A stretch of DNA of 64,000 nucleotides, from NCBI GenBank assembly GCA_035528115.1, contig DATKZF010000001.1:28508-92507 (forward strand). The letters are read 5' to 3'. The DNA is from Candidatus Bipolaricaulota bacterium. Its GTDB lineage: Bacteria > Patescibacteriota > Patescibacteriia > UBA11705 > DATKZF01. The position numbers and the translations under genes are program-made. The notes under the pieces were generated by a model. It was not told the DNA's origin, ran no database searches, and saw nothing but the letters and a program-made list of their open reading frames with translations. This document shows positions 1-64,000 of the stretch, piece after piece. How positions within the stretch are numbered: position 1 is the stretch's first letter; each line of letters opens with the position of its first letter.

Positions 1-719
1 GCGAGTGGGCGGATAACGCCAAAATCACCGCGTATCAAAAATTATTGCTCGATAAAATTTTCGCGGGAGGATCGGAAACGGTTAAGTTGGCTGATTTGAA
101 AGAAAAATTCGATTACAAAGATTCAGCCGCGTATATCAAATCCGCCAAAGATTATATTGAAGAAAAAAAATATTACGTCAATCCCGTGGCGACCAAAGGG
201 CTGTTTATTCTTTTGGGCATGTTTATTTTAGGCGCGGGCATCATTTTTGGCGCGGGCGCGCAAAATATGGCTCTGTTTCTGGGCTGTGTTGTCAGCGCGA
301 TAATCGTCATCGTCTTTGGGATTTTCATGCCGAAAAAATCAAAAGAAGGCATGGACATGCTTTGGCATGTCAAGGGATTGAAAGAATATATCAATGTGGC
401 GGAAAAAGACAGAATCAAGGGCGAGGAAGCGGCCAATATTTTCAGTAAGGTTCTGCCGTTCGCCATGGTAATGGGCATGACTGAAAAATGGGTCACCGTG
501 TTTGACGGTATTTTAAAACAGCCGCCGGAATGGCTGGAAGTCCAAAATCCGAATGTTTTCGCCATTCCTTATTTGTACACGGCGCTAAATGGCTTTGAGT
601 CTCAAGCCAATAAAGGTTTTGCCCCTGCTTATCAAAGCGGCGGCTCATCGGGCTCGAGCGGTTTTTCGGGAGGTTCTTCAGGCGGAGGGTTTGGAGGAGG
701 AGGTGGAGGAAGCTGGTAA
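1..719 (+). CDS. Membrane protein, C-terminal fragment (DUF2207-like); frame is open to the window start; Gly/Ser-rich tail GGSSGSSGFSGGSSGGGFGGGGGGSW
   Basis: ORF 45..719 has no upstream stop in frame back to position 1; central TM segment; glycine-rich C-terminus as in DUF2207/TPM-type membrane proteins. Confidence 0.4.
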   Translation, partial: EWADNAKITAYQKLLLDKIFAGGSETVKLADLKEKFDYKDSAAYIKSAKDYIEEKKYYVNPVATKGLFILLGMFILGAGIIFGAGAQNMALFLGCVVSAIIVIVFGIFMPKKSKEGMDMLWHVKGLKEYINVAEKDRIKGEEAANIFSKVLPFAMVMGMTEKWVTVFDGILKQPPEWLEVQNPNVFAIPYLYTALNGFESQANKGFAPAYQSGGSSGSSGFSGGSSGGGFGGGGGGSW

Positions 720-734
720 ATCCCAAATCATAAT

Positions 735-1433
735 ATGGAAAATATTCGTTTGCAAAAATACCTGGCCGATTGCGGCATTGCTTCTCGTCGGAGCGCCGAA
801 GAATTGATTTTGCGTGGAAAAGTCAAAGTCAACGGAAAAACGGTTAAAGAACTTGGCGTCAAAGTTGATCTGAAAGATAAAGTTGAATTTAATGGCAAAA
901 TTGTAAAGCCCGAACAAAAGAAAATTTACATCATGCTCAATAAGCCAATCGGCTATTTATCGACTGTAAAAAAAGGCAAAGAAAAAGGCAAAACCGTTTT
1001 GGATTTGGTCAAAGTCAAAGAAAGATTATTTCCGATCGGCCGGCTGGATAAAGATTCGAGCGGACTTTTGATCTTAACCAATGATGGCGACTTGGCTTTG
1101 AAATTGACTCATCCCAGATTTGAAAAAGAAAAGGAATATTCGGTGACGGTTGATAAAGAAATCACCAAAAGTTTTATCGAGCAAATGAAAAAGGGGGTTA
1201 AAATAACGGAGGGCAAAACTTTGCCGGCCAAAGTTAAACAAACTGACTCAAAGAATTTTCAAATCGTTTTGCGAGAAGGCAAGAACAGGCAAATCAGGAG
1301 AATGTGCGAGAGTTTGGGCTATCGAGTCCGGAGTTTGAGCCGAATCAGAATCAATAAATTGAAACTGGCCGGATTGAAAAGCGGGGAATTCAGATATTTG
1401 AATGAAGAGGAGATTAAGAATCTCGTGTTATGA
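735..1433 (+). CDS. rluB: Pseudouridine synthase, RsuA/RluB family (S4 domain plus catalytic PIGRLDKDSSGLLILTNDG motif)
   Basis: N-terminal S4 RNA-binding region (LQKYLADCGIASRR) and RluB/RsuA catalytic Asp motif. Confidence 0.75.
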   Translation: MENIRLQKYLADCGIASRRSAEELILRGKVKVNGKTVKELGVKVDLKDKVEFNGKIVKPEQKKIYIMLNKPIGYLSTVKKGKEKGKTVLDLVKVKERLFPIGRLDKDSSGLLILTNDGDLALKLTHPRFEKEKEYSVTVDKEITKSFIEQMKKGVKITEGKTLPAKVKQTDSKNFQIVLREGKNRQIRRMCESLGYRVRSLSRIRINKLKLAGLKSGEFRYLNEEEIKNLVL

Positions 1434-1435
1434 AT

Positions 1436-1553
1436 ATTGTTACGAATTACAAGATTCTAAGGCATATAGCTATAGATGAATGTAATTCGTAACAAATAAC
1501 CTGAAAGCTAAATAGAATATTGTAATTCGTAACAATGCAACAATGAAGCAATG
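1436..1553. repeat. MITE-like repeat, family 1 copy A: 21-bp terminal inverted repeats TTGTTACGAATTACAAGATTC / GAATATTGTAATTCGTAACAA, ending in CAATGAAGCAATG
   Basis: Inverted repeats read directly; the same unit recurs at 4401-4573, 5903-6110 and 42169-42390. Confidence 0.7.
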
Positions 1554-1588
1554 TGCTATAATTAAAATGAATATACAAATAAAAACAC

Positions 1589-2977
1589 ATGCTCTACAAA
1601 CCATGCGGAGCGGCGCGAGAAGTGACCGGCTCCAGACATTTATTTGAAATAAATAAAAATAAAATACTGTTTGATTGCGGCTTGTTTCAGGGCGGCAAAA
1701 GGGGCGAAGCGGACAAGAAAAACCGTGAGTTTTTGTTTGATCCCAAGGAAATAAAAGCTTTGGTTTTAAGCCACGCGCACATAGATCACGCCGGCATCAT
1801 TCCGCGATTGGTAAAATTAGGTTTTAAGGGATTCATTCATTCTACGGCCATCACCAAGGAATTGGTGGAGCTATTGTTGCTTGATTCAGTAAAAATTCAA
1901 AAACAAGACGCCAGATACAGCGGCCGGCACCTGAATAGAAAAATCGAGCCGCTCTATAATGAGGTTGATGTCAGAAAGGCCGTCAGTTTGTTCGTTGTTC
2001 ATTCTTATCACGACGAGTTTAAGCCGATCAAAGGCGCGACCATCGAGTTTTTCGACGCCGGACATGTTTTGGGCTCGGCCATAACGTTGGCGAATTTCAA
2101 CGAAGCGTCTCGAAATTTGAAATTGATCTACACCGGAGATTTGGGCAGAAAAAATTTGCCTATCTTAAATGATCCGGAACAAGTCGAGAAAGGAGATGTT
2201 TTGATCACCGAAACGACTTATGCCAGCCACTTGCATGAATCAAATCTTCAAGCCAAGCAAGAGATCGAATGGATCATCAATGACGTGGTCGGCCGCGGTG
2301 GAAAAATAATCGTGCCAGGATTTTCGCTCGAGCGCACTCAGGAACTGGTTTATATTTTGAATCAGCTGTATCAGGAGAAGAAAATTCCGCCGGTGCCCGT
2401 TTTTGTGGACAGTCCGCTGTCAACCAAGATTTCCAAAGTGTTTATGAGGCATCCGGAAGCCTATGACAAAGAAACCGCGCAGGAGTTTTTGCAAAAAAAG
2501 AAAAGTCCATTTTATTTCGACAGTTTGAAATATATTACGGACAAGGAGGACTCGCAAAAATTGAATTCATTCAAAAAATCCTGCATTATAATTTCCGCTT
2601 CTGGCATGTGCGAGGCGGGCAGGATCGTGCATCACTTGAAGTTCAATGTCAGCGACGCCAAAAATTTGATCCTGGTCGTCGGCTACATGGCCAAAGGCAC
2701 CTTGGGCAGGCAATTGGTGGAAAAGCAAAATTATGTTTACATTTTGGGCGAAAAATATCCGCTGCGAGCGCAGGTGGTCGTGCTGAATTCATTTTCCGCT
2801 CACGCGGACAAGCCCGAGTTGCTTGAATTCGCCGGTAATATAAAGGGATTGAAAAAAATATTTTGCGTTCACGGCGAAGAAACGGAAAGTTTGGTGATGA
2901 GGGATAATCTGTATAATATCAATAAATTCACGGGTAAAGTCGAAGTCCCGAGATTGGGAGAAACTTTTATTTTGTGA
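1589..2977 (+). CDS. Metallo-beta-lactamase fold beta-CASP ribonuclease (RNase J / CPSF-like)
   Basis: HAHIDHAG MBL motif; beta-CASP architecture; 462 aa; stop overlaps the start of the downstream isomerase gene. Confidence 0.65.
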   Translation: MLYKPCGAAREVTGSRHLFEINKNKILFDCGLFQGGKRGEADKKNREFLFDPKEIKALVLSHAHIDHAGIIPRLVKLGFKGFIHSTAITKELVELLLLDSVKIQKQDARYSGRHLNRKIEPLYNEVDVRKAVSLFVVHSYHDEFKPIKGATIEFFDAGHVLGSAITLANFNEASRNLKLIYTGDLGRKNLPILNDPEQVEKGDVLITETTYASHLHESNLQAKQEIEWIINDVVGRGGKIIVPGFSLERTQELVYILNQLYQEKKIPPVPVFVDSPLSTKISKVFMRHPEAYDKETAQEFLQKKKSPFYFDSLKYITDKEDSQKLNSFKKSCIIISASGMCEAGRIVHHLKFNVSDAKNLILVVGYMAKGTLGRQLVEKQNYVYILGEKYPLRAQVVVLNSFSAHADKPELLEFAGNIKGLKKIFCVHGEETESLVMRDNLYNINKFTGKVEVPRLGETFIL

Positions 2978-2978
2978 T

Positions 2979-3911
2979 ATGAATTTCGTCGATCAAATTT
3001 ATAAAAAAATAGTCAATATTGAAATTCAGGGCGCGACGAGTGTCTGCGAGGCCGTGCTTTTGGCGCTGAAAAAAGAGTCGGCTGACAAAAAAATGAAAAC
3101 TTCCGCCGATTTGATAAGAAGTTTGCATCGGGTCGGCCATTATTTGAGCCGCGCCAGAGCGACCGAACCAATGGCCGAAAACGCGGTCAGGTTTGTCGAG
3201 CATCATTTGAGGCAAAATAGGGAAATGGAATTGAAAGAATTGAGAGTTTTAATAAAGCGCGGCATTGACGGATTTTTGTTTCGCTTGGCGACCAATAAAA
3301 AAAATATTCGCGATGTCGGCGAGCGGTTGATTGAAGACGAAGACAATGTCTTCACCCATTGCCATTCGTCAACGGTGATCGATGTTTTGGCCGAGGCGAA
3401 AAAGAACAAGAAGAAAATTCATGTTTTCAATACGGAAACCAGGCCTCTTTTTCAAGGCAGAATCACCTCAAAGGAATTGATTAAGAAAAAAATTGAAAAC
3501 ACGCAGGTCGTTGATTCGGCCGGACCGTTTTTCGTCAGTCAATACACAAAAGATTATGACATGGATGTTTTGTTGCTGGGTTGCGATGCTATTTCCCAAA
3601 GCGGTGACGCCGTGAATAAGATCGGTTCGCTCGGCTTGGCTTTGGCGGCCAAAGAAGCTGATATTCCCGTTTACATCGCCACGCAATCTTTAAAATTGGA
3701 TCTTGACGCCAAATATTTGAAAAATTTGGAAATTGAAAAGCGTCCAAGCAAGGAGATTTGGCCCGGCGCGCCGGAAGGCGTTGAAATAATCAATTACGCT
3801 TTTGATATTATTCCGGCCAAATACATTACCGGTTTCATTACCGAACTCGGCGTCCTAAAGCCGAAGCGTTTGGCCAAAAGCGTCAAAGCGGCTTACCCGT
3901 TTTTAATATGA
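2979..3911 (+). CDS. e2b2: Ribose-1,5-bisphosphate isomerase (eIF-2B alpha/beta/delta-like)
   Basis: eIF-2B-like family features; sits in an operon with form III RuBisCO and AMP phosphorylase, as in archaeal and CPR AMP salvage. Confidence 0.65.
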   Translation: MNFVDQIYKKIVNIEIQGATSVCEAVLLALKKESADKKMKTSADLIRSLHRVGHYLSRARATEPMAENAVRFVEHHLRQNREMELKELRVLIKRGIDGFLFRLATNKKNIRDVGERLIEDEDNVFTHCHSSTVIDVLAEAKKNKKKIHVFNTETRPLFQGRITSKELIKKKIENTQVVDSAGPFFVSQYTKDYDMDVLLLGCDAISQSGDAVNKIGSLGLALAAKEADIPVYIATQSLKLDLDAKYLKNLEIEKRPSKEIWPGAPEGVEIINYAFDIIPAKYITGFITELGVLKPKRLAKSVKAAYPFLI

Positions 3912-4354
3912 TTAAGTTGATCATTTGGGATTTGCTTGGCGTGCTCTATGAAAACGGGGAAGTCAATCCGTTTGCTCGGGCAATCTTAGCTGAATTTGAA
4001 AAAAAGAGTATTGAAAACGTTTGCGTCAGCAATCTTTCACCGGACACGGTTCATCGACTCGCTGAGCAATTAAATATCAAACATGTTATAATATGCCAAG
4101 AAGAAGGTTTTTCTAAGAAAGAAACGCCGGTTTACGAAAAGGTCTTGTCCGATTTTAAAGTAAAAGCAAATGAGGTTTTATTTATTGACGATAATGAGAG
4201 CAATTTGGCGGCCGCGCGAAAAATAGGTATAAAAACGGCCGTTTTTAGAGGAAAAAAGGGCAATGCGGATTTTGCGATTGATGATTTGGTAGATGTTTGG
4301 GGGATACTTGCACATATCATGGATCATGCCTGCCCGCCGACCTGTCCGCCGTAG
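3908..4354 (+). CDS. HAD-superfamily phosphatase (short); candidate nucleotidase or phosphoglycolate phosphatase
   Basis: DxD-type motif I (IIWDLLGVL) and motif IV (FIDDNESN); start overlaps e2b2 stop by 4 nt. Confidence 0.55.
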   Translation: MIKLIIWDLLGVLYENGEVNPFARAILAEFEKKSIENVCVSNLSPDTVHRLAEQLNIKHVIICQEEGFSKKETPVYEKVLSDFKVKANEVLFIDDNESNLAAARKIGIKTAVFRGKKGNADFAIDDLVDVWGILAHIMDHACPPTCPP

Positions 4355-4400
4355 CTTCACCGGAGGCGGAAGCTTAAGAGCGAAGGCGGGGATCACGTAT

Positions 4401-4573
4401 CATGGAGCATTGTTACGAATTAAAATCATCGAGTAGGCCGATTAATACATTTTACGAATTACATTCACTTATAGCTTTATGCCTAAGCATCTTGTAATAC
4501 GTAACAAATTACCTAAAAGCTAAATAGAATCTTGTAATTCGTAACAATGAAACAATGGAGCAATGGAGCAATC
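4401..4573. repeat. MITE-like repeat, family 1 copy B (~170 bp), ending CAATGGAGCAATGGAGCAATC, ~60 nt upstream of the rbcL start
   Basis: Near-identical to copy D (42169-42390); contains the TTGTAATTCGTAACAA core in both orientations. Confidence 0.7.
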
Positions 4574-4635
4574 TTCGCCTTGTAATCCCGGTTTCCGGTT
4601 TCAAATTACCCATTATCGATTACTAACCATAAAAT

Positions 4636-5901
4636 ATGTCCTCAATAAAATTCGTTGAAATCGGCTACAAACCAAAGGTTGAAAAGGAGCTGATCGCTAC
4701 TTTTTACATGGAGCCGCATAAAGTTAAATTTCACGAAGCGGCGGACGCCGTGGCCGGCGAAAGCTCAATCGGGTCTTGGACGGAGCTGAAAACCTTGAGT
4801 CCGAAAACCGCAGTTCGTCTGAAGGCGCGGGTGTTTTATATCAACGAGAAAAAAAAGATCATCAAAATAGCTTATCCCATGGATTTGTTCGAGAAAGGCA
4901 GTATCCCGCAGTTGCTTTCAAGTCTGGGCGGTAACATTTTCGGCATGAAAGCCGTGAAAAATTTGCGTTGGCAAGATATTGAATTTCCAAAAAAATACAT
5001 TGATTCTTTCATGGGACCGGCTTTCGGAATTGAAGGAATCAGAAAAATTTTAAAAGTGAAAAACAGAGTTCTTTTGGGCAGTATCATCAAGCCGAAAGTG
5101 GGTTTGTCCGCCTTGGCGCAAGCCAAATTATCCGCGGTCGTCTGGCTCAACGGCATTGACTTGATCAAAGACGATGAGAATTTGACGGACATGGCTTTCA
5201 ATCGATTCGAAGATCGAGTGAAAAAAGTTTTTGAATGGAAGCGCAAAGTGGAAAAGGAAACCAAACAAGAAAAACTTTACGCCTGCAATATTACGGCCAC
5301 GCCTGATGAAATGCTCAGACGCGCCAAGTTGGTTAAAAAATACGGAGGCAGGTGCGTAATGATCGATTTGGTCTCGGTCGGTTTGGACAATGTCCAGTAT
5401 TTGCGAAAACAAAAATTAGGTTTGATAATTCACGGCCATCGAGCCGGTCACGCCATGTTCACTCGGTACAAAAAGCACGGCATGAGCATGCTTGTTTTGG
5501 CCAAGTTGTCCAGATTGGCCGGCATTGATCAATTGCACACGGGCACGGTTGTCGGTAAAATGGAAGGCAATGAAGAAGAGGTCATGACAGTCAATAATTT
5601 GCTTAAAGAAGATTGGGCCGCGTATAATGTCGTCAGAGAAGATTGGAGCAATATTAAGCCGGTGATGCCGATAGCGTCGGGCGGCTTGCATCCCGGGTTA
5701 TTGCCGAAATTGATTGAGATATTGGGGCAGGATTTGATTGTTAATTTCGGCGCGGGCATTCACGGACATCCTGACGGCTCGGCTGCCGGCGCCAGAGCCT
5801 GCTATCAAGCGGCCGAAGCGATCAGTAAAGGCATTGATTTGAAAAAATACGCTGAGGATCATGTTGAATTGGCCAGAGCGTTGGAGTATTGGAAATCCTG
5901 A
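4636..5901 (+). CDS. rbcL: Ribulose-1,5-bisphosphate carboxylase large subunit, form II/III (AMP-salvage type)
   Basis: KPKVGLS, GIDLIKDDE and GGLHPG motifs; 421 aa; no small subunit; typical form III N-terminus. Confidence 0.85.
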   Translation: MSSIKFVEIGYKPKVEKELIATFYMEPHKVKFHEAADAVAGESSIGSWTELKTLSPKTAVRLKARVFYINEKKKIIKIAYPMDLFEKGSIPQLLSSLGGNIFGMKAVKNLRWQDIEFPKKYIDSFMGPAFGIEGIRKILKVKNRVLLGSIIKPKVGLSALAQAKLSAVVWLNGIDLIKDDENLTDMAFNRFEDRVKKVFEWKRKVEKETKQEKLYACNITATPDEMLRRAKLVKKYGGRCVMIDLVSVGLDNVQYLRKQKLGLIIHGHRAGHAMFTRYKKHGMSMLVLAKLSRLAGIDQLHTGTVVGKMEGNEEEVMTVNNLLKEDWAAYNVVREDWSNIKPVMPIASGGLHPGLLPKLIEILGQDLIVNFGAGIHGHPDGSAAGARACYQAAEAISKGIDLKKYAEDHVELARALEYWKS

Positions 5902-5902
5902 C

Positions 5903-6110
5903 GGATGTTACGAATTACAAGATTCACTTTGGCTTACAAACGGTTGTTACGAATTACAAGATTCTAAGGCATATTTTCTAGCTATAGATGAATGTAATTC
6001 GTAACAAATAACCTAAAAGCTAAACAGAATATTGTAATTCGTAACAGATAACCTGAAAGCTAAATAGAAGATTGTAATTCGTAACATAAACGTATTCGTA
6101 ATAAACGATT
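5903..6110. repeat. Nested or tandem cluster of family 1 MITE-like repeats (at least two units) between rbcL and the AMP phosphorylase gene
   Basis: Repeated TGTTACGAATTACAAGATTC and ATGTAATTCGTAACAAATAACCTNAAAGCTAAANAGAANATTGTAATTCGTAACA units. Confidence 0.7.
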
Positions 6111-6223
6111 AACCAAAGACCAAGGCTAGCTTATTAGCCGTAATGATTTGTAACGTATTCGTAACAAATATAACGCCAAGGCTAGCTAATTTAGAAGCAA
6201 TTATTTGTAACATGTAACGTATG
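6110..6223 (+). promoter_or_regulatory. Tandem family 2 leader element (two CCAAGGCTAGC...ATTTGTAAC units) running into the AMP phosphorylase ATG
   Basis: Same two-unit architecture found directly upstream of the VIT-family gene at 49191-49274. Confidence 0.5.
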
Positions 6224-7723
6224 GCTTTTTACCTAAAATGCAAAAAACTAGATTTCTCCACGGGCGACAAGCAAATCGTGGTGATCAATGATGAAGAAGC
6301 TGAAAGCTACGGCATTTATCCGGGAGATCGCTTGCTTTTGCAATGGAGCAAAAATAAAAAAGCGGCGGTGATCGCGGATACCACGGCCTCCAAAGTCAGG
6401 CCCGGCGAAATCGGTTTGTTTTCGGAAGTTTGGCGCAAATCCAATGTTGAATCGGGAGATATAGTGGAAGTGAATATCATGTCCAGACCTTTGTCCATTG
6501 AAACGATCAGAAAAAAGCTTTTGGGAAAACCCGTTACGTATGAAGAAATTTACGCGGTAATTAAGGATATTGTGGACGGCACGCTGGGTACCGTAGAGAC
6601 CACCTATTACGCGGCTTCAAGTTTCGTCAAAGACTATTCGATAGACGAACTTTATTATGTGGCCAAGGCCATGGCCGAAACGGGCGAGCAAATGGAATTG
6701 AAAGAGCGGATGGTGGACAAACATTCGGTCGGCGGTTTGGCCGGCAACAGAGTGACCCCTCTGGTCGTGTCCATTGTGGCTTCCTTGGGTTTGTATATTC
6801 CCAAAACGTCTTCTCGGGCGATCACGTCTCCGGCCGGCACGGCCGACACCATGGAAGTGATTTGTCCCGTTTCTTTTTCAATGGCGGAAATAAAAAAAAT
6901 AGTCAAAAAAACTCACGGCTGTTTTGTTTGGGGCGGCGGTCTTAATCTCGCGCCCGCCGATGATAAAATCATTAAAGTCTCCAGGCCGCTGGCGTTTGAG
7001 CCTTACGATAAAATGATTGTCAGCATTTTAGCCAAAAAGGTGGCCATGGGAGTTGATGATTTGGTTTTGGATATTCCGGTCGGTCCTTCGACCAAAGTGC
7101 CGGACATGGTTAAAGCCAACATGATTGAAAAAAAATTCATGGCCCTAGGCAAACGATTCGGCATGAAAATCAAAGCGGTGAAAACCAAAGCTTTGGAGCC
7201 GGTGGGCGACGGTATCGGGCCGGCCCTGGAAGCGCGCGATATTTTCCGCGTTTTGCAAAGGCATAAATTTCGACCGCTTGATTTGGAGAAAAAAGCCATT
7301 TTATTAGCGGGCGAGTTGCTCGAGCTCAATGGTTTCGCGAAAAAAGGCCATGGCAAAGCCATGGCCATGCAACAGCTTAAATCAAGCGCGGCCTGGGAGA
7401 AAATGAATGAAATCGTGGTGGCGCAAGGAGGCAAAGCCAACCAGCATTCCGAGGATTTCACTTCCGGAGCCAAGCGATATGAAATTCACGCGAAAAAGTC
7501 CGGCAAAGTGACGGCCATTGACAATAAAGCGATCAATGAAATTTGCATGAATTTGGGCGCTCCGAGCGACAAATTGGCCGGACTGCACCTCCATGTTCAT
7601 TATGGCGCCAAGGTTAAAAAAGGCGATAAATTGTTCACCGTTTACGGCTCATCGGATGACAGGCTGAAATTGGGCGTTTTGGCCAGCCGGGAGGTGGAAA
7701 TTTTCAAGATAAGCAAGAAATAA
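6221..7723 (+). CDS. deoA: AMP phosphorylase (thymidine phosphorylase family with archaeal-type N-terminal extension)
   Basis: 500 aa; pyrimidine-nucleoside phosphorylase fold plus the N-terminal extension typical of AMPpases; syntenic with rbcL and e2b2. Confidence 0.75.
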   Translation: MAFYLKCKKLDFSTGDKQIVVINDEEAESYGIYPGDRLLLQWSKNKKAAVIADTTASKVRPGEIGLFSEVWRKSNVESGDIVEVNIMSRPLSIETIRKKLLGKPVTYEEIYAVIKDIVDGTLGTVETTYYAASSFVKDYSIDELYYVAKAMAETGEQMELKERMVDKHSVGGLAGNRVTPLVVSIVASLGLYIPKTSSRAITSPAGTADTMEVICPVSFSMAEIKKIVKKTHGCFVWGGGLNLAPADDKIIKVSRPLAFEPYDKMIVSILAKKVAMGVDDLVLDIPVGPSTKVPDMVKANMIEKKFMALGKRFGMKIKAVKTKALEPVGDGIGPALEARDIFRVLQRHKFRPLDLEKKAILLAGELLELNGFAKKGHGKAMAMQQLKSSAAWEKMNEIVVAQGGKANQHSEDFTSGAKRYEIHAKKSGKVTAIDNKAINEICMNLGAPSDKLAGLHLHVHYGAKVKKGDKLFTVYGSSDDRLKLGVLASREVEIFKISKK

Positions 7724-7788
7724 TCGGCGCTGTTGCATTGCCGGATATTCTTTGATAATATATATTCATAAATAATAATTTCTATACT

Positions 7789-8532
7789 ATGGAAAAAAAT
7801 AAATCGAATTTTTGGATGGGATTTTTCGTGGGCTTGGCTTGCGTCAGTTTATTGTGTTTTTTGGGCTTGTTGATTTTCGTCTTCAGTCAGGGTGAAAACG
7901 TTAATTTGGCGGAGAAGGTTCAAGCGCAAGACGAACAGGATGTTGTCAGCGACATTAATCCGGTCGAGCAATATGCCGCGATTCCTCCATTGACGGCCGA
8001 TGACTATGTCAAAGGCGATCCGAACGCCAAAGTCGTTTTAATCGAATATTCGGATTTTGAATGTCCTTATTGTTTAATGCATTCGCAAACCATGGAACAA
8101 ATTGAAGATTTTTACGGCAATCAAATTGCCATCTCGTTCAGAAATTTTCCGCTGTCGTTTCATCCCGAGGCTCAAAAAGCGGCTGAAGCGGCTGAATGCG
8201 CGGGAGTTCAAGGCAAGTTTTGGGAAATGCATGACAAGCTTTTTGACATGAATGAGGCCGGAACACTTGGTTTGGATAATTTCAAGGCCGCGGCCAAAGA
8301 GTTGGGTTTGAACACGACAAAATTCAATCAATGCTTGGATGGCGGCGAAATGGCGGCCAGGATCGCAGAGCAGGCTTCCTTGGCGCAACAAGCCGGAGTA
8401 TCCGGCACGCCGGCGACTTTCGTGAACGGAGATTTGGTCAGCGGAGCCAGGCCGTTAGAGGATTTTACGGATCAAGATGGAAATTTGGCGCCGGGATTTC
8501 AAACTATTATCGAAACTTATTTGGGTGAATAA
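7789..8532 (+). CDS. DsbA-like thiol:disulfide oxidoreductase (thioredoxin fold, CPYC active site) with N-terminal membrane anchor
   Basis: FECPYC motif; N-terminal TM helix. Confidence 0.7.
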   Translation: MEKNKSNFWMGFFVGLACVSLLCFLGLLIFVFSQGENVNLAEKVQAQDEQDVVSDINPVEQYAAIPPLTADDYVKGDPNAKVVLIEYSDFECPYCLMHSQTMEQIEDFYGNQIAISFRNFPLSFHPEAQKAAEAAECAGVQGKFWEMHDKLFDMNEAGTLGLDNFKAAAKELGLNTTKFNQCLDGGEMAARIAEQASLAQQAGVSGTPATFVNGDLVSGARPLEDFTDQDGNLAPGFQTIIETYLGE

Positions 8533-8546
8533 TTACAACGAAACAT

Positions 8547-8576
8547 AAAAAGACCGCGAGAAGCGGTCTTTTTAAA
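8547..8576. terminator. Bidirectional intrinsic terminator (AGACCGCGAGAAGCGGTCT hairpin flanked by A/T runs)
   Basis: Perfect 7-bp GC-rich stem with T-run on + and A-run upstream; lies between convergent genes. Confidence 0.6.
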
Positions 8577-8610
8577 ATTAAAAAAGGTCAGCCGTGATGA
8601 TAGCTGAACC

Positions 8611-8814
8611 TTAGGCGAATTCGCGAGTTTTGCCCGTGCCTTCGCACTTGGGGCAGGGGGCGTCCGTTTCGACCGTGCGCTCGCCGCGGCAGTTCGTGCA
8701 GACGAAAAGCACGGACGTCTTGTTGTTGCCATTGCCGCCGCAGGTCGGGCAGGGTTCGATTTTTTTCCCGGTTCCCAAGCAATCCGTGCAAGTGACTTCG
8801 CAGATCCTCGTCAT
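8611..8814 (-). CDS. Standalone DnaJ-type cysteine-rich zinc-finger protein (4x CxxCxGxG), 67 aa, GC-rich
   Basis: CTDCLGTG, CPTCGGNG, CTNCRGER and CPKCEGTG repeats match the DnaJ central CR domain. Confidence 0.6.
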   Translation of the reverse strand: MTRICEVTCTDCLGTGKKIEPCPTCGGNGNNKTSVLFVCTNCRGERTVETDAPCPKCEGTGKTREFA

Positions 8815-8946
8815 GGCATTGTTCCTTTCCGCGGGTTGTTGTTTTGCCTCGAAAAGTTAATTTAGCACGATATTTGGAATTTGTAAAGAGTTGGCTTTTG
8901 GGAAATTTTAGATAAAAAAACGCTTAAAAATAAGCGAAAAAGGCTG

Positions 8947-9034
8947 TGGCGGAGAGGACAGGACTCGAACCTGCAAGTCCCTTGCGGGACGCACGCTTTC
9001 CAAGCGTGTGCCTTACCATTCGGCGCACCTCTCC
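8947..9034 (-). tRNA. tRNA-Ser (anticodon GGA) with long variable arm
   Basis: Cloverleaf folds by hand: acceptor GGAGAGG, anticodon stem CACGC/GCGTG, loop TTGGAAA, long variable arm, T-loop TTCGAGT, CCA end. Confidence 0.8.
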
Positions 9035-9265
9035 GTATTTGAATTTTGTGAATTCATTCGTTACTCGCTTCGATTACTTTTATAGACTATCAAATCTTCT
9101 TCGAAAAATCAATTGTTTTGGCCAGGCTAGCCCGAAAACCTTTTTTATTCGGGTTTCTTTAAATTACGGCGATTGCTCAATGCTTGTAAAAATGATATTG
9201 TGCCGATAAGGCATGGCGAAAAGCGAGTGAAGGAAGTTTTGACCATTAGATAATTTGAAAATGAA

Positions 9266-9787
9266 TTGTCGATAAAGTTTAAAAATAATAAAATTAAAAT
9301 TATGGCCGACCAAACAATCAAACCAACCGGCTGTTGCGATCCGTTTAACCCCGAGCCGTGGGACAATAAAGAGATCGTCTGGGAAAATAAAATTTTTGTT
9401 AAAGACCATGTGACCAGTTTTTTTCATATTCCGCTGAATATGGGAAAGAAAATAATTAAAAATATGGCTTTGATTGAAAAAGCCGGAGCAAAATCTTCGT
9501 ACCAGCTGATGCTCACCGATGAAAAATCGCTTTGGGGCGCTGATATTTACATTGATGTGGCCAAAGAAGTCCCCGAAGCGCAGATGGCTAAGCTTTCCGG
9601 CACGTTTTTGACAAAGGTTTTTGAAGGACCTTATCAGAATGCTGGTAAATGGGCGATGGAGATGAAAGAATATGTTAAGTCTGAAAATAAAGAATTGAAA
9701 AAGCTTTATTTTTCATATACCACTTGCCCGGCCTGCGCCAAAGCGTATGGGAAAAATTACGTGGTGCTTTTCGCGCAAATAGATTAA
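9266..9787 (+). CDS. Hypothetical protein (probable start at the M at 9302)
   Basis: ORF only; no recognisable family. Confidence 0.4.
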   Translation: MSIKFKNNKIKIMADQTIKPTGCCDPFNPEPWDNKEIVWENKIFVKDHVTSFFHIPLNMGKKIIKNMALIEKAGAKSSYQLMLTDEKSLWGADIYIDVAKEVPEAQMAKLSGTFLTKVFEGPYQNAGKWAMEMKEYVKSENKELKKLYFSYTTCPACAKAYGKNYVVLFAQID

Positions 9788-9798
9788 TAAATTTTTTT

Positions 9799-10113
9799 AT
9801 GAGTAAAATACTTTTAGGAGTAATCTGCGGTTTGGCTTTTGGGATAATCGATGTACTGATCATGATCCCGCTCAAATATGAAAGCAATCGAAAAAGAAAT
9901 GAGGCGATGAGCTCCGCATTTATTGAACGATTTATGTTGGGTTTTTTGATTCCAAATATTGATTTGGGCATGCATGCGGCCTTGTCCGGATTCTTATTGG
10001 GCATTGGTTTAAGCGTTCCCACGGCTATTATTACCAGAGTTTACGCGCCAATAATCGCGATAGGAGCCGTGGGCGGCATAGTCATCGGTTTTGTGGTTAG
10101 CGCTGTGCTGTAA
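9799..10113 (+). CDS. Small multi-pass membrane protein (hypothetical)
   Basis: Three hydrophobic helices; ATG at 9799 in frame with ORF 9724..10113. Confidence 0.45.
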   Translation: MSKILLGVICGLAFGIIDVLIMIPLKYESNRKRNEAMSSAFIERFMLGFLIPNIDLGMHAALSGFLLGIGLSVPTAIITRVYAPIIAIGAVGGIVIGFVVSAVL

Positions 10114-10123
10114 TTGATGATTT

Positions 10124-10372
10124 ATGTACAACCTTTATATTCTTCAATGTTCGGATAAAACTTTATACACGGGCATTGCCATTGATTTGGAAAAGAGAGT
10201 AATAGAGCACAACGAAAGCAAGCTCGGCGCCAAATACACTCGCGGCCGGAGGCCGGTTAATCTTGTATATTCAAAAAAATTCCGCGACCGCTCCGCCGCC
10301 TCCAAAGAAGAAGCGCGGGTGAAGAGATTGTCGAGGAAAGAGAAGTTGGCTATGGTTAAAACAATTTGTTAA
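10124..10372 (+). CDS. GIY-YIG nuclease-family small protein (UPF0213/YhbQ-like)
   Basis: MYNLYILQCSDKTLYTG...IEHN matches the GIY-YIG core. Confidence 0.7.
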   Translation: MYNLYILQCSDKTLYTGIAIDLEKRVIEHNESKLGAKYTRGRRPVNLVYSKKFRDRSAASKEEARVKRLSRKEKLAMVKTIC

Positions 10373-10378
10373 AATAAA

Positions 10379-11229
10379 ATGAATATGGTCAATGAAATGG
10401 CCGCAACAAAAATAGCTTTATTTAAAGGCTGAAAAATCCGCAAAACGCTTTATCAAAACGAGTGGTGGTTTTCGGTTATAGATGTGGTTGAAGCGCTTAC
10501 GGATAGTGTAAAACCCCGTGTTTATTGGAATGCAATGAAAACAAGAGTGAAAAGCGATGATGGGATTGAGTTGTCTACAATTTGTAGACAACTGAAATTG
10601 GAATCCGCTGACGGTAAAAAGTACGAAACAGACTGCGCCAATACGGAAGGCATTTTTCGCATAATTCAGTCAATCCCGTCCCCCAAAGCCGAGCCATTAA
10701 ACGCTGGCTCGCTAAAGTTGGTTATGAAAGAGTGGCAGAAATCGAAAATCCGGAGCTGGCCACCAAACGGACGAGAAGGCTTTACAAACTTAAAGGCTAT
10801 TCCGACGATTGGATTGAAAAGAGAATGCGCGGCATCGCGATTCGGGAAGAGCTTACCGATGAGTGGCGGGAACGCGGCGCGCGGGAGCAAAAAGATTATG
10901 AAATTCTGACTGCTGAAATTTCCCAGGCGACCTTTGGCATGACACCAAACGAATATAAGAAACTTAAAGGATTGGAAAGGGAAAATTTGCGAGATCATAT
11001 GGATGATTTTGAGCTGATTTTTACAATGCTCGGAGAAAGATCGACAACGGAAATTCATCGCGCAAAAGATTCTAAAGGAATAAAAAAATTAAAAGACGAT
11101 GCCAATGCCGGCGGGCAAATAGCGGGAAACGCGAGAAAAGAATTGGAGAAAAAAATAAAAAGGCCGATTGCAACAAAAAATAATTATTTAAAGAAACCTG
11201 AAAATAAAAAATTATTATCGGGCGAGTAA
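10379..11229 (+). pseudogene. dinD: DNA-damage-inducible protein D (DinD) / Bro-N family gene, disrupted by an in-frame TGA at 10430-10432 and a -1 frameshift near 10698
   Basis: Three reading segments (MNMVNEMAATKIALFKG*, KIRKTLYQNEWWFSVIDVVEAL...SPKAEP, then AIKRWLAKVGYERVAEIENPELA...YSDDWIEKRMRGIAIREELTDEW) together rebuild a DinD-like protein. Confidence 0.6.
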
Positions 11230-11239
11230 AAAATCAACT

Positions 11240-12862
11240 ATGCTTGAACAACAGCTGGAAAAATATTTTAAGCTTAATCAATTCCGTCCGGGGCAAAAAG
11301 AAATCATCGAAGCGATTTTGGACGGCAAAGACACGGTGGCCTTGATGCCCACCGGCGGCGGCAAGTCGTTGTGCTATCAATTGCCAGCCATTTTGCAGGA
11401 TAAACTGACCATTATCATTTCGCCCCTGATCGCGTTGATGAAAGATCAAGTGGACGGCTTAAACGCTCGAGGCGTGGCCGCCACTTTTATCAACAGTTCG
11501 ATTTCCGTGGCGGAAATACAGTCGCGAATGGAAAAAATTTTGGCGGGAGAGATAAAAATTTTATACGTGGCGCCGGAAAGACTGGACGCTCTGCGAGCCA
11601 ATAAGTTTTTTTCCGATTTGACCGTCAGTCTTTTGGCTGTGGATGAGGCGCACTGTGTTTCCCAGTGGGGGCACGATTTTAGGCCCGATTATTTGCAAAT
11701 AAAAGAGTATATTCGAAGTTTCAAATCGCGTCCGACAGTCGCCGCCTTTACCGCCACGGCCACGCCCGAAGTTAAGCAAGATATCATGGATAGGCTGGGC
11801 ATGGTCTCGCCCGTAGTTTTTACCAGCGGATTTGATCGCCCGAATCTGAAATTTTTTGTCCAGAAAGACATTAAGCCCAAGCAAAGAGTGGATGAAGTTT
11901 TAAGATTGGTGAAATCAATCGAAGGCTCGGGCATTGTGTACGCATTGACCAGAAAAGAGACCGAAGCCATCGCCGATCATCTCAACCGCCACGGCATTGG
12001 CGCGGCCGCTTATCACGCGGGCATGGTAGGAGGTCGGCGGGAAAAAATTCAAGATGAATTCATGGAAAATAAACACAAAGTGATCGTGGCCACGATCGCT
12101 TTCGGCATGGGAGTGGATAAGGCCGATATTCGATTTGTCATTCACTCGGGCATGCCCAGAAACATGGAAGGCTACTATCAGGAGGCCGGCAGAGCGGGGC
12201 GGGACGGCGAACCGGCCTATTGCGTGCTTTTGCACAGCAAAAAGGATGTGACGGTTCACAACCATTTTATTTTTTTGGACAGGCATGGAATGCTCAGTCA
12301 AGGAAAAAGCTGGGAAGAAACGAATCAATTGATTAATCTTAAAAAAGATAAATTGGAAAAAATGGTTGAATACGCCACCGCTGACACATGCAGAAGAAAA
12401 ATGATTCTTGAATATTTCAATGATCCGGCCGCGCGGCAATTGAATCACGATTGCCAAGGCTGCGACGTTTGCCTTGAGTGGGAGAAAAACAGCCGGCTGC
12501 CAGACGAAAAAGAGATTCCCGATCAAGTCGGGAATGACGGTAATTTGGTTGAATTGAGCGAGACCGTGGCTCAAACGATAAATTTGTATAAGCAAAATTA
12601 TTCAATGGAGCAAATCGCCAAAGCGCGGTCACTCGGCGAGAGCACTATTTTCGGCCACCTTATAAAGTGGTATTTGGCCGGCGGCGAAATTGATTTGGAC
12701 AACATGATCACGAGAGATGAAGAAAATTTGATATTATCCGCCATGGCCGCGGCTGATGATTATCGGTTTTTGTCCGCGATCAAGCGGCATTTGCCCGAGG
12801 AAATCGGTTATGAAAAGATAAAATTGGTGCTGGCCAAGATTAAAAGGATTGAGTTGCATTAA
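11240..12862 (+). CDS. recQ: ATP-dependent DNA helicase RecQ (helicase core, RQC Zn-binding, HRDC)
   Basis: TGGGKS Walker A; DEAH (AVDEAHCVSQWGHDFRPDY); 4-Cys region; C-terminal HRDC-like segment. Confidence 0.85.
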   Translation: MLEQQLEKYFKLNQFRPGQKEIIEAILDGKDTVALMPTGGGKSLCYQLPAILQDKLTIIISPLIALMKDQVDGLNARGVAATFINSSISVAEIQSRMEKILAGEIKILYVAPERLDALRANKFFSDLTVSLLAVDEAHCVSQWGHDFRPDYLQIKEYIRSFKSRPTVAAFTATATPEVKQDIMDRLGMVSPVVFTSGFDRPNLKFFVQKDIKPKQRVDEVLRLVKSIEGSGIVYALTRKETEAIADHLNRHGIGAAAYHAGMVGGRREKIQDEFMENKHKVIVATIAFGMGVDKADIRFVIHSGMPRNMEGYYQEAGRAGRDGEPAYCVLLHSKKDVTVHNHFIFLDRHGMLSQGKSWEETNQLINLKKDKLEKMVEYATADTCRRKMILEYFNDPAARQLNHDCQGCDVCLEWEKNSRLPDEKEIPDQVGNDGNLVELSETVAQTINLYKQNYSMEQIAKARSLGESTIFGHLIKWYLAGGEIDLDNMITRDEENLILSAMAAADDYRFLSAIKRHLPEEIGYEKIKLVLAKIKRIELH

Positions 12863-12892
12863 GATGGGCGATGGCTGGTTGTGTTGTTTTAG

Positions 12893-12921
12893 TTGACAAA
12901 AGTTTAATAAAGTCCTAAAAT
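12893..12921 (+). promoter_or_regulatory. Sigma-70-type promoter for typA: TTGACA-N17-TAAAAT
   Basis: Consensus -35 at 12893-12898 and -10 at 12916-12921 with exact 17-nt spacer, ~50 nt upstream of typA. Confidence 0.5.
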
Positions 12922-12973
12922 TAATAAATCGAATATTTATTCGCTAATTATTGCGAATTTTTTATTTTCAAAT

Positions 12974-14803
12974 ATGAACAATAACATCAGAAATGTGGCG
13001 ATTATCGCTCACGTTGACCACGGGAAAACCACTCTCGTGGACGCTTTGCTTCGTCAAACCAAGGTAAAATTGAACAAAGACGTCGCTTCGTCCGATTTGA
13101 TCATGGACAGCAATGATTTGGAAAAAGAGCGTGGCATCACCATTTTTTCCAAAAACGCTTCCGTGGTTTGGGACGGCGTTAAAATCAACATTATCGACAC
13201 GCCCGGACACGCGGATTTCGGCGGGGAAGTCGAACGCGTTTTGAATATGGCCGACGGCTGTTTGCTTTTGATTGACGCGCAGGAAGGCCCCATGCCGCAG
13301 ACCAGATTCGTTTTGAAAAAAGCTTTGGCCATGGGACATAAAATTATCGTGGTCATCAATAAAATCGACAAGCCGAACGCGCGCCCGAGTTTTGTTTTGG
13401 ACAAGACCATTGATTTGTTCATTGAGCTGGGAGCCGATGATCAGGCTTTGAATTTCCCCATCGTTTACGCGGCCGCCAAAAAAGGCGTGGCCGGATTGGA
13501 ACCCGAGCTTGATAAAATGACAGACATTACTCCCGTATTCGAATCCATTTTAAAAAATATTCCCGCGCCTACCGGCGACGCCGGCGAGCCTTTGCAGATT
13601 TTGGTTTCCAATATTATGGGCGACAATTTCAAAGGCAGAATCGCCATCGGCAGAGTGCATAACGGCATTGCCAAAACCGGACAAGAAATCATGCATATAA
13701 ATAGACTGGGACAGATGAAAAAGCACAGACTGGTGTCTTTGATGACCTACGATGGTTTAGCTCGCGTGGAAGCGGATCAAGTGCCTGCGGGCGACATCGT
13801 GGCCATTGCCGGCATCCCGGAAATCACCATCGGTGAAACTTTGGCGGACGCGGAAAATCCGAAAGCATTGCCGCTTTTGAACATTGATCAACCCACGGTT
13901 AAAATGACTTTCATGGTTAATGATTCGCCGTTTGCCGGTCAAGAAGGTCAATTCACCACTTCAAGGCAGGTCAGAGAAAGGCTTTACAAAGAATTGGAAA
14001 ATGACATGGCTTTGCGAGTCGAAGACACCGCTGACGGCAAATGGATCGTTTCCGGCCGCGGCGAGCTTCATTTATCCATTTTAATCGAAAGAATGCGCAG
14101 AGAAGGCTTTGAATTTCAGGTTTCTCGGCCGCAAGTGATTAATAAAAAAGAAAACGGCAAAACTTTGACTCCTTACGATCATTTGTTTATTGAAGTTCCT
14201 GAAACTCATTATGGTTTGGTGGTTCAAAAATTAAACAGCAGAAAAGGGGAATTGCAAGAAATGAAAATAATCGACGGCATCGCGCATCTTGAATACATTA
14301 TTCCCACCAGAAGCCTTTTCGGTTATAGATCCGAGTTTTTAACCGATACGCGAGGGCTGGGTATTCTCAATTCCGCGTTTCATGATTATTTACCCGATCC
14401 GGGCAATTGGGCGGAGCGGGAACAGGGTTCGCTCGTGGCTCATGAAACGGGCACGACCAATCTTTACGGTTTGGTTAATATCCAATCGCGAGGAGTGTTG
14501 TTTTTCGGCCCGGGCGTGCAGATTTACATGGGGCAGGTGGTTGGGCAAAATACCCGCGGCGACGATATTAGAGTAAATGTTTGTAAAACAAAACAGCTGA
14601 CCAATATGAGATCAAAGGGCGACGGCGCCACTGAGCATTTCAATGTCCCGAAAGAAATGAATGTGGAAGCGGCCATAGAATACATCGGCGATGATGAATT
14701 GGTGGAAATTACGCCTAAAAATGTTAGAATCAGAAAAGTTTATTTGGATGAATTATCGGCCAAGAGAGCCAGGTTCGCGGAGAAATCCGATCATGAATCA
14801 TGA
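12974..14803 (+). CDS. typA: Translational GTPase TypA/BipA
   Basis: AHVDHGKTT G1 motif; EF-G-like domains; 609 aa. Confidence 0.85.
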   Translation: MNNNIRNVAIIAHVDHGKTTLVDALLRQTKVKLNKDVASSDLIMDSNDLEKERGITIFSKNASVVWDGVKINIIDTPGHADFGGEVERVLNMADGCLLLIDAQEGPMPQTRFVLKKALAMGHKIIVVINKIDKPNARPSFVLDKTIDLFIELGADDQALNFPIVYAAAKKGVAGLEPELDKMTDITPVFESILKNIPAPTGDAGEPLQILVSNIMGDNFKGRIAIGRVHNGIAKTGQEIMHINRLGQMKKHRLVSLMTYDGLARVEADQVPAGDIVAIAGIPEITIGETLADAENPKALPLLNIDQPTVKMTFMVNDSPFAGQEGQFTTSRQVRERLYKELENDMALRVEDTADGKWIVSGRGELHLSILIERMRREGFEFQVSRPQVINKKENGKTLTPYDHLFIEVPETHYGLVVQKLNSRKGELQEMKIIDGIAHLEYIIPTRSLFGYRSEFLTDTRGLGILNSAFHDYLPDPGNWAEREQGSLVAHETGTTNLYGLVNIQSRGVLFFGPGVQIYMGQVVGQNTRGDDIRVNVCKTKQLTNMRSKGDGATEHFNVPKEMNVEAAIEYIGDDELVEITPKNVRIRKVYLDELSAKRARFAEKSDHES

Positions 14804-15194
14804 AGCATGGAACATGGAGCAAAATAACGCATATATAACGCCTCATCCGGGGCGTTTTGTTTTAGACAAAACAGGAGGGTTTCGTCTCGCGCATTTGGCG
14901 CTTCGTCGACCCACTTTTTGACGCCAAAAAGTGGGCAAAAAAGCGCTGGGGGAAAATGATTCGCAAAGCGTCGATTAAATGGCAAAGATCTCGCCATGGC
15001 TCAGCATTTTCCCCCAGACCCCCAGTGCTATTCATGATCAAATCGTCGATATTAGGATTTGTATTTTGATAAAGTTATTTATACGCCCAATTCGGGCGGT
15101 TTTGTTTTAGACAAAAATCGCGGTTTTTGGTATGATAATTCCAAGAATTGAGATGACCATTTATATAAAATAATTAATTTCATGTAAAAAATCT

Positions 15195-15506
15195 ATGGAA
15201 AATGAAGGAATTTTGCAACAATCGCCGGAACAAATGTTCCATCAGGACAAAGTCGTAAACGGTATAAAGATGGAGGTTTTTTTCGATGATCAATATAAAA
15301 GCTTCGTGCTTTATTTCTCGGATTTGGAAATGAATCTTGAAAGAGGGGTCCATGATCAAATAATTTTTATAAAGGGCGGTGAGGCAGAGGCCAAGAATGT
15401 TTTTGACAAAGCTAAAGAGCTCGCGGAAGCGGAAAAGGATGGCGATATCGAACGGGTTTATAAGCAAGCGGAAGCCTTTGTTAAAGGGCTGGATGGAAAA
15501 GAGTAA
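15195..15506 (+). CDS. Hypothetical small protein
   Basis: ORF only. Confidence 0.35.
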   Translation: MENEGILQQSPEQMFHQDKVVNGIKMEVFFDDQYKSFVLYFSDLEMNLERGVHDQIIFIKGGEAEAKNVFDKAKELAEAEKDGDIERVYKQAEAFVKGLDGKE

Positions 15507-15516
15507 ATAGAAGGTT

Positions 15517-16221
15517 ATGAAAAAGTTGAAAAAACAATTTCAAAAATCCGTTGATTTTCTCAAAACTAAAAATAAAATTTTGTTTTTGACCACTTCCAAT
15601 CGCTGGTTCGGAGAAAAAGGGGGAGAAAAGCCGAAAAGTTTCAGATTGGGGGAAAAGATGGCGGAAAAAATAGGAAAAGACAAAGTCGAAATTGTTGACG
15701 TTCCCAAACTAAAAATTTATCCCTGCGAAGGCAATGTCTCCACTGAGCGGGGCAATACTTGCGGCCTGAAAGAAGCGGCGCTCAAAGACGTGGAGAAAAA
15801 TCCGAGCGGCCACCATCGCTGCTGGGCCAGCATCAATAATCCTGATGATGAATTGTGGAAAGTGTCAAAGCCACTTTTGGAATGCGACGCAGTCGTTTTC
15901 TTCGGTTCAATCCGCTGGGGACAGCTGAATTCGTTTTACCAAAAATTAATTGAACGGCTCGATTGGCTGGAAAACAGGCACACGACCTTGGGCGAAGAAA
16001 ATTTATTAAAAAACAAGGTGGCGGGTATAATCGCGCTGGGGCATAATTGGAACGTGGAAAACGCGGTTAAAACGCAGGAAAAAGTTTTAGAGTTTTACGG
16101 TTTTCAGGTCGCACCCGAGCTTTGTTGGTTTTGGCAGTTTACCAAAGACAGCTTTGATGAAAGCGATCAAACTTATAAAAAAGCGGCTGACTCGTTTGAG
16201 GAATTATTGAAAAATTTATAA
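15517..16221 (+). CDS. Flavodoxin-like fold protein (NAD(P)H-dependent FMN reductase / iron-sulfur flavoprotein-like)
   Basis: ILFLTTSNRW phosphate-binding-like N-terminus, Cys pair, AVVFFGSIRWGQL. Confidence 0.4.
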   Translation: MKKLKKQFQKSVDFLKTKNKILFLTTSNRWFGEKGGEKPKSFRLGEKMAEKIGKDKVEIVDVPKLKIYPCEGNVSTERGNTCGLKEAALKDVEKNPSGHHRCWASINNPDDELWKVSKPLLECDAVVFFGSIRWGQLNSFYQKLIERLDWLENRHTTLGEENLLKNKVAGIIALGHNWNVENAVKTQEKVLEFYGFQVAPELCWFWQFTKDSFDESDQTYKKAADSFEELLKNL

Positions 16222-16249
16222 AATCAGTTGCTGGATTTTAGCTTTTGTT

Positions 16250-16360
16250 GGAATGACAGGCCACAATGAGTCTGCATGGAATGGAAAGCCCGGATGAGTC
16301 TGAGAAAACTAATTATTATGCCGACCCTTTATCGTCATTCCCGCGAAAGCGGGAATCCAC
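16250..16360. repeat. MITE-like repeat, family 3 (~110 bp), copy 1: starts GGAATGACAGG, ends GTCATTCCCGCGAAAGCGGGAATCC hairpin
   Basis: Near-identical direct copy at 16725-16835; inverted partial copy at 16681-16738. Confidence 0.7.
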
Positions 16361-16388
16361 AAGAGTATCGTCGGCATCAGTATTGTTT

Positions 16389-16676
16389 ATGCGCTCCTAT
16401 TATGTTTACATGTTGGCCAATAAAAGAAATGGAACCCTTTACACAGGAGTTACCAATGATCTTGCCAGAAGACTCGATGAGCATAAGAACGATGTTAATG
16501 AATCATTTACGAAAAGGTATCAAGTCCACACATTGGTTTATTTTGAAGAACATGAGTGCATTGATGAAGCTATTTGGAGGGAGAAATGCATTAAAAAGTG
16601 GAGAAGAAAATGGAAGTTAGCATTAATTGAAAAAGAAAATCCTGATTGGAGGGACTTATCGAATGAATTAATTTAG
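16389..16676 (+). CDS. GIY-YIG nuclease-family small protein (second paralogue); ORF track start at 16266 lies inside the repeat
   Basis: YYVYMLANKRNGTLYTGVTNDLARRLDEH GIY-YIG core; first 31 codons of the track ORF are repeat-derived (duplicated at 16742). Confidence 0.65.
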   Translation: MRSYYVYMLANKRNGTLYTGVTNDLARRLDEHKNDVNESFTKRYQVHTLVYFEEHECIDEAIWREKCIKKWRRKWKLALIEKENPDWRDLSNELI

Positions 16677-16680
16677 GCCT

Positions 16681-16738
16681 GGATTCCCGCTTTCGCGGGA
16701 ATGACAGGTCAGGTTAGTCTGTGCGGGAATGACAGGCC
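16681..16738. repeat. Inverted partial copy of the family 3 repeat end (GGATTCCCGCTTTCGCGGGAATGACAGG)
   Basis: Reverse complement of the repeat terminus. Confidence 0.6.
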
Positions 16739-16835
16739 TAAATGAGCCTGCATGGAATGGAAAGCCCGGACGAGTCTGAGAAAACTAATTATTATGCCGA
16801 CCCTTTATCGTCATTCCCGCGAAAGCGGGAATCCA
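16725..16835. repeat. MITE-like repeat, family 3, copy 2 (direct repeat of 16250-16360)
   Basis: ~95% identical over ~110 bp; accounts for spurious ORF 16742..17047. Confidence 0.7.
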
Positions 16836-16871
16836 GAAAACACAGTTTGAAATTAAACCAAACAAATACTT

Positions 16872-17819
16872 ATGAAACATTTAATCTCACTCAAAGAAAA
16901 TTCGAAAGAAGACATTTTGAAAATGATCGATCTGGCTCAAAAACTGAAACAAAAAAAGAACAACGGCGAATTGACGCGCTATCTGGAAGACAAGACTTTG
17001 ATCATGCTTTTTCAGAAAACTTCCACCCGCACCCGTTTGTCCTTTGAATCTGCCATGACCGAGCTGGGCGGTCACGCGATTTTTCTTGACTCGCGCACCA
17101 CGCAGTTTTCTTTGTGCGATTTTCGAGATGAGATTCAGGCGGTGATGCGATTTGGCGCGACCTTGATGTTTCGCGCGCAAAAGGCGGCTGACGTTATGAC
17201 CGCGGCTTCTTTCAATAAAATTCCGGTCATTGACGCTTGCAGCGAGAAATATCATCCGGCTCAGGCGATCACTGACATGCTCACGATGATTGAAAAGAGC
17301 GGGGGACTTGAAAACATAAAAAAAGTGGTTTGGCTGGGAGTTGAAAATAACGTCATGAATACTTTGATGCTGGTTTGCGTGAAATTAGGCGTCAAATTCA
17401 CCATTATAGCGCCGGAAGCTGATATTGACAGCGTTGATGAGGAGTTAAAGCGCCAAGCCGCGGAAACGAGCCTGGTCGAGCGGACGCTGGATTTGGCCGA
17501 GGGGTTAAAAGACGCGGATTTTGTCCACACCGACACTTGGATGAATATGGAGTTTTTTGACAACGGCCAAGTCAAACCGCAAATGCAAGCGGAATATGAA
17601 AGAAGAAAAGCCACGTTTTCTCCTTATCAAATCAACGCCGATTTAATAAATAAATACTGTCCTCAAGCCAAAATAATGCACTGCATGCCTTGCCACATCG
17701 GTTATGAAATTTCTCGCGACGCCATGGATCATCCAAACAGCGTTGTCTTTGATCAAGCGGAAAATAGGCTTCACGCTCAAAAAGGCATTTTAATGTGGCT
17801 TTTGGACAGGGAAGTTTAA
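16872..17819 (+). CDS. argF: Ornithine carbamoyltransferase-family enzyme (divergent substrate-binding motif)
   Basis: STRTR carbamoyl-phosphate motif; HCMPC (HCLP-like) motif; 315 aa; TDTWMNME replaces the canonical DxxxSMG. Confidence 0.6.
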   Translation: MKHLISLKENSKEDILKMIDLAQKLKQKKNNGELTRYLEDKTLIMLFQKTSTRTRLSFESAMTELGGHAIFLDSRTTQFSLCDFRDEIQAVMRFGATLMFRAQKAADVMTAASFNKIPVIDACSEKYHPAQAITDMLTMIEKSGGLENIKKVVWLGVENNVMNTLMLVCVKLGVKFTIIAPEADIDSVDEELKRQAAETSLVERTLDLAEGLKDADFVHTDTWMNMEFFDNGQVKPQMQAEYERRKATFSPYQINADLINKYCPQAKIMHCMPCHIGYEISRDAMDHPNSVVFDQAENRLHAQKGILMWLLDREV

Positions 17820-17842
17820 TTTATTTCAATACTTGCAAATTT

Positions 17843-18256
17843 ATGTTCCAATTCCATTATCCGATTAGAATCAAATCATTGATGATCCCTTCGCTGTTCT
17901 GGCTGGCCTGGATGGTCAGCTGGATTTGGATTCCGGCTGAAGAGCTGATTTGGGCGCCGCTAAAATGGATATTCATTGTTGTTTTCGCGCCGATCGGCTT
18001 GATAATTTTGGGAACGATATTGGGATACAAAGTGGAATTCGATCAGCAAAAGTTAAAAGTCGGATTTTTTCCGTTGATTCGAAGAGTTGATGTGTCGAAA
18101 TTAACGAGCATTAAAAAAGGTTCGGTTTATCCTTTGACTGTTTGGAAAACCACGGAGTTCGTGACCTTGGAATTTAAGCAAGGCAAGCCATTTTCTTTTC
18201 CGTGCAATGAGGCTGGGCAGATAGTTGATACGGTCAAAAGATTTATTACGCCCTAA
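17843..18256 (+). CDS. Hypothetical membrane protein
   Basis: Two N-terminal TM helices; ORF only. Confidence 0.35.
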   Translation: MFQFHYPIRIKSLMIPSLFWLAWMVSWIWIPAEELIWAPLKWIFIVVFAPIGLIILGTILGYKVEFDQQKLKVGFFPLIRRVDVSKLTSIKKGSVYPLTVWKTTEFVTLEFKQGKPFSFPCNEAGQIVDTVKRFITP

Positions 18257-18309
18257 AATTCAGGGTTGAAATAATGCTTGGAATTTGATAAGCTTTAATC
18301 TGAAATAAG

Positions 18310-18385
18310 GGCGTATGGCTCAGCTGGTTAGAGCGCTACCTTCACACGGTAGAGGTCTCTGGTTCGAATCCAGATACGCCCACCA
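18310..18385 (+). tRNA. tRNA-Val (anticodon CAC)
   Basis: Cloverleaf: acceptor GGGCGTA, D-arm GCTC/GAGC, anticodon stem CTACC/GGTAG, loop TTCACAC, T-loop TTCGAAT, CCA. Confidence 0.8.
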
Positions 18386-18556
18386 CGTCGTTCGCGAACG
18401 ACGTGGCCCACCAATTTTCTCTCCGTGGAGCGAAAATTGCCCTGAGTGAGGAGCGCGGCGACGAATCGAAGGGCATTTTATATTATTTATGTAATCTCCA
18501 TAAAGCTGCCATTACCGGCGGTTTTTATAATTTTAAAATGACGGCTTGTGAAGCTG

Positions 18557-19168
18557 TCATTCTTTGATGTGTCGAAATAGACTTGCGCAGGCCAGCGCCA
18601 GTGAAGGAATCAGGACGATGTAGGCCAAGATCAGCCAGATCGTCAGATCGGTCATGGCGAAAAGGTAGATCAAGAGCAGGCCTATCATTTCGCCCCAGGA
18701 TTTGACTTTACCTACGGGAAACGCGCTGATTTTCGCGCGCTTTTTTAGTTTTTTTGCCGAGAGCAATTTGAACACTCGGCAAACGACCAGTCCGGATTCG
18801 ATCAGCCAAAAGGCAATGATCAGCGGCAGCCAGACGGTCTTGCTGAAAAACAAGGTCAGCGGCACAAGAAAGCGGATCTTGTCGACCAGCGGGTCAAGGA
18901 ACGCGCCAGCTTGAGTTTGTTTGTTGAAGATTCTGGCGAATTTTCCGTCCAAAAGATCGAGTGGCCAGATGACCGCGCCGATCAGCAGGCATGACATCAA
19001 TACCTGGCTCCTAAAGTAAAGCCAAACTGCCACCATGAGCAGGGGCAGTTGAACGAGGGTGATGATGATGGGATGGATCTTGGCGCAGACCCGATTTCTC
19101 CGGATCGCATTGTCGATACCGGAACTCTCGGCGTAAAATACATCTTCGGATTTCGCTATCATTCGCAT
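18557..19168 (-). CDS. pgsA: CDP-alcohol phosphatidyltransferase (PgsA-like)
   Basis: DLLDGKFAR...G...D...D motif; multi-pass membrane protein. Confidence 0.7.
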   Translation of the reverse strand: MRMIAKSEDVFYAESSGIDNAIRRNRVCAKIHPIIITLVQLPLLMVAVWLYFRSQVLMSCLLIGAVIWPLDLLDGKFARIFNKQTQAGAFLDPLVDKIRFLVPLTLFFSKTVWLPLIIAFWLIESGLVVCRVFKLLSAKKLKKRAKISAFPVGKVKSWGEMIGLLLIYLFAMTDLTIWLILAYIVLIPSLALACASLFRHIKE

Positions 19169-19221
19169 CCTCCGTGTGTATTTGTTCGGTTATTGAATTA
19201 TAATGAGATGAGTTTCAAAAG

Positions 19222-20436
19222 TCAAACTTGCTTTTTGAATTTTTTGGAGAGATTTTTGTAGGTGTAATTCCACAAAAAGTAAATCACGCCGGACAATATT
19301 ATGGTCAATAAACCGAAGGCGATGAGCACGGGCACGCTATAAGATGACAGCTCTCCTTGCAGGAGCAATTTACCGTCTTGAAACACCTCAAAGCCGGCGC
19401 CCATGATGGTGCCCAAGGAAATAAAAGAAACCACGACGCTGACGAGAAACAACATTTGCAGTTTATTCATGGCTTCGCGTTGATTTTGTCGATATAAAGA
19501 ATTCAGATAACTGGTGTTGCTTTTTATGAAACCCGAGGTCATGTCGAAAAGATTTTTAATGTAAGCCGCTTCTTGATTGGATTTTTTCAGTTTGTTGGCA
19601 AAGTAGTTTTGCCATTTCCCGCGCGTGATGTTTTCCACTGTTTGATTTCTGGTTTTTAACACCACCATGATTTGGTCGATTCTGGCATTGATATTGGAAA
19701 CGTTTTTCGAATATTCGGTCAGCTTGTCTATATACAATGGAATATCAACATTTTTTATGAAACGAGAGCTCAATATTTTTTCCGTGTCATCCCAGATCAA
19801 GCGGTGATTTTGAACGAGCCAGTACAAGTGGCGGTTGAGCTCGGACAAGAAAATCAATTCTTGCGACAGTTCATCGATGATATGCTCCGATATTTTACCC
19901 AATGCGTTTAAGATAACCAGGTTGTCCGAGTAGTATATTTCAAAGGTGCCGAAGTCGTAGTTTTTATCCAATTTTTCGTTTTCCGATTTGAGAAATTTCA
20001 AAATCGAAGCCTTGGTTTCTTTTTCCGTGCAGAGAAACAATCTTTTGGGCAATTTGGGCGTTCTGATGATTTCCAAACCGCCCGCTCCTCGGCTGAAAAG
20101 AAAAGCCAGGCAGGGAGACAGCGTGTTTTGATAAAAATCGACTATTTGTTTTTTGTCTTTTTTGAAATCTTTTATTTCCCTTTTTAAAAACAATAATCCG
20201 TCTTCTTGATACAAATATTCATAGCCTTTATCGGAGTGGGCGCAAACCACGGCCATGTCTTGCTTGGAAAGGTATAGATTGACCTTTTCCGGATTCAGCT
20301 TCTTTTTTAAAGCCGCGGCCATTTTAGAATCAAGCGCCGGATGGACGGCCGCGGAATCCAAAAAAGCCTTGAATTCATCAAGATGAATTCTGATTTTGGG
20401 AAACCAGCTGCCGATGTAAATGTTTTTTATTTTCAT
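19222..20436 (-). CDS. Hypothetical protein with two C-terminal TM helices (start taken at MKIKNIY)
   Basis: ORF; the long N-terminal extension to 20610 overlaps a GC-rich antisense ORF and is probably not coding. Confidence 0.45.
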   Translation of the reverse strand: MKIKNIYIGSWFPKIRIHLDEFKAFLDSAAVHPALDSKMAAALKKKLNPEKVNLYLSKQDMAVVCAHSDKGYEYLYQEDGLLFLKREIKDFKKDKKQIVDFYQNTLSPCLAFLFSRGAGGLEIIRTPKLPKRLFLCTEKETKASILKFLKSENEKLDKNYDFGTFEIYYSDNLVILNALGKISEHIIDELSQELIFLSELNRHLYWLVQNHRLIWDDTEKILSSRFIKNVDIPLYIDKLTEYSKNVSNINARIDQIMVVLKTRNQTVENITRGKWQNYFANKLKKSNQEAAYIKNLFDMTSGFIKSNTSYLNSLYRQNQREAMNKLQMLFLVSVVVSFISLGTIMGAGFEVFQDGKLLLQGELSSYSVPVLIAFGLLTIILSGVIYFLWNYTYKNLSKKFKKQV

Positions 20437-20502
20437 CTTTTTATTTGACAACGAATTTTTATTTTTGTATTGTTTATATTCATGGAGATGGAAGGGGAAA
20501 TC

Positions 20503-20712
20503 ATGAAACTGCCGCAAGATGCTCGTTGTTCTACGATGCACAGAGAGTTTGGAGCTCGACTGGCCGGCAAAGTCAATTGCAAATACCTCAATGACGATCG
20601 GACATGCCAAGCCATGTCCGGCAACCCTCTGTGCACATGTCTAGCCATGGCCAGAGACGTTTTAGACATCGACACTGCCAAAAGGTACTGGCAAGTGCCC
20701 CAAGGCGATTGA
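20503..20712 (+). CDS. Small Cys-rich protein (69 aa, 6 Cys) in a GC-rich patch; hypothetical
   Basis: GGAGATGGAAGGGG Shine-Dalgarno-like site upstream of the ATG; local GC above surroundings. Confidence 0.3.
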   Translation: MKLPQDARCSTMHREFGARLAGKVNCKYLNDDRTCQAMSGNPLCTCLAMARDVLDIDTAKRYWQVPQGD

Positions 20713-20737
20713 GCGACTCAGTCGTCTTTTAAAATTA

Positions 20738-21217
20738 TTATTTATTTTTTCGAGACCAGAGACGTTTAAACCATGATTTTTTTGGCGCCGGATTAATCGG
20801 CTCATTGACTTGTGTTTTCATTGCTTGCAAAGGGTTGTCAAATATTCTAACTTCTCTGTCCGTGGTGGCGATGTTCGGGGCGTCTTGAGGCTTTTCCTTG
20901 ATTGGCTCCTTGAAAAGTTTCGCCTTATACAGCTCGGGATCTTCAATGTTAACGGTTTTTTGTTCGGTGCTGTTTTCTCCGACTCTCCTGACTTTGGCGT
21001 CTCCGGTATCAGGATCAATGCTTGAAATTTCCCATTCGGGTGTTTTTTCCAAGTGACTCAGTCTGATAAAATCACCGACTTTAGCGCCAAGCGAATTTTT
21101 TTCAACAAAATTGCGCGGGACAGTTGGCTTATCAACATATCCTAATGGTCTCATAACTTGAACATCTTGCGGGCCTTTGGGGCGTAACGGTTGGGGAGTG
21201 GGGGTTTCAAAACTCAT
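20738..21217 (-). CDS. Hypothetical protein (Pro-rich N-terminus)
   Basis: ORF only. Confidence 0.35.
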   Translation of the reverse strand: MSFETPTPQPLRPKGPQDVQVMRPLGYVDKPTVPRNFVEKNSLGAKVGDFIRLSHLEKTPEWEISSIDPDTGDAKVRRVGENSTEQKTVNIEDPELYKAKLFKEPIKEKPQDAPNIATTDREVRIFDNPLQAMKTQVNEPINPAPKKSWFKRLWSRKNK

Positions 21218-21345
21218 ATGATTTCATTAAGAATAAATCCGTTTATATTTTACCATTTTTTTCAAGTTTGATAAATAAAAACTTGGGATAACTTTGAATC
21301 GGCCGACCGCATTGTATTTCTCAGCCATTTTGTTAAGATTATGCT

Positions 21346-23112
21346 ATGTCAGACGTTGATGAAATAAAACAAAAAATAGACATTATCTCGCTGGTTGGCG
21401 AATATGTTCAGCTCACGCAAGCCGGTTCCAATTGGAAAGCGCGTTGTCCGTTTCATAATGAAAAAACGCCCAGTTTTTTGGTTTCTCAAGAAAAACAGAT
21501 TTTTCACTGTTTCGGTTGCGGCAAGGGCGGAGACATTTTTACTTTTGTTCAGGAAATGGAAAATTTGGATTTCCCCGAGACCTTGCGGCTGTTGGCGAAA
21601 AAAGCGGGTGTGGAATTGAGAAATACGGATCCTCGCGTTCACAGCCAAAAGACCAGATTGCTGGATATTCATCGCTGGGCAACGGCGTATTTCATGAAAT
21701 CCTTGGAAATTTCCAAGTCCGCCGAGCCGGCCAGGAAATATTTGGAAAAACGAGGCTTGTCCGCCGAGACGATAATGGATTTTAAAATCGGTTTCGCGCC
21801 GGACAGCTGGGACAAATTGCTTAATTTTTTGAAATCAAAAAATTACACCGAAAGCGAAATAGGTTTGGCCGGCTTGATCACCAGAAAAAATCAAGGCAGC
21901 GGCTGGTATGACCGTTTCCGAAACAGGGTGATTTTCCCGATCGCCGATGTTCACGGAGCCATTATCGGTCTTGGGGGCAGAATCATGGAGGCCGAGGGAG
22001 GCGCCAAATATTTGAACAGTCCGCAAACGCCGATTTACGATAAAAGTTCGGTTGTTTACGGCATGGACAAGGCCAAGCAGGAGATCAAGCAAGTAGACCA
22101 GGCGATTTTCGTTGAAGGTTACATGGATGTCATTTCTTCGCATCAAGCCGGAGTGAAAAACGTGGTGGCCACTTCGGGCACGGCTTTGACTCCCGGGCAT
22201 TTGAAAATGGTCAAGCGATACACCAATAATGTGGCTTTTTGCTTTGATCAAGACGAAGCCGGGCAAAGAGCGGCCGCCAGATCCGTTGACATCGCTTTGG
22301 CCGAGGACATGAATATAAAAATTGTTCGGGTGCTTTTCGGCAAGGATCCCGATGAGTGCATTCAAAAAGATCTCGCCTTGTGGCATCAATCCATCGCCGA
22401 AGCCAAACCGTACATGGAATATTTTATGGAAGCGATTGACGGAAAATATGATTTGAACGATATCAATCAAAAAAAGGCGGCGGCCAAAGAACTGCTTACT
22501 CAGGTGGCGAAGATGACCTCAAAACTCGAACAGGATTTTTGGTTGAGAAAATTGTCCGATCTTTTGGGCGTTGACGTGGCGCTGCTTTGGGAATCCATGC
22601 CCGGCGCCAAAACTTTGACCAGAACCGAGCATGCCGGTTTTGTCGCGCAAAAATTGAGAATAGATGTTTATCAGACTCTTTTCGGACTGGTCGTGTCCAA
22701 TCTTGATAATATCGAATATTTGGCGGAAAATTTGGAAGCCGGCATGATTTTCGATGAGAAATGGCGAAGATTTTACAATAATTTGATTTTGTTATATAAT
22801 AAAGACAAGAAAACGGATCGAAATAATTTTGATCAATGGCTAAAGATTCAGGATAATGAGATTTTTAACCAAGGCTTTTTTGATAGCCTGTTTTTGCTTA
22901 TTAAAAGAGAATTTGACGGTTTCTCTCTGGAAGATATTCAAACGGAAGTGATTTGCTTGGTGAAGAAAATAAAAAAAGATTTTTTTCAATATCGAATAAA
23001 TGAAATATCCTCGGAAATAAAAAAAGCGGAAAGCGAAAAAGACGACGACGGCATTAATCAACTTTTTAAACAACTTCAATCTTTCATCCGGCAAAGATCA
23101 CAATTGGACTAA
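21346..23112 (+). CDS. dnaG: DNA primase DnaG
   Basis: CHC2 zinc finger (CPFHNEKTPSF...CFGCG); Toprim (EGYMD); followed by rpoD. Confidence 0.9.
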   Translation: MSDVDEIKQKIDIISLVGEYVQLTQAGSNWKARCPFHNEKTPSFLVSQEKQIFHCFGCGKGGDIFTFVQEMENLDFPETLRLLAKKAGVELRNTDPRVHSQKTRLLDIHRWATAYFMKSLEISKSAEPARKYLEKRGLSAETIMDFKIGFAPDSWDKLLNFLKSKNYTESEIGLAGLITRKNQGSGWYDRFRNRVIFPIADVHGAIIGLGGRIMEAEGGAKYLNSPQTPIYDKSSVVYGMDKAKQEIKQVDQAIFVEGYMDVISSHQAGVKNVVATSGTALTPGHLKMVKRYTNNVAFCFDQDEAGQRAAARSVDIALAEDMNIKIVRVLFGKDPDECIQKDLALWHQSIAEAKPYMEYFMEAIDGKYDLNDINQKKAAAKELLTQVAKMTSKLEQDFWLRKLSDLLGVDVALLWESMPGAKTLTRTEHAGFVAQKLRIDVYQTLFGLVVSNLDNIEYLAENLEAGMIFDEKWRRFYNNLILLYNKDKKTDRNNFDQWLKIQDNEIFNQGFFDSLFLLIKREFDGFSLEDIQTEVICLVKKIKKDFFQYRINEISSEIKKAESEKDDDGINQLFKQLQSFIRQRSQLD

Positions 23113-23149
23113 GCGATAAAAATAATCAATCATTTGCCTTTGATAATTT

Positions 23150-24433
23150 ATGCCAAGGACAGCAAAAAAGGCCACAATTAAAAGAGGTCGGCCCGCTCAA
23201 AAGAAACAGAGCCGTCCGACAAAAAAGAAAGCGGCCGCCAGACGCGCCGCTCATCATGTTAAAAAAGCCAAAGGGGAGAAAAAAAGACCCCAAAAAAACA
23301 CCCGGGTCGTCATGCGGGGAAGACCCAAAAAAGCCACCCCGCCGAGTAAAGATGAAATAGATGAATTGGTTCAAAAGGGAAGAAAAAGAGGTTTTATCAC
23401 GGAAAAAGAAGTGCTTAAACTTTTTCCGGAAATGGAAAGTTATCTGGAAGCTTATTTGGATTTTGAGGAAGAATTGGAGTCGAGCGGCGTTCAAATCGTC
23501 GAATTGAAAGGCGGCGTGCTGGCTTCTCCCGCTGAAAGGGAAAAAATCATTTCCAGCGCTGCCGGAGTCGGCATAGGATCGCCCGCGCAAAAATACGACA
23601 TTCCGGAATTGACCGCTGATTCGATTCAAATGTATTTGAGAGAAATCGGGAAGATCGATTTGCTGACGGCTGAAGAAGAATTAGCCTTGGCCAAAAGAAA
23701 AGAAAGAAACGAGAGGGAAGCGGAAAAGCGTCTGATCGAAGCCAATTTAAGATTGGTCGTTTCCATCGCCAAAAAATTCGTGGGCAAAAGTTTGTCTTTG
23801 CTTGATTTGATTCAGGAGGGCAACATCGGGCTTTTTCGCGCGGTTGAAAAATTCGAGTATCGCAAGGGGTATAAATTTTCAACTTACGCGACTTGGTGGG
23901 TCAGGCAGGCGATCACCAGAGCTTTGGCCGATCAGTCGAGAACGATCAGAATTCCCGTGCACATGGTCGAAACGATCAATAAATTCCAGCAAGTCGAGCG
24001 ACGTTTGATTCAGGATTTGGGCCGCGAGCCGCTGCCCGAAGAAATCGCCGCAGAAATGAGCGAGGACGTGAACAAAATCAGATATATCATGAAAATATCG
24101 CAAGAAACGATTTCGCTCGAAACTTCGGTCGGCGATGACGACGAAGACAGCACTCTTGAAGATTTCATTGAGGACGTGAAAAACGTCACGCCCGATCACG
24201 CGGCCGCTCTGCGCCTGTTGAAGGATTATGTCAGGGAAACGATCAAGGACTTGTCTCCGAGAGAACAAAAGATTTTGGAAATGAGATTCGGACTTGTTGA
24301 CGGAGTGGCGCATACTTTGGAAGAAGTCGGACAGGAATTCGACGTCACCAGAGAAAGAATCAGGCAGATCGAAGCGAAATCTTTGGAGAAAATTCAGAAC
24401 ATGAAAGGAATAGAGAAATTAAGGGATTATTAA
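23150..24433 (+). CDS. rpoD: RNA polymerase primary sigma factor (sigma-70 / RpoD) with Lys/Arg-rich N-terminus
   Basis: Region 2 ([40 protein letters not shown]) and regions 3/4 conserved; dnaG-rpoD synteny. Confidence 0.9.
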
Positions 24434-24451
24434 TCAACTGCAAGAAATAAT

Positions 24452-24482
24452 AAAATCCGTTCCATAAGGGACGGATTTTGTG
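24452..24482 (+). terminator. Intrinsic terminator after rpoD (ATCCGTTCC..GGACGGAT hairpin + T-run)
   Basis: Read directly. Confidence 0.6.
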
Positions 24483-24523
24483 TTATAATATAATCAAACA
24501 AATCGCAAAAAAGGAGAGATGCC

Positions 24524-24751
24524 ATGATAAACGAAGATTTGATGGAGTGCCATTACTCTTTCGAGAGATTGGCCAGGGAAGGCAACATTGGTCAGATTCC
24601 GGACGAAACATTGAGGGTTTTTTTGGGGAGATTGAGTCATGCTCGAAAATCTCCTTTGCGAAATTTGGAAAGTCAAGATCAGGCTTGGCTTGACGCCGCG
24701 CTCTCGTTTTGGAGAGATTTTTTCAACGGGAGCAAGCGCCGGACGGCTTGA
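24524..24751 (+). CDS. Hypothetical small protein (75 aa)
   Basis: AAAGGAGAG Shine-Dalgarno-like site; followed by a strong terminator. Confidence 0.4.
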   Translation: MINEDLMECHYSFERLAREGNIGQIPDETLRVFLGRLSHARKSPLRNLESQDQAWLDAALSFWRDFFNGSKRRTA

Positions 24752-24767
24752 TGAAAGGAGGAGGGAG

Positions 24768-24795
24768 GGGCGAGATGCGCGCATCTCGCCCTTTT
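24768..24795. terminator. Bidirectional intrinsic terminator (GGGCGAGATGCGCGCATCTCGCCC + TTTT)
   Basis: 10-bp perfect GC stem between convergent genes. Confidence 0.7.
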
Positions 24796-24817
24796 AAAAT
24801 TTCAATAATGTCGGATT

Positions 24818-25402
24818 TTATTTTTGAGGCTGATTGTTATCATTTTCTTTCTGTGCTTTGTTTTCCGCGATCGCTCCTTTAATGGTGGAAAAGATTTCTC
24901 CCATGTTCGGCAGGGCAGATTCATTTAAAGGTTTTCCCATAAATTCCGCCATTTGGCTGGCCAGCTGTCGGCTTTTCCCGCCGGTCTGAAAGCCTTTTTT
25001 CATTTGTCCCGGGTTGAGTTTTATTTGTTCATTTGAATTTGTCGTCAGATAAAGATCATAATAATTTTGGCGCTGGCCGTTGACGATTCTGGACATGGGC
25101 TGAAGAGTGACGGCCTTTACGTCCGCAAAGCTTAATATCCGGTCGGTTTTTTTAAGCATTGATTTGTGAAAAAGCATTATCTTTTGTTCGCCTTTGCTGA
25201 TTTGAATGGTGGTGGTTTTAATGAAAATGACGAGCAAGACGCCGACGATGATGAAGGCGAGCGCGATCAGCGAGGTGTAGCCAAAGTCCGAGTTGATGAA
25301 AATGATAAAACCGATGAGCGTCAATAATAATCCGCCGAAATAGCCGGCGACGTTTTGGTCTTTGATGACCATTGCGTTTGAGTCTTGGGAGACGATTTTC
25401 AT
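24818..25402 (-). CDS. Hypothetical membrane protein (two TM helices, charged C-terminal tail)
   Basis: ORF only. Confidence 0.4.
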   Translation of the reverse strand: MKIVSQDSNAMVIKDQNVAGYFGGLLLTLIGFIIFINSDFGYTSLIALAFIIVGVLLVIFIKTTTIQISKGEQKIMLFHKSMLKKTDRILSFADVKAVTLQPMSRIVNGQRQNYYDLYLTTNSNEQIKLNPGQMKKGFQTGGKSRQLASQMAEFMGKPLNESALPNMGEIFSTIKGAIAENKAQKENDNNQPQK

Positions 25403-25560
25403 AAAAGCGAGGTTAATATTATATGTTTATATTGAATCATTTATTCGTCAATAAATCAAAGGAAGCCGTCATTTGGCGGGGGATATAAAAATACCAAAAA
25501 ATTGATTTGAGGTGTACAATATAAAGAGCGATCAATTAATAAAATTAAAAATAAAAATTT

Positions 25561-25908
25561 ATGGCGCAAAATCCCATGCCGTCATCGGGCGGCCAGTCGT
25601 CGAAAAAACAAAACACGGCCATGGCCGTGGTGGCTTACATTTTATTTTTCGTTCCGCTTTTAACCGGTGATGCCAAAAAGGATGACTTTGTGAAATATCA
25701 CACGAAACAAGGCTTGGTTCTGTTTTTGCTCGCGGTTGCCCTGAATGTTATTAATTGGATAATGCCGTTTTTCGTCTGGTGGATGATCAATTCTCTTTTG
25801 AGCTTGGGCGTTTTGGTTTTGTTGATTATCGGCATAGTCAACGCCGTGAACGGCAAGAAAGAGCCTTTGCCGATCATCGGAGGTTTGGCTGATGTGTTTA
25901 AGTTTTAA
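25561..25908 (+). CDS. DUF4870-like small membrane protein
   Basis: AYILFFVPLL...KQGLVLFLL pattern. Confidence 0.45.
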   Translation: MAQNPMPSSGGQSSKKQNTAMAVVAYILFFVPLLTGDAKKDDFVKYHTKQGLVLFLLAVALNVINWIMPFFVWWMINSLLSLGVLVLLIIGIVNAVNGKKEPLPIIGGLADVFKF

Positions 25909-25926
25909 ATCCACTTTCGAACATAT

Positions 25927-25953
25927 AAAAAACACCGAATTTTTCGGTGTTTT
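25927..25953. terminator. Intrinsic terminator (AACACCGAA-TTTT-TCGGTGTT); same motif recurs at 28046-28083 and 28195-28226
   Basis: Read directly. Confidence 0.55.
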
Positions 25954-26016
25954 TATAATATAAGCTTCAATAATTCAAAACAAAAACAGAGGCGTTAACC
26001 TCTGTTTTGCAATGAA

Positions 26017-26577
26017 TTATTTCTTCTTTTTGGTTGTTTTCTTTTCTTTGATCTTAACCGGTTTTTTAGCTTTCTCTTTTTTAACAACTTCTTTCTTTTC
26101 AACAGCCTTTTCTTTTTTGACAACCTTTTTGTTTTTGCAAGGAGTCGCAACAGCCGCCGGCTTTATCGCTTTTAGAATCTCGTCGAGTTTGGCATTTATT
26201 GTCTCAAGTTGCTTTTGAGTCTGGTCGCCGCCGCCGTCGCTTTTTTTGCCTTTACTGAAACAATCGCTGCAATAAACCGCTTTTTCTCCGGTGGGCTTAA
26301 AGGGCACTTCGCAGACTTTATTGCAAGTGGCGCAAACAGCCTTGTGCATTTGTTTATCGCGCGATTTGAATCCTTTTTGATCACCGGGTTCTCTGCCGCT
26401 GAAGCAGTCGGAACAAAAAATCGGCTTGCCTCCCATCGGTTTAAACGGCACTTCGCAATTTTTGCCGCATTCGCTGCAAATTGCTCTGTGCATTCCCTGA
26501 CGCGAAGAATCCCGCCCCCCAAAGTCTTTTCTGTCTCTCTTGCGATCAAATCTACTATTTTGTTGATAATTTCCCAT
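26017..26577 (-). CDS. Tandem zinc-ribbon protein (2x CxxC-x17-CxxC with VPFKPxGxKPxxCSDCF) with Lys-rich histone-H1-like tail; likely nucleic-acid binding
   Basis: Two repeats CSECGKNCEVPFKPMGGKPIFCSDCF and CATCNKVCEVPFKPTGEKAVYCSDCF; KKEK-rich C-terminus. Confidence 0.5.
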   Translation of the reverse strand: MGNYQQNSRFDRKRDRKDFGGRDSSRQGMHRAICSECGKNCEVPFKPMGGKPIFCSDCFSGREPGDQKGFKSRDKQMHKAVCATCNKVCEVPFKPTGEKAVYCSDCFSKGKKSDGGGDQTQKQLETINAKLDEILKAIKPAAVATPCKNKKVVKKEKAVEKKEVVKKEKAKKPVKIKEKKTTKKKK

Positions 26578-26647
26578 ATTTTTAATTAAATATTAATTTC
26601 TCACTTATTCAAGTATATGCTTGTTTTTAATAAAAAGCAACGATTAT

Positions 26648-27973
26648 TCAATTATCTCCAAAACTCTTTACTCTTTGATCCATAATTATGCTAGATCGAA
26701 AAAATTTCTTTTTCAAAACAATTCCGTTTAACGTGGTGCATCGGCTCAAGGCGACATAGGTCTGGCCGTGGACAAATGTGCCGCTGCCCAAATCAATAAT
26801 CACTTTTTCAAATGTTTTGCCCTGACTTTTATGAATCGTAATCGCCCAGGCCAGCTTGATCGGGATTTGGGTGTAGGATCCCATAATATCTCTCTTGAAT
26901 TCACCGTGGTCATAGACATAACGCGATATTTCCCAGGTGTGCTGGTCAACTTCAACGATTTTTCCATCGGTTTTTTCAACAATAACCACGATTTTTTCTT
27001 CTCCGGTTTCTTCATCGATGATATTATCGATTCCAATCACTTCTCCGATCGTGCCATTGACCCACCGCCGCTGCGAATCATTGCAAATAAACATCACTTG
27101 CGCGCCGACGCGCAGAGTCACCGTTTCGCTGTTCGGATATAAATTTGGGGCTATGGCGCCGGTTTTCTTCGCTTTAAAGATCGCTTCTTTTTGGTTTAAT
27201 TTTCTTAATTGGGCGAAATTAATGGAATCGGCCATGGCGTTGGTGGTCACCAGATAAATGTATTTGTCTTTTTTGTTCGGAATAAAGCCCGGTGAAAAGC
27301 GGCTGTTTAATATGTTTAGATGATTATCGGTGACATTGTCCTCTCTGACCGCGTTTAAAATTTCTATGAATTTATTATCCTTTTGGCGATATATTTTTTT
27401 TAATTCAATAATTTTCAGTTTAAATTTTACAATGAATAAATTTCCCTGGCCTCCGGCGGTAAAAACATCGGCGTTAAAAAAGTATGGAGCGTCATATTCG
27501 GAATAAAATTTGTCTTTATCCGCGCCGGTCACCACCGGTGGCAGTTGATATAAATCGCCGAAGAAAATCATTTGCGCTCCGCCAAACGGTTCATTGTTTT
27601 TTCTCGCCCGCCGAAGCACGGTGTCAACCGCGTCCAGCAAATCGGCTCTCACCATGGAAATTTCATCGATCGCGATGGTTTTAATTCGATTGAGTTTTTG
27701 TTTCATTTTATCGCTAATATTCATTTTCCTGGCTTCATCAAGCTCGAATCCGGGCTTTAGGGTGAAAAAGGAATGAATTGTTTCGCCGTTTACGTTGATG
27801 GCGGAAATGCCGGTCGGCGCCAGCACAATGATTCTTTTTTTCGAATGCAGTCTGATGTGCTCGAGTAATGTCGATTTTCCCGTCCCGGCTTTGCCGGTAA
27901 TAAAAAAATGCTCATTGGTTTCTTCAATTCCTTTAATGATTTGCTTGGCTTGTTTGGATAATTTGTTTATCAT
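26648..27973 (-). CDS. PIF1/RecD-like superfamily 1 DNA helicase
   Basis: Walker A GKAGTGKST, IDEISMV, C-terminal HKSQGKTF motif (AAA_30 plus UvrD_C_2 type). Confidence 0.7.
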   Translation of the reverse strand: MINKLSKQAKQIIKGIEETNEHFFITGKAGTGKSTLLEHIRLHSKKRIIVLAPTGISAINVNGETIHSFFTLKPGFELDEARKMNISDKMKQKLNRIKTIAIDEISMVRADLLDAVDTVLRRARKNNEPFGGAQMIFFGDLYQLPPVVTGADKDKFYSEYDAPYFFNADVFTAGGQGNLFIVKFKLKIIELKKIYRQKDNKFIEILNAVREDNVTDNHLNILNSRFSPGFIPNKKDKYIYLVTTNAMADSINFAQLRKLNQKEAIFKAKKTGAIAPNLYPNSETVTLRVGAQVMFICNDSQRRWVNGTIGEVIGIDNIIDEETGEEKIVVIVEKTDGKIVEVDQHTWEISRYVYDHGEFKRDIMGSYTQIPIKLAWAITIHKSQGKTFEKVIIDLGSGTFVHGQTYVALSRCTTLNGIVLKKKFFRSSIIMDQRVKSFGDN

Positions 27974-28045
27974 AATTTCGCGCCGTATACGTTCAATTCT
28001 AAACGAAAAACAACATTTTTTCAAGGACCGCGCGGCTTAAACTCA

Positions 28046-28083
28046 AAAAAAGTCACCGAAATTTAATTCGGTGACTTTTTTTG
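28046..28083. terminator. Palindromic intrinsic terminator (GTCACCGAAATTTAATTCGGTGAC with flanking A/T runs)
   Basis: Read directly. Confidence 0.5.
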
Positions 28084-28194
28084 GCTCCGCGCCCGCCTGC
28101 CGATAGGCAGGGGCCGGACTTCCTCCTTCACCCCCTCGACTATGCTCGGGGCTTCGGAGGATAAACTTCTCGTCCGTCCGGATTAAAACAACGA

Positions 28195-28226
28195 AAAAAC
28201 ACCGAATTTCGTTTCGGTGTTTTTTC
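28195..28226. terminator. Intrinsic terminator downstream of tRNA-Asn on the minus strand (AACACCGAAATTTCGTTTCGGTGTT)
   Basis: Read directly. Confidence 0.5.
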
Positions 28227-28227
28227 G

Positions 28228-28304
28228 TGGCTCCGCGGGCCGGACTCGAACCGGCGACCCACTGATTAACAGTCAGTTGCTCTAACCAACTGAGCTACCG
28301 CGGA
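28228..28304 (-). tRNA. tRNA-Asn (anticodon GTT)
   Basis: Reverse complement folds: acceptor TCCGCGG, anticodon stem ACTGA/TCAGT, loop CTGTTAA, T-loop TTCGAGT, discriminator G + CCA. Confidence 0.8.
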
Positions 28305-28636
28305 ATGATGTTAAATAGAATTTGTTTCCGATGTAACCCGCTCCATGACCGAGCCCCGCCCTGAGCGAGCCGAGCTTGCGAGGGGAGTCTAAGGGTACCG
28401 CGGAATGATTTTAAATAGAATTTGTTTCCGATAAAACCCTATCCATGACTGAGCCCGGCGGAATAAATTCAATTTTGTCCGATTATCCGACTTGAAGCTT
28501 GGCGGATAATTGTGACAAAAATATAATATCAAGGAAAAAGCGATTTGTCAATATATATGCCCGTTTAAATTTGGTCGGATTGTAAAAAAAATCGCGATAT
28601 TATATAATATTCGCAGAATAACCATAATCAAATTTT

Positions 28637-29590
28637 ATGCAAATGAAAAACAATAAAACCAAGAAAAAAGAAAACAAATCCCCATTAATCATTTTGCTGA
28701 TTTTGATCTTACTGCTTTTATCCGCTGTTGTATTTTTACTGTTGAGAGGCCGGGAAGACGCTTGGATTTGCGAAAACGATCAATGGGTCAAACACGGCAA
28801 TCCGACGGCCGACAAGCCGTCTTACGATTGCGGGATTTTGGAAAAGTTTCCGGTCGAGCCGGCATCCAATGAGATTCAAGTGTTTTCTCCCACAATAAAT
28901 CAAGTGATTACCAGTCCTCTGGAGATTTCGGGCAAGGCGACCGGCAGTTGGTTTTTTGAAGCCAGTTTTCCAGTGGAATTGCTGGATGGCGACGGCAAGC
29001 TTTTGGCCAGCGGTATAGTGTCCACGCAGGACAGATGGATGACCAAGGATTTGGTGCCGTTCACGGGCAGTTTGGAATTCGATCCCGGGAAGGCTGACGG
29101 TGGCATGTTGGTTTTAAGGCGCGACAATCCTTCGGGGTTGCCGGAAAACGATAAGGCGATAATCGTGCCGGTAAGATTCGAACAAGTCGAATCCGAAGAG
29201 GAAAAAACCAACGTCAAGGTTTTTTTCAACAACAGTATATTGGATCCCGAGATATCGTGCGTCAATGTTTTTTCCATTAATCGCGAAATAGAAAAGACGC
29301 CGACAGTGGCCAAAGCGGCCATTGAAGAATTGCTCAAGGGCCCGACTGAAGCTGAAAAAGCGGACGGTTACAATACCAGCATCACCCGAGGAGTGAAGTT
29401 GAACTCCATCACCATTCAAAACGGCACGGCTTTCGTTGATTTTGATGAAAAATTGGAAGCGCAAACCGGCGGATCCTGCCGCGTTGGGGCTATTACTTCA
29501 CAAATAACAGAAACGCTTAAACAATTTTCCAGCGTGCAAAGCGTGGTTATTTCCATCAATGGCAGAACCGAGGACATTTTGCAGCCGTAA
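28637..29590 (+). CDS. Secreted/anchored GerMN plus Gmad2 (Ig-like) domain protein
   Basis: N-terminal TM; Gmad2-like SPTINQVITSPLEISGKATGSWFFEASFPVELLDGDGKLLA; GerMN-like TVAKAAIEELLKGPTEAEKADGYNTSI. Confidence 0.5.
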   Translation: MQMKNNKTKKKENKSPLIILLILILLLLSAVVFLLLRGREDAWICENDQWVKHGNPTADKPSYDCGILEKFPVEPASNEIQVFSPTINQVITSPLEISGKATGSWFFEASFPVELLDGDGKLLASGIVSTQDRWMTKDLVPFTGSLEFDPGKADGGMLVLRRDNPSGLPENDKAIIVPVRFEQVESEEEKTNVKVFFNNSILDPEISCVNVFSINREIEKTPTVAKAAIEELLKGPTEAEKADGYNTSITRGVKLNSITIQNGTAFVDFDEKLEAQTGGSCRVGAITSQITETLKQFSSVQSVVISINGRTEDILQP

Positions 29591-29804
29591 TAAATAAAAA
29601 TGTTTTGAAAACCGCTGTTTGAATTTTTTTTCAAGGCGGTTTTTTTTATGGCGCGGTCGGCGGCGTATTCGCCGCCGATGTAGAGACGCGCCGCGGCGCG
29701 TCTCTACACGCGGTCGGGATCGCCCGCGGTCGCGCCATTGTGAATAACATTTTTAAAAAAATGTCATTCATTGCTATAATGAATTCATTGAATTAATAAA
29801 AAAT

Positions 29805-30896
29805 ATGAAAAAAACAGCAATACTATTGATCGCCGCTTTATTTGTTTTTGGATCGGCGCATGGCGTAGTGGCCGAAAATTACGATTTTGTTTCTAGTAAT
29901 ATCTGGGTTTCGGAAACCGCGCCGCTGGAAGGGGATATTTTGAAAATTTCTTCCGTGGTAATAAATGACGGAGATAGAAGATTCAATGGCGATTTGGTGT
30001 TTTTGGACAATGATCAGCTAATCAGTTCGCAAATCGCGTTTTCGCTCGGCGCCGGAGAGTCCAGCAAGGTTTTGACCACGAGCTGGACGGCCGTTCGCGG
30101 GGAGCATAGATTCAAAGCGGAAATTAGAGATGCTTATTTTATAAATGAAGAAGGACTCAATGAAGCGATTGACGGTACTTTTTTCAGTCAGGTGACGGAC
30201 GTGATTTACGTTGACGTTGACAGCGATGCCGATGGTCTGCCCGATTTGGAGGAAGAAGAGCAGGGAACGGACCCGACGAATCCGGACACGGACGGAGACA
30301 CCGAAAACGACGGGGATGATCCCAATCCGACAAATCCGCAAGTTTTCAACGGTCCCGATACGGACGGCGACGGCATTATAGATACCTTGGATACGGATAT
30401 TGATAATGACGGTTTGTATAATTGGGATGAAGATGATAGCGGTACCGATCCGAAAGAATACGATACGGACGGAGACGGCTATAGTGACAAAGAAGACTCT
30501 TTTCCACTCGATTCTAAAAAATGGAAAGAAGAAGTGAAAGTGGCGGTGGTTGAAAAAAAAGATGATTCCAAGTCGGACGACAAAGAAACAAAAAAAGTGA
30601 AAGATGCTTTGGCGGATGACTCGGATTTGGCCAGTTCGGATCAAGTTTTTGACAGCGTGAGCGATTTTTTCGCCAATCAAAAAAATAACGATAAAAACGT
30701 TGAAAATACGGAAGCTGAAAATTCCGGTGACGCTAGTAATTTTGACAAAGCGGGCAAAGGCTATTTGGCCAGTCTGACCAAACGCGACAATTTATTGAAA
30801 TTGGCTTTGATTCCTTTGATTTTGATGTCCGCGATCATCGCCAGACAGCTGGTTAGAAAACCCAAATCAAAAAATAAGGACAATGATCAGGTTTAA
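29805..30896 (+). CDS. Surface protein with thrombospondin-type-3-like Ca-binding repeats (DTDGD / DxDxDGxxD), signal peptide and C-terminal TM anchor
   Basis: Repeated TDPTNPDTDGDTENDGDD, DTDGDGIIDTLDTDIDNDG, DTDGDGYSDKED; hydrophobic C-terminus plus basic tail. Confidence 0.55.
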   Translation: MKKTAILLIAALFVFGSAHGVVAENYDFVSSNIWVSETAPLEGDILKISSVVINDGDRRFNGDLVFLDNDQLISSQIAFSLGAGESSKVLTTSWTAVRGEHRFKAEIRDAYFINEEGLNEAIDGTFFSQVTDVIYVDVDSDADGLPDLEEEEQGTDPTNPDTDGDTENDGDDPNPTNPQVFNGPDTDGDGIIDTLDTDIDNDGLYNWDEDDSGTDPKEYDTDGDGYSDKEDSFPLDSKKWKEEVKVAVVEKKDDSKSDDKETKKVKDALADDSDLASSDQVFDSVSDFFANQKNNDKNVENTEAENSGDASNFDKAGKGYLASLTKRDNLLKLALIPLILMSAIIARQLVRKPKSKNKDNDQV

Positions 30897-30977
30897 AAGA
30901 TCTTGTATATTGTAAAAAATGCCGGCCCTGCCCGGGATTTTTTATTAAATATTTGTTATAATGACAATATAATTTGA

Positions 30978-31538
30978 ATGCGCATGAAAAGGAAATATTT
31001 AAAATTTTTAATTATCATGACCTTGCTAATCGCTTGGAGCGTTTTTATTTACTTTGTCGATCCGGTTAAAATTATCGATTTGATCGGCGTGCAAAACTCT
31101 TATATTTTCGGCTTTTTGATTTCCGTCTTCGGAGGTTTAACCACCTTCACCGCCACTTCTTTTATCGCCACTCTGGTTACCCTGGCGCTTGGCGGGGTGA
31201 ACCCTTGGCTTTTGGGACTTTTTGCCGGGCTGGGACTGGCGATAAGCGATAGCGTGTTTTATTACTTCGGCAAAAAGGGCAGTGAAGTCATTTCGAAAAA
31301 AACCGAAAAAAGACTGAGCAAATTTTTTGCATGGTTGAAAAAGCAGCCGGAATGGCTTATCCAAATATTGGTTTTTCTATATATCGGTTTTACTCCATTG
31401 CCCAATGACATCGTGACCATCTCGCTATCTTTCAGCCGTTTTCCGTATAAAAAATTCATTATCCCGGTATTTTTTGGGGACTTGACGTTTGCCACGTTGG
31501 TTTCGGTCGCGGCCAGCTTCGGTTATCACGTTTATTGA
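30978..31538 (+). CDS. DedA/TVP38 (VTT domain) membrane protein
   Basis: LISVFGGLTTFTATSFIATLVTLALGG...GLAISDSVFYYFGKKG VTT-type pattern. Confidence 0.55.
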   Translation: MRMKRKYLKFLIIMTLLIAWSVFIYFVDPVKIIDLIGVQNSYIFGFLISVFGGLTTFTATSFIATLVTLALGGVNPWLLGLFAGLGLAISDSVFYYFGKKGSEVISKKTEKRLSKFFAWLKKQPEWLIQILVFLYIGFTPLPNDIVTISLSFSRFPYKKFIIPVFFGDLTFATLVSVAASFGYHVY

Positions 31539-31580
31539 TTTAAAAAAGAGATAGAGTTTGCTATAATTCAAACATAATTT

Positions 31581-32444
31581 ATGAGAGAGCAATTATTGAT
31601 AATGCCTTTTGATCACCGGTCATCATTGATCAGGGATTCGATAGGCGTCAAAACCAATGTTGCCGTCCAAAAGGCCACTTTAAAGCTTTTTAAAGAAATC
31701 ATTTACGCGGCTTTTTTGATTGTTCAAAAAAAATATCCCCGAAAAAATGACTTGGCGATTTTGGTTGATGAAAAATATGGAGCAGCTATCCTGAAAGATG
31801 CCAAAAAAAGAAAGATAAAAATTTGCTATACCGTTGAAAAAAGCGGAGGCAAGGAGCTGGCTTTCGAATATGGCAATTCATTCGGCGCCCATATCGCAAA
31901 ATTCCAGCCTGATTTTGTAAAAGTTTTGGTCAGATACAATCCTTCGAATAAAGAAATCAACAAGAGGCAGTTGAAAAAGTTGAAGCGACTCGGAGAGTTT
32001 TGCGAAAAGAAAAATTATAGATTATTATTGGAATTGCTGGTGCCGCCGACGAAAAATGATTTGGCAATTGCCGGTTCACTCGCGGCGTTTGATAAAAATT
32101 ATCGCATAAAAAAGACGGTCGACGCGATCGGAGAAATAAAAAAGGCCGTAAAAGTGGATGTTTGGAAAATGGAAGGCTTTGATAAGTCGAATTGGCGAAA
32201 GATTTTCAAGGTTGTGCCCGAATATTCCAAAATTATCGTTTTGGGCAGAGGAGAAAATGAAAAGAACGTGATGAAATGGATTATGGACGCCAAAATATTT
32301 TCCAAAATAATAGGTTTCGCCGTCGGCCGGACTATTTTTCTCAAACCTTTGCTCGAATACCATAAAAAACGGGTATCGAAAAAGCGAGCTGAGGAACTGA
32401 TCGCGGCCGATTTTTCAAAATTCGTGAAGTTGTGGAATTCATAA
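31581..32444 (+). CDS. DUF2090 / LacD-like class I aldolase-family TIM-barrel protein
   Basis: N-terminal MPFDHRSS motif as in DUF2090 and tagatose-bisphosphate-aldolase-like proteins; 287 aa. Confidence 0.4.
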   Translation: MREQLLIMPFDHRSSLIRDSIGVKTNVAVQKATLKLFKEIIYAAFLIVQKKYPRKNDLAILVDEKYGAAILKDAKKRKIKICYTVEKSGGKELAFEYGNSFGAHIAKFQPDFVKVLVRYNPSNKEINKRQLKKLKRLGEFCEKKNYRLLLELLVPPTKNDLAIAGSLAAFDKNYRIKKTVDAIGEIKKAVKVDVWKMEGFDKSNWRKIFKVVPEYSKIIVLGRGENEKNVMKWIMDAKIFSKIIGFAVGRTIFLKPLLEYHKKRVSKKRAEELIAADFSKFVKLWNS

Positions 32445-32473
32445 TATTAAATAATAATTAATTTTAGAAAATT

Positions 32474-32902
32474 ATGAAAAAGAAAATTTTCACCGTTGCT
32501 TTGGCGATGATGACAATGGCTGTTTTGGCGGGATGCGGCGCCGTGTATTCGACAGGGGAAGTCTTGGAAGCCAAAATGTGCGTGGCCGCCGATAGAGAAG
32601 GCCTTTTATGCACACGCGATTTGGCCAGCTTTTACGCGGACACGGACGTAATTTACGCCACCGCCATCTTGGCCAACGTTCCGAGCGGCACCAAAGCCAC
32701 GGGCACTTGGTACTATTTCGATCCAGAACAAGGAGTTACGACCATCGGTTCCTACATTTTGGAATCGGAGGAAATCAATTCCGATCTCGCGTATTCTCTT
32801 TCCAAACCGACCAATGGCTGGCCGGCCGGTAATTATCAGGTGGAAATCGCGGTCGATGGATACCCGGATATAACGGTTTATAAGGATTTTTCGATTCAAT
32901 AA
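32474..32902 (+). CDS. Lipoprotein (hypothetical)
   Basis: Signal peptide with lipobox LAGCGA. Confidence 0.5.
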   Translation: MKKKIFTVALAMMTMAVLAGCGAVYSTGEVLEAKMCVAADREGLLCTRDLASFYADTDVIYATAILANVPSGTKATGTWYYFDPEQGVTTIGSYILESEEINSDLAYSLSKPTNGWPAGNYQVEIAVDGYPDITVYKDFSIQ

Positions 32903-32972
32903 ATTTTGAATTTCTAGGTTGATGGCGCCTTTTGCCGCGAATTTCGTTTTGCGGCAAAAGGCGTTTGGATAT

Positions 32973-33749
32973 ATGAAGCAATCTCCTATCGAAAGCAAAG
33001 ATAACGAGCGGATCAGATTTTTGAGAAAATTGACTTACAAAAAACACAGAGAGAAGTTCGGTCGTTTTTTTGTTGAAAACATCAAAATTATTCATGACGC
33101 GGCGAAAAATGGAATTTTTCCGGAAAGCGTTTTTTGCACGGAAAATTTTTTTGATCGACATAAAAAAGAAATTGAGTTCGTCATTCAAAAAGCAGGTGAT
33201 GAAAATTTGTGTTTTATCGGCGACAAAGTCAATAAATCTTTCAGTGAATTAACCACGCCGTCCGGCGTGGCCGTGATTTATGTCATACCGGAATTTCAAA
33301 TCAAGGAAAACAAGCCGGTTGTTTATCTGAACGGCATAAATGATCCGGGTAATCTGGGAACGATAATCAGGTCGGCCGCGGCTTTTGATTTTGGCAACTT
33401 AATATTGGATGAATTATGCGCCGACGCTTTTAATTATAAAACCGTTAATGCCTCAAAAGACGCCATTTTTAAAGTGAACATCGCTTATGACGAGAATTTG
33501 AAGAAAATAAAACAATTGAAAAAGAAAATGAGTATTTATTCAACGGCGATTAAATCGGGGGAAGACGCGGCCAAGATAAAAAAGGGCAAGGCGTTTTGTT
33601 TGGTTTTCGGCAGCGAAGCCAGGGGAGTGGATGATAAGATTTTGAAATTATCCGACGGCTTGATCAATATAAAAACAAACGGACAGGTGGAATCTCTGAA
33701 CGTGGCCTGCGCGGCTTCGATTATTTTTTCCAAATTATATAAAGGGTGA
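32973..33749 (+). CDS. TrmH/SpoU-family RNA 2'-O-methyltransferase
   Basis: SPOUT motifs NPGNLGTIIRSAAAF and ESLNVACAASIIFS; the track ORF starts earlier at 32919. Confidence 0.7.
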   Translation: MKQSPIESKDNERIRFLRKLTYKKHREKFGRFFVENIKIIHDAAKNGIFPESVFCTENFFDRHKKEIEFVIQKAGDENLCFIGDKVNKSFSELTTPSGVAVIYVIPEFQIKENKPVVYLNGINDPGNLGTIIRSAAAFDFGNLILDELCADAFNYKTVNASKDAIFKVNIAYDENLKKIKQLKKKMSIYSTAIKSGEDAAKIKKGKAFCLVFGSEARGVDDKILKLSDGLINIKTNGQVESLNVACAASIIFSKLYKG

Positions 33750-33780
33750 CAAACGGTAAAAGTTGAAATTTTTTAAAATA

Positions 33781-33810
33781 AAAAAGCCCCTTTGTTCGGG
33801 GCGTTTTTTA
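33781..33810. terminator. Bidirectional intrinsic terminator (AAAAAGCCCCTTTGTTCGGGGCGTTTTTT)
   Basis: Read directly. Confidence 0.6.
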
Positions 33811-33815
33811 TAAGA

Positions 33816-33980
33816 TTAAAATCTATTCGTTTTTCTTTGTTGGTGACAATCTTTGCAGAAAATAGGTCTGTCGCCATCCGGTTTAAACGGCAATTCCGTG
33901 ATTTCTTTACCGCAGCCGGAACAAGTCCAGTTGCCTTGAACCATCGGTCTTTGGGCGCCGAAATTTTGTCGGTCTTCCAT
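33816..33980 (-). CDS. Small zinc-ribbon protein (54 aa): CSGCGKEITELPFKPDGDRPIFCKDC; paralogue of the repeats in 26017..26577; not in the ORF track
   Basis: Hand translation of the minus strand: MEDRQNFGAQRPMVQGNWTCSGCGKEITELPFKPDGDRPIFCKDCHQQRKTNRF*; CxxC-x18-CxxC spacing. Confidence 0.55.
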   Translation of the reverse strand: MEDRQNFGAQRPMVQGNWTCSGCGKEITELPFKPDGDRPIFCKDCHQQRKTNRF

Positions 33981-34157
33981 GTGATTTGTTGTTTTGAAAC
34001 TTTACGATTTAATCGCTCTTATGAAGGCTAATAAAATTGTAAGTTTTAACAAAACTTTTAATTATTATGAGGCCATTTTATCATGTTTTTAATAATTTGT
34101 CAATATGCGCCTTGATTTTGGGTGTTTTATTTCTAAAATGTTTGTCATAATAAAGAC

Positions 34158-35408
34158 ATGACTGAAATATTATCAAAATGCAAAATTAAAGAATTTGACC
34201 TGCTTTTAGCTGAAAAAAAGAACGTTTTGGCTCTCGGACCCGAATCGGCGGGTAATTTCTCCGTTTATATCAACGGAAAAGTTTATTATTGCTCAGATTT
34301 TGGCGATTTATTGGAGGAAGAGCGTTTTGATGTCTATAAAAAGGCTTTATTTGAGCTTATTGATAGAAATAACCTGATTCCCGATATTATTCGCGTTGAC
34401 CTTCATCCGGCCTATAAAACCTCAAAATTGGGCGAAGAATTGGCTCTTAAATTCAACTGCCGCCTGGAAAGAGTCCAGCACCATATAGCGCACGTTTATT
34501 CGGCTGTATTTGATCAATTTGCGGGCTACGAATCTACCAAAGATTTACCAATCCTGCGAAAACAAGGAGAATACGAATCTACGAATACTTTACGAATACG
34601 ACGAAAGCATGGAGATATGACTCTACCGACAAAATTTTTAGGCATAGCCTGCGACGGCACCGGCCTTGGGTTGGACGGCAAAATATGGGGAGGAGAAGTA
34701 TTTCAATATCAAATATCAAATATTAAAAATAAACTAACGCGAATCGGGCATCTTGAAAACCAGTTGCTGTGCGGAGGCGACGCGGCCATTAAAGAGCCGG
34801 CTCGAATGCTACTTTCCATACTTTTAAATATAAAAAAGCCGGCTGAGGTTTGGCCGATTTTTAGCGCATTTTACACCGAACAACAATTTGATACATTGGT
34901 AAAAATGCGTGAACAAAAATTTAATTCACTGGAGACTTCAAGCGCGGGTAGGGTGCTGGACGCGGTTTCGGTTTTGCTCGGATTTTGCGGCAATGAGAGA
35001 AAATACAAGCATGAGCCCATTGACTTGCTGGAGAAAAATTCAACGCAGCCTTTTGAGCTGGAGCCTGTGATAACTGAAGAACAAAGAAACAAAGAAACCG
35101 AGGAACAATGGAGCAATGGAGCAATGAAGCAATATGTCCTTAACACCTCTTATTTATTTGAATGGTTGCTTGAGAATTTAGATAAAGATAAGGGCAGACT
35201 GGCGGCGACAGTTCAAAAATATATTATCGAAGGCTTGATTGAGATAGCCAAAAGAACTGATCCGAATTTGCCGATTTATTTTAGCGGTGGAATGGCCAAT
35301 AATCGAATTATGAGTCAAATTGCCATGAATAATGGCTTAATCATGGCTGAAAACATCGATCGGGGAGACAATGCCTTGAGTTTGGGGCAGTTGACTTTAT
35401 TTTTGTAA
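34158..35408 (+). CDS. hypF: HypF-like carbamoyltransferase, Kae1/TsaD-like domain only (no acylphosphatase, Zn-finger or YrdC domains)
   Basis: QHHIAHV His motif, GIACDGTGLGLDGKIWGGE, C-terminal FSGGMANNRIM; in-frame insertion of the MITE terminal motif at 35103-35135. Confidence 0.6.
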   Translation: MTEILSKCKIKEFDLLLAEKKNVLALGPESAGNFSVYINGKVYYCSDFGDLLEEERFDVYKKALFELIDRNNLIPDIIRVDLHPAYKTSKLGEELALKFNCRLERVQHHIAHVYSAVFDQFAGYESTKDLPILRKQGEYESTNTLRIRRKHGDMTLPTKFLGIACDGTGLGLDGKIWGGEVFQYQISNIKNKLTRIGHLENQLLCGGDAAIKEPARMLLSILLNIKKPAEVWPIFSAFYTEQQFDTLVKMREQKFNSLETSSAGRVLDAVSVLLGFCGNERKYKHEPIDLLEKNSTQPFELEPVITEEQRNKETEEQWSNGAMKQYVLNTSYLFEWLLENLDKDKGRLAATVQKYIIEGLIEIAKRTDPNLPIYFSGGMANNRIMSQIAMNNGLIMAENIDRGDNALSLGQLTLFL

Positions 35409-35444
35409 AATTATAATATTCGCTTTCAACAAAGGAGGGCGATC

Positions 35445-35681
35445 ATGAAGTTTCTGGCGGCATTGCTGGCCATGCTCACCATATATTCCGGATGGCAGGC
35501 GACCAAAAACATCATATTTCTTTTCGGCGCGGTCAAGGACCGTGAAAGGTATGAAGAACTTCGAAGTACTGTCCATGGTCCGTTCGCATTGGTGGAGTCC
35601 TACGTCATTTTGCCAGTCAGCGTTTGTCTGATATTTTTCTTTATGACGCTTTTGGCGGCGGGAATCGCTCTGGAAACATAG
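35445..35681 (+). CDS. Small membrane protein (hypothetical)
   Basis: AAAGGAGGG Shine-Dalgarno-like site; two TM helices. Confidence 0.4.
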   Translation: MKFLAALLAMLTIYSGWQATKNIIFLFGAVKDRERYEELRSTVHGPFALVESYVILPVSVCLIFFFMTLLAAGIALET

Positions 35682-35901
35682 CCCGTTCGGATCATTTCGC
35701 GCGGGTTTTAAATTTGACAGATATTGGTAAATTAATTAAGTTTAAATACGACGGGTGACGCGCGTAAAGTTCAAGAGTTTGGACCCGACGTCACCTGAAT
35801 TAGCATCACCTGATGCCACCGACGTGCCGCGCGTCACCCGTCATCTTCTCTTGCTCCTCCCCACGTGGCGGAGCATTCTTTTTTAAAGAAAAAATCAAGG
35901 A

Positions 35902-35930
35902 TTGACTTAATTATGCAAAATTGCTTAAAT
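35902..35930 (+). promoter_or_regulatory. Putative promoter TTGACT-N17-TTAAAT for ORF 35966, followed by AGAGGAGGA Shine-Dalgarno-like site
   Basis: Read directly. Confidence 0.35.
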
Positions 35931-35965
35931 ATTATATTAACGGGTGAAAACAGAGGAGGACGGTC

Positions 35966-36223
35966 ATGACCTTGAATGAGGTTTATCTTAAATACCAGGT
36001 GGAAAAAGAAATTAGGGAATTCGCTGATTGTTCGCGAGCCTGGCTGCGCAAGGTTGGCTTGGCCATCAAAAGAGTGGTCGCGGCAATCATGAAGGAACGT
36101 CGCATCAGTTTTGAGGAAGTAAAGCGGCTACCAGGCAATACGATTCTGGGGCCAATCTCCGAAGCGGCGGCCAACGAGTTCTTCGCCTTGCTGGCCACGG
36201 GTAGCGAGTGGCGGAACAAATGA
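35966..36223 (+). CDS. Hypothetical protein (85 aa)
   Basis: Strong Shine-Dalgarno-like site plus downstream terminator. Confidence 0.45.
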   Translation: MTLNEVYLKYQVEKEIREFADCSRAWLRKVGLAIKRVVAAIMKERRISFEEVKRLPGNTILGPISEAAANEFFALLATGSEWRNK

Positions 36224-36226
36224 TTC

Positions 36227-36258
36227 AACCCGCGGATGAACGTATCTTGCGGGTTTTT
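36227..36258. terminator. Bidirectional intrinsic terminator (ACCCGC...GCGGGT + TTTTT)
   Basis: Read directly. Confidence 0.6.
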
Positions 36259-36261
36259 AAA

Positions 36262-37122
36262 TTAGTGATTAATAACTTTTCGCATTAATTCATTTACGAA
36301 CTGAAAATTACCATCGCCGGTCAAAACAACGTCAAAATTTTCGTCAAACGCTTTTTTCATCGCCGTGTTTTCAATATTAAGAAAACCCAAAGAAATCATG
36401 TTTTTATAATAAAATCCTTTGACCATGCCCGGATCTCCGAGAGAGTCCCCGAGCAAAATGACATTGGGACGGTTTTTAATCTTTTCAAAAACCGACGGAA
36501 TTTCTTTCAAGACCGTTTCGTCTTTATTTAAACTGTGAATGATCGGCTCGAGCGGACGCAAGGCTTTGCCGTTTTGATCCCACTCGAATTTATTGGTCAC
36601 CTAATAAATATTCGGGAAATTCAATTTATTTTTTTCGAAGAATATGGGAATGGCGTCTCCGCAGCCGCTGGCGGACATTATAATCAAAGGAATGTTTTTT
36701 TCATTGAGCAGAGTCAGAAATTCCATCGCGCCGTCTCGAAACTTCAAATGTCCGTTGGCCACGATATCCGCCAAATCGTTTTTTGACAGTCCGGATTCAA
36801 TCAGCAGACGGTCGTGTTTGTCCCACCATTGCCGCATTGCCGTTTTCTTTTCGTTGATTGAAATACTTAGATCAAGTTCAATCGGATGATAATGATCGAA
36901 CAGTGCGTGAGCTTTGGCCGCGTAATCTTCGGTCAGATGTTTGCCGTCGCGCAGCATTGAAATAATGGAAGGAGTTTTGACCCCGTCAATTGTGCCATAA
37001 GTCAGGGTGCCGTCGAAGTCCGATAAAAAGTGTAATCCATTCGCGCCATCCATTTGAATGGATTTTTTTAATTGTTCGAATTTTGTGGGATTTTGAATGG
37101 ATATTTGCATAAAATTTAACAA
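36262..37122 (-). pseudogene. UMPH-1/NT5C3-like pyrimidine 5'-nucleotidase (HAD) interrupted by a single in-frame TAG at 36601-36603
   Basis: ORFs 36601..37122 (motif I FLSDFDGTLT) and 36262..36600 (motif IV VILLGDSLGD) are contiguous in one frame, separated only by the TAG; together ~286 aa with one HAD domain. Confidence 0.6.
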
Positions 37123-38084
37123 ATCCTCGGAATCAATTTTCCTCTCGGCTCTTCGATTTGTCTTTCCGATCCAAGTTTTGTTTTCAAAAAAACGCCTTCG
37201 CCTTCAAAGCATTTGCCAATAATTTTGGCCTCGGGATTGAATTCTTGGAGCTTTTTTAATGCTTCATCAGTGTTTTGAGGACTGACCGCGGCGATAAAGC
37301 GGCCTTCGGAGGGCAATGTAAAAAGCTCAATGCCTAAAAGTTCGGTCAAGGCAAAAACTTCTTTTTTATAAGGCAATTTGTCTTCATCCAAAACAATTTT
37401 TATTTTTGATTTGGCCGCGATTTCATTCATGTTGGCGGCCACGCCGCCGCGAGTCGGATCTTTGGCCGCGTTTAGAAGATGCCCGACCGCCTGAAACTCG
37501 GCCAAGAGCGGCCGGCAGTCGCTTATTAAATCGGTTTGATAGTCAAAGCGATAGGCGAGAAGCGTCAGTCCATGTTCGCCCAAATCTCCGGAAGTTATGA
37601 TGTTATCGCCGGCTTTGGCTCCGCCATTGTCAATCACTCTTTCAACCAAGCCCACGCCGGCCGTGGTTATTTCAATTTTATCGATTTTGCCTTTTTCCAT
37701 CACTTTGGTGTCACCGGTGACAATGGGAATATTCGTTAACTTTGAAATTTTATCAATCGATTCGGCGATTTTGAATAAGTCTTTTTTAGAAAAACCTTCT
37801 TCAAGCACAATGCTCAGCGATAATCCCAGCGGTTTGGCGCCCATCACCGCCAAGTCGTTTATCGTGCCGCAAGCGGCGATTTTGCCAATGTCGCCGCCCG
37901 GAAAAAATATCGGATCCACAATGAAAGCGTCAGTGGTGAAAACCAGCTTTTTGTCTCCCAAATCGAAAATCGCCGCGTCATCTTCGGTGTTGGTCCAGTT
38001 TGTTTTCAGATTAATGATTTTCCTGAGCTCGCGGATAAGTTCATTGTTTTTGAATCCGCCGCCGCCGTGGTCAAGGTCAATCAT
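37116..38084 (-). CDS. hypE: Hydrogenase maturation protein HypE (PurM superfamily), C-terminal PRIC motif
   Basis: TTDAFIVDPIFFPGGDIGKIAACGTINDLAVMGAKP and terminal ...GKLIPRIC. Confidence 0.8.
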   Translation of the reverse strand: MIDLDHGGGGFKNNELIRELRKIINLKTNWTNTEDDAAIFDLGDKKLVFTTDAFIVDPIFFPGGDIGKIAACGTINDLAVMGAKPLGLSLSIVLEEGFSKKDLFKIAESIDKISKLTNIPIVTGDTKVMEKGKIDKIEITTAGVGLVERVIDNGGAKAGDNIITSGDLGEHGLTLLAYRFDYQTDLISDCRPLLAEFQAVGHLLNAAKDPTRGGVAANMNEIAAKSKIKIVLDEDKLPYKKEVFALTELLGIELFTLPSEGRFIAAVSPQNTDEALKKLQEFNPEAKIIGKCFEGEGVFLKTKLGSERQIEEPRGKLIPRIC

Positions 38085-38093
38085 ATTAATAAT

Positions 38094-38141
38094 TTCTACC
38101 CCACTTTAGTGGGTGAATACAAAGGCCCACTAAAGTGGGGT
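38094..38141. other. Perfect 18-bp stem-loop (CTACCCCACTTTAGTGGG...CCCACTAAAGTGGGGTAG) at the hypD/hypE junction
   Basis: Read directly; overlaps the last hypD codons and the intergenic gap. Confidence 0.5.
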
Positions 38142-39170
38142 AGAATTTTTATATTTATATTCAATTTGGCAAGATCCCTCAACCGACACCATACAAGCCC
38201 CTTGCGGGTTTTCCGGTGTGCAAATTTTAGCGAAAAGGGGACAGTCAGCCGGTTTGGCCAGACCTTGCAGTATTTTACCACAAATGCAGGCGCTTGGCCT
38301 ATATTCGGTGTTTTTTCTTATATTTTCAATTAAATCGTGATGAATAAACTCGGTATCCTGATTTTGAAATTCCTTTCTAATTTTTAAGCCTGAATTTGGT
38401 ATGTTTCCGAGGCCGCGCCAGCGCGCATCTGAAATTTCAAAGACTTCATTGATTAATTTTCGCGCTTCAATATTGCCTTCGGGTCGTACGACGCGCGTAT
38501 ATTCGTTCTTGAGTTCATTTTTTCCGCTGACAATCATTTCAAGCAACCACTGAATCGAAAGCAAGACGTCTTCGGGTTCAAATCCTGAAATCACTTGCGG
38601 CACATTAAATTGCTTAAAAGGCTCCTCTCCGATAATGGCCGCAACATGGCCCGGATCAAGGAATCCGTCGATTTGAATATTAGGGCTTGAAAGTAAAGCG
38701 GCCATGGCCGGCGGGAACAGTTTGTGAGCTGAATATACCTTTAAACCTTGCTTGATCGCCCAGGCTGACATGGGTGTGGTGGTCTCAAATCCTATGCCAA
38801 AAAACGCCAAATCATTTATTTGTTCAGCGAGTTTTACAGCGTCGAGAGTGGAGTAAACCACTTCGATTTTTTTGCCTTGTTGCCTTAATTTTTCAAGGCT
38901 TGAATTTGTCCCGGGCAAGGATAGAGCGTCGCCGTAAACGGCGATGGGCACATCGTTTTCCGCCAGGCCGATGACAACATCAATGTCAGTCTGATCGGTG
39001 ACGCAGATCGGACAGCCGGGCCCGGAAATAAGCTCAACGTTTGGCGGAAGCAAACTTTTCAAACCGTACTTGGCCACGGTTTGCGAATGCGTGCCGCAGA
39101 GTTCCATCAGTGTGACCGGGCGGTTGATTTGAGAAGCGAGTGTGTTAATTTTATTGATGATTTTTTGCAT
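38130..39170 (-). CDS. hypD: Hydrogenase maturation protein HypD
   Basis: GPGCPICV motif, CGxH-type N-terminal region, C-terminal Cys cluster; 346 aa. Confidence 0.8.
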   Translation of the reverse strand: MQKIINKINTLASQINRPVTLMELCGTHSQTVAKYGLKSLLPPNVELISGPGCPICVTDQTDIDVVIGLAENDVPIAVYGDALSLPGTNSSLEKLRQQGKKIEVVYSTLDAVKLAEQINDLAFFGIGFETTTPMSAWAIKQGLKVYSAHKLFPPAMAALLSSPNIQIDGFLDPGHVAAIIGEEPFKQFNVPQVISGFEPEDVLLSIQWLLEMIVSGKNELKNEYTRVVRPEGNIEARKLINEVFEISDARWRGLGNIPNSGLKIRKEFQNQDTEFIHHDLIENIRKNTEYRPSACICGKILQGLAKPADCPLFAKICTPENPQGACMVSVEGSCQIEYKYKNSTPL

Positions 39171-39283
39171 GAATGTTATTTAATCGCGAATCTATTGAAT
39201 TTTTTATAGTAAATGTTATAATAAATAAAACTTACTGCAGGCGCTGTGTCAATACATGGAGTTATTGTATTATAAGGGGGATA

Positions 39284-39517
39284 ATGATGGCTGGGTATGG
39301 GTTTAGGCCTGGTGTGGCTGGAAGTGGTGGGTCGCCGATAGACTGGGAAGAGAGGGCGAGACAGAGGAAGATGTCACAGGCCGGCCACATCATAGTTAAG
39401 GCCGTCTTTGCCAGAGGAGGCACTGATGAGGATTGGATGAGAATTTTCCATGACCGAGGCCTGGTAGATCGCCTGGCAGAAATGATCATTCAAAAGCCCG
39501 AGCCCACCTCCAAGTAG
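39284..39517 (+). CDS. Hypothetical small protein (~77 aa) in a GC-rich patch between hypD and hypC
   Basis: AAGGGGGA Shine-Dalgarno-like site before ATGATGG; local GC ~55%. Confidence 0.3.
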   Translation: MMAGYGFRPGVAGSGGSPIDWEERARQRKMSQAGHIIVKAVFARGGTDEDWMRIFHDRGLVDRLAEMIIQKPEPTSK

Positions 39518-39552
39518 GGGCAGCATATCTTGACTCTTGAAGTTCCCGCGCG

Positions 39553-39759
39553 TCATTCGCGCCGGAGCTTTTTAATTTCATCAGCTTCGTTTTTATCAAC
39601 AATTTCAATGGCAAACCCCGCGTGCACAATCACAAAATCTCCCGGATTTGGTGTTATCAGGCTTATATTAACTCTTTTTTTCAGGCCGTTAAAATCAACC
39701 AGCGCGGTTTGGCTTGTTTTATCCATTGATTCAATTTTTCCGGGAATGGCTAAGCACAT
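39553..39759 (-). CDS. hypC: Hydrogenase maturation protein HypC (HupF/HypC family)
   Basis: N-terminal MCLAIP; 68 aa. Confidence 0.8.
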   Translation of the reverse strand: MCLAIPGKIESMDKTSQTALVDFNGLKKRVNISLITPNPGDFVIVHAGFAIEIVDKNEADEIKKLRRE

Positions 39760-39898
39760 AATTTTAAGAGGGATTAAGGTTGGTTTATATGTCCTTTTGT
39801 TTCATGATTCATGCTCCATGACGTTATGTTGATAACTTTTGATGATAATTGTTTAAGATGCTATAATTTTAACAGAAACATTATTAACTTCAAATTTT

Positions 39899-40222
39899 AT
39901 GAATGGTGACACCACTCCGGCTCCATCAAGCGAGTCTTCAAAAATGCAGTTAAAAGTTGAGGTTCCTTGGAGAGAAAAGATTTCTCGTCTGTTTATTTTT
40001 AGATTTCTCTGGGTATTCGTGCTCGTTTGGGTGCTTTATGTTTGGATGATTTGGATCGGCTTGGTAAATTTTGTTCATTTTTGGTACATGTTGATTTTAG
40101 GCAAAAAACATCAAGCCATGTGGAAGAAAAACGTCAGATTTTTCAAAACCATGACCGAATGGAATTCGTATTTATCGAATTTAACTGATGAAAGGCCGAA
40201 ATTCATTGGCGATAAGGTTTAA
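39899..40222 (+). CDS. Hypothetical membrane protein
   Basis: ORF; two TM helices. Confidence 0.35.
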   Translation: MNGDTTPAPSSESSKMQLKVEVPWREKISRLFIFRFLWVFVLVWVLYVWMIWIGLVNFVHFWYMLILGKKHQAMWKKNVRFFKTMTEWNSYLSNLTDERPKFIGDKV

Positions 40223-40270
40223 TCGACGAAATAAAAAATCAGCGATGAAAAATACGCTGATTTTTTATAT

Positions 40271-41857
40271 TTACATTTGAAGCAGATTGGTTCCGGTCAT
40301 TTCCGGAGCCGGGGGAATGCCGACTTGCGCTAAAATTGTGGGCGCCACGTCAGAGAGAATGCCCAGCGGGCTGTTTAAGGAAAGATCCCCGTTTTCACCG
40401 GTTTGAATGGTTTGACCGGCGTGTTTATTGCTCACGGCGATGAATGGCACCGGATAAATGCTGTGCTCTTTGTCTATTTTGCCGGTTTGAAGATTAACCA
40501 ATTCTTCGGCGTTGCCATGATCTCCGACAATAAAGGCCATTCCTTGCTTGGCCAAAATCGCGGAAATGACTTTTTCCAAACATGAGTCAACTGCGTTAAC
40601 GGCTGAGACTGTGGCTTGCAAATTGCCCGTATGGCCGACCATGTCGGGGTTGGCGTAATTAATGGCCATGAATTGATATTTATCCGAAGCCAAGGCTTTT
40701 AATATTTCATCGGTCACTATATTGGCGGACATTTCAGGCTGTTTATCATAACTGTCAACCAGCGGCGACGGAATGAGCATTCTGTCTTCTCCGGGGAATT
40801 TTTCTTCGATTTGTCCGTTCAAAAAATAAGTGACATGCGCGTATTTTTCCGTTTCCGCGATATGGAGCTGTTTGAAACCGTTGTCGCTGAAGACTTTGGC
40901 CAAGGGATTGGCAATGGTTTGCCGCGGATAGGAGACTTTAACCGGCAAACCCGTTTTGTAATCCGTCAAAGTGACGAAGGTCAGTCCGTCAATGAAATTT
41001 CGTTGGAATTTATCAAAATTCGGTTCAACGAAAGCTTGCGTCAATTGCACGGCTCGATCAGCTCTGAAATTGAAGAAAATCACCGCGTCTTCTTCGGAGA
41101 CCATGGCGAGCGGCTGGTTTTTTTTGTCCACCACAGCGCAAGGCGGGAATTCTTCGTCGAATATTTGATTTTGATAAGACTCTTTTAACGTTTTTAACGG
41201 ATCGGTGGTGGAAATGGCTCCTTTGCCTTCGGCAATGGCCGAATAAGCCTGGCTTGTCTTATCCCAATTTTTATTTCTGTCCATGCCGAAAATTCTCCCA
41301 GTGATCGAAGCGACCTCTCCGCATTTTTGTTTTTTGCAAAATTTCATGATGTCTTCCAAAAATCCCGCGCCGGAGTCTCTGGCAGAGTCGCGGCCGTCAA
41401 GAAACAGATGTAAAAAAGTTTGTTTTTTCAATTTGTTTTCTTTGCAAAGCTTTATCAGCGCTTCCAAATGCCGCTGGTGCGCGTGCACGCCTCCGTTGCC
41501 GAGCAAGCCGATCAAATGAATTTTCGATTTGTTTTGAACGGCTTTTTGAACGGCCGCAAGCAGATTTTCATTTTTGAAAAAATTCCCGTCTTCGATTTCT
41601 TTATCGATTCTGGGCAAGCTTTGATAATGAAGAACGCCGGAGCCGATATTCAAATGGCCCACTTCGGAATTGCCGACTTCACCCCAAGGCAGTCCCACGT
41701 TCACGCCGGACGCTTCAAGCAGCATGGTCGGATAAGATCCGATGAGTTTTTTGTAAAACGGAGCCGAGCTGAGGCTGATGGCGTTCGATTGGCCGGGAGT
41801 GGCAATGCCAAAGCCGTCCAGCACAATCAAAACAACGGGATTGTATGATAACTGCAT
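40271..41857 (-). CDS. gpmI: 2,3-bisphosphoglycerate-independent phosphoglycerate mutase
   Basis: VVLIVLDGFG and GNSEVGHLNIGSG motifs; 528 aa. Confidence 0.85.
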   Translation of the reverse strand: MQLSYNPVVLIVLDGFGIATPGQSNAISLSSAPFYKKLIGSYPTMLLEASGVNVGLPWGEVGNSEVGHLNIGSGVLHYQSLPRIDKEIEDGNFFKNENLLAAVQKAVQNKSKIHLIGLLGNGGVHAHQRHLEALIKLCKENKLKKQTFLHLFLDGRDSARDSGAGFLEDIMKFCKKQKCGEVASITGRIFGMDRNKNWDKTSQAYSAIAEGKGAISTTDPLKTLKESYQNQIFDEEFPPCAVVDKKNQPLAMVSEEDAVIFFNFRADRAVQLTQAFVEPNFDKFQRNFIDGLTFVTLTDYKTGLPVKVSYPRQTIANPLAKVFSDNGFKQLHIAETEKYAHVTYFLNGQIEEKFPGEDRMLIPSPLVDSYDKQPEMSANIVTDEILKALASDKYQFMAINYANPDMVGHTGNLQATVSAVNAVDSCLEKVISAILAKQGMAFIVGDHGNAEELVNLQTGKIDKEHSIYPVPFIAVSNKHAGQTIQTGENGDLSLNSPLGILSDVAPTILAQVGIPPAPEMTGTNLLQM

Positions 41858-41861
41858 AATA

Positions 41862-42095
41862 TTAAGCTTTTATTTCTTTGATTATTTCGTCTATTTTTTT
41901 GTCCAGATCCGTCGCGTCCTTGATTATTTGAGTTTTCTTGTATCCATCGTCCGTTTTTTCCGCCTGCACCACGTAAATGTTGCGATCGTAAATGATGCGC
42001 GTCAAATCCGGCAAAAGTTTGGCTTTTTGATCCGGATCCGTGACTTTGTAATCGGCAAAATATTGCTCGATGGATTTTTGTTTCAAGGTGTCCAT
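41862..42095 (-). CDS. Hypothetical small protein
   Basis: ORF only. Confidence 0.3.
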   Translation of the reverse strand: MDTLKQKSIEQYFADYKVTDPDQKAKLLPDLTRIIYDRNIYVVQAEKTDDGYKKTQIIKDATDLDKKIDEIIKEIKA

Positions 42096-42168
42096 AAGTA
42101 TTTTTATTAATTCAATTAAATTATACTTGATTTGAGTTATTAAATCAAAAAGTTAAGTGGTATAATGT

Positions 42169-42390
42169 TCATGGAGCCAATGGAGCATTGTTACTAATTA
42201 CAATCATCCAGTAGGCCGATTGATATATAATTACGAATTACAAAAAGCTGATTAGCTTTAAACGATTCTTACTAATTACTTTCACCTATATCCTTAAGCC
42301 TGAGAATGTTGTAATTCGAAACAAATAACCTAGAAGCTAAATGGAAGATTGTAATTGGTAACAATAAAACAATGAAGCAATGAAGCAATC
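42169..42390. repeat. MITE-like repeat, family 1 copy D (~220 bp); its terminal CAATGAAGCAATGAAGCAATC supplies the start codon of the next gene
   Basis: Collinear with copy B (4401-4573). Confidence 0.7.
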
Positions 42391-42685
42391 TTTTCTCCAA
42401 ATATATATGCAAAAAGAAAAAGAAAACGAAAAAAAATCCATCAAGCTTGAAGTGCTTGAGAAATTGTCCGCGCTTATTATCGCGGGCTTTGGTTTGGTCG
42501 CGGCCTTGGCTTGGAATGACGCCATTAAGGCGTTGTTCAATAAGTTTTTTCCGGCGCCTTCCGGCAATCTGGTCGCCGGATTGATTTACGCGGTCGCCAT
42601 AACCGCGATTGTGGTAATTGTCACCATCCAATTCGGCCGGATGATCAGGCGCGCCAAAAACGTGGTTGATAAATTGGACAAATAA
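42380..42685 (+). CDS. Small membrane protein (hypothetical); ATG lies inside the repeat terminus
   Basis: ORF; two TM helices. Confidence 0.4.
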   Translation: MKQSFLQIYMQKEKENEKKSIKLEVLEKLSALIIAGFGLVAALAWNDAIKALFNKFFPAPSGNLVAGLIYAVAITAIVVIVTIQFGRMIRRAKNVVDKLDK

Positions 42686-42771
42686 ATAATATCAACAACT
42701 TCGCCCGACGAATCGTATAAAAAATGCTATAATCTAAACATCTTTTATTTTTTATTATGCGGAGAAAATTC

Positions 42772-44694
42772 ATGATCGCCGCAATAATGGTGTTGATGAC
42801 CGTTGCTTTGGTCGGCAACGGATTTTGGCGTCAAGAAACATTGGCCGCCGAATTGTACGCGGCCTCGGACTCCGTGTCTTCGCATCAACCCGGAGCAAAA
42901 TCAAACCATACCATAAGTTTCAAAACGCCGTCCGGCGTTCACGCGCCCGCTTCAAGCATTACCATCGGATTCGCTTTGGATTTTAATGTCAGCGGGCTTG
43001 ATTTCAGTGACCTTGATTTGACTCACGGTCCGATCAGCGGTTCCGAAACATCCGAGGCCTTGGCTGCTGCCGCTGGCGTCAATGTTTGGGGGGCGTTTTT
43101 CGCCGGCAATGTTTTGTTTTTAATGCCGCCGACCAATGCCGGCATCAATGAAATCGCGCCAAGCGATACCGTAATTTTAGGCATTGGGTCGCAAACGGAC
43201 ACCGGCGCAAATGACATAGAAAATCCGGCGGTCGTCGGCTCTTACGATGTTTTGATCGCCGGGGATTTCGGCGACGGCAAGACCATTTCCGTGGCCATAG
43301 CCGATACCACGGTAAGTGTCGGCTCGACCGTGGTGGAGTCGGGCAGCGGGATTTACGGAGATACCACGCCCCCGATTATTTCAGATGTCGAGGTAATCAA
43401 TATTACTCCTTATGCCGCCACGATTACCTGGGTGACCAATGAAGCGGCGAATTCGAGAGTCGAATACGGATTGGATCGCGCTCATGACGCGGTTTCCGTT
43501 TTTAACGGCTCGTTCGTTGTGTCGCACTCGATTGATTTAATGAATTTGAAACCCGATACCGTTTATTATTTTCAAATAATCTCTTTGGATCAATCTGGCA
43601 ATCAGGCAATCGCCGGAAATCTCTCTTTTACCACCTTGCCGGAAGTGGAAGAGTTGTTTGTTTATAATATTCGAGTCAGAAATATTACCGCTCATTCGGC
43701 GGATGTTTTATGGGAATCAAACAGAGAAGCGGATTCGAGAGTGGACTTCGGTCTGACCGAAGAAGCTGAGACCGGTTTTTTTTACGATGAGGCTTTTGTT
43801 CGCGAACATGTAATTCATCTTAACGGACTTCGCGCCGAAACCAAATATTATTTCAATGTCACTTCCGAAGATGAATTCAAAAATGAAGTTACTGGCACCG
43901 GCCATTATTTCACCACCAAAAGTGAAGAATTGTTCGTGCCGAACGTGAAAAATTTCGACGCTAAATCCGATGTTGAAAATTATCGCGCGATATTAACCTG
44001 GGAAAACCCCATTTATCCCGAATTTCACGGCGTGACCATAAAAAGAAGTCTCGCCGGTTATCCGGCTTATCCGTCCGAGGGAGACTTTGTTTACGGCGGC
44101 GCCGCTCAAATCGCCTACGACAATAATCTTGCGCTGGGAGTGATATATTATTATTCGGCTTTCGCTTATGACGGATCCGGGAATTTTTCATCCGGCGCGT
44201 TCAGTTGGACGATTTTGATTCCGAAACATTATTTGACGATTAAAGCCAAGCCCGAGAAAAGAGTCCCGAAAATCGGCAATTGGGACACGAGCGCGGTCGT
44301 GACTTTTAAAACACCCGGAGAAAATTTTTCTTCAAATCTTTATTTGGTGGAAACAAACGCCCAAGGCGAGGCTGATTTGGTCATTGATGATTTAATACCG
44401 GGAATCTACGATTCCACGTTTAAGGGCTTGTCTCATTTGAAAAAAAAGCTTTACGGTTTGGACATTCGAATCAATGGAAATAATTTTTTGGACTTTACGC
44501 AAGGCGACACTTTTCACCTTTTGGCCGGAGACGTTCAGCGATCCAAAGACAATTACGTCAACGGATTGGATATCGCGGCCATGGAAAATAATATATACAC
44601 CGGAGATGTTGACGTTGATTTGAATCAAGATTACGTGGTTAATGGGTTGGATTTCAGCGTCCTGTCGGCGAATTTTTATAAATGGGGAGACTGA
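42772..44694 (+). CDS. Secreted multi-Fn3 (purple-acid-phosphatase-N-like) protein with C-terminal dockerin-like domain
   Basis: Signal/TM N-terminus; repeats ITWVTNEAANSRVEYGL, VLWESNREADSRVDFGL, LTWENPIYPEFHGV; C-terminal DxNxYVNGLD x2 dockerin-like repeats. Confidence 0.5.
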   Translation: MIAAIMVLMTVALVGNGFWRQETLAAELYAASDSVSSHQPGAKSNHTISFKTPSGVHAPASSITIGFALDFNVSGLDFSDLDLTHGPISGSETSEALAAAAGVNVWGAFFAGNVLFLMPPTNAGINEIAPSDTVILGIGSQTDTGANDIENPAVVGSYDVLIAGDFGDGKTISVAIADTTVSVGSTVVESGSGIYGDTTPPIISDVEVINITPYAATITWVTNEAANSRVEYGLDRAHDAVSVFNGSFVVSHSIDLMNLKPDTVYYFQIISLDQSGNQAIAGNLSFTTLPEVEELFVYNIRVRNITAHSADVLWESNREADSRVDFGLTEEAETGFFYDEAFVREHVIHLNGLRAETKYYFNVTSEDEFKNEVTGTGHYFTTKSEELFVPNVKNFDAKSDVENYRAILTWENPIYPEFHGVTIKRSLAGYPAYPSEGDFVYGGAAQIAYDNNLALGVIYYYSAFAYDGSGNFSSGAFSWTILIPKHYLTIKAKPEKRVPKIGNWDTSAVVTFKTPGENFSSNLYLVETNAQGEADLVIDDLIPGIYDSTFKGLSHLKKKLYGLDIRINGNNFLDFTQGDTFHLLAGDVQRSKDNYVNGLDIAAMENNIYTGDVDVDLNQDYVVNGLDFSVLSANFYKWGD

Positions 44695-44700
44695 GTTGAT

Positions 44701-46932
44701 ATGAAAAGCATTTTTAAATCATCATTTATCCTGCTGTTTTTGGCCGTGATTTTGATTTTCGGGCAAGACGCTTTGGCCGCCAAATTTTATTTTGCCCCTG
44801 CCGGAGGCTCAATGTCTTCGAATTGCGAAAATTCGCTCGATATCATGATTGATACCGAAGGCGCCGGCACGATAGCGGCGGACGCCATTATTGAATTTAA
44901 TCCGGACGATATTGAGATTATCGATCAGTCGCCCGCTCCGGGCATCCAAATAAAAACCGGTGGCGCGTATGAAATGTATCCGGGTAATAAAATTGATCCT
45001 TCGGGCAAAATATTTTTGACCGGGTTTGATTCTTTGCAAGTATTCAACGGCACCGGAATTTTCGGCTCGATTGTCTTCAAAAGCAAGCCGGGAGTTCAAA
45101 ATACCGAATTCAATTTTTATTTTCAACGGAATCTGACGACCGACAGCAATGTCGCCAACCTCAACAGCGAGGATGTTTTGACAGCGGCCTCGGGCGCGAA
45201 TTTTTCTTTTCTGGCAATGGCTTGCGACAAAGATTTGTCCCCGCCGAGATTGGAAAATATCAGTCCCGCGGTATCCGCCAAGAACGTGGCTTGGGATTCC
45301 AAAGTGGCTTTTAACATCGTCGATGACGGGGCTGGCGTTGATTTGTCCACGGTCAAGGTCGTGGTGGACGGTGTGCGTTACGCCGTTGACGAAGAAGTGT
45401 CGTTTGATTTCACCGGAGACAAAAATGATTATAAAATAATTATTGACCCGCTCTATGATTTTTTTGAAAATGACACGATTAACGTGGAAATAAAAGTCGC
45501 GGACTTAAAAGGGAATGTCATGCCGACATTTTTTTACTCATTTTCAACGGGCAAAGCAATCGATCAAGAGCCCGTTTTACCCGCGGATTTTATGTCCGAG
45601 GAGGTTACCGTGCCGCAAGATTTGAGGCTTGATTTGTCTCAAGTCGAATTTTGGGCGGCCGCGCACACCGTGCCTTTGCTCCAGAGCAAGACCGGCGTCA
45701 TTTCGATTTTGCCTTTGAGCGTCTTTACCGCGGAATTTAACGCCTCCGCCTTATCAAAGCCGGTTAAAGACGCGCAATTGGCAATCGGTTCATCGATTTA
45801 TCAATTCGCGAAAACCAGCGACGGTTTGTTGTATAAAGTCAGTCTCCAAAGCGATGCGGAACCGGGATTTTATCCCGCTAAAATCATTATCAGGTATCTG
45901 GACGGTTCCATCGACGCGGTGGATTTCGCCGTCAATGTTTTGCCCTGGGGTGATATTTATGAGACGATAAGCGGGGAAAAGTCATTCGTGCCGGACGCGA
46001 CAATAATGTTAACGGATGATACCTCCAACGCGATTTGGCCGGGTTCGGCTTTTTCGCAAGCCAATCCGTCGCAAAGCGATCTTGAGGGCTCTTTCGGTTT
46101 TTTGACCGCGCCCGGACAATATAAAATCAAAATAGAAAAGGAAGGCTATAAAACAAGAGAAGTTTTTTTCGACAACGGGTCGATAATAAATCCCTCGATT
46201 GAATTGCTCGCTCTGCCGAAACCTTTAGCGACCGCGGGCGGCGCGATTGGATATATCAAATCTTTCGGCAAACTGATCAAATTCAAAATGAAATCGTTGG
46301 CTCAGACGTTGAGTTTGCCCGGAGTCACTCGGTTCGCGGCCAATGTCTTGTTCCCGGCCGCTTTGATCGCCACCTTGGTCAATTTGTTGAACGCCTTGGT
46401 TTCTCTGCGCTGGTTGGTTTATTTGTTCCTCTGGAGTCCGATGGCTTTTGTTCGAAAGCAACACAAGGATGGTCTGGTCTTTGACGCGAAAACGAATCGT
46501 CCCGTGCCGCTGGCCGTGGTTCATCTGATAGATATTGAGACGGACAAAATCGTCGCCACTCAAATCACGGGCAGAAACGGCCATTACAGTTTCAGAGCGA
46601 AAAAGGGTTCGTATAAAATTTTTGTCAGAAAACCTCATTACAAATATTCTCCCGACAATGAGACGATTGAAGTGACCGAGCCGATCGGCATTATCGCCAA
46701 AAACGTGGCGATGGAGCACGTCGGAGAATCAAAATTGCCGAACGGATTGATCAAATTCGGTATTTTCGCGCAAAAAACCGTGGCCATGATCGCTTGCTTT
46801 ATCGTTTTGGCCGAATTTATTTTGGACAGGACTTATTTTAATTTGTTTTTATTAATCGTTAATCTGGCGATTGTAATATTAATATTTGGCGTGGCCAAAA
46901 AAAAGGCAACGCGAAATTTTAACAAAATATGA
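44701..46932 (+). CDS. Large surface protein with N-terminal cohesin-like domain, carboxypeptidase-regulatory-like domain and C-terminal TM helices
   Basis: Signal peptide; cohesin-like SMSSNCENSLDIMIDTEGAGTIAADAIIEFNPDDIEII; CarbopepD_reg-like HLIDIETDKIVATQITGRNGHYSF; C-terminal TMs. Confidence 0.4.
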   Translation: MKSIFKSSFILLFLAVILIFGQDALAAKFYFAPAGGSMSSNCENSLDIMIDTEGAGTIAADAIIEFNPDDIEIIDQSPAPGIQIKTGGAYEMYPGNKIDPSGKIFLTGFDSLQVFNGTGIFGSIVFKSKPGVQNTEFNFYFQRNLTTDSNVANLNSEDVLTAASGANFSFLAMACDKDLSPPRLENISPAVSAKNVAWDSKVAFNIVDDGAGVDLSTVKVVVDGVRYAVDEEVSFDFTGDKNDYKIIIDPLYDFFENDTINVEIKVADLKGNVMPTFFYSFSTGKAIDQEPVLPADFMSEEVTVPQDLRLDLSQVEFWAAAHTVPLLQSKTGVISILPLSVFTAEFNASALSKPVKDAQLAIGSSIYQFAKTSDGLLYKVSLQSDAEPGFYPAKIIIRYLDGSIDAVDFAVNVLPWGDIYETISGEKSFVPDATIMLTDDTSNAIWPGSAFSQANPSQSDLEGSFGFLTAPGQYKIKIEKEGYKTREVFFDNGSIINPSIELLALPKPLATAGGAIGYIKSFGKLIKFKMKSLAQTLSLPGVTRFAANVLFPAALIATLVNLLNALVSLRWLVYLFLWSPMAFVRKQHKDGLVFDAKTNRPVPLAVVHLIDIETDKIVATQITGRNGHYSFRAKKGSYKIFVRKPHYKYSPDNETIEVTEPIGIIAKNVAMEHVGESKLPNGLIKFGIFAQKTVAMIACFIVLAEFILDRTYFNLFLLIVNLAIVILIFGVAKKKATRNFNKI

Positions 46933-47546
46933 AAAAATTAAAAAACGCGTTATTGATTTTGGGTATTGTCGCTTTGATCGGAGCAAGTATGTATGTGGGT
47001 TGGTCAGTGGCCAAGCCGGAAAAGACTCAACGCCTCGTGACCGCTGAGGTTATTTTGACGACTCTTCACGCGCAGGGTTTTTTAATCAGCGAGAAATATG
47101 TTTTTGACGAACCGATCACCATTGAAAACACCCAGGGCACCTGGAAAGACTTGTTCTTCGGTCAAACGATCGAAGCTCGCGGCGTGGTAGAGGTCAGTAT
47201 GGGAATTGATTTGCAAAAAGTCAAAGAAGAAGATGTTGATTTTCAATTGAATAAAGTGATTCTTTATTTGCCGCAAACGGAAATTTACAATACTCGTCTG
47301 GTCGGCAGAATCGACGTGCAAAACAAGCAAGGCATATTAAAGCGGCTTTTGGACAGCGACGACGGTTATAATCAAGCCTTGGAAGAGCTGACCGTTCAGG
47401 CCGAAGCCGCGGCGAAACAAGAAAATTTGCAAAAAATAGCGGATGAAAACGCGGTGGCGGAAATTACCAGAATATTGAAGCTGGTGGTTAAGGATAAAGA
47501 GATTGAAGTTCGTTTTAAAAATAATGAAAAAAACGAGGGGATATAG
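46929..47546 (+). CDS. DUF4230-like membrane-anchored protein
   Basis: N-terminal TM plus ~180 aa domain with the DUF4230 pattern. Confidence 0.4.
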   Translation: MKKLKNALLILGIVALIGASMYVGWSVAKPEKTQRLVTAEVILTTLHAQGFLISEKYVFDEPITIENTQGTWKDLFFGQTIEARGVVEVSMGIDLQKVKEEDVDFQLNKVILYLPQTEIYNTRLVGRIDVQNKQGILKRLLDSDDGYNQALEELTVQAEAAAKQENLQKIADENAVAEITRILKLVVKDKEIEVRFKNNEKNEGI

Positions 47547-47549
47547 TCT

Positions 47550-48455
47550 ATGAAGCGACTGATGATATTTTTTTGGTTGTTTATATTGTTTTCGGCCTTG
47601 CCCGTTTTGGCGGCGAACAAAAACATCGACGTGCCGTTCACGGTGCAAGCTCCCGACGGCTGGTACTCGCCGTTTGACGAAGCGTGTGAAGAAGCGGCCA
47701 TTGTCATGCTGGATAATTTTTATCAAGGCAAAAATTATATTGCCGATCCCAAAAAAGAAATTTTAGCCGTAGTGAGTATTGAAAATAAACTCTGGGGGTA
47801 CAATAAAGACACGGACGCTCATCAAATGGCTCATATTATCAATAATTTTTTCGCTTTTGAAACGGACACGAAAAATAACTCGACTTTGGCGGCGATAAAA
47901 AATGAAATTGATAATAATCGTCCGGTGTTGGTGCCGGTTTACGGCCGCGGCTTGTCAAATCCCAATTTTCGCGGGGCCGGTCCGATTTATCACGTGGTTA
48001 TAATCAAGGGGTATGATGATTCGACCAAAGAATTCATTGTTAATGAACCGGGTACTATTCATGGTCATGATTGGCGATACGATTTCGATGAAATGATGAA
48101 CGCGATTCATGATTTGAATTATTCCAATCAGCAGGAAGGCGCCAAAGTTGTTTTATTCACGCATGACGACATTAGACATTCGGGCTGGAGCGACGCGGAC
48201 AAAGACGGCTTTTCAAAATCCGAAGAAATGAAATCCGGCACTGATTTAAAATCGGCTTTGTCATTTCCCGGACAAAATTTCGCGATCTATAACAATAAAA
48301 TTTTGCGAAGTTTCACCGATCCCAGAGTATTTTTAATTAATAACGGTCATAAATCCAGAATTTATTCAGCGAGAGAGCTTTTTGCCAAAGGCTTTGATTG
48401 GAGGGATTTGCTCAGAGTCGAGCAAAACGTTTTGGATTTGATACCCAATCAATAA
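47550..48455 (+). CDS. Secreted C39-like (Peptidase_C39_2) cysteine peptidase-domain protein
   Basis: Signal peptide; VPFTVQAPDGWYSPFDEACEEAAIVM resembles the C39_2 catalytic Cys region. Confidence 0.45.
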   Translation: MKRLMIFFWLFILFSALPVLAANKNIDVPFTVQAPDGWYSPFDEACEEAAIVMLDNFYQGKNYIADPKKEILAVVSIENKLWGYNKDTDAHQMAHIINNFFAFETDTKNNSTLAAIKNEIDNNRPVLVPVYGRGLSNPNFRGAGPIYHVVIIKGYDDSTKEFIVNEPGTIHGHDWRYDFDEMMNAIHDLNYSNQQEGAKVVLFTHDDIRHSGWSDADKDGFSKSEEMKSGTDLKSALSFPGQNFAIYNNKILRSFTDPRVFLINNGHKSRIYSARELFAKGFDWRDLLRVEQNVLDLIPNQ

Positions 48456-48459
48456 AAAT

Positions 48460-49047
48460 ATGGTTGAATCGATTCGCGAATCTTTGCCGGCGGCCAAACC
48501 CGCTCGAAGACCCGGTAAAAAAAATATCAGGCCGGTCTTGTCCAGTTTTGAGCTGGATAAAATCAGCTCGGAAGATGAAAAAATAATCAAATCTTTTTGG
48601 CGGGCGATTGACATGGACGTCGACCCGGCCGCCAATATTGTGATTTATTCTCAAGATTTAATAGAGGGCGATCCGGAAGCCAGAAAACAAATGGAAAACG
48701 CTTTTGACAGATTGAGAAATAAAAAAGCCTTGAATTTTCCCGATCAGCGCAAATTGCATTTTGAGCAAATAGTTGATGAAATCGCTTTGGCCGATTTTTT
48801 ACCGGTCGGAATTCGAACCAGAAAATCAGATCCCATTCCAACAAACGGCAAATTGTATTTGATTGATGAATATGGAAAGTTAAATTGGTATTTCGGTGAG
48901 GCAAAAGAAGATAAGGTCATGGATTTGCGTCCATTTGAAGCCATAGGCGCTTCGATGCTGCCGTCGTTTGGCGAAGGAGCGCTGAAAAAGTTGATGGATG
49001 CTGTAATCGAAAAACAGATGGCGGCCGCGGAGAAAAAAATGTCATGA
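48460..49047 (+). CDS. Hypothetical protein
   Basis: ORF only. Confidence 0.35.
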   Translation: MVESIRESLPAAKPARRPGKKNIRPVLSSFELDKISSEDEKIIKSFWRAIDMDVDPAANIVIYSQDLIEGDPEARKQMENAFDRLRNKKALNFPDQRKLHFEQIVDEIALADFLPVGIRTRKSDPIPTNGKLYLIDEYGKLNWYFGEAKEDKVMDLRPFEAIGASMLPSFGEGALKKLMDAVIEKQMAAAEKKMS

Positions 49048-49190
49048 ACAACCGTTTATGGTTAGCGGGAGTTTTCCAATTTAAAATCAAAAATAAAAAC
49101 AGGCAATTGAAAGGTTGCTTTATTTTTCCCAAAGGGATTCTGTTGGGATAAATTTGTGACCATTGGTAACGAAACAAGAAATACTACAAC

Positions 49191-49274
49191 CAAGGATAGC
49201 TTAATAGACGTGGTAATTTGTAACTAATATAACGCCAAGGCTAGCCAATCGGCGGCAATCATTTGTAACGTATG
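49191..49274 (+). promoter_or_regulatory. Tandem family 2 leader element (two CCAAGG[CA]TAGC...ATTTGTAAC units) ending at the VIT gene ATG
   Basis: Aligns unit for unit with 6110-6223 upstream of the AMP phosphorylase gene, including AATATAACGCCAAGGCTAGC and TTTGTAACGTATG. Confidence 0.5.
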
Positions 49275-49970
49275 AATAAATTCGCCAAAAAAATTTTAAA
49301 TCAAATTCGAAACGTGGTTTTCGGCGTTGAAGACGGCCTGATTTCCACGCTCGGAGTATTAACGGGCATTGCCGGAGGCACGAACAACAAGGCAATCGTG
49401 ATTTTAACCGGCTTCGTGGTCGTTTTTGTGGAAGCGTCATCAATGGCCGTGGGCACGTTTCTTTCATCCAAATCCGAAAGACAAGCCAAGGTTAAAAAAT
49501 TAAAGGAAGAATTGGAAAAAATCAGGGAAAATCCTGAAAAAGAAAAGCTGGAATTGGTTGAATTTTATAAAAGAAGAGGTTACAGCGAAAAAGAAATCAG
49601 CATGATGGTGAAACGAGTCAGCGGCAGTGAAAAATTGATTTTGGAAGAAATGGCCAATAAGGAACTGGGCATTTCCATGAAAAGAGAATATAAAACAAAG
49701 CGAGGAGCGTTTTATATGTTCTTTTCATATATGATCGGTGGTTCAATCCCCGTGTTGCCTTATTTTTTCTTTTCGGTAAATATTGGCATTGTTTTTTCAA
49801 TAATATTAACCTCAATCGGACTTTTCTTTTTGGGATATTACAAGGGCTGGTTGACTGGAGTGCCTAAGGTTAAAAGCGGTTTGGAAATGTTTGTCATGGC
49901 GGCCGTGGTGTCAGGATTGGGATTTGCCGTAGGCAAAATAATCGGCCACTTCATTGGCTTGGTTTCATAA
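49272..49970 (+). CDS. VIT1/CCC1-family (DUF125) Fe/Mn transporter
   Basis: GVEDGLISTLGVLTGIAG motif; C-terminal TM bundle. Confidence 0.7.
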   Translation: MNKFAKKILNQIRNVVFGVEDGLISTLGVLTGIAGGTNNKAIVILTGFVVVFVEASSMAVGTFLSSKSERQAKVKKLKEELEKIRENPEKEKLELVEFYKRRGYSEKEISMMVKRVSGSEKLILEEMANKELGISMKREYKTKRGAFYMFFSYMIGGSIPVLPYFFFSVNIGIVFSIILTSIGLFFLGYYKGWLTGVPKVKSGLEMFVMAAVVSGLGFAVGKIIGHFIGLVS

Positions 49971-50418
49971 TATGACTTTGGTTAATTACAAAAAGAAAAG
50001 AAAATTTGAAAAAACATCGGAACCCAAAGCCGTGGTGGCAAGTTCGAAAAAAGGAAATATTTATTCCATTCAAGAGCATCATGCCAGAAATTTGCATTGG
50101 GATTTGAGGTTGGAAGAAAAAGGCGTTTTAAAATCCTTCGCCATTCCCAAGACTCCGCCGAGAAAAACGGGACTGAAGCGTTTGGCGGTTCAGACCGAAG
50201 ACCATCCGGTGGCTTACGCGTTTTGGCAGGGAGAAATTCCCAAAGGAGAATACGGAGGCGGTAAAGTTAAAATTTGGGATAGGGGGGAATATAAGACGAT
50301 TGAAAAAGATAAGAAAAAATGGTTGATTGAAATTTCCGGTAAAAAATTAAAAGGCAAATACGCCCTGATTCATTTTAGAGAAAAAAATTGGTTGTTTTTC
50401 AAAATGAAAAAAGATTAA
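49954..50418 (+). CDS. Standalone DNA ligase D 3'-phosphoesterase (PE) domain protein
   Basis: HHARNLHWDLRLE...GVLKSFAIPKTP matches the LigD PE signature. Confidence 0.7.
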   Translation: MAWFHNMTLVNYKKKRKFEKTSEPKAVVASSKKGNIYSIQEHHARNLHWDLRLEEKGVLKSFAIPKTPPRKTGLKRLAVQTEDHPVAYAFWQGEIPKGEYGGGKVKIWDRGEYKTIEKDKKKWLIEISGKKLKGKYALIHFREKNWLFFKMKKD

Positions 50419-50458
50419 AATTACAAATTATAAAAGCCTCGTCGAGTTTCGGCGGGGC

Positions 50459-50683
50459 TTATTGGTTTTCGGGGGTGCCTTGTAGGTACCCCATGAGATA
50501 TTCCGGCGTGCTACCGGAGTTGGCGCGACGTTCGAACGCGTCTTTTTTGCCGTGATTCCATTCACGGAAATTCCCCGTGATGTGCGGGCACTCGGACTCG
50601 TGAAACCCTTGATTTCTCAGACAATACGCGCACTTCATCGGGAGCAAGATTACCGCGAGATCGATGTCATTTGGACGCATCAC
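50459..50683 (-). CDS. Hypothetical small Cys/His-rich protein, GC-rich
   Basis: ORF; local GC well above background. Confidence 0.3.
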   Translation of the reverse strand: MMRPNDIDLAVILLPMKCAYCLRNQGFHESECPHITGNFREWNHGKKDAFERRANSGSTPEYLMGYLQGTPENQ

Positions 50684-50806
50684 AAGCTCTTCCTTTCACG
50701 CCTTGGCGTTGTAAACATTGTTATTATGCATAGATTAATATTTTTTGTCAAGTTTGCGTTTTATTCGAAAATTGTATAAATTATAGTGTGCATAGGAGGT
50801 GAAGCG

Positions 50807-51142
50807 ATGAGTGTAAACTCTGAAATTGTAAGACTGCACGGAAAATTGGTTGGCCGGAGAAGACGCGATGCAAAAAGATGGGAGCTTTCTTTGTCGGACA
50901 CGACATCAAGAGATGACCTGATTGCGCTACTAGAGTATTTGCGTGAAGAAACTCCGCGGTTTTGCCGAATACCCGGGGTGAACTTCTTGAAAGACAGAGA
51001 TCCTCGCTCGCTCATTTTGAAGCTGTTGGCGATCAAAAACGACAAGAGAAGATCGCGAAAAAAATACGAGCGCAGAACGGCAGTCATGATTTCCAGAATC
51101 GATAATTGCATCGAAATACTGATCCAAATCTCGCGAAGCTGA
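50807..51142 (+). CDS. Hypothetical protein, GC-rich
   Basis: GGAGGTGAAGCGATG Shine-Dalgarno-like site. Confidence 0.35.
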   Translation: MSVNSEIVRLHGKLVGRRRRDAKRWELSLSDTTSRDDLIALLEYLREETPRFCRIPGVNFLKDRDPRSLILKLLAIKNDKRRSRKKYERRTAVMISRIDNCIEILIQISRS

Positions 51143-51279
51143 TTCATAATCGGCTTTTTAAAATTTTAAAAGACAGATCGTGAATCTGTCTTAGAACGTC
51201 GATTGACTGATATCAACAGTTTTTTTGACAGAAAATGCGAATATTTATACGCTTTAATCAGGAAGGTAGGAGGTCACAC

Positions 51280-51540
51280 ATGTGTTATGTCAAGCTCAAG
51301 GGAGGGAAACAGGTTCACAGACTGTTTTTTTTGGCCGTGTTGAATCAGGTGCGAACGCTGGCCATATTTTATCCTGAAGCTTTTGTCGCTTTGCGGCAAT
51401 GCTGCATCGAGCCCGGACAAGAGCTGCCGTCTGATATTCTGGAAACGCTAAACAGCGAGCTTTATCTCGTTGACGTAGGAGGCAATGTTTGCCCTGAATT
51501 AAGAGACATAGTAATCTCTCTAATGATCAAAGACGGATAA
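51280..51540 (+). CDS. Hypothetical protein, GC-rich
   Basis: GGTAGGAGGTCACACATG Shine-Dalgarno-like site. Confidence 0.35.
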   Translation: MCYVKLKGGKQVHRLFFLAVLNQVRTLAIFYPEAFVALRQCCIEPGQELPSDILETLNSELYLVDVGGNVCPELRDIVISLMIKDG

Positions 51541-51818
51541 ACTTATCCGTTTTTTCAATCTTGACTTCGGGTCGGTTTTGATGTATATTGTATTTTGTAA
51601 TCGTTATGCATTGGCCGGCATAGCTTCCGCCTTCGCTCCTCGCTTTGCTCAGAGCTTCGGCGGACAGGTCCGCCTACGTTGAAACTTCGGCGGACAGGCA
51701 GTGGTTTTGCCCGCTCGACTCAGTGGAGCTTCGCGAGCGGGTCCGCTCAGCAGCGAATCTGCGTGAGCGGATAAACCATTGGTTGTATTGCCCTTTGTAA
51801 TTAATCACTATTTATCGT

Positions 51819-51893
51819 GCCAGCGTAGCTCAGTGGCAGAGCAGTGGTTTTGTAAACCATTGGTCGTGGGTTCGACTCCCTCCGCTGGCTCCA
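51819..51893 (+). tRNA. tRNA-Thr (anticodon TGT), with one T-stem mismatch
   Basis: Acceptor GCCAGCG/CGCTGGC, D-arm GCTC/GAGC, anticodon loop TTTGTAA, T-loop TTCGACT, CCA. Confidence 0.65.
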
Positions 51894-52106
51894 CTCTAAA
51901 TTTTGAAAAAGAGTATAACGTGGGTTCCCACCTGCGCTCCTCGCTCCGCTCGTAGGAGTTACGCCTGCCTTCGTCCCTCGACAAGCTCAGGGCTTCCGCC
52001 TACGCCAATGCTTCGGCGGACAGGTCGGCTGGCAGGCCATTTCGCCCTTGATTTGTTTTGAAATAAGGTGTATAATTAAAAACGTTGAATATTTAATATA
52101 GAAAAT

Positions 52107-52262
52107 ATGTCACAAGACAACATGATTAAATTGGAGTGCAAGGAATGCAAGCAAATCAATTATTACTCTCATAAAAACAAGAAAATTTTGAAAGAAAGAC
52201 TTGAGATGAAAAAACATTGCAAGCATTGCAAAAAGCACACCATGCACAAAGAAATCAAGTAA
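52107..52262 (+). CDS. rpmG: 50S ribosomal protein L33 (51 aa; not in the ORF track)
   Basis: [51 protein letters not shown]; CxxC...CxxC zinc ribbon and L33 signature KNK...LE.KK.C..C.KHT.H.E.K. Confidence 0.8.
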
Positions 52263-52264
52263 AT

Positions 52265-52294
52265 AAAAAACCTCTCGACAAGAGAGGTTTTTTG
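52265..52294. terminator. Bidirectional intrinsic terminator (CCTCTCGACAAGAGAGG + T-run)
   Basis: Read directly. Confidence 0.65.
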
Positions 52295-52300
52295 TTTTTC

Positions 52301-54385
52301 TTAATATTTGAAAATGTAAATTTGATCGTCTATGGATTTTGATTCCAAGGAGTTGGCAATTGCTTGCGTCACCGTATTATTGAAATTATTCCAGTATTTC
52401 GGAATCACGAAATAAACCGTGTCCGCGCCCGTTAAATTTTTAACTTCATTGACGTATTCGATCTTGGGGGCATCGTTGACCATTTTAAGAAAATATTGAT
52501 ACAGCTCGCCGCCGGTGGGAACGGGATAATAAAAATAGCCGTTTAAGGTCGGCGCAAAGCCGTACAATCTAACGGCCGCGGCTGAAGTGTTTTGATTCGC
52601 CAGCACCACATATTTTTCGCTTTCGTTTTTATTGATATATTCGGCCGCGGCAAAATCGTATTTGCTGACATTGACGGCCGGGTCGGCTGAGACATTGTCG
52701 AATCGCGGATAACTCAGGTAAAAGCCGGCGCAAATCAGCAGAGAAGCCATGACTTGAAATGAAATTTCGGCCAACCTCTTTTCTTTGATTTTATCAATCA
52801 ATAGATTCCATGCTGAAATAAAAACAGGGGTCATTATGATAAACATTAAGAAAATCAGCCGCTGAGCGTAATCCGAGCGTTCGTAATAAATCAGCTCGTT
52901 GAAGGCGAAAATATTTTTTAGAATCAAGTAATTGATTAAAATAAGGAAGAAAGCGCCGAGGTAAATGCTGAAAACGCGCGTTTCTTTTTTTCGCTCGGCG
53001 GATTTTTTTATGGCGAATAAAATAAAGATGGCGATAAATATCAAAAAGAAAAATTTCCAATTGAAGCCGTAAAAATAAACCAAGTCAAGGATGTATCTGA
53101 AATTGTTTTTCCAGTAAAATACGTGCGTGAAAAAATGTCCGGCCGATTCAACCATTGCCTGCAAATCAAAAGATAAAATTGTTCGCTGGCCGCCCAGAAG
53201 CCCGGCCGCCATAAAAGCGAGCGGCGCTATTGTCGCGGATAAAATAATATAGCCGATTTTTAAAGCTTTGATTCCAATCGACTCGCTGCGTTTTTGAAAG
53301 ATTAAAATTCCGATGGCGAATAAAAAGGCAGGCAGGCCGGACAGCGGATGGACGCAAATGGCGGCCGCGGCGAAAAAAATCGGCCACAGCCAAGAAATGC
53401 TTTTTTCCTTTAAATATTTGAAACAGAGAAAAGAGACGATCAAACAAAATAAAAAAGAAAGATATTGGGGAGTGGTCACGATCAAAAAAGAGCAGGGAAC
53501 TGTCAGAAATAACAGCGCGGCCGCCGGTTTGATTCTTTTTACGCAGCTCAGAATAAGGTGAGGCAAGGCCGCCGCGGCCAAAACGGGTAAAAGCAATCTG
53601 TCCAGCCAGTCGATGGGAACTGCCAATACTTTATTGGCGAATACTTCAATGGCGTATTGGCCCAGATAATAAAACGGTTTGGGCGAGACAAAGCCGTCTT
53701 TGACGATGAGCTCGACCGTTTTTTGATGAATGAACGGATCATAACCGAAACCGAGTTTATAAACGATAACCGCCACTGAAAATGACAGAAAAAAATGAAT
53801 GGACAAAAATATTTTTTGCCAGAATTTTTTGAGCTTCACCCGGGTCAGAAAAACTATAAGAATGAAAGTGGCGATGAAATAAACGATAAAAATTCTTTTG
53901 TCGATAAAAGCCCATGGAGTTGGCGCGGCAATGTCGTTTCTACCGTCAATGATGATTTTGAAAGCGAAACCGGCCGCGATCAGATAGCTTGTAGCGCATA
54001 AAAATTCCCTGAAGTCCAATTTCAATTTCGGCCAAGACGGCCTTTTCAGCGGCGCGCCAAACTTAAGCCATAGCGCTGAAATATGCCCGCCAAGGAAAAC
54101 GGACATTAATGCAATGGCCAAATCGTTCAATTGATAAATAAAATAAACCACTGATCCCAAAATCGCGATTTCTCCGATCATGATCAACGCGGCCCACAGC
54201 CATGAGCGCAAAGCGGTTTTGCCCAACAGCGAGTAAAGAAGATATAAATTCAGCAAAATAAACAAAAGTCCGGAAATCAAATGCCAGATCATGTTGACGG
54301 CCGCGTATTGATTGACGCAGACGGCCGCGGTCAATAAAAGGTCGAAGAATAAAACGAGAATTTTAATTTTCATATCTGAGACCAT
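52301..54385 (-). CDS. Large polytopic membrane protein with extracytoplasmic C-terminal domain (possible YfhO/GT-C-like glycosyltransferase)
   Basis: More than 12 predicted TM helices then a ~150-aa soluble C-terminus; family assignment uncertain. Confidence 0.35.
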   Translation of the reverse strand: MVSDMKIKILVLFFDLLLTAAVCVNQYAAVNMIWHLISGLLFILLNLYLLYSLLGKTALRSWLWAALIMIGEIAILGSVVYFIYQLNDLAIALMSVFLGGHISALWLKFGAPLKRPSWPKLKLDFREFLCATSYLIAAGFAFKIIIDGRNDIAAPTPWAFIDKRIFIVYFIATFILIVFLTRVKLKKFWQKIFLSIHFFLSFSVAVIVYKLGFGYDPFIHQKTVELIVKDGFVSPKPFYYLGQYAIEVFANKVLAVPIDWLDRLLLPVLAAAALPHLILSCVKRIKPAAALLFLTVPCSFLIVTTPQYLSFLFCLIVSFLCFKYLKEKSISWLWPIFFAAAAICVHPLSGLPAFLFAIGILIFQKRSESIGIKALKIGYIILSATIAPLAFMAAGLLGGQRTILSFDLQAMVESAGHFFTHVFYWKNNFRYILDLVYFYGFNWKFFFLIFIAIFILFAIKKSAERKKETRVFSIYLGAFFLILINYLILKNIFAFNELIYYERSDYAQRLIFLMFIIMTPVFISAWNLLIDKIKEKRLAEISFQVMASLLICAGFYLSYPRFDNVSADPAVNVSKYDFAAAEYINKNESEKYVVLANQNTSAAAVRLYGFAPTLNGYFYYPVPTGGELYQYFLKMVNDAPKIEYVNEVKNLTGADTVYFVIPKYWNNFNNTVTQAIANSLESKSIDDQIYIFKY

Positions 54386-54457
54386 TGTAGCCTCAAATCA
54401 AAGGCTTTTCAAACGGTTAGCTTGATAATTACGATTTTTTTGGTAGAATGGCATTAT

Positions 54458-56038
54458 ATGATTAAACCGGTTGAAAATTTATTGGCCGCTTATTTCGAGG
54501 AATCCAAGCCGTTGGAATATGAAGAGGAAAGCACTATTGGCGTGAATGAAGTGATTGCCAAGGCTGTTTTGGCTTATGAAAAAATTAGAAATATCGTGGA
54601 CTACCGCGATGAACATCTTTTGCGAAAAAGCGCCATTCAGCGCATTTGCAAAAGAAGGTTTTCCGAAGTGCTCCGAGGCGCTCAGATCGGCGATACATTG
54701 ATCAGGGAGTTGATTCGAGCCGGCTACGTGGCCAACCATTCTCTGCCGGAGACCAAAGTCAACGAATTGAACGGCGCTTTGAATAAGACGGCCAATCTGT
54801 GGCTGGCCGTAAAAGACTCTTTGACTTTTTCCGAACAAAAGAAAATTAAAAATTGGCTGCTGGGAATTTTATCGGTCGAGATTGAAGAATTGATCATAAA
54901 AACGGATTTCAAACGCGCGTTGGTCAATGCGGCGTTTTCGATCGCCAAATTGCAAACGGAAATTTTGGACGAAAAGATGTCCGATGATGAAAAGGATCTT
55001 CAACTTTACGTGGGCATTCAGCGGGCGTTGTTTAAGTCGGACAATGAGATGATCTCTTACGCTCTTTTACGTTTGTATTATCCGGCTTGGTTTGAAAATC
55101 CTGATGAAATTTTCGATGAAATTAAAATCAATATCCTGGGCATAAAGAAAATGATCGATCATCAGATTAAGCACCCGCTGGGCCGAAAGATCCAAAGATA
55201 TTGCAAATCATTCAGCGTTTATTTTTACGTCATTAAGGATTTGATTGAAGAAGATCCCGACCAAATCGAAGAAATTTTTTCCGACCCGGAGGCGACCAAG
55301 GAATTATTGAAGGGGATTATTGAAAAGAAAAAAATAGCGGTGAACAGTCGTCTGAATAAAAGCATTTGGCGCGCCATGATTTATATTTTGCTGACCAAAA
55401 TGCTGATCGCCTTGGCGCTGGAAGTGCCGTTCGAATATTTTTTATTCAAGGAAATTAACTTGATTCCGCTTTTCATAAATTTGTTCGGCCCCATTGTCTT
55501 GTTGTTTTTTATCGGCAAAACCATAGTTGTTTCATCAAGCAAAAACGCGGAGAAAATTCTGACGCAGACGATGAGTATTATTTACGGTTGGACCGAGAAT
55601 ATGAAGAAAACGATTATCAAGCCGCCGAGAAATTGGGGAGCGCTGAAACATATCATTTTCGGACTTTTTTACTTTTGCACTTATTTTATCAGCTTCGGCG
55701 CCATCGTCTGGGGTCTGGCCGAGCTTGAATTCAATGTGGTCAGCGGCGCGATATTTTTGGTGTTTTTGAGCATTGTCAGCTTTTTCGGCTACCGTTTGCG
55801 CCAAAATGCCAAAGAAATGTATGTGCTCAAGGAAAAAGGCGGTTTTTTGTCCAGCTTGATGGAATTTTTCTTCATGCCCGTTATAAAAGTGGGGCAGGAG
55901 ATTTCCACCAATTTTTCTAAAATAAACGTTTTTATTTTTATTCTCGACTTTATAATTGCCGCGCCGTTTAATATCATCATTGACATCATTGACGACTGGT
56001 TCGCGTTTTTGAAGGAGAAAAAGGATGAGATTTACTAA
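54458..56038 (+). CDS. Hypothetical membrane protein (soluble N-terminal domain, C-terminal TM bundle)
   Basis: ORF only. Confidence 0.4.
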   Translation: MIKPVENLLAAYFEESKPLEYEEESTIGVNEVIAKAVLAYEKIRNIVDYRDEHLLRKSAIQRICKRRFSEVLRGAQIGDTLIRELIRAGYVANHSLPETKVNELNGALNKTANLWLAVKDSLTFSEQKKIKNWLLGILSVEIEELIIKTDFKRALVNAAFSIAKLQTEILDEKMSDDEKDLQLYVGIQRALFKSDNEMISYALLRLYYPAWFENPDEIFDEIKINILGIKKMIDHQIKHPLGRKIQRYCKSFSVYFYVIKDLIEEDPDQIEEIFSDPEATKELLKGIIEKKKIAVNSRLNKSIWRAMIYILLTKMLIALALEVPFEYFLFKEINLIPLFINLFGPIVLLFFIGKTIVVSSSKNAEKILTQTMSIIYGWTENMKKTIIKPPRNWGALKHIIFGLFYFCTYFISFGAIVWGLAELEFNVVSGAIFLVFLSIVSFFGYRLRQNAKEMYVLKEKGGFLSSLMEFFFMPVIKVGQEISTNFSKINVFIFILDFIIAAPFNIIIDIIDDWFAFLKEKKDEIY

Positions 56039-56202
56039 GTGTTTTTCACTTAGCAATCCCGCTTTTGGCGGGGTTTTTTTTATTTGACTAAATTTAGTTT
56101 TGATTAGCATTCGACGAACCTTGGCGTGTCTGCTGGAATTCAGTCTGCGGCAGCGCGGGCTGTAAAGATCCAGAGCTGCCGGACGGATACAAACAATGTT
56201 GG

Positions 56203-56250
56203 GCAAAGGCCGCGTCCTTGCCCTTTTTTAATTGAAAAAATCGGCATTTT
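56203..56250. repeat. Left copy of a ~45-bp direct repeat (TTGGGCAAAGGnnnnnnnCTTGCCCTTTTTTAATTGAAAAAATC) flanking the GC-rich cassette
   Basis: Matches 57177-57230. Confidence 0.65.
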
Positions 56251-56342
56251 GAGCGCGATTTTGTTGTTGACAAAATGTTGAATATGGCGTATTATTAACT
56301 CTTGTCGTTGATTGCTGGAAACCGCAACTGTTGGAGGGCGGA

Positions 56343-57150
56343 AATGACGCTTATTTTCGATGAACGAGTTCAGGTCGAGCTTCTAGGTAGGGCATGGGGT
56401 GATTTTCACCCGACGAAGAGTGCGGAGGCTCACATACTCCTTGTCAGGGCCTCGGTCAGTCACAAGTTCGCCGAGCTGTTTTTGCCCAGCGTTGCTTTCA
56501 CGAACAGGGTGGCGGGCAGGCTGGACTCAAACGCTTTCCGTCTGGACGATGTACCTCCCTTGGCGTGGAGGACAACCACGAAGGCTGATGGCGGAATCAT
56601 CGTCAACGATCCGAGTGTGGCCGTGGGCATCTGCAACGCGGATTGCCACATCGGAGTGATCTACGAGCCACGTAGGCACATTCTGTGCGTTGTGCACTTG
56701 GGCCTCAAGTGCTTCCATCGACCGGACGGAGAGCCGAGCATTCTCCAGGAGGCCATCAAGGTGCTCCGTTGCGACTCTTCGGACCTTCTCTTTACCTTCG
56801 GCGGCGGAGCGGGCCCGTGTTGCTTCGGCTACGACCTCCATGATCCCAAGTTCGGCGATCAGAACATTCGCCAGGCCCAGGATCTCCGGAATCGGTTCGG
56901 AGAAGACGCGGTCAAGGGTGAAGTCGAGCGCGGGCCGCGTCGCGGTTTTGCCGCGCATGATCTTCCGACCATGATTTTGCGGCACGCGCAAGATCTCGGC
57001 TTGGCGATTCAAGACATCGATTTCACCTGTACTTCCTGCGCCGGCTTGAAGGTGGAGGGGGAGAACGAAGTCGGCGAGCGCATGTTCTGGTCGAATTTGC
57101 GAGGAGACGTGAACAACCGCAATTTCTTTTTCGCGCGCTTGGTCGGGTAG
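56343..57150 (+). CDS. YfiH/PgeF/LACC1-family purine-nucleoside enzyme (DUF152 laccase-domain protein); GC ~58% against genome ~40%
   Basis: ADCHIGV...VVHLGLKC and GGGAGPCCFGYD match the family motifs; GGAGGG Shine-Dalgarno-like site before the ATG. Confidence 0.55.
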
Positions 57151-57176
57151 CCGGCCGCGATCTGGAAGGAGACACT

Positions 57177-57230
57177 TTGGGCAAAGGACGCAGTTCTTGC
57201 CCTTTTTTAATTGAAAAATCCCGAGTTTTA
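57177..57230. repeat. Right copy of the ~45-bp direct repeat flanking the GC-rich cassette
   Basis: Matches 56203-56250. Confidence 0.65.
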
Positions 57231-57248
57231 AGCTAAACTGTGATTAAT

Positions 57249-58895
57249 ATGAAGCAATGGTTGAAAAAAAATCGGTTTGTCGTTATTTTGGCCGGCATTG
57301 GCATTGTGTGTTTTTTTATTTACGGCTTTTTGGCATTTACCGCGCCCAAGGAAATTTTCAATTCTCCGGATGAAACGGCCAATTATGTTTTTTCCAGCGC
57401 TTATTCGCGCGGCTCCATGGCCATGGCCGAGCCGGACAATTTAAGGGTTCAAGGAATCATTCATCCCAGAAGCGCCACGGTCAATGAAAAAGGGGACATA
57501 GTGCCCGGATATTTTTTGGGACTGCCGATTATTTTGGGTTTTTTGGCGAAAATTTTCGGCAGCGGGATCATTTCCTTTGTCACGCCGATTGTTTCGGCCA
57601 TAACGCCTTTGTTTTTTTACTGGGCCCTGAAAAATATTTTTGAAAAAAAAGTCGCTTTCATTTCAGCTTTGCTTTTATATTTTCATCCCATTTTTATTTA
57701 TTACAGCGCCAAAAGCTTGATGCCCAATGTTTTGTTCATTGATTTTTTGATAATTTCTTTGGCTTTTATTTTGAACGCCGGTTACAAGAAAGGCTTCAAA
57801 AATCAATTCAGAATCAAACCGATTTTGTTTTATCTATTGGCCGGCGCTTTTTTGGGTCTGGCCATGAGCATCAGACCATCGGAATTTTTCTGGGTGGTTT
57901 TTTTGTATTTGATTTTATTTCTTTTTGGAATTAAAAAAGTCAATTGGCCCGGTTTGATTTTGGGTCTTTTGGCCGCCGCTGCCGCGCAAATCCCGACCTT
58001 ACTGGAAAATATGGCGCTTTACGGCGGTTATTTGAAGCTGGGCTATAATACCAGGCTGCTGGGAGTCGAGCTTGATCAAGGCGGCGTTTTGGGATTGTTA
58101 AAATCAATTTTTTCATGGTCAACCGTTTTTCCGTTCGGCATCAAGCTCGCGGCCAGCGCCAATGTTTTTATCAATTATTTCTGGAGATTTTTAGGCTGGT
58201 ATCATCTTTGGCTTTTGCCCGGCCTGGCAGCTTCTGTCGTTTATTTGAAATTCAATTGGTCGCGCAAAATCGTTTACGCGATCGGCATTTTGGGAGTCGG
58301 CGCGTATTTGATTTTATATTACGGCGCTTATGTTTTTCAAGATAATATCAATTCCTCGCAGATTTCCATCGGCACGTCATATTTACGATATTGGCTGCCC
58401 CTGATGATCATGATTTTGCCCGTCATGGCTTATTCGATATACGCTGTTTGGCGTTTGTCCGAAAAATTCGGATTGAAAATAAAAGCGGCTTTCACGATTT
58501 TATTTTTTTTAATTTTGAATCTGTACACCTTTCAAATCGTCTTTGCCGAGACCAATGAAAGCTTGCTCGCCGTTAAAGAAAATTTGAAAAAATACGATTT
58601 TATTCGAGAAAACGTTTTGGCCGTTACCGAAGAGGACGCCATTATCATTTGCGACCGCTCTGATAAAATATTTTTCCCAAAAAGGCAAGTGATTGTTTTT
58701 CAGGAAAATTACGAGATTTTCCCGCTGATCAATCGGATCGTTTCACGCCGGCCCGTGTATTTTTACACCATGTTGCCGCCCGAAGACCTTAATTATTTGT
58801 CACAAAATAAAATCGCGAAAAGAAATTGGCAATTTTTCATTATCAACCGATTCGATAATTTTTATCTTTATAAATTGATCGGCGACAAGGATTGA
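57249..58895 (+). CDS. GT-C fold membrane glycosyltransferase (ArnT/PMT-like)
   Basis: ~12 TM helices in the N-terminal 400 aa then a soluble C-terminal domain; next to dehydratase, GT2 and DUF2304 genes. Confidence 0.45.
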   Translation: MKQWLKKNRFVVILAGIGIVCFFIYGFLAFTAPKEIFNSPDETANYVFSSAYSRGSMAMAEPDNLRVQGIIHPRSATVNEKGDIVPGYFLGLPIILGFLAKIFGSGIISFVTPIVSAITPLFFYWALKNIFEKKVAFISALLLYFHPIFIYYSAKSLMPNVLFIDFLIISLAFILNAGYKKGFKNQFRIKPILFYLLAGAFLGLAMSIRPSEFFWVVFLYLILFLFGIKKVNWPGLILGLLAAAAAQIPTLLENMALYGGYLKLGYNTRLLGVELDQGGVLGLLKSIFSWSTVFPFGIKLAASANVFINYFWRFLGWYHLWLLPGLAASVVYLKFNWSRKIVYAIGILGVGAYLILYYGAYVFQDNINSSQISIGTSYLRYWLPLMIMILPVMAYSIYAVWRLSEKFGLKIKAAFTILFFLILNLYTFQIVFAETNESLLAVKENLKKYDFIRENVLAVTEEDAIIICDRSDKIFFPKRQVIVFQENYEIFPLINRIVSRRPVYFYTMLPPEDLNYLSQNKIAKRNWQFFIINRFDNFYLYKLIGDKD

Positions 58896-58898
58896 GTT

Positions 58899-59441
58899 AT
58901 GAAAGAAAAATATTTCAAAATATTGAGAGTGGCGATTTGGTTGATGGCGGTTGGAGTTTTGGCTTATTTTTTCGCCGATTATTTTTCGATTGACGGCTCC
59001 TTTTATTTGAAATACGAAGTTGGCCGGCCGATTGGCCAAGTGTCCCGATTTTATGCGCCTGAAAATTATCAAATCATCTCCGACGCCGAGAAAACATTCG
59101 TTGAAATAAATAAAACTCCGACCGCCTTTGATTTGAAATTACCGACAAAATTCGAAAAAGCGACAATCGTTTTGACATACAGGACCGAGGATTCGGACGG
59201 TTTTCGCTTCGGACCGATTTCGGATCAAGGAAAAACACGATTTGAAACGGAAAAGATCGAGACTTCGGCCAATTGGCGAGAGCAAGCCTTTGAATTTAAT
59301 CTGGCCGATGCTTACTTTTCCAAAAACCAAGGCTATTCCTTCGTTTTCGAAACATCCGGCGGAACAATTGAAGTTGCTTCAATTCAATTTGATTTGCAAA
59401 GAAAAAAATTATGGCAATCGATTGGCGAAAAATTAAAATGA
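58899..59441 (+). CDS. Hypothetical protein with N-terminal TM anchor
   Basis: ORF only. Confidence 0.35.
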   Translation: MKEKYFKILRVAIWLMAVGVLAYFFADYFSIDGSFYLKYEVGRPIGQVSRFYAPENYQIISDAEKTFVEINKTPTAFDLKLPTKFEKATIVLTYRTEDSDGFRFGPISDQGKTRFETEKIETSANWREQAFEFNLADAYFSKNQGYSFVFETSGGTIEVASIQFDLQRKKLWQSIGEKLK

Positions 59442-59779
59442 GCGAGCAAGCCGGCGTTTTGTCCGCGGATTTTTATTTGATCGGCGCGCTCGCTCTGATA
59501 AGCTATTTTTGTCTGGAGAAAATTTGGCCGGGCATAATCGGCAATTATTTTAATCCCGCTTGGCTGATCGTTTATTGGCTGATTTCTTTCGCCGCTTTTT
59601 GTTTTTTCAGGCCGGATAGAACCTCGCCGATGCGGATACTTTTAGGCTGTTTGGCCGCGGCCGCCGGGCTGCTGTATTTCAAATTATCATTGGGTCCGTG
59701 GTTTGGCTTGTTGATTCTTGTTTTCCCGGTTGTCTTGCTGTTAATTTCGGAGAGGCGCAACGAGATTGCCAAAAGATGA
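59438..59779 (+). CDS. Small polytopic membrane protein (hypothetical)
   Basis: ORF; three TM helices. Confidence 0.35.
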   Translation: MSEQAGVLSADFYLIGALALISYFCLEKIWPGIIGNYFNPAWLIVYWLISFAAFCFFRPDRTSPMRILLGCLAAAAGLLYFKLSLGPWFGLLILVFPVVLLLISERRNEIAKR

Positions 59780-59822
59780 TTTTTTAACTAAAATGTCTAT
59801 GTATAACTCTTAATGAATTTTT

Positions 59823-60860
59823 ATGGCGAAACAAAGCAAAAATATTTTGGTTTTGGGCGGCGCGGGTTTTATCGGTTCATATCTGTGCGAGAGACTGGTC
59901 AAGGCCGGTTTTAACGTGATTTGCGTGGATAACTTTTCAAGTTCCAGTCAGTTAAACATCAATCATTTGCTGCAAGAGTCCAATTTTGAATTGATAAAGC
60001 ATGATATGGCCGAGCCATTGCTTGATTTGGAGGAAATAGAGGACGTGGCCAAATTTCAAATTAATGTTTACGGCATTCAGGAAATTTACAACTTGGCCTG
60101 TCCGACTTCGGTGAAAAATTTTGAAGCGCATCAAATCCAGACGATCCTGGCCAATACGATCGCGGTGAAGAACGCTCTTGATTTGGCCGTGAAATACAAA
60201 GCGAAATTCATGCAGTTTTCATCTTCGGTGATTTACGGCGACGTGCCCAAAAGCACCATTGGCAAGCCGAATTTCATCAAAGAAGATTATCGCGGCCTGA
60301 TTGATCATTTGGAGCCGCGCGCCTGCTACGACCAAGGCAAAAAATACGCGGAGACCATCGTTGACGTGTATCACCGCCAGTTTGATTTGGACACCAAGAT
60401 CGTCAGAATTTTTCGAACGTTCGGTCCGCGCATGCTGCTTAAAGACGGACAGATGATTCCCGATTTCATTATCAACGCGTTGGATAATAAAGATTTGGAA
60501 ATTTTCGGAGATGAAAATTTCATCACTTCGATTTGCTATGTATCCGACATTGTCGAGGGCGCCGTGACCTTGATGGACAGCCCGCTCAATGATCCGGTCA
60601 ATATGGGCGGCACGACTGTGCATAAGTTAGTCGATGTGGCCAATAAAATTAAAGAATTGACCAATTCATCATCGAATATAGTTTTCAAGGAAAGCTTATT
60701 GTTTATGAGAGAACTGGGTTATCCGGATATCGGCAGGATCAAGAAAGCCATCGGTTGGTTTCCCATCGTCAGTTTGGAAGACGGCCTGAATAGAACCATT
60801 GAATATACCAAGGCGCACAAAAATTTGGTTAATTTCTCTTCAAACAATGACGAAGCGTAA
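59823..60860 (+). CDS. NAD-dependent sugar-nucleotide epimerase/dehydratase (UDP-glucuronate decarboxylase / UXS-like SDR)
   Basis: GGAGFIGS Rossmann motif; YxxxK region; 345 aa. Confidence 0.7.
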   Translation: MAKQSKNILVLGGAGFIGSYLCERLVKAGFNVICVDNFSSSSQLNINHLLQESNFELIKHDMAEPLLDLEEIEDVAKFQINVYGIQEIYNLACPTSVKNFEAHQIQTILANTIAVKNALDLAVKYKAKFMQFSSSVIYGDVPKSTIGKPNFIKEDYRGLIDHLEPRACYDQGKKYAETIVDVYHRQFDLDTKIVRIFRTFGPRMLLKDGQMIPDFIINALDNKDLEIFGDENFITSICYVSDIVEGAVTLMDSPLNDPVNMGGTTVHKLVDVANKIKELTNSSSNIVFKESLLFMRELGYPDIGRIKKAIGWFPIVSLEDGLNRTIEYTKAHKNLVNFSSNNDEA

Positions 60861-60866
60861 AAAATT

Positions 60867-61532
60867 ATGTCAAAAGTGATTATCGTTTTGCCGGCGTACA
60901 ATGAAGAAAAAACAATCGCGGCGGTGATTGAAGATTTGTTGCGAGCTGATTTTCAAGAAATCGTGGCAATTGATGACGGATCTTCGGATAATACGCTTGA
61001 AGTTTTAAAAAAATACCCGGTTCATTGCTTGGCGCATAAAATTAATTGCGGCCAAGGCGCTTCGCTGCGCACGGGCACGGAAATGGCTCTGGCGCTGGGC
61101 GCGGACATTATCGTGCATTTTGACGCGGACGGACAGCATCAGGTCAAAGACATTGAAAAATTCGTCGAAGCGATCGAAAGCGGCCATGATATCGCCATCG
61201 GATCCAGATTTTTTGGGGAAAACCAAAATATTCCATTCACCAAAAAATGGTTCATTTTAAAACCGGGCATTTTGTTCAACTGGTTTTTTACGGGGTTAAA
61301 ATTAACTGACGCGCACAACGGTTTTCGCGCCATGTCGCGATTGGCCGCGCAAAAAATAAAAATCACCCAAAATCGCATGGCTCATAACACGGAAATTCCC
61401 TCGGAAATATTCCGCCATGGATTGAAATACGCCGAAGTGCCCGTGGAAATAATTTATAAAGAATACGGCCAGACTTTTCGCGGCGGCATAAATATAATCG
61501 TTGATTTGATTAAACATAAAATGTTTCATTGA
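60867..61532 (+). CDS. GT2-family glycosyltransferase (polyprenol-phosphate sugar transferase, DPM1/GtrB/ArnC-like)
   Basis: VLPAYNEE plus IDDGSSD (DXD) motifs. Confidence 0.75.
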   Translation: MSKVIIVLPAYNEEKTIAAVIEDLLRADFQEIVAIDDGSSDNTLEVLKKYPVHCLAHKINCGQGASLRTGTEMALALGADIIVHFDADGQHQVKDIEKFVEAIESGHDIAIGSRFFGENQNIPFTKKWFILKPGILFNWFFTGLKLTDAHNGFRAMSRLAAQKIKITQNRMAHNTEIPSEIFRHGLKYAEVPVEIIYKEYGQTFRGGINIIVDLIKHKMFH

Positions 61533-61906
61533 TACTTATGAATTTGATTCAGATTTTCATTTTATTGTTCGTGGCCTACGTGATTTATCGATTGACCAAG
61601 AAATTGACCAAGCGCGAATTGAGCGCGGAAGTGTTTGTTTTATGGTTGATTTTTTGGCTGCTCATGGCGCTGGTGGTGATTTTGCCTCAGACTTCGCAGT
61701 TTGTCGCGGATTGGCTGGGCGTGGGCAGAGGAGTCGATGTGATGATTTATATTTCAATTATCGTTTTGTTCTATATAGCTTTCAGGATTTTCGCGCGCTT
61801 GGAGAAAATGGAAAAGGATATTACTTTGCTGGTGAAAGATTCGGCCATCAGGGAAGCGATGAAAAATAAGATTGGCAGAGCTGAAAATAATTTTAAACAA
61901 GATTGA
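61529..61906 (+). CDS. DUF2304-family small membrane protein (GT2-associated)
   Basis: Four TM helices; the usual partner of GT2 genes. Confidence 0.5.
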   Translation: MILMNLIQIFILLFVAYVIYRLTKKLTKRELSAEVFVLWLIFWLLMALVVILPQTSQFVADWLGVGRGVDVMIYISIIVLFYIAFRIFARLEKMEKDITLLVKDSAIREAMKNKIGRAENNFKQD

Positions 61907-61994
61907 ACGCGGCGGAGAGATATCCTCTCCGTTTTTAAGTTAAATGAATTTTTGATATAATTAGAGAGCTAAATATTTTTTATTCCAATAATCT

Positions 61995-62564
61995 ATGGAG
62001 GAAACGGAATTTAAGACAGGACTCGAAAATGAGGCGGATTTGGTGGAGCGCGCCAAGACCGATGACGGAGCTTTCGGCGTTTTGTACGGCTATTACTTTC
62101 CGAAAATTTACGGTTATATTTTTAAAAGAGTCGGCAACCGAGAAACCGCCGAGGACTTGGTGTCGGAAATTTTCATGAAAGTTTTTTGCAATCTCGAACG
62201 ATACTCGGCTCGCGGTTTTGGTTTTTCGACCTGGCTTTATAGGGTGGCCACCAATCATCTGACTGATTTTTATCGAAAAGCGGCCAATAGAAAAATTGTC
62301 GATATTGATCAAGTGGCTGAACCGGCCGACAAAATGCAGGGGATTGAAGATAAAATCCAAGTCGATCAAGATCGCGGTAAAATTCAATCAATTATTGCCA
62401 AACTCAAGCCAAACTATCAAAAAGTCTTAAATTTGAAGTATTTTGCGGAATTATCCACTTTTGAAATAGCGGATATTTTTAAAATAACTGAAAATAACGC
62501 TCGGGTGCTATTGCATCGGGCGCATAAAAGTTTTAAAAATTTATATGAAAAACATGGAAAATAA
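61995..62564 (+). CDS. ECF-type sigma-70 family sigma factor
   Basis: Region 2 (ETAEDLVSEIFMKVF...STWLYRVATNHLTDFYRK) and region 4 HTH (ELSTFEIADIFKITENNARVLLHRA). Confidence 0.8.
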   Translation: MEETEFKTGLENEADLVERAKTDDGAFGVLYGYYFPKIYGYIFKRVGNRETAEDLVSEIFMKVFCNLERYSARGFGFSTWLYRVATNHLTDFYRKAANRKIVDIDQVAEPADKMQGIEDKIQVDQDRGKIQSIIAKLKPNYQKVLNLKYFAELSTFEIADIFKITENNARVLLHRAHKSFKNLYEKHGK

Positions 62565-64000
62565 CCTAAAAAATGACGGTTTTAATCAAGAAATAAATTC
62601 TCAAAATCGTAATGATTTTGAGACTGAGCCGTTGAAAGAAGCAGATATGATTAACAAAGCTAAATTTAAGGCTGAACCTGCTTCTCAAGATTTTCAACAG
62701 GCTTTAAAGTCGAAAATCTTGGCGGCCAGATCAGCCAAACAAAGTATGAATAAGTTCGATTTCAGCAAGGTCATCAGCGCGATCAAGCCCAAAAATTTCG
62801 CGCCGGTCATGGCTTTTATTTTAATTATCGCCATTGTTTTCACCACCGTCCATTTTTGGCCGGATTCCAGAATTTCCGGACCATTCAAAACTCTCTCGGG
62901 TCTGATGATAAGTCCGGCTCACGCCGAGGATAATTTCGATGTCCAGCCCACTTTGAGCGATTCAATCGGAGTTGAAACCTCGACCGCGTTCATTATTAAA
63001 AGTAAAGACAAACTCGATTCCGATTTATTGAAGGAAAATATCAGCTTGATCCCGCAAACCGAGTTTGATTTTGAAAAAATCAGCGATTATGAATTTAAGG
63101 TGACTCCGAAAAACATTCTCGAAGGCAAAAAGGTTTATAATTTAAAAATCGAAGCCGCTTACGTCAATGATAACGGCATTGTTATCGCTCGCGATTTTTC
63201 ATGGGCTTTTCAGGTGAAGGATCAATTTAAGATCATAAACACTTTGCCGAAAGACAAAGCGTACAATGTTCCGTTGAACAGCGGAATCGAAGTGACTTTC
63301 AGTCATGAAGACATCAAAAATTACGAAAAGAATATTTTGATTGAACCTAAAGTGGAGGGCAGATTTGAAAAACATAAAAGAACCGTGGTTTTCGTGCCCA
63401 AAGGTTTGAGCGCCGGCACGATTTATACGGTCACGGTAAAAAAGGCTATTGAATTGCCCGGATCCGATAGCAAAATGGAGAACGATTATGTTTTTCAATT
63501 TGAAACCACCTCATCGGTCAATAAAAATTATTACAGCGGCGTAAGCTTTGTTGACAACTACATGGAATTTACGACCTCAAATCAAGCCGCTTTTCAGGTG
63601 TATTCATATGGCAACGAATTGGAGACCGCGGCTCAAATTCCAATGACGATTTATTCGTTCAAAAGCGAAAATCAATTTGTTGACGCGATCAACAAGGTCA
63701 ATGACATTCCTTCCTGGGCTTATTACAGCAATAGAATGTACTCGTACGATATATCGGCGTTGAATAAAGCCGATTCCTTCGAGCTGGCATTGCAGGAGTA
63801 CGGTTATTCCAATTACTTATTATTGCCTGAAAATTTGTCCGCCGGTTATTATTTGGCTGAAGTGGATTATCAAGGCCGCCGAGCGCAGACATATTTCGTG
63901 GTGACCGATATTTCCGCGTACAGCATGCTTTCGGAAAATAAAATCTTGGTCTGGGTCAATGATTTAAAGACCAAAGAGCCGATCGCCAACGCCGATGTTC
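62555..64000 (+). CDS. Membrane-anchored large extracytoplasmic protein, partial (runs off the window); candidate anti-sigma factor and/or alpha-2-macroglobulin-like MG-domain protein
   Basis: Open frame from the ATG at 62555 to the window end; ~85-aa cytoplasmic N-terminus, one TM (FAPVMAFILIIAIVFTTVHF), then beta-rich repeats; start overlaps the sigma-factor stop. Confidence 0.45.

Follow-up and report, generated by a model that had tools for sequence, protein, structure and literature searches.

A modular foldback repeat family in the intergenic spacers around the RuBisCO/AMP-salvage genes of a Patescibacteria genome

The intergenic spacers around the RuBisCO/AMP-salvage genes of this genome carry a recurring sequence that can fold back upon itself, which raises the question of whether it is a mobile element and, if so, of what kind. 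The original prediction described it as a MITE-like family with four copies. Within the window (the whole 64-kb stretch of DNA analyzed here), all four copies are indeed present, and their motifs occur far more often than expected: with ≤3 mismatches allowed, the 15-mer TTGTAATTCGTAACA was found 19 times compared to 2.98 ± 1.71 in shuffled sequence, 16 of the 19 falling within the four composite loci, and there are 6 instances of the internal block ACCTRAAAGCTAAATAGAA (0.01 expected) and 11 of the tail AGCAATGRAGCAAT (1.74 expected). Their predicted placement was likewise borne out, as the elements lie directly 5' of the beta-CASP gene, rbcL, the AMP phosphorylase gene (deoA), and a small membrane-protein gene, with nesting between rbcL and deoA. 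All copies are AT-rich, non-coding, hairpin-forming, and intergenic, with lengths of 118–320 bp. The longest ORF wholly inside an element encodes 34 aa (longer listed ORFs extend into the flanks), and none of the internal ORFs matched any protein.

Every module of the family shares a 16-bp core, TTGTAATTCGTAACAA, a doublet of the heptamer GTAAYTC that can be written as GTAA-N3-GTAA with TTGT...ACAA symmetry. Left-arm cores are inverted and right-arm cores direct, which allows either strand to fold as a long imperfect hairpin. A module consists of the core plus a 24-bp spacer of one of four types (alpha, gamma, delta, and epsilon), and the core-to-core spacing is 39–42 bp, or 47 bp over one centre. 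From this regularity, we can conclude that the element is built up from ~40-bp modules in series and is not a plain TIR-plus-cargo unit. There are 1–3 modules in the left arm and 2–3 in the right arm, with copy 3 having two diverged B modules in addition, and the resulting orders are L1-centre-R1-R2 for copy 1, L2-L1-centre-R1-R2 for copy 2, L2-L1-centre-R1-R2-R3 for copy 3, and L3-L2-L1-centre-R1-R2 for copy 4. Each of the four composite copies has 16–17-bp inverted cores at its two ends, while the 21-bp inverted termini that had been proposed hold for copy 1 (20/21 complementary), but are weaker in copy 2 (17/21). The orientation relative to the downstream gene is identical in all copies. 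This weakly favors a role for orientation (p~0.06) and counts against reading the family as a selfish repeat.

All of the loci in the window are on the + strand. Copy 1 (1436–1553, subfamily A) begins 3 nt past the pseudouridine-synthase stop codon and comprises the inverted L1 core (1437–1452), a centre in the "flip" state (1453–1479), the R1 core (1480–1495), an alpha spacer, the R2 core (1520–1535), and an octamer tail (1536–1553). It ends at the extended −10 promoter of the beta-CASP gene, TGTGCTATAAT (1552–1562), which is outside of the repeat; six relatives retain it as TG(T/n)TATAAT, ~30 nt upstream of the ATG. Copy 2 (4401–4573, subfamily B) is located between the HAD gene and rbcL; its left arm contains ATGGAGCA, the L2 core (4410–4425), a gamma spacer, and the L1 core (4449–4464), followed by a centre in the "flop" state (4465–4491, inverted relative to copy 1) and a right arm of the R1 core (4492–4507), an alpha spacer, the R2 core (4532–4547), and the tail (CAATGGAG)x2 (4548–4573). 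The nested copy 3 (5904–6087, subfamily A) starts 3–4 nt past the rbcL stop codon, with an outer L2 core (5905–5920) and delta spacer preceding an inner block (5944–6045, L1-centre-R1-alpha-R2), after which an additional alpha spacer leads to the R3 core (6072–6087). Two diverged, longer B modules (6088–6220, with motifs …CCAAGGCTAGC…ATTTGTAAC) then extend copy 3 to the deoA start codon, their terminal bases GTAACGTATG overlapping the ATG at 6221. Copy 4 (42169–42390, subfamily B), the most complete, occupies a divergent intergenic region 5' of the DUF5654 membrane-protein gene and consists of a left arm with octamers, the L3 core (42188–42203), a gamma spacer, the L2 core (42229–42243), and an epsilon spacer, a middle with a degenerate L1 core (42268–42283) and a "flop" centre, and a right arm with the R1 core (42309–42324), an alpha spacer, the R2 core (42349–42364), and the tail (CAATGAAG)x2. 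Copy 3 lacks the octamer 3' tail of the original prediction, which the other three copies all carry.

A further locus (49166–49271) consists of two B modules without an inverted arm and stops where a VIT1-family gene begins (start codon at 49272), with ATTTGTAACGTATG being common to this locus and the deoA junction. A sixth lies upstream of a DUF2207 gene just outside the left edge of the window (Logan contig L073, 1–95). In total, six loci are known, five in the window and one just outside of it, and four of the six are within ~8 kb. An nhmmer profile of the modules yielded no further match within the 64-kb window, and parts of copies 1–3 were recovered in an independent assembly (Logan unitigs L001 and L073).

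The copies fall into two subfamilies, copies 1 and 3 versus copies 2 and 4, and the same grouping is obtained from the alpha spacers, centres, and flanks. Over ~100 bp, 2 substitutions and one 5-nt indel separate copy 1 (1437–1533) from the inner block of copy 3 (5944–6045), and their identity begins and ends exactly at inverted cores. An end-to-end alignment of copies 2 and 4, which are 38 kb apart, shows ~85% identity, and exactly one sharply bounded module of 39 nt sets them apart. The 27–32 bp centre is inverted between the subfamilies: positions 1428–1492 are 85% complementary to 4452–4516, while outside of the inversion 1481–1553 is 92% directly identical to 4493–4565. Conservation within a spacer type (~90%) is about equal to that of the cores. 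The congruence of the two subfamilies indicates that whole elements have been copied between intergenic sites.

Six relatives share this gene order, and in these the HAD/e2b2-to-rbcL spacer is 2–88 nt and the rbcL-to-deoA spacer is 12–121 nt, compared to 281 nt and 319 nt here, respectively. No repeat modules were found in 86 kb from the six relatives. Since the family is absent at the same junctions, its copies are lineage-specific additions; the orthologous junctions are empty in 6/6 relatives, which are distant enough (72–85% RuBisCO identity) that the exact insertion points are unreadable. Some of the same junctions in relatives bear unrelated palindromes built of tandem 7–8-mers, such as upstream of rbcL in L064, where the palindrome is also GTAAC-based, and between rbcL and deoA in L067. 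These could reflect hairpins that are selected at such junctions, or the sites could be mutational hot spots.

The explanation that we favor, with somewhat better than even confidence, is that these elements are a lineage-specific, BOX/MITE-like modular foldback small interspersed repeat of selfish or neutral non-coding DNA, as opposed to a classical MITE that forms target-site duplications (TSDs). A classical MITE would have arisen by deletion from a DDE-transposase IS whose 16–21-bp TIRs it shares, and would be mobilized in trans by cut-and-paste. What stands of the MITE reading is the small, AT-rich, non-coding hairpin family with inverted termini and empty orthologous sites, as small size, AT-richness, terminal inverted repeats, foldback potential, intergenic location, and absence from orthologous sites are all features of MITEs (PMC3049150), including Correia of Neisseria, RUP, and Nezha. 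Such elements also land inside transcription units or beside them, where RNase III sites or promoters can arise as a result (PMC3049150). However, the TSDs, the transposase, and the fixed unit that would complete this reading did not materialize in the window. The four copies have well-defined ends, and no direct repeat of any length adjoins their termini. Octamers of the form ATGGAGCA do lie to either side of copies 2 and 4, but they belong to the element itself, since the same sequence occurs at both loci. Among the ~60 ORFs of the 64-kb window, there is no transposase-type Pfam domain, no integrase, and no RAYT (IS200/IS605-like Y1 transposase) gene, nor does any isolated core pair surround an ORF, so the autonomous partner with matching ends that had been anticipated was not found there. 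The terminal core is also repeated internally up to five times, and the number of 40-bp modules, and with it the length, varies between copies, unlike that of one fixed MITE. Given these results, we consider descent from a DDE-transposase IS quite improbable. Beyond the window, a metagenome scan returned 5 chance matches, a viral scan remained at chance level, phage and plasmid searches found no copy of the family, and a profile of element-frame peptides had no match among 5.8 billion proteins. A CRISPR array was also considered and rejected, as the arms run in inverted orientation, the repeat unit measures just 16 bp, its "spacers" are retained from one locus to another, and no cas domains occur in the window.

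The elements might instead have been retained as intercistronic or leader hairpins for operon mRNA processing, stabilization, or attenuation, having evolved in situ like REP/BIME or like Correia RNase III sites. The long hairpins of the original prediction were confirmed as predicted folds much more stable than shuffled sequence (z-scores of −2.6 to −9.6), all copies have one orientation relative to transcription, and different short-tandem-repeat palindromes occupy the same junctions in relatives. Moreover, the operon that contains copies 2 and 3 is compact in relatives, implying that both are cotranscribed unless they carry promoters. Promoter supply by the elements, as had been suggested, was not supported: the only candidate is a weak 9/12 consensus match, GTAACA-18-TAGAAT, without a TG extension and at a frequency not above shuffles. 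The arms, however, align nearly perfectly in the cores only, with largely mismatched spacers and 39 non-wobble mismatches overall, while there are 5 G-U pairs for the + strand and 7 for the − strand. Substitutions in the cores mostly leave unpaired mismatches, the one double change being a T-G wobble in copy 4, and folding energy is equal on both strands. Such core-limited pairing, mostly uncompensated core changes, and lack of strand bias argue against a selected RNA structure. Copy 1 is furthermore upstream of the conserved beta-CASP promoter and thus outside of that transcript, no T-run follows the hairpin at any element, and an Rfam covariance-model search identified only four tRNAs at gathering thresholds and nothing over the elements at E≤1. 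Selection for RNA structure is therefore unlikely, in our estimation. Alternatively, the core could be an operator, with 40-bp (approximately four helical turns) phasing placing the sites on one helix face for cooperative co-regulation of the salvage genes. The core is the one feature common to all module types despite strongly different spacers, its 39–42 bp spacing is regular, and sites lie 5' of several genes in one pathway. Conversely, the comparable conservation of same-type spacers and cores points to whole-block copying rather than site selection, and the elements have no consistent placement with respect to promoters: copy 1 is upstream of the beta-CASP −10, copies 2 and 3 are intercistronic, and copy 4 is downstream of a candidate extended −10 promoter, TGGTATAAT (42158–42166, + strand), immediately adjacent to it. 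If the latter promoter is used, all of copy 4 would be transcribed in a ~235-nt 5' leader. Unrelated targets (DUF2207, DUF5654, and VIT1) are also included, the same operon lacks such sites in relatives, and no regulator gene is adjacent, making an operator array improbable. We would likewise hold little expectation that the inverted arrays of cores at ~40-bp phase form the platform of a dedicated protein, be it the enzyme of a new family of TSD-less CPR foldback transposons or a regulator that couples the expression of the RuBisCO/AMP-salvage genes; in either version, the protein could share a GTAAY-heptamer recognition logic with the (GTAAYTC)n arrays of Bacteroidota, Ignavibacteria, Verrucomicrobia, and Peribacteria.

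Under the favored interpretation of a modular foldback repeat, the basic unit would be the ~100-bp block L1-centre-R1-alpha-R2, with its limits set by inverted cores. Modules of 40 bp may be gained or lost on either arm, probably via unequal recombination or slippage between cores, whereas recombination or template switching between inverted cores might flip the short centre. Copying between sites could involve a core-binding trans-acting enzyme that creates no target duplication, or else ectopic recombination or gene conversion; with four of the six known loci within ~8 kb, local duplication plus gene conversion is inseparable from transposition. The copies have enlarged the spacers of an operon that is compact in other respects. 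Copies 2 and 3 would be transcribed within the e2b2-HAD-rbcL-deoA operon, and copy 4 probably as part of a 5' leader. Transcribed copies would yield RNA with long imperfect hairpins, which could process, stabilize, or attenuate mRNA as a by-product rather than as a selected function.

Several known systems share parts of this architecture. Foldback (FB) transposons of eukaryotes have inverted arms of variable-number tandem sub-repeats, unequal arms, and a short central loop; the analogy is one of architecture only, as FB elements are much longer, sometimes carry coding sequence, and show no evidence of homology to this family. REP/BIME and REPIN-RAYT systems are intergenic palindromic units, often in inverted pairs, at 3' ends or between cistrons, and can affect mRNA stability, whereas the present family has no RAYT among the window ORFs and combines 40-bp units and a non-palindromic core with long mismatched spacers. 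Modular or foldback intergenic repeats that affect cotranscribed genes include BOX, Correia, BIME, and ERIC (PMC3049150). BOX elements of Streptococcus pneumoniae and S. suis have the form boxA-boxB(n)-boxC with variable boxB arrays and inferred mobility (PMC3049150), and they resemble the present elements as intergenic composites with a ~40–45-bp module in variable tandem number, paired ends that form a stem-loop, and frequent cotranscription with neighbors. However, sequence homology between the two is not expected across phyla, the family here has the same 16-bp core in every module, its arrays are inverted on both arms rather than a single direct array between two distinct end modules, and it has six known loci versus >100 for BOX. 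The heptamer doublet in the core, as well as the abutment of some modules with start codons, also recalls the TAACTGA simple-sequence (LSSR) repeats of Beggiatoaceae (PMC4679880), except that the arrays here are inverted, their period is 40 bp rather than 7 bp, and the spacers are complex and retained from locus to locus. Arrays of the GTAAYTC heptamer itself are present in many other phyla.

A targeted full-text literature search turned up no account of small interspersed repeats in CPR/Patescibacteria, and the present family is known from one genome, at the level of its sequence. Its architecture, a foldback of modules without target duplication, is unusual. Short-read assemblies break at these genes, with Logan unitigs ending inside the repeats, which is relevant to MAG reconstruction. 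The family shows that a small CPR genome can tolerate repeats that enlarge the spacers of a conserved metabolic operon three- to tenfold. If the elements are processed in RNA, the normally polycistronic RuBisCO/AMP-phosphorylase message would be split, and if they are mobile, they would point to an unrecognized mobilization mechanism in CPR.

A repeat family exists in this window. The four loci of the original prediction are present and match their description, the composite repeats (copies 1 to 4) lying at 1436-1553, 4401-4573, 5904-6087 and 42169-42390. Allowing ≤3 mismatches, there are 19 occurrences of the 15-mer TTGTAATTCGTAACA, compared with 2.98 ± 1.71 in dinucleotide shuffles, and 16 of the 19 fall inside the four loci. 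The internal block ACCTRAAAGCTAAATAGAA was found 6 times against 0.01 expected, and the octamer tail 11 times against 1.74. When a profile of all modules was run over the whole window with nhmmer, the sole additional match was a related locus at 49166-49271. Every repeat locus is intergenic. Based on Pfam and synteny, the gene order is pseudouridine synthase/beta-CASP nuclease - IF-2B-like (e2b2) - HAD - type III RuBisCO (rbcL) - AMP/thymidine phosphorylase (deoA) - DsbA, while copy 4 lies on the 5' side of a DUF5654 membrane-protein gene. In Logan unitigs, an independent assembly, an additional copy was found beyond the window edge, upstream of a DUF2207 gene, with three direct modules including a gamma spacer. 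The unitigs of rbcL and the pseudouridine synthase gene terminate within the repeats, which shows that the repeats are both real and assembly-breaking.

Core starts are regularly spaced, at 42, 40 bp (copy 1), 39, 42, 40 bp (copy 2), 39, 47, 40, 40 bp (copy 3) and 40, (40, 40), 40 bp (copy 4), counting one degenerate core besides those from the mismatch search; thus, ~40-bp modules are strung together to form each element. A module consists of a 16-bp core, itself a GTAAYTC heptamer doublet, and a ~24-bp spacer, and is inverted in the left arm and direct in the right arm. With left-arm (L) and right-arm (R) cores numbered outward from the centre, copy 1 reads L1-centre-R1-R2-tail, copy 2 L2-L1-centre-R1-R2-tail, copy 4 L3-L2-L1-centre-R1-R2-tail, and copy 3 L2-L1-centre-R1-R2-R3 followed by two longer diverged modules (B modules) that reach the deoA ATG. 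Right arms carry alpha spacers, left arms gamma and delta/epsilon, and the centre beta; spacers of the same type are ~90% conserved across loci, whereas different types are strongly dissimilar. The tail is a tandem 8-bp repeat, CAATGRAG. The left side of copies 2 and 4 also has ATGGAGCA, and because the identical octamer flanks both copies it is part of the element rather than a target duplication. The B module type (...ATAACGCCAAGGCTAGC...ATTTGTAAC), which looks like a diverged alpha module, occurs twice at 6088-6220 and twice at 49166-49271. Both B arrays run precisely up to a start codon, where they have the string ATTTGTAACGTATG in common; the start codons are those of deoA (6221) and a VIT1-family gene (49272), and neither gene has a Shine-Dalgarno sequence close to its ATG.

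The copies fall into two subfamilies. Two substitutions and one 5-nt indel separate copy 1 (1437-1533) from the inner block of copy 3 (5944-6045), and the limits of the similarity between them are exactly the inverted cores. Copies 2 and 4, though 38 kb apart, share ~85% identity from ATGGAGCA through GCAATCTT, with one 39-nt module different. Since alpha spacers, centres and flanks all agree on the (1,3) and (2,4) grouping, the composites were copied as wholes and did not grow independently of one another. The 27-32-bp centre has opposite orientations in the two subfamilies: 1428-1492 is 85% complementary to 4452-4516, whereas the neighbouring 1481-1553 and 4493-4565 are 92% directly identical. 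The flipped centre would be the product of loop inversion in the quasi-palindrome, between its inverted cores. We rejected an invertible promoter switch, as the flipped centre is too short for recombinase synapsis and loop inversion is simpler.

We also compared the six relatives' loci (86 kb of DNA) whose RuBisCO homologues are nearest, at 85, 81, 78, 78, 78 and 72% identity. Gene order is conserved in all six. The HAD (or e2b2) to rbcL spacer is 2-88 nt in the relatives versus 281 nt in the window, the rbcL to deoA spacer 12-121 nt versus 319 nt, and the psiU to beta-CASP spacer 92 nt (L063) and 219 nt (L114) versus 155 nt. No module was detected in these 86 kb by nhmmer, and blastn-short of all elements gave matches no better than chance, most of them in coding DNA; a 14-nt likeness between the alpha spacer and the deoA to dsbA spacer of L116 was dismissed on the same grounds. 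This makes the family an addition specific to, and gained in, the lineage of the window. At these operon junctions, several relatives have unrelated palindromes composed of tandem 7-8-mers, or else tandem repeats, with units of 7-19 nt. Upstream of rbcL, L064 has a palindrome at 9906-9990 (GTTACNNN x4 / NNNGTAAC x4) that is also GTAAC-based; L067 has its own arrays at 1515-1623, 4253-4335 and 5839-5965, the rbcL to deoA junction being among the sites, and L112 at 3950-4030 and 5440-5465, including the beta-CASP to e2b2 junction. Hairpins built of repeats thus seem to recur across the clade at these junctions, which suggests that the clade as a whole tends towards, or needs, them.

The elements were originally predicted to be MITE-like, and that reading stands in part: they resemble MITEs in being AT-rich, non-coding and intergenic, with inverted termini, and in being absent from orthologous sites (PMC3049150). 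Unlike MITEs, they have no target-site duplication at any copy and no identifiable partner, as neither a transposase, integrase, RAYT or RT domain was found among the ~60 ORFs of the window nor any ORF bracketed by cores. With both of these tests failing, we do not class the elements as MITEs, and a classical MITE is very unlikely. The closest bacterial architectural analogue is the BOX element, whose internal modules likewise vary in tandem number and whose ends pair (PMC3049150). Searches elsewhere returned no copy of the element. The alpha-spacer pattern gave 5 matches in a metagenome collection, all by chance in unrelated sequence; the 16-mer gave 38 single matches in viral contigs, about the chance expectation and none clustered; blastn against phages and plasmids gave none; and a profile of the element's open reverse frame had no match among 5.8 billion proteins, where copies mis-called as genes might appear. 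Two cores 24-32 nt apart were found in 61 stretches of the genome collection, never as the element and always as (GTAAYTC)n microsatellites of other phyla. These arrays (L002-L062) come from Bacteroidota, Ignavibacteria, Akkermansia, Planctomycetes, Fibrobacteria and one Peribacteria (CPR) MAG, often at contig ends or beside other 7-8-mer arrays, and are occasionally inverted (foldback), e.g. L018, L019 and L058. Integron attC sites were rejected: neither the inverse-core/core order nor the consensus (RYYYAAC...GTTRRRY) fits, and synteny of the flanking genes in relatives shows that they are not cassettes. CRISPR, retrons and DGRs were rejected given the wrong architecture and the lack of cas or RT genes among the window ORFs.

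Hairpin potential had also been predicted, and indeed each element folds far better than its shuffles (z-scores of -5.4, -2.6, -9.6 and -4.4 for copies 1-4), as would be expected of hairpins selected for RNA processing or stability. However, arm-versus-arm alignments are near-perfect in the cores only, with 39 non-wobble mismatches and 5 (+ strand) or 7 (- strand) G-U pairs. Most core substitutions are uncompensated, such as L4411, L4450, R4492 and copy 4 L1/R1, the only exception being the copy 4 L3/R2 pair, in which a double change leaves a T-G wobble. No strand-specific RNA signal was found in G-U versus A-C mismatches or in strand energies, as the + and - strands fold equally, and the elements have neither an Rfam match nor T-runs after their stems. 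From these results, the hairpin potential follows from the inverted cores; there is no sign of selection on pairing, and selected RNA hairpins are unlikely. The predicted supply of promoters was not supported: the alpha module matches only 9/12 consensus positions, no TG extension among them, and sites resembling promoters are no more frequent than in shuffles. In this clade, promoters appear to have an extended -10 (TGnTATAAT) and no recognisable -35. An extended -10 (TGTGnTATAAT-like) lies ~30 nt 5' of the beta-CASP ATG (1552-1562), its position conserved in the window and all six relatives (L063 ~7110-7121, L064 ~7082-7092, L067 ~88-99, also L112, L114 and L116). The right end of copy 1 is directly at this site, a candidate promoter TGGTATAAT (42158-42166) is immediately 5' of copy 4, and copies 2 and 3 are intercistronic. 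With copy 1 upstream, copy 4 downstream and the others between cistrons, the elements have no fixed relation to promoters. That their regularly spaced cores form protein-binding arrays is quite improbable.

Several other repeats were observed in the window. An ORF with a HypF Kae1-like domain (34158-35408) has in-frame repeat insertions at 34527-34615 and 35096-35140, reminiscent of Rickettsia palindromic elements in ORFs: between its two Pfam domains it has four copies of TACGAAT, the central part of the core as read in left arms, and in the second domain AACAATGGAGCAATGGAGCAAT, identical to the copy 2 tail, encodes ...EEQWSNGAMKQ.... A GC-rich hairpin-forming family (…CCTGTCCGCCGAAGC…GGCGGA…) occurs in this AT-rich genome at 4328-4373, 51639-51698 and 51992-52037; one repeat overlaps the HAD stop codon directly 5' of copy 2 (HAD is 148 aa, versus 139-142 aa in relatives), and the others are on both sides of the tRNA gene at 51819-51890. 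A GIY-YIG nuclease-domain ORF (16266-16676) sits between 125-nt direct repeats (16238-16362/16714-16838, 92% identical), both ending in GTCATTCCCGCGAAAGCGGGAATCCA, of which an inverted copy at 16679-16705 creates perfect inverted repeats of 26-27 nt; the arrangement resembles a small mobile or homing unit separate from the repeat family. Near the tRNA gene at 28231-28304 are two local direct-repeat pairs, 28028-28091/28174-28237 (72%), which are terminator-like hairpins with T-runs, and 28296-28359/28396-28459 (89%), whose overlap with the 5' end of the tRNA (- strand) suggests partial tRNA duplication. In addition, a homologue of pyrimidine 5'-nucleotidase (UMPH-1) is present as two abutting ORFs (36262-36600 and 36601-37122, - strand), one for each half (N- and C-terminal) of the Pfam model; the split may reflect an internal stop, a frameshift or pseudogene formation.

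On the sequence evidence of six loci in one genome, the repeats are best regarded as modular foldback small interspersed repeats that form a family private to this lineage. They may have spread via an enzyme that binds the core, or by ectopic recombination or gene conversion, with modules gained and lost through unequal recombination, and their RNA hairpins could act on the operon mRNA as a side effect. Small interspersed repeats are commonplace among bacteria generally, and our targeted full-text literature search found no description of them in CPR/Patescibacteria. The unusual features here are an architecture in which 40-bp modules with one common 16-bp core form inverted arrays with no TSD, and its placement within a conserved RuBisCO/AMP-salvage operon.

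Follow-up and report, generated by a model that had tools for sequence, protein, structure and literature searches.

The locus raises the question of whether five genes on one strand together encode a route from AMP to 3-phosphoglycerate, and what the two among them that do not belong to the core of that route contribute. Within the 64,000-nucleotide stretch of DNA analysed here (the window), five ORFs on the + strand at positions 1589–7723 encode a β-CASP RNase, an e2b2 isomerase, a small HAD hydrolase (mini-HAD), a RuBisCO large subunit (RbcL) and an AMP phosphorylase (AMPpase). All five are present at the positions given by the initial annotation, with matching domain content. That annotation also described overlapping stops and starts at two junctions; the 4-nt ATGA overlap between e2b2 and the mini-HAD gene (3908–3911) is real, whereas at the RNase/e2b2 junction the TGA stop ends at 2977 and the ATG begins at 2979, leaving a 1-nt spacer with the genes adjacent and not overlapping. 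As gaps of 282 bp and 320 bp flank rbcL, tight coupling is limited to the first three genes. The close relatives of the cluster, and of the ±10 kb around it, are all from Patescibacteria; the NCBI label of the source metagenome-assembled genome is 'Candidatus Bipolaricaulota', which is not a CPR lineage.

Table 1. Features of the AMP-module region and of related genes elsewhere in the window.
Feature	Position	Strand	Basis
Upstream region, repeat copy 1 (1436–1553; one reverse and two forward TGTAATTCGTAACA motifs)	1434..1588	.	
β-CASP metallo-β-lactamase RNase, TTHA0252 type (462 aa)	1589..2977	+	Pfam domains, solved relative
Ribose-1,5-bisphosphate isomerase e2b2, eIF-2B-related family (310 aa)	2979..3911	+	profiles, solved structures
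Capless mini-HAD hydrolase (148 aa)	3908..4354	+	domains, alignment, predicted model
HAD–rbcL gap, repeat copy 2 (about 4400–4575; two reverse and two forward motifs; (CAATGGAG)n at right end)	4355..4635	.	
RuBisCO large subunit, Form III, CPR clade III-c (421 aa)	4636..5901	+	profiles, NJ tree
rbcL–AMPpase gap, repeat copy 3 (5904–6105; two reverse and three forward motifs, 40-nt period)	5902..6220	.	
AMP phosphorylase including AMPpase-specific N-terminal domain (500 aa)	6221..7723	+	TIGR03327, 4GA5
UMPH-1 nucleotidase with one in-frame stop	36262–37122	-	
gpmI, cofactor-independent phosphoglycerate mutase	40271..41857	-	iPGM_N 3.3e-72 and Metalloenzyme
Fourth, more degenerate repeat copy, between the small-ORF and gpmI unit (-) and a DUF5654 gene (+)	42170..42395	.	
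LigD 3'-phosphoesterase	49954–50418		
PgeF/YfiH-like (Cu-oxidase_4) protein	56302..57150	+	

RbcL comprises the RuBisCO_large_N and RuBisCO_large domains and scores 518 bits against the NCBIfam Form III equivalog model, above its cutoff of 497. The carboxylase motif residues are all kept and are invariant across 37 relatives. A RuBisCO-like protein (form IV) was rejected on these complete motif residues and on the RLP and MtnW models, which fall far short of their cutoffs (233 versus 409 bits and 188 versus 513 bits). The nearest named relatives are annotated 'Form III-c' (60–69% identity), and in a neighbour-joining tree RbcL is nested in a CPR clade that holds all four depositor-named III-c sequences, with the archaeal sequences outside. 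By sequence, RbcL is thus a Form III enzyme of the CPR-specific III-c clade, rather than the 'form II/III' type named initially.

The e2b2 protein consists of an IF-2B domain and is favoured as a ribose-1,5-bisphosphate (R15P) isomerase over MtnA, both by profiles (198 bits, below the NCBIfam equivalog cutoff of 314, versus 154 bits) and by comparison with solved structures (TK0185/PH0208, 137 bits; MtnA, 93 bits). Substrate-contact residues have been reported for the solved archaeal enzyme PH0208 (PMC5789824). The window protein has the catalytic residues Cys128 and Asp203 and keeps six of seven other PH0208 contact side chains, including those that bind the 1- and 5-phosphates; the exception is Arg22, a 1-phosphate-binding residue that is Gln in the window protein and in nearly all RuBisCO-linked homologues. 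The same catalytic and contact residues recur in 21 such homologues, with Arg for Lys at one site in a single locus. A true eIF-2B/MtnA isomerase was rejected on the profile and structure scores together with the retained PH0208 residues. Unlike the archaeal R15P isomerase, which has an AMP-activator site, the window protein is without that site. The AMPpase (Glycos_trans_3N, Glycos_transf_3 and PYNP_C, with the AMPpase-specific N-domain) passes the TIGR03327 cutoff of 535 by less than 1 bit (535.8 bits), and aligns with the Thermococcus kodakarensis AMPpase (PDB entry 4GA5) over residues 6–497 with 375 bits.

Profiles and solved relatives thus uphold the core enzyme identities behind the proposed AMP to 3-phosphoglycerate pathway, and by homology their activities are expected to match those of the Thermococcus and Pyrococcus counterparts. 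Core synteny of e2b2, RbcL and AMPpase is present in about 30 CPR loci. This core is a known system, already reported from genomes with a Form III-c enzyme (Jaffe et al. 2019; PMC6389311). The RNase and the stripped-down HAD are add-ons to it, and no published description of the linked RNase, the mini-HAD or the repeats was found.

The RNase contains Beta-Casp (8.6e-41), RMMBL and Lactamase_B domains. Its best solved relative is the Thermus thermophilus RNase TTHA0252 (266 bits), with which its HxHxDH, H, D, E, H and H motifs align; against the Cas14 model it reaches 417 bits, below the cutoff of 800. Inspected by eye, the N-terminus shows no sign of a signal peptide. The association of a β-CASP gene with e2b2 and rbcL recurs widely: 10 of the 27 assessable CPR loci have a same-strand copy no more than 2 kb upstream. 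The RNase is not obligatory, since 16 of the 27 have no β-CASP gene nearby, and none of the archaeal loci examined has one upstream. It may be directly adjacent, separated by a DUF1294 gene or by MFS transporter and PIN protein genes, or upstream of rbcL with e2b2 following; in two RNase-bearing loci (L045 and L052) RbcL falls outside the III-c clade. The 1-nt coupling is specific to the window genome, because the RNase–e2b2 spacing in relatives is 44–176 bp.

Possibly, though with less than even probability, the RNase is a housekeeping, RNase J-like enzyme of RNA processing or decay whose gene merely happens to precede the AMP module, with no role in feeding it. This would fit the rRNA pseudouridine synthase gene that precedes it in both the window and L001, its absence from most of the CPR loci, spacers in relatives that leave room for a separate promoter for e2b2, and the occurrence of TTHA0252-type enzymes in bacteria without the AMP pathway. 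Against it stand the same-strand upstream placement in at least five architectures with RbcL from two clades, the 1-nt spacer in the window genome, and a probability below 1% that, in a genome of roughly 1 Mb, a given single-copy gene is found this close (2 kb) by chance. The recurrent gene neighbourhood points instead to the RNase as a putative source of 5'-NMPs for the pathway.

The mini-HAD matches the Pfam families HAD_2 and Hydrolase. Its nucleophile is Asp8, followed by Ser41, Lys70 and Asp94-Asp95; the Asp+2 position, the general acid/base and second Asp of motif I, is occupied by Leu10. D8, K70, D94 and D95 do not vary across 20 aligned mini-HADs, and S41 hardly does. The predicted structure is a capless Rossmannoid fold (pLDDT 94) that resembles the KdsC/YrbI-type capless phosphatases, and a C-terminal tail of ~9 residues (CPPTCPP) is found in the window genome only. 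Orthologues occupy the same position in L001, L002/L003, L007 and L182, so that the gene is confined to near relatives of the window and not conserved beside e2b2 and rbcL across CPR. The mini-HAD is an accessory specific to this lineage: a predicted Mg-binding enzyme of the YihX-like HAD-IA subfamily, with an Asp nucleophile but neither a cap nor Asp+2. The initial label 'HAD phosphatase' is only partly right, as the protein lacks a cap, Asp+2 and specific similarity to phosphoglycolate phosphatases. It is most likely a phosphohydrolase that would act on a ribose-phosphate or nucleotide intermediate; given the missing Asp+2, the absence of a cap and its much faster evolution than its neighbours (40–44% versus 66–85% identity), it may be only weakly active or have another activity.

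Tentatively, the mini-HAD could prepare substrates instead of acting on pathway intermediates, either as a nucleotidase or nucleic-acid-end phosphatase that removes phosphates at positions other than 5' (on 3'-NMP, pNp or 3'-phosphorylated RNA ends), or by making nucleosides for a PgeF-like phosphorylase. Large or polymeric substrates are typical of capless (C0) HADs, for example PNKP and CTD phosphatases. In L007 and L182 a PgeF-like gene lies between e2b2 and the HAD gene, which is translationally coupled to it; the window PgeF/YfiH-like protein is a distant homologue of this operon protein (28% identity). Second-tier mini-HADs, 20–32% identical over the full alignment, occur in dUTPase-NUDIX-HAD-Fpg, PolA-HAD-Fpg and NUDIX-HAD clusters. 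However, metallo-β-lactamase RNases yield 3'-OH ends, so that the neighbouring RNase needs no 3'-phosphatase, and a 5'-nucleotidase would destroy the AMPpase substrate.

Slightly less probable is action on a pathway sugar phosphate, either by hydrolysing the anomeric 1-phosphate of R1P or R15P (a shunt to ribose-5-phosphate and PRPP) or by clearing RuBisCO inhibitors, for example xylulose-1,5-bisphosphate (XuBP), in a repair role like that of CbbY. The gene lies between e2b2 and rbcL, a PRPP synthetase is found within the module in L010, and the nearest characterized subfamily relative is YihX, an α-D-glucose-1-phosphate phosphatase whose N-terminus (FDLGNV) likewise lacks Asp+2. HAD phosphatases acting on RuBP or XuBP exist, and the mini-HAD has a weak match to an NCBIfam RuBP-5-phosphatase model (E = 1.2e-4), while a capped relative of it matches CbbY. 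Yet the comparison enzymes all recognize the sugar via a cap domain, which the mini-HAD is predicted to lack, and specific-model scores are 22–37 bits versus cutoffs of 295–330. A phosphoglycolate phosphatase clearing the oxygenase by-product, one of two options first offered for this gene, is very improbable despite the adjoining RuBisCO gene and weak NCBIfam matches (E = 2.4e-4), as these reach 20 bits versus cutoffs of 225–327, such phosphatases use a cap, the gene is missing from most Form III-c operons, and the hosts are regarded as anaerobic fermenters.

The gaps around rbcL, and a palindromic repeat within them, went unmentioned in the initial annotation. The repeat motif has 16 matches in the 64-kb window, versus 0.43 expected. 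Repeat copy 1 is followed by an extended -10-like TGCTATAAT at 1554–1562, 26 nt before the RNase ATG, and TGnTATAAT stands at the equivalent relative place in L001, L002, L005 and L006. The HAD–rbcL gap has an RNA fold z of -2.9 and measures 61–88 bp in L001 and L002; the rbcL–AMPpase gap folds at -86.8 kcal/mol (z = -7.15), contains degenerate ATTCGTAA(C/T) sites up to 6168 and measures 12–121 bp in L001, L002 and L005. These repeat-filled gaps may split the cluster into separate transcription units.

The TGTAATTCGTAACA arrays are unlikely to serve as operators for a regulator co-controlling the AMP module and gpmI in a nucleotide-to-glycolysis regulon. All 16 matches lie upstream of the RNase, rbcL or AMPpase gene or at the gpmI/DUF5654 divergent promoter, the AMP module contains all 11 exact 8-mer cores, and in L005, a different genus-level genome, 4/5 cores fall within the 190 bp that precede the RNase gene. 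However, the closest relatives (L001, L002, L006 and L007) are without the motif at these promoters, and the repeat modules vary in copy number. In the Logan assembly of the same genome (L004), the sequence is broken at the repeats on either side of rbcL, as a multi-copy element predicts. A metagenome scan recovered the two-motif pattern in 95 contigs, none of which carries AMP-module genes; downstream are genes for SerRS, FtsK, RRF, YebC, a histidine kinase, an integrase and a surface protein. Because related repeats precede such unrelated genes, the palindrome is no pathway operator but a generic element of the REP/MITE-like kind. In the window genome this dispersed modular repeat has colonized all three of the cluster's promoter-proximal spaces; if transcribed, it would form long hairpins, and it could uncouple rbcL and the AMPpase gene from the first three genes or adjust how strongly they are expressed relative to those.

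Elsewhere in the window, the gpmI, LigD, UMPH-1 pseudogene and YfiH/PgeF genes listed initially are all present, and the recurring theme of nucleotide scavenging drawn from them is factually grounded in gene content while resting on scattered genes. GpmI provides the next step for 3-phosphoglycerate and is physically outside the cluster.

Taken together, the cluster probably encodes the CPR Form III-c version of the carboxylating AMP (pentose-bisphosphate) pathway, with an RNase feed and a HAD accessory. A cytoplasmic TTHA0252-type RNase would supply 5'-NMPs from RNA, and the AMPpase would convert nucleoside 5'-monophosphate and phosphate to free base and ribose-1,5-bisphosphate. The e2b2 isomerase would then produce ribulose-1,5-bisphosphate, from which, with CO2 and water, the non-photosynthetic Form III-c RuBisCO would form two molecules of 3-phosphoglycerate. 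These would enter lower glycolysis via gpmI, encoded 34 kb away, making the locus an RNA-to-3-phosphoglycerate catabolic operon.

The cluster comprises genes for a beta-CASP ribonuclease, an IF-2B family protein (e2b2), a small HAD-fold protein (mini-HAD), a RuBisCO large subunit (RbcL) and an AMP-phosphorylase-type protein (AMPpase), all of which were recovered on the forward strand with exactly the boundaries proposed in the initial annotation. [quoted passage not shown] Of the two stop–start overlaps that had been described, the one between e2b2 and the HAD gene is present (ATGA), but the ribonuclease and e2b2 genes are separated by a one-base spacer, the TGA ending at 2977 and the ATG lying at 2979. 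Neither of the next two junctions is tight: 282 bp separate the HAD gene from rbcL, and rbcL is followed by a 320-bp spacer before the AMPpase gene.

Coordinates of features in the window and at compared loci (L numbers denote loci or contigs of relatives or metagenomes)
Feature	Sequence	Position	Strand	Basis
Palindromic repeat copy	window	1436-1553		motif search
Metallo-beta-lactamase / Beta-Casp / RMMBL ribonuclease	window	1589-2977	+	Pfam, NCBIfam
IF-2B family protein (e2b2)	window	2979-3911	+	Pfam, NCBIfam
HAD-fold protein, 148 aa	window	3908-4354	+	Pfam, NCBIfam
C-terminal tail of the HAD-fold protein	window	4329-4354
Palindromic repeat copy	window	4400-4575		motif search
RuBisCO large subunit	window	4636-5901	+	Pfam, NCBIfam
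Palindromic repeat copy	window	5904-6168		motif search
AMP-phosphorylase-type glycosyltransferase-3 protein	window	6221-7723	+	Pfam, NCBIfam
27-nt inverted repeat, two arms	window	16679-16705, 16810-16836
Aspartate/ornithine carbamoyltransferase gene	window	16872-17819
DUF2090/DeoC-like aldolase-family protein	window	31581-32444
Hydrogenase-maturation-type group	window	34158-39170
HypF_C-like ORF	window	34158-35408
Repeats within the HypF_C-like ORF	window	34527-34637, 35080-35133
UMPH-1-type pyrimidine 5'-nucleotidase	window	36262-37122	-
gpmI	window	40271-41857	-
Palindromic repeat copy, degenerate	window	42170-42395		motif search
Stand-alone LigD 3'-phosphoesterase	window	49954-50418
PgeF/YfiH-like protein	window	56302-57150
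GTTAC-based 8-nt-period inverted arrays	L002	9912-10000
PgeF/YfiH-like (Cu-oxidase_4) gene	L007	6391-7239
8-nt-period inverted arrays, unrelated sequence	L007	7700-8000, 9254-9475
DUF1294 gene	L010	2387-2665
PRPP synthetase	L010	6369-7286
DUF1294 gene	L012	2660-2947
MFS transporter and PIN protein	L025	5216-7036
PAP2-like DUF212 gene	L025	9244-9678
Heptamer arrays	L088	6760-7030
Heptamer arrays	L092	400-690
Heptamer arrays	L099	2600-2790, 3330-3500
dUTPase-NUDIX-HAD-Fpg cluster	L180	4152-6300
PgeF/YfiH-like (Cu-oxidase_4) gene	L182	769-1629
PolA-HAD-Fpg cluster	L183	2305-6345
NUDIX-HAD cluster	L184	2492-3471

With 518.4 bits, RbcL clears the 497.45-bit cutoff of the Form III equivalog model TIGR03326. 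Its matches to solved structures score 404 bits with the P. horikoshii Form III enzyme, 354 bits with that of T. kodakarensis and 257 bits with the Form II/III enzyme of M. burtonii, whose solved chain has 474 residues, compared with 421 in RbcL. The closest relatives in a collection of 5.8 billion proteins are from Patescibacteria (85, 81 and 78% identity), followed by proteins of Falkowbacteria, Kuenenbacteria and Komeilibacteria (60–70% identity); four relatives carry the depositors' name 'Form III-c' and are 60–69% identical to the window protein. In a neighbour-joining tree, built without bootstrap support, RbcL falls inside a CPR clade together with all four III-c sequences, and the archaeal sequences lie outside it. 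The earlier label 'II/III' is therefore withdrawn on the basis of the Form III score, the low similarity to M. burtonii and the tree.

The active site was examined for the carbamylated Lys with its Asp/Glu (KDDE), KPK, HxHR, H...K (GTVVGK), SGG, GxG and an N-terminal E and N, motifs that we take, from their sequence and from established knowledge, to correspond to the positions of the spinach numbering. E42, N100, K152, K154, K178, D180, E181, H268, R269, H272, H301, K308, S348, G349, G350, G372 and G374 are all present, and the motif residues are invariant in 37 clade members; the sole deviation is the conservative Ala373 in place of the clade-consensus Gly. This complete set, with scores well under the cutoffs of the MtnW and RuBisCO-like protein (RLP) models (233 bits, cutoff 409, and 188 bits, cutoff 513), rules out a Form IV RLP; the OiaX model gives 218 bits against a cutoff of 700.

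For the e2b2 protein the top-scoring model is TIGR00511, the R15P isomerase equivalog, although its 197.8 bits are under the cutoff of 314.1; the MtnA model (154 bits) and the aIF-2B models rank behind it, and the eIF-2B_rel subfamily cutoff is exceeded (191.1 against 185.85). Solved R15P isomerases from T. kodakarensis and P. horikoshii match at 137 bits, compared with 93 bits for MtnA structures. The residues of e2b2 were mapped onto the contact list of PH0208, in which R22, R65, Q166 and K215 contact the 1-phosphate, S137 and K240 the 5-phosphate and N214 the sugar (PMC5789824). The catalytic C128 and D203 are kept together with six of these seven contacts (R60, Q159, K214, S130, K239 and N213), as they are in 21 other RuBisCO-linked homologues, one locus having Arg for Lys at one site. 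The seventh contact, Arg22 of PH0208, is Gln17 in e2b2, and Gln occupies this position in 21 of the 22 RuBisCO-linked homologues, Asgard archaeal copies included. The model and structure scores and the conserved R15P isomerase residues exclude MtnA, and the gene is likewise not a true eIF-2B.

The allosteric AMP site of PH0208 is formed by R124, R190, K194, R229, W231 and N209, and none of the six is conserved in e2b2. Arg124 and Arg190 are lost in all the CPR copies and kept in the archaeal copies sampled (loci L001–L058 versus L031–L067). This activator site is a regulatory rather than a catalytic feature, and its loss suggests that the bacterial isomerase may be regulated differently. The AMPpase passes TIGR03327 marginally (535.8 bits, cutoff 535) and aligns to T. 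kodakarensis 4GA5 over residues 6–497, including an N-terminal domain of about 85 residues that thymidine/pyrimidine phosphorylases lack; pyrimidine phosphorylases align only from residue ~93.

The Thermococcus kodakarensis pathway consists of the AMPpase TK0353, the R15P isomerase TK0185 and the Form III RuBisCO TK2290 (Sato 2007 and Aono 2015, as cited in PMC6389311). The window encodes the same three enzymes with full-length homology, sharing the N-terminal AMPpase domain, the catalytic Cys/Asp and phosphate-binding residues of the isomerase, and a Form III RuBisCO with complete active-site motifs. It differs in that its RuBisCO belongs to the CPR-only III-c clade, at about 50% identity to archaeal sequences, in that its isomerase lacks the two activator-site arginines, and in that its genes form a cluster of the bacterial type; the sampled archaeal loci mostly have the genes unlinked or e2b2 in divergent orientation. 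Form III-c was defined by Jaffe et al. 2019, who found e2b2, RuBisCO and deoA closer together in III-c genomes than in those with other forms, and sometimes consecutive or fused (PMC6389311). Our sample of 80 reference-genome loci reproduces this clustering, about 30 CPR loci having e2b2–RbcL–AMPpase as their standard order, and the window shares both the clade and the consecutive order. The core is thus a re-discovery of a published system and the gain is incremental. What the locus adds lies around it: a recurrent beta-CASP ribonuclease, a lineage-specific capless HAD protein, and an interruption by a dispersed palindromic repeat.

The ribonuclease has the features that define beta-CASP enzymes, namely metallo-beta-lactamase motifs 1–4, HxHxDH among them, the A (D/E), B (H) and C (H) motifs of the beta-CASP region and an RMMBL domain, with the Pfam Beta-Casp and RMMBL models above their cutoffs. 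Its best match among solved structures is Thermus thermophilus TTHA0252 (266 bits over residues 4–437; PDB 2DKF and 3IEK–3IEM), a relative of RNase J and CPSF-73 with the same domain order, and its HAHIDH, AGH, GDLG, ETTY, SAHAD and VHGE segments align to the metal-binding and beta-CASP motifs of that enzyme. TTHA0252 is not known to have a link with nucleotide catabolism genes. The top NCBIfam match is Cas14 of type VII CRISPR, at 417 bits against a cutoff of 800. This match covers the nuclease core only (profile positions 6–433 of 612), and the C-terminal ~180 residues of Cas14 are missing. Given also that no annotated neighbour is a cas gene, the neighbours being RluB, e2b2 and HAD, a Cas14 identity is ruled out; the window has no reported tandem array of CRISPR-like period. 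The partial match fits an origin of Cas14 from a stand-alone beta-CASP ribonuclease of this kind.

The ribonuclease recurs at RuBisCO loci well beyond the immediate relatives. The order RNase–e2b2–HAD–RbcL–AMPpase–DsbA is kept in L001 (85% RbcL identity) and in L002 and L003 (78%), and L007 (67%) has the window order plus one extra gene; L005 and L006 (70 and 68%) have RNase–e2b2–RbcL–AMPpase–DsbA and lack the HAD gene. Full-length homologues at 37–49% identity lie upstream on the same strand in more distant CPR loci of varied architecture, with a DUF1294 gene between the ribonuclease and e2b2 (L010 and L012), with genes for an MFS transporter and a PIN protein in between (L025), or directly adjacent (L045); in L052 the ribonuclease precedes rbcL and e2b2 follows it. 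The RbcLs of L045 and L052 lie outside the III-c clade. The ribonuclease is found at most 2 kb upstream in 10 of the 27 assessable CPR loci, 3.3 kb downstream in one and not at all in 16, and it was upstream of the module in none of the archaeal loci sampled. The check for conservation beside e2b2 and rbcL that had been proposed for both accessory genes thus finds the ribonuclease recurring across CPR and the HAD gene only within the near clade. Other insertions in the CPR modules include a PRPP synthetase gene between rbcL and the AMPpase gene in L010 and a PAP2-like DUF212 gene in L025.

No published description of the ribonuclease in this context was found: the text of Jaffe et al. 2019 (PMC6389311) does not contain the word 'ribonuclease', neither a ribonuclease or other nuclease nor a phosphatase or HAD is brought up in this connection by Wrighton 2016, and a full-text literature search combining beta-CASP with AMP phosphorylase gave no relevant result. 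The presence of the gene on the same strand in several architectures argues for functional coupling, in which the enzyme would feed the pathway by degrading RNA to 5'-NMPs for the AMPpase. Judged from gene neighbourhood, we put this at an even chance. A housekeeping ribonuclease that takes no part in the pathway stays a serious rival, because the spacing between the ribonuclease and e2b2 genes is 44–176 bp in relatives, the upstream neighbour is an rRNA pseudouridine synthase gene, and most CPR loci are without the ribonuclease gene.

The mini-HAD is far more restricted. A single-sequence word-index search returned only the protein itself and one weak match, so orthologues were recovered through synteny and HMM or profile searches only; tblastn of the loci missed the L007 orthologue, which an HMM search caught. 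Among 5.8 billion proteins clustered at 90% identity, the strict family amounts to about nine clusters scoring 129 bits or more, after which scores drop sharply to generic HADs. Its members occur only in the near clade of the window, always just upstream of rbcL, and overlap e2b2 in the window, L001 and L002; in L007 and L182 the overlap is instead with a PgeF/YfiH-like gene inserted after e2b2, which in L182 runs into the start of the HAD gene. The protein evolves fast (40–44% identity, against 66–85% for its neighbours). In the window genome alone it ends in a tail of about nine residues (…HACPPTCPP) encoded by a 12-nt duplication (CCTGCCCGCCGA ×1.9) that adjoins a repeat insertion, of which the tail may be a by-product.

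An AF2 model (pLDDT 94) consists of the Rossmannoid core alone, and the interval of about 25 residues between motifs I and II leaves no room for a C1 or C2 cap, the domain that folds over small substrates. Foldseek aligns the model over its full length to the capless KdsC/YrbI and AQ2171 and to capped HADs over the core only; the KdsC-type capless proteins and HAD cores are structurally closest, and no KdsC-type sequence signature is present. The sequence was compared with the HAD motifs I (DxDx(T/V)), II (S/T), III (K/R) and IV (DD or GDxxxD). Across 20 mini-HADs, D8, K70 and D94–D95 are invariant and S41 nearly so. Motif I lacks its second Asp, the general acid/base at Asp+2, and has in its place Leu10, which aligns to D10 of PH1655, and phosphatase chemistry is consequently plausible but not assured.

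The best 150 matches of an exhaustive profile search against 1.84 billion representatives were listed; the available ones and four family members found earlier gave 148 sequences for examination. Of these 148, 46 are capless (≤155 residues), with F, Y, L or S at the Asp+2 position, and 78 are capped relatives (175–215 residues). The two groups have a common N-terminus, MIKAIIFD-x-[F/Y/G]-G-V, which identifies the mini-HAD, at the level of sequence, as an offshoot, by loss of the cap, of a large HAD-IA subfamily that has no Asp+2. The nearest characterised member of the capped subfamily, whose proteins of about 190 residues share the motif I pattern D-x-[F/Y/G/L]-G-V, is Escherichia coli YihX, an alpha-D-glucose-1-phosphate phosphatase with the N-terminus FDLGNV. 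With this HAD-IA (variant 3) type the mini-HAD shares the Rossmannoid core, the Asp nucleophile, and Ser, Lys and Asp-Asp at motifs II, III and IV, respectively, whereas YihX has ~80 residues between motifs I and II.

Retention of the Mg-binding Asp-Asp makes phosphoryl transfer a better fit than chemistry of the dehalogenase type, and the genomic contexts point to nucleotides or ribose phosphates. The mini-HAD is thus somewhat more probably than otherwise a phosphohydrolase acting on a nucleotide or ribose phosphate, and every specific substrate considered is at best a doubtful candidate. Phosphoglycolate phosphatase, one of the activities first proposed, is the least supported, because the corresponding models give 20.2–20.5 bits against cutoffs of 225–327, the cap is missing and the gene is absent from most III-c operons. 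More remote mini-HADs, about 20–31% identical to the window protein over the full alignment, are found in clusters with dUTPase, NUDIX, PolA or Fpg genes (L180, L183 and L184), and a fourth has an uninformative context. These settings suggest a possible role in nucleotide-pool sanitation or in repair of 3'-phosphate ends after Fpg cleavage.

Palindromic repeats, which the initial annotation did not mention, fill the region upstream of the ribonuclease gene and both large gaps of the cluster. The element is modular, built of ~40-nt units (40–42-nt period) that contain TGTAATTCGTAACA, in reverse orientation at the left and forward at the right, and its right end is (CAATGRAG)n. Allowing up to two mismatches, TGTAATTCGTAACA has 16 matches in the window, against 0.43 expected, in four places only; the fourth copy, which is degenerate, lies between a small ORF and gpmI on one side and a divergent DUF5654 gene on the other. 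As RNA, the rbcL–AMPpase gap is predicted to fold into a nested hairpin (-86.8 kcal/mol, z = -7.15), and the HAD–rbcL gap gives z = -2.9. The corresponding gaps measure 12–121 bp in relatives, so the element has expanded the window spacers, and the Logan short-read assembly of the same genome (L004) is interrupted at the repeats that flank rbcL on either side. At the gathering threshold Rfam reports four tRNAs only and no known RNA family in the gaps. The intergenic DNA has diverged too far for comparison with the 'empty' sites of L001 and L002 to reveal clear target-site duplications; no transposase or RAYT associated with the repeat was identified, and a literature search on CPR intergenic repeats found nothing relevant.

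All the window copies flank genes of the route from AMP through 3-PGA to 2-PGA, and L005 has four of its five core 8-mers within 190 bp upstream of its ribonuclease gene. The possibility that the arrays are operators of an AMP-pathway regulon was therefore tested, and it is rejected as the leading reading. The nearest relatives are without the TGTAATTCGTAACA motif, and a scan of metagenomes, which did not recover the source genome, found the two-motif pattern on 95 contigs, none with AMP-module genes. The scan gave 23 clusters that are modular and not microsatellites, and their forward motifs mostly point toward a gene start within ~110 bp; the genes downstream are unrelated, encoding SerRS, FtsK, RRF (twice), YebC, a histidine kinase, an integrase and a surface protein. 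The repeat is best read as a generic, promoter-proximal family of these bacteria that resembles REP/BIME elements or MITEs. With the REP/BIME repeats of enterobacteria, the Correia/NEMIS repeats of Neisseria and MITE-like repeats it shares a short motif of alternating orientation, intergenic placement within operons and beside promoters, predicted long hairpins, a variable number of modules, and presence or absence between close relatives; the TGTAATTCGTAACA motif is unrelated to the REP/BIME and Correia/NEMIS families. Such copies could provide hairpins or promoters and could segment the operon transcript.

Inverted arrays with an 8-nt period also occur at the HAD–rbcL and rbcL–AMPpase positions of L002, where they are based on GTTAC, and at the same intergenic positions of L007, where their sequence is unrelated; hairpin-forming arrays may recur at these spacers beyond chance. 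A second repeat class, with (TAATTCG/TAACTCG)n heptamer arrays often inverted around a ~100-bp core and several copies per contig (L088, L092 and L099), looks like a MITE with microsatellite arms. Within the window, the HypF_C-like ORF contains a 45-nt-period repeat and (GGAGCAAT)×4, the same 8-mer as at the ends of the palindromic element, located inside or between the two Pfam domain matches of the ORF; either a repeat inserted in frame or a wrongly called gene could account for this. A different palindromic element occupies the gap that precedes the aspartate/ornithine carbamoyltransferase gene: a perfect inverted repeat of 27 nt, CTGGATTCCCGCTTTCGCGGGAATGAC, whose arms stand 104 nt apart.

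Elsewhere in the window, the gpmI, LigD 3'-phosphoesterase, PgeF/YfiH and UMPH-1 genes named in the initial annotation were all found. The single in-frame stop of the UMPH-1-type gene (…NFPNIY*VTNKFEWD…) could mark a pseudogene, a sequencing error or recoding. The PgeF-like protein is encoded 50 kb from the module and is a distant homologue (28% identity) of the in-operon copy of L007 and L182. A DUF2090/DeoC-like aldolase-family protein is also encoded, as is a hydrogenase-maturation-type group with a HypF C-terminal Kae1-like, an AIR-synthase-related (HypE-like) and a HypD protein. NCBI names the source assembly 'Candidatus Bipolaricaulota bacterium'. All close homologues come from Patescibacteria/CPR and synteny extends over ±10 kb with GCA_049319825.1, a member of the Patescibacteria, so the sequence comparisons support the CPR attribution well, and the Bipolaricaulota label is probably a binning or classification artefact.

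CPR lineages account for much of bacterial diversity; their metabolism is minimal, and they are believed to subsist on host material or necromass. The RuBisCO AMP pathway offers them one of only a few ways of passing from nucleotides into ATP-yielding glycolysis. The source of the nucleotides had been left open, and the ribonuclease gives a concrete, testable answer: with its gene at the head of the operon, the proposed flow would run from RNA through NMPs, R15P and RuBP to 3-PGA, and the four-enzyme set of ribonuclease, AMPpase, e2b2 and RbcL could be reconstituted in vitro. The mini-HAD represents a compact enzyme type without a cap or a general acid/base, found in nucleotide-related genomic contexts. 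More tentatively, and less probably than not, the pathway may in a sizeable fraction of CPR form the end of a dedicated RNA-catabolic operon, in which the beta-CASP enzyme, acting as an exoribonuclease, would turn the cell's own, host or scavenged RNA into 5'-NMPs that are channelled to 3-PGA; in one lineage the mini-HAD, a new capless HAD class without Asp+2, would condition the nucleotide or ribose-phosphate pool. If this is true, RNA would be a primary source of carbon and energy for these episymbionts, beyond its role as a salvage substrate.

Follow-up and report, generated by a model that had tools for sequence, protein, structure and literature searches.

The intergenic locus between the flavodoxin-like gene that ends at 16221 and the ornithine carbamoyltransferase gene that starts at 16872 in the stretch of DNA analysed here (64,000 nucleotides, hereafter the window) is very probably an Ssn locus, in which an ssnA-type gene is surrounded by its cognate NTS/SRM hairpin repeats. 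On sequence comparison, the 94-aa GIY-YIG protein encoded there is a close relative of the SsnA of Neisseria, and the hairpins match the Neisseria Transformation Sequence, NTS (CGTCATTCCCGCGMAVGCGGGAATCYRG), described by Chenal et al. (Nat Commun 2025, PMC11893778). The locus, from an uncultivated Patescibacteria-like MAG, is a further example of a known system; it adds a Patescibacteria-like case to the Ssn family and leaves existing knowledge of the Ssn system unchanged. It does show that the Neisseria NTS sequence is kept (0–1 mismatch) in a very distant lineage in which the proteins are only 52% identical.

Chenal et al. showed that SsnA of N. meningitidis (NMV_0044, cd10448), a single-domain GIY-YIG protein of 94 aa, binds the NTS only as single-stranded DNA and cuts it a few nucleotides upstream; the Y6A, Y17A, and E64A mutants show no cleavage, and the characterised Ssn members neither bind nor cut double-stranded DNA (PMC11893778). 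In N. meningitidis, SsnA reduces transformation by NTS-bearing DNA. The same authors found that 71% of SsnA homologs are accompanied by one or more related motifs in the vicinity, that 42% have such motifs on both sides, and that specificity varies among Ssn homologs; they likened the NTS-ssnA-NTS arrangement to an insertion sequence (PMC11893778). A search of one literature library found no Ssn paper later than theirs. The original prediction, made from the letters of the window, had linked the hairpins to the GIY-YIG gene, which agrees with the published binding of the hairpin as ssDNA and the cut just upstream of it, and had suggested a test of the nuclease on the hairpin termini; this test has already been done for homologs, in which SsnA cuts beside the hairpin (PMC11893778).

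Two long ORFs, 16266..16676 and 16742..17047, begin within the repeats and share the N-terminus MSLHGMESPDESEKTNYYADPLSSFPRKRES, so that the annotated start of the nuclease gene and the second ORF are both repeat-derived, as had been suspected. The true start is ATG 16392, as placed by homolog alignment, because the homologs begin at MKSYYVY-type sequences; the gene (16392–16676) is real and encodes 94 aa. The domain PF01541 spans residues 3–75 of the 94 (E 2.5e-17), with no second domain above the Pfam cut-off. For the comparison with Neisseria, the N. gonorrhoeae ORF was used, on the assumption that it is orthologous to the characterised protein of N. meningitidis. The protein of the window and this 94-aa ORF are 52% identical, gapless over residues 5–94, with a blastp E of 1e-33, against the E < 1e-10 taken as the criterion of homology in PMC11893778. 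A tblastn search of the gonococcal chromosome NZ_CP119140.1, which was taken from PLSDB, where it is filed among plasmids, gave a single match (E 3e-23); this is the only such ORF there and it, too, is flanked by NTS. Moreover, an alignment of 32 homologs has Y6, Y17, and E64 unchanged throughout and at precisely these positions, and the same residues are present in the gonococcal protein. Exact-sequence look-ups of an 88-aa and of the 94-aa form of the protein found neither on record, and no SsnA structure was found in the PDB, where the matches to the protein of the window are distant UPF0213 proteins only, 1ywl and 1zg2 (E 4e-5 and 6e-4).

The conserved element of the locus is a 28-nt hairpin, CGTCATTCCCGCGAAAGCGGGAATCCAG, of which the window contains three copies, all at ssnA (Table 1). 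Exactly three occurrences of the motif GTCATTCCCGCGAAAGCGGGAATCC were counted in the window (16334+, 16681−, and 16810+), where 100 shuffles give an expectation of 0. Compared with the NTS consensus, for which PMC11893778 tolerates one mismatch, the hairpins at 16333–16360 and 16679–16706 have one mismatch each and the one at 16809–16836 has none, with 0 matches expected by chance. The published degenerate SRM pattern gives five matches in the window (0.03 expected), three of them at the ssnA locus and the other two dubious. No T-run terminator follows any of the hairpins in the window. A hairpin in recQ was considered as an insertion and set aside: the linker concerned varies in all homologs at similar length, and no clean insertion is demonstrable.

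The relationship of these hairpins to a known class of repeats comes from the work of Di Nocera et al. (2013, PMC3733652), who described the CGTC-1 REP as having a CGTC or TGTC tag, an 8-bp stem starting with AT, a 4-nt loop, and a CCA tail, and as forming head-to-head dimers with conserved spacers of 20–100 bp. The hairpins of the window read cgtc-ATTCCCGC-gaaa-GCGGGAAT-cca and have all of these features, including the dimers with a conserved spacer. Judged by its sequence, the NTS motif of Neisseria is itself a CGTC-1 REP, a family that takes in the dRS3 repeats of Neisseria and the RPE-6 repeats of Rickettsia (PMC3733652). Di Nocera et al. noted that CGTC repeats 'apparently lack a dedicated transposase' and reported no dedicated enzyme for them (PMC3733652); within the 64 kb of the window, by comparison, the repeats are low in copy number and confined to the ssnA locus.

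Table 1. Features of the ssnA locus (positions in the window).
Feature	Position	Strand	Remarks
Decayed NTS hairpin, left arm of dimer A (CTGGATTTTAGCTTTTGTTGGAATGACA)	16231..16258	-	Stem lost through substitutions; 79% identity with 16679-16711 over 16231-16263
Dimer A spacer, 74 bp; ATGCCGAC at its 3' end (16318-16325), complementary to GTCGGCAT of the leader	16259..16332	.	Variants reproduced in Logan contig L086
NTS/SRM hairpin (CGTC-1 REP), left terminal inverted repeat, tail toward gene	16333..16360	+	CGTC tag, 8-bp stem ATTCCCGC, GAAA loop, CCAC tail; 1 mismatch to NTS consensus; SRM pattern match; centroid structure
Leader, 31 bp, from NTS to start codon; holds GTCGGCAT (16370-16377)	16361..16391	+	Outer stem equivalent in locus L082
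ssnA homolog, 94-aa single-domain GIY-YIG nuclease, stop codon included	16392..16676	+	Pfam PF01541 E 2.5e-17; 52% identity to N. gonorrhoeae ortholog
Inverted NTS hairpin, right terminal inverted repeat, tail toward gene, TGTC tag outward	16679..16706	-	1 mismatch; 26-nt perfect inverted repeat with 16334-16359
Decayed or partial NTS, left arm of dimer B (…TTAGTCTGTGCGGGAATGACA)	about 16707..16734	-	Repeat families and alignment
Dimer B spacer, 74 bp, second direct-repeat copy	16735..16808	.	Repeat search, blastn, alignment
NTS hairpin, 35 bp upstream of ornithine carbamoyltransferase start (16872)	16809..16836	+	0 mismatches to published consensus; Logan contig L088 begins inside

In addition to the hairpins, direct repeats bracket the gene, with one copy on each side. 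The original prediction of two copies of about 110 bp, some 95% identical, is borne out with a shift of one base in the second copy: a 111-bp unit at 16250–16360 and 16726–16836 has 106 of its 111 bases identical (95.5%), leaving 5 differences. In a blastn comparison, the copies are 96.4% identical over 110 bp, and in a repeat search the direct repeat extends to 125 nt (16238–16362 and 16714–16838) at 92% identity. This unit of 110–125 bp is a lineage-specific head-to-head NTS dimer present in two copies, in each of which a 74-bp spacer separates a decayed NTS(−) from an NTS(+), and the two same-strand NTS(+) copies lie 476 nt apart. The inverted hairpin has decayed in unit A, where the similarity to an intact inverted copy is limited to that given in Table 1. 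The repeat search also found the gene to be bounded by a perfect 26-nt inverted repeat, 16334–16359 with 16680–16705. Both the inverted terminal motif and the terminal hairpin that had been described are present, the former being GGAATGACAGG at 16250, 16698, and 16726, which is the 3' half of the inverted hairpin copy, and the latter the hairpin that contains GTCATTCCCGCGAAAGCGGGAATCC. An inverted partial copy of the terminus had also been placed at 16681–16738; such an inverted copy exists, but this interval holds a complete hairpin (16679–16706) and then the first part of unit B.

The variants specific to unit A recur in an independent Logan assembly of SRR8554643 (contig L086), whose contigs break within both repeats: L086 ends at window position 16325 and L088 begins at 16811. 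It follows that the repeats were present in the reads and did not arise in the assembly of the window. As for structure, a DNA fold of the 121-nt unit A does not exceed its shuffles in stability (z −0.6), and the robust part is a 20-nt hairpin only. The strong RNA fold of 16670–16845 (z −8.6) was rejected as a special structure, being merely the pairing of the inverted NTS copies. An Rfam scan of the whole 64-kb window found four tRNAs only and nothing at the locus.

The association of gene and hairpin extends to other genomes. Public data contain more than 2,300 close relatives of the protein of the window, and 80 genomic loci encoding proteins 56–69% identical to it were fetched, from Alpha-, Beta-, Gamma-, and Deltaproteobacteria, CPR groups, Chloroflexota, Bacteroidota, Planctomycetota, and others. 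The homologs are 88–127 aa long, the longer ones with repeat-derived extensions. Across these 80 loci, GC-rich perfect hairpins occur at 0.72–0.83 per 100 bp beside the gene compared with roughly 0.03–0.15 beyond 500 bp, a 10–15-fold enrichment over background; within 150 bp of the gene, 59 loci have an upstream hairpin, 62 a downstream one, and 48 have both. The consensus is (C/T)GTC, an 8-bp stem beginning AT, a loop of 4–5 nt, the complementary stem, and CCAG. The stems covary (ATTCCCGC, ATTCCGGC, ATACCGGC, ACCCCCGC, and GTCCCGGC) and the tag and tail are constant. The commonest strict orientation, in which, on either side, the tail points to the gene and the tag away from it, is found in 26 loci and is also that of the window. 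Among the 77 loci for which both flanks are available, 52 have inverted repeats of at least 20 bp across the gene and 23 (about 30%) have direct-repeat brackets of at least 50 bp, the longest reaching 292 bp. The architecture seen in the window is therefore recurrent rather than peculiar to it.

By homology with the characterised Ssn proteins, the protein of the window would bind the NTS hairpin only in single-stranded DNA, such as may be exposed during replication, DNA uptake, or repair, would cut the NTS strand within a few nucleotides of the CGTC tag, on its 5' side, and would leave double-stranded DNA and RNA uncut. The core unit is the cassette 16333–16706, which comprises NTS(+), the 31-bp leader, the gene, and NTS(−). 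Since both tails point toward the gene and both tags outward, the cuts are predicted to fall just outside the cassette and on opposite strands. This resembles the situation in Neisseria in several respects, namely, a single-domain GIY-YIG protein of the same length with the three catalytic residues kept (Y6, Y17, and E64) and 52% gapless identity to the gonococcal ortholog, a 28-nt hairpin at 0–1 mismatch, and an NTS both 5' and 3' of the gene. There are also differences. In the gonococcus, the tags of the intact flanking NTS face the gene, whereas in the window it is the tails that do so; the window has a direct-repeat bracket of 110–125 bp, and the term 'direct repeat' is absent from the main text of PMC11893778; and the window has three NTS copies in 64 kb, whereas there are hundreds per Neisseria genome. 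Because these three copies are all at the gene, a genome-wide role like the restriction of transformation in Neisseria is not evident here.

How the locus came to have this form is a separate question. The most likely origin of the direct repeats is duplication or recombination at the hairpins. Horizontal acquisition is probable for the cassette itself, as the low GC3 of ssnA suggests: the ORF has a GC content of 0.35 and a GC3 of 0.36, compared with a GC3 of 0.48–0.55 in the neighbouring genes.

A stronger proposal, which partly overlaps with the interpretation of the locus as an Ssn locus, is that NTS-ssnA-NTS is an autonomous and recently active mobile cassette that moves as a unit, with the direct repeats marking either an insertion or a unit-length excision product. 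This is possible but doubtful. The mobility of the cassette is a hypothesis that was previously raised in PMC11893778. The terminal inverted repeats are present, the GC3 of ssnA is below that of its neighbours, proteins 56–69% identical are found across phyla, the closest homolog (76% identity) has a gene neighbourhood different from that of the window, and a unit-length single strand with the whole gene on it would come free if both NTS(+) were cut on their 5' sides. In addition, two cassettes in one MAG (L064 and L078) are 88.5% identical over 417 bp, and their homology starts exactly at GTCAT and stops exactly at GACG, with otherwise unrelated flanks; however, sequences binned in one MAG may not be from one genome. 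Against recent mobility, neither boundary of the cassette shows a target-site duplication, and the 110-bp unit has no further copy in the 64-kb window or in the JGI metagenomes. A single 21-mer match to the interior of the unit in the latter (GCATGGAATGGAAAGCCCGGA) lies in an unrelated high-GC contig and is a chance match. An empty site was not found either; the nearest other genome has a flavodoxin-like protein 75% identical and a RecQ 80% identical to those of the window, and at this distance (about 75–80% protein identity), with synteny lost, it is too remote to be decisive. Proteins identical to the flavodoxin-like protein and the carbamoyltransferase are encoded only by the source contig and by short Logan contigs that end in the repeats. 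Furthermore, the homologs in Bradyrhizobium (L050, L063, and L066) and those at L005 and L040 are in conserved contexts, which indicate vertical inheritance. For the recent mobilisation that had been proposed, no evidence was found here in the form of an empty site, a target duplication, or a further copy of the unit in the window or the JGI metagenomes.

Of the composite cassette with direct-repeat termini that had also been proposed, the layout like that of an insertion sequence stands, as it does in PMC11893778, but the termini that are conserved are not the direct repeats of about 110 bp but the inverted 28-nt NTS at 16333–16360 and 16679–16706. The idea of Ssn-NTS as a past or present mobile element, which is that of Chenal et al., gains modest extra support from the two cassettes whose homology stops at the NTS tags, the direct-repeat brackets in about 30% of the loci, and the low GC3.

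The only ORF in the cassette is that of the GIY-YIG nuclease, and a recognised transposase (DDE, HUH, or serine/tyrosine recombinase) is absent. No covalent strand-transfer, ligation, or DNA-joining chemistry is known for GIY-YIG nucleases, which argues against an autonomous mobile cassette. The GIY-YIG module had been described as a catalytic unit of IS200/IS605-associated proteins; GIY-YIG modules are not known to have this part in IS200/IS605 elements, which use HUH tyrosine transposases. The RAYT/REPIN systems resemble the locus in part: there, as here, a lone gene has inverted REP hairpins and REP dimers on its flanks and encodes an enzyme that recognises hairpins in ssDNA (by prediction, for the window), but theirs is an HUH tyrosine transposase with a GTAG tag and that of the window is a GIY-YIG protein with a CGTC tag.

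A more specific version, in which the direct-repeat bracket is functional, is unlikely. Cuts by SsnA 5' of both NTS would free a unit-length single strand, made up of the gene and one repeat unit, that might be reused as a donor or a circle, with Ssn thereby mobilising CGTC-type REPs. If this were true, Ssn would be the mobilising enzyme for these REPs, and NTS-ssnA-NTS would be a new pair of autonomous and non-autonomous elements. The form of the released strand is reminiscent of the single-stranded intermediates of IS200/IS605.

It is very improbable that the gene is a classical GIY-YIG homing endonuclease which cleaves both strands of an empty hairpin site and is then copied in by repair. 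Such an enzyme would have a GIY-YIG domain and a repeated target sequence on both sides, as found here, and there is a weak match to TIGR01453, the group I intron endonuclease model (E 4e-5, 23.7 bits, far under the cut-off of 56). However, the protein is a single domain of 94 aa without a DNA-binding extension, the gene lies outside any intron, intein, or conserved host gene, and the characterised relatives neither bind nor cut double-stranded DNA (PMC11893778).

Finally, that the hairpins are generic extragenic palindromes (terminators or mRNA stabilisers) beside the gene by coincidence, or that the duplication was made by assembly, is scarcely credible and largely refuted: other genomes do have hairpins of this type as a high-copy REP family (PMC3733652, PMC11893778), which numbers hundreds of copies in Neisseria, Rickettsia, and Sphingomonas, so that the alternative which the original prediction had named as refuting it is half true, but the tie of the hairpin to the gene is strong (10–15-fold denser beside it in the 80 loci, and three out of three copies in the 64 kb of the window), T-runs are lacking after the hairpins of the window, and the copies differ at 5 of 111 positions in a repeat that an independent assembly both reproduces (unit A) and breaks at (both copies).

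Two smaller observations complete the account. The second GIY-YIG ORF of the window, at 10124–10372, which had been presented as a paralogue, is real (Pfam E 5.5e-15) but belongs to another subfamily, UPF0213/YhbQ-like; it is 33% identical to the ssnA product and has no adjoining hairpins or repeats. Proteins of the UPF0213/YhbQ type (PDB 1ywl and 1zg2) are similar in size to the ssnA product and have the GIY-YIG core in common with it, and the similarity is distant.

The other observation concerns an outer stem, ATGCCGAC/GTCGGCAT, which encloses the upstream NTS. It was rejected as a feature of the family, since in 41 loci the longest complementarity between the flanks equals that of shuffled flanks (4.63 vs. 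4.63). The stem is lineage-specific and is common to the window and to locus L082, that of the 76% homolog, where it has a compensating change.

The ssnA protein of the window appears in the public annotation (P0001, 88 aa) with a start at an internal Met at window position 16410, which leaves the GIY motif without its catalytic Tyr6. Alignment with homologs supports 16392 as the start of ssnA instead, giving a protein of 94 aa.

The Thermodesulfobacteriota chromosome OZ245366.1 carries two ssnA copies 124 kb apart (loci L059 and L073), both of which are bordered on each side by long arrays of a two-hairpin unit of ~112 bp, spanning >1 kb. In the locus of the closest homolog (L082:3846-4447), a ATAATGCCGA…GTCAT segment upstream of the NTS hairpin is present in three tandem copies, and an NTS-containing unit of ~76 bp is duplicated on the downstream side; local tandem amplification of NTS units beside ssnA therefore seems common. 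In the gonococcal locus (L089), the intact NTS copies have their tags toward the gene, whereas those of the window have the opposite orientation; decayed NTS fragments lie nearer to the ssnA start codon than do the intact copies. The gonococcal replicon, NZ_CP119140.1 (2.17 Mb), is entered in PLSDB as a plasmid but is evidently a chromosome.

A fourth hairpin of the NTS super-family lies inside the gene for the RecQ helicase (see the table below). It reads CGTC-ATTCCCGA-cttga-TCGGGAAT and shares its 5-nt loop with the CGTC-2 REP type. The hairpin is in frame, codes for EIPDQVGNDG, and falls in the linker that separates the Zn-binding and HTH_40 domains of RecQ. Its motif was found in none of the 120 RecQ homologs compared. 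This linker is variable in all of them, however, so the hairpin is not demonstrable as a clean insertion. REPs within replication and repair genes have been described by Di Nocera et al. (PMC3733652).

Features of the window and of the gonococcal comparison locus
Feature	Coordinates	Strand	Remarks
Second small GIY-YIG gene	10124-10372		82 aa; Pfam E 5.5e-15
Overlapping ORF pair	10484-10909 and 10732-11229		different frames; span 10484-11229
Fourth hairpin of NTS super-family	12515-12535	minus	inside recQ (11240-12862)
AT-rich intergenic repeat family	1437-1559, 4402-4579, 5944-6190, 42180-42396, 49190-49273		between ordinary genes
Putative ribose-1,5-bisphosphate isomerase-like protein gene	in cluster 2979-7723		ORF translation only
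Putative RuBisCO-like protein gene	4636-5901		in the same cluster; ORF translation only
Putative AMP/thymidine phosphorylase-like protein gene	6221-7723		in the same cluster; ORF translation only
Gonococcal ssnA locus	L089:1355-1960		N. gonorrhoeae NZ_CP119140.1

The product of the second GIY-YIG gene shares only 33% identity with that of the ssnA homolog and resembles the UPF0213/YhbQ type; no hairpin repeats flank this gene. The “dinD relic” of the original prediction corresponds to the neighboring ORF pair, the first member of which has a BRO-N domain (E 2e-6); together, the two ORFs resemble a phage-type gene disrupted by a frameshift.

The AT-rich intergenic repeats (TGTAATTCGTAACAAATAACCT…, 73 nt, copies 75-92% identical, plus AACAATGGAGCAATG runs) are unrelated to the NTS hairpin family.

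The source record is labeled Candidatus Bipolaricaulota. This label may be wrong, as judged from the flavodoxin-like protein and RecQ, whose best relatives (75-80% identity) all belong to Patescibacteria/CPR. An archaeal-type nucleotide salvage pathway is known in CPR, and the translated ORFs of the 2979-7723 cluster suggest a putative pathway of this type.
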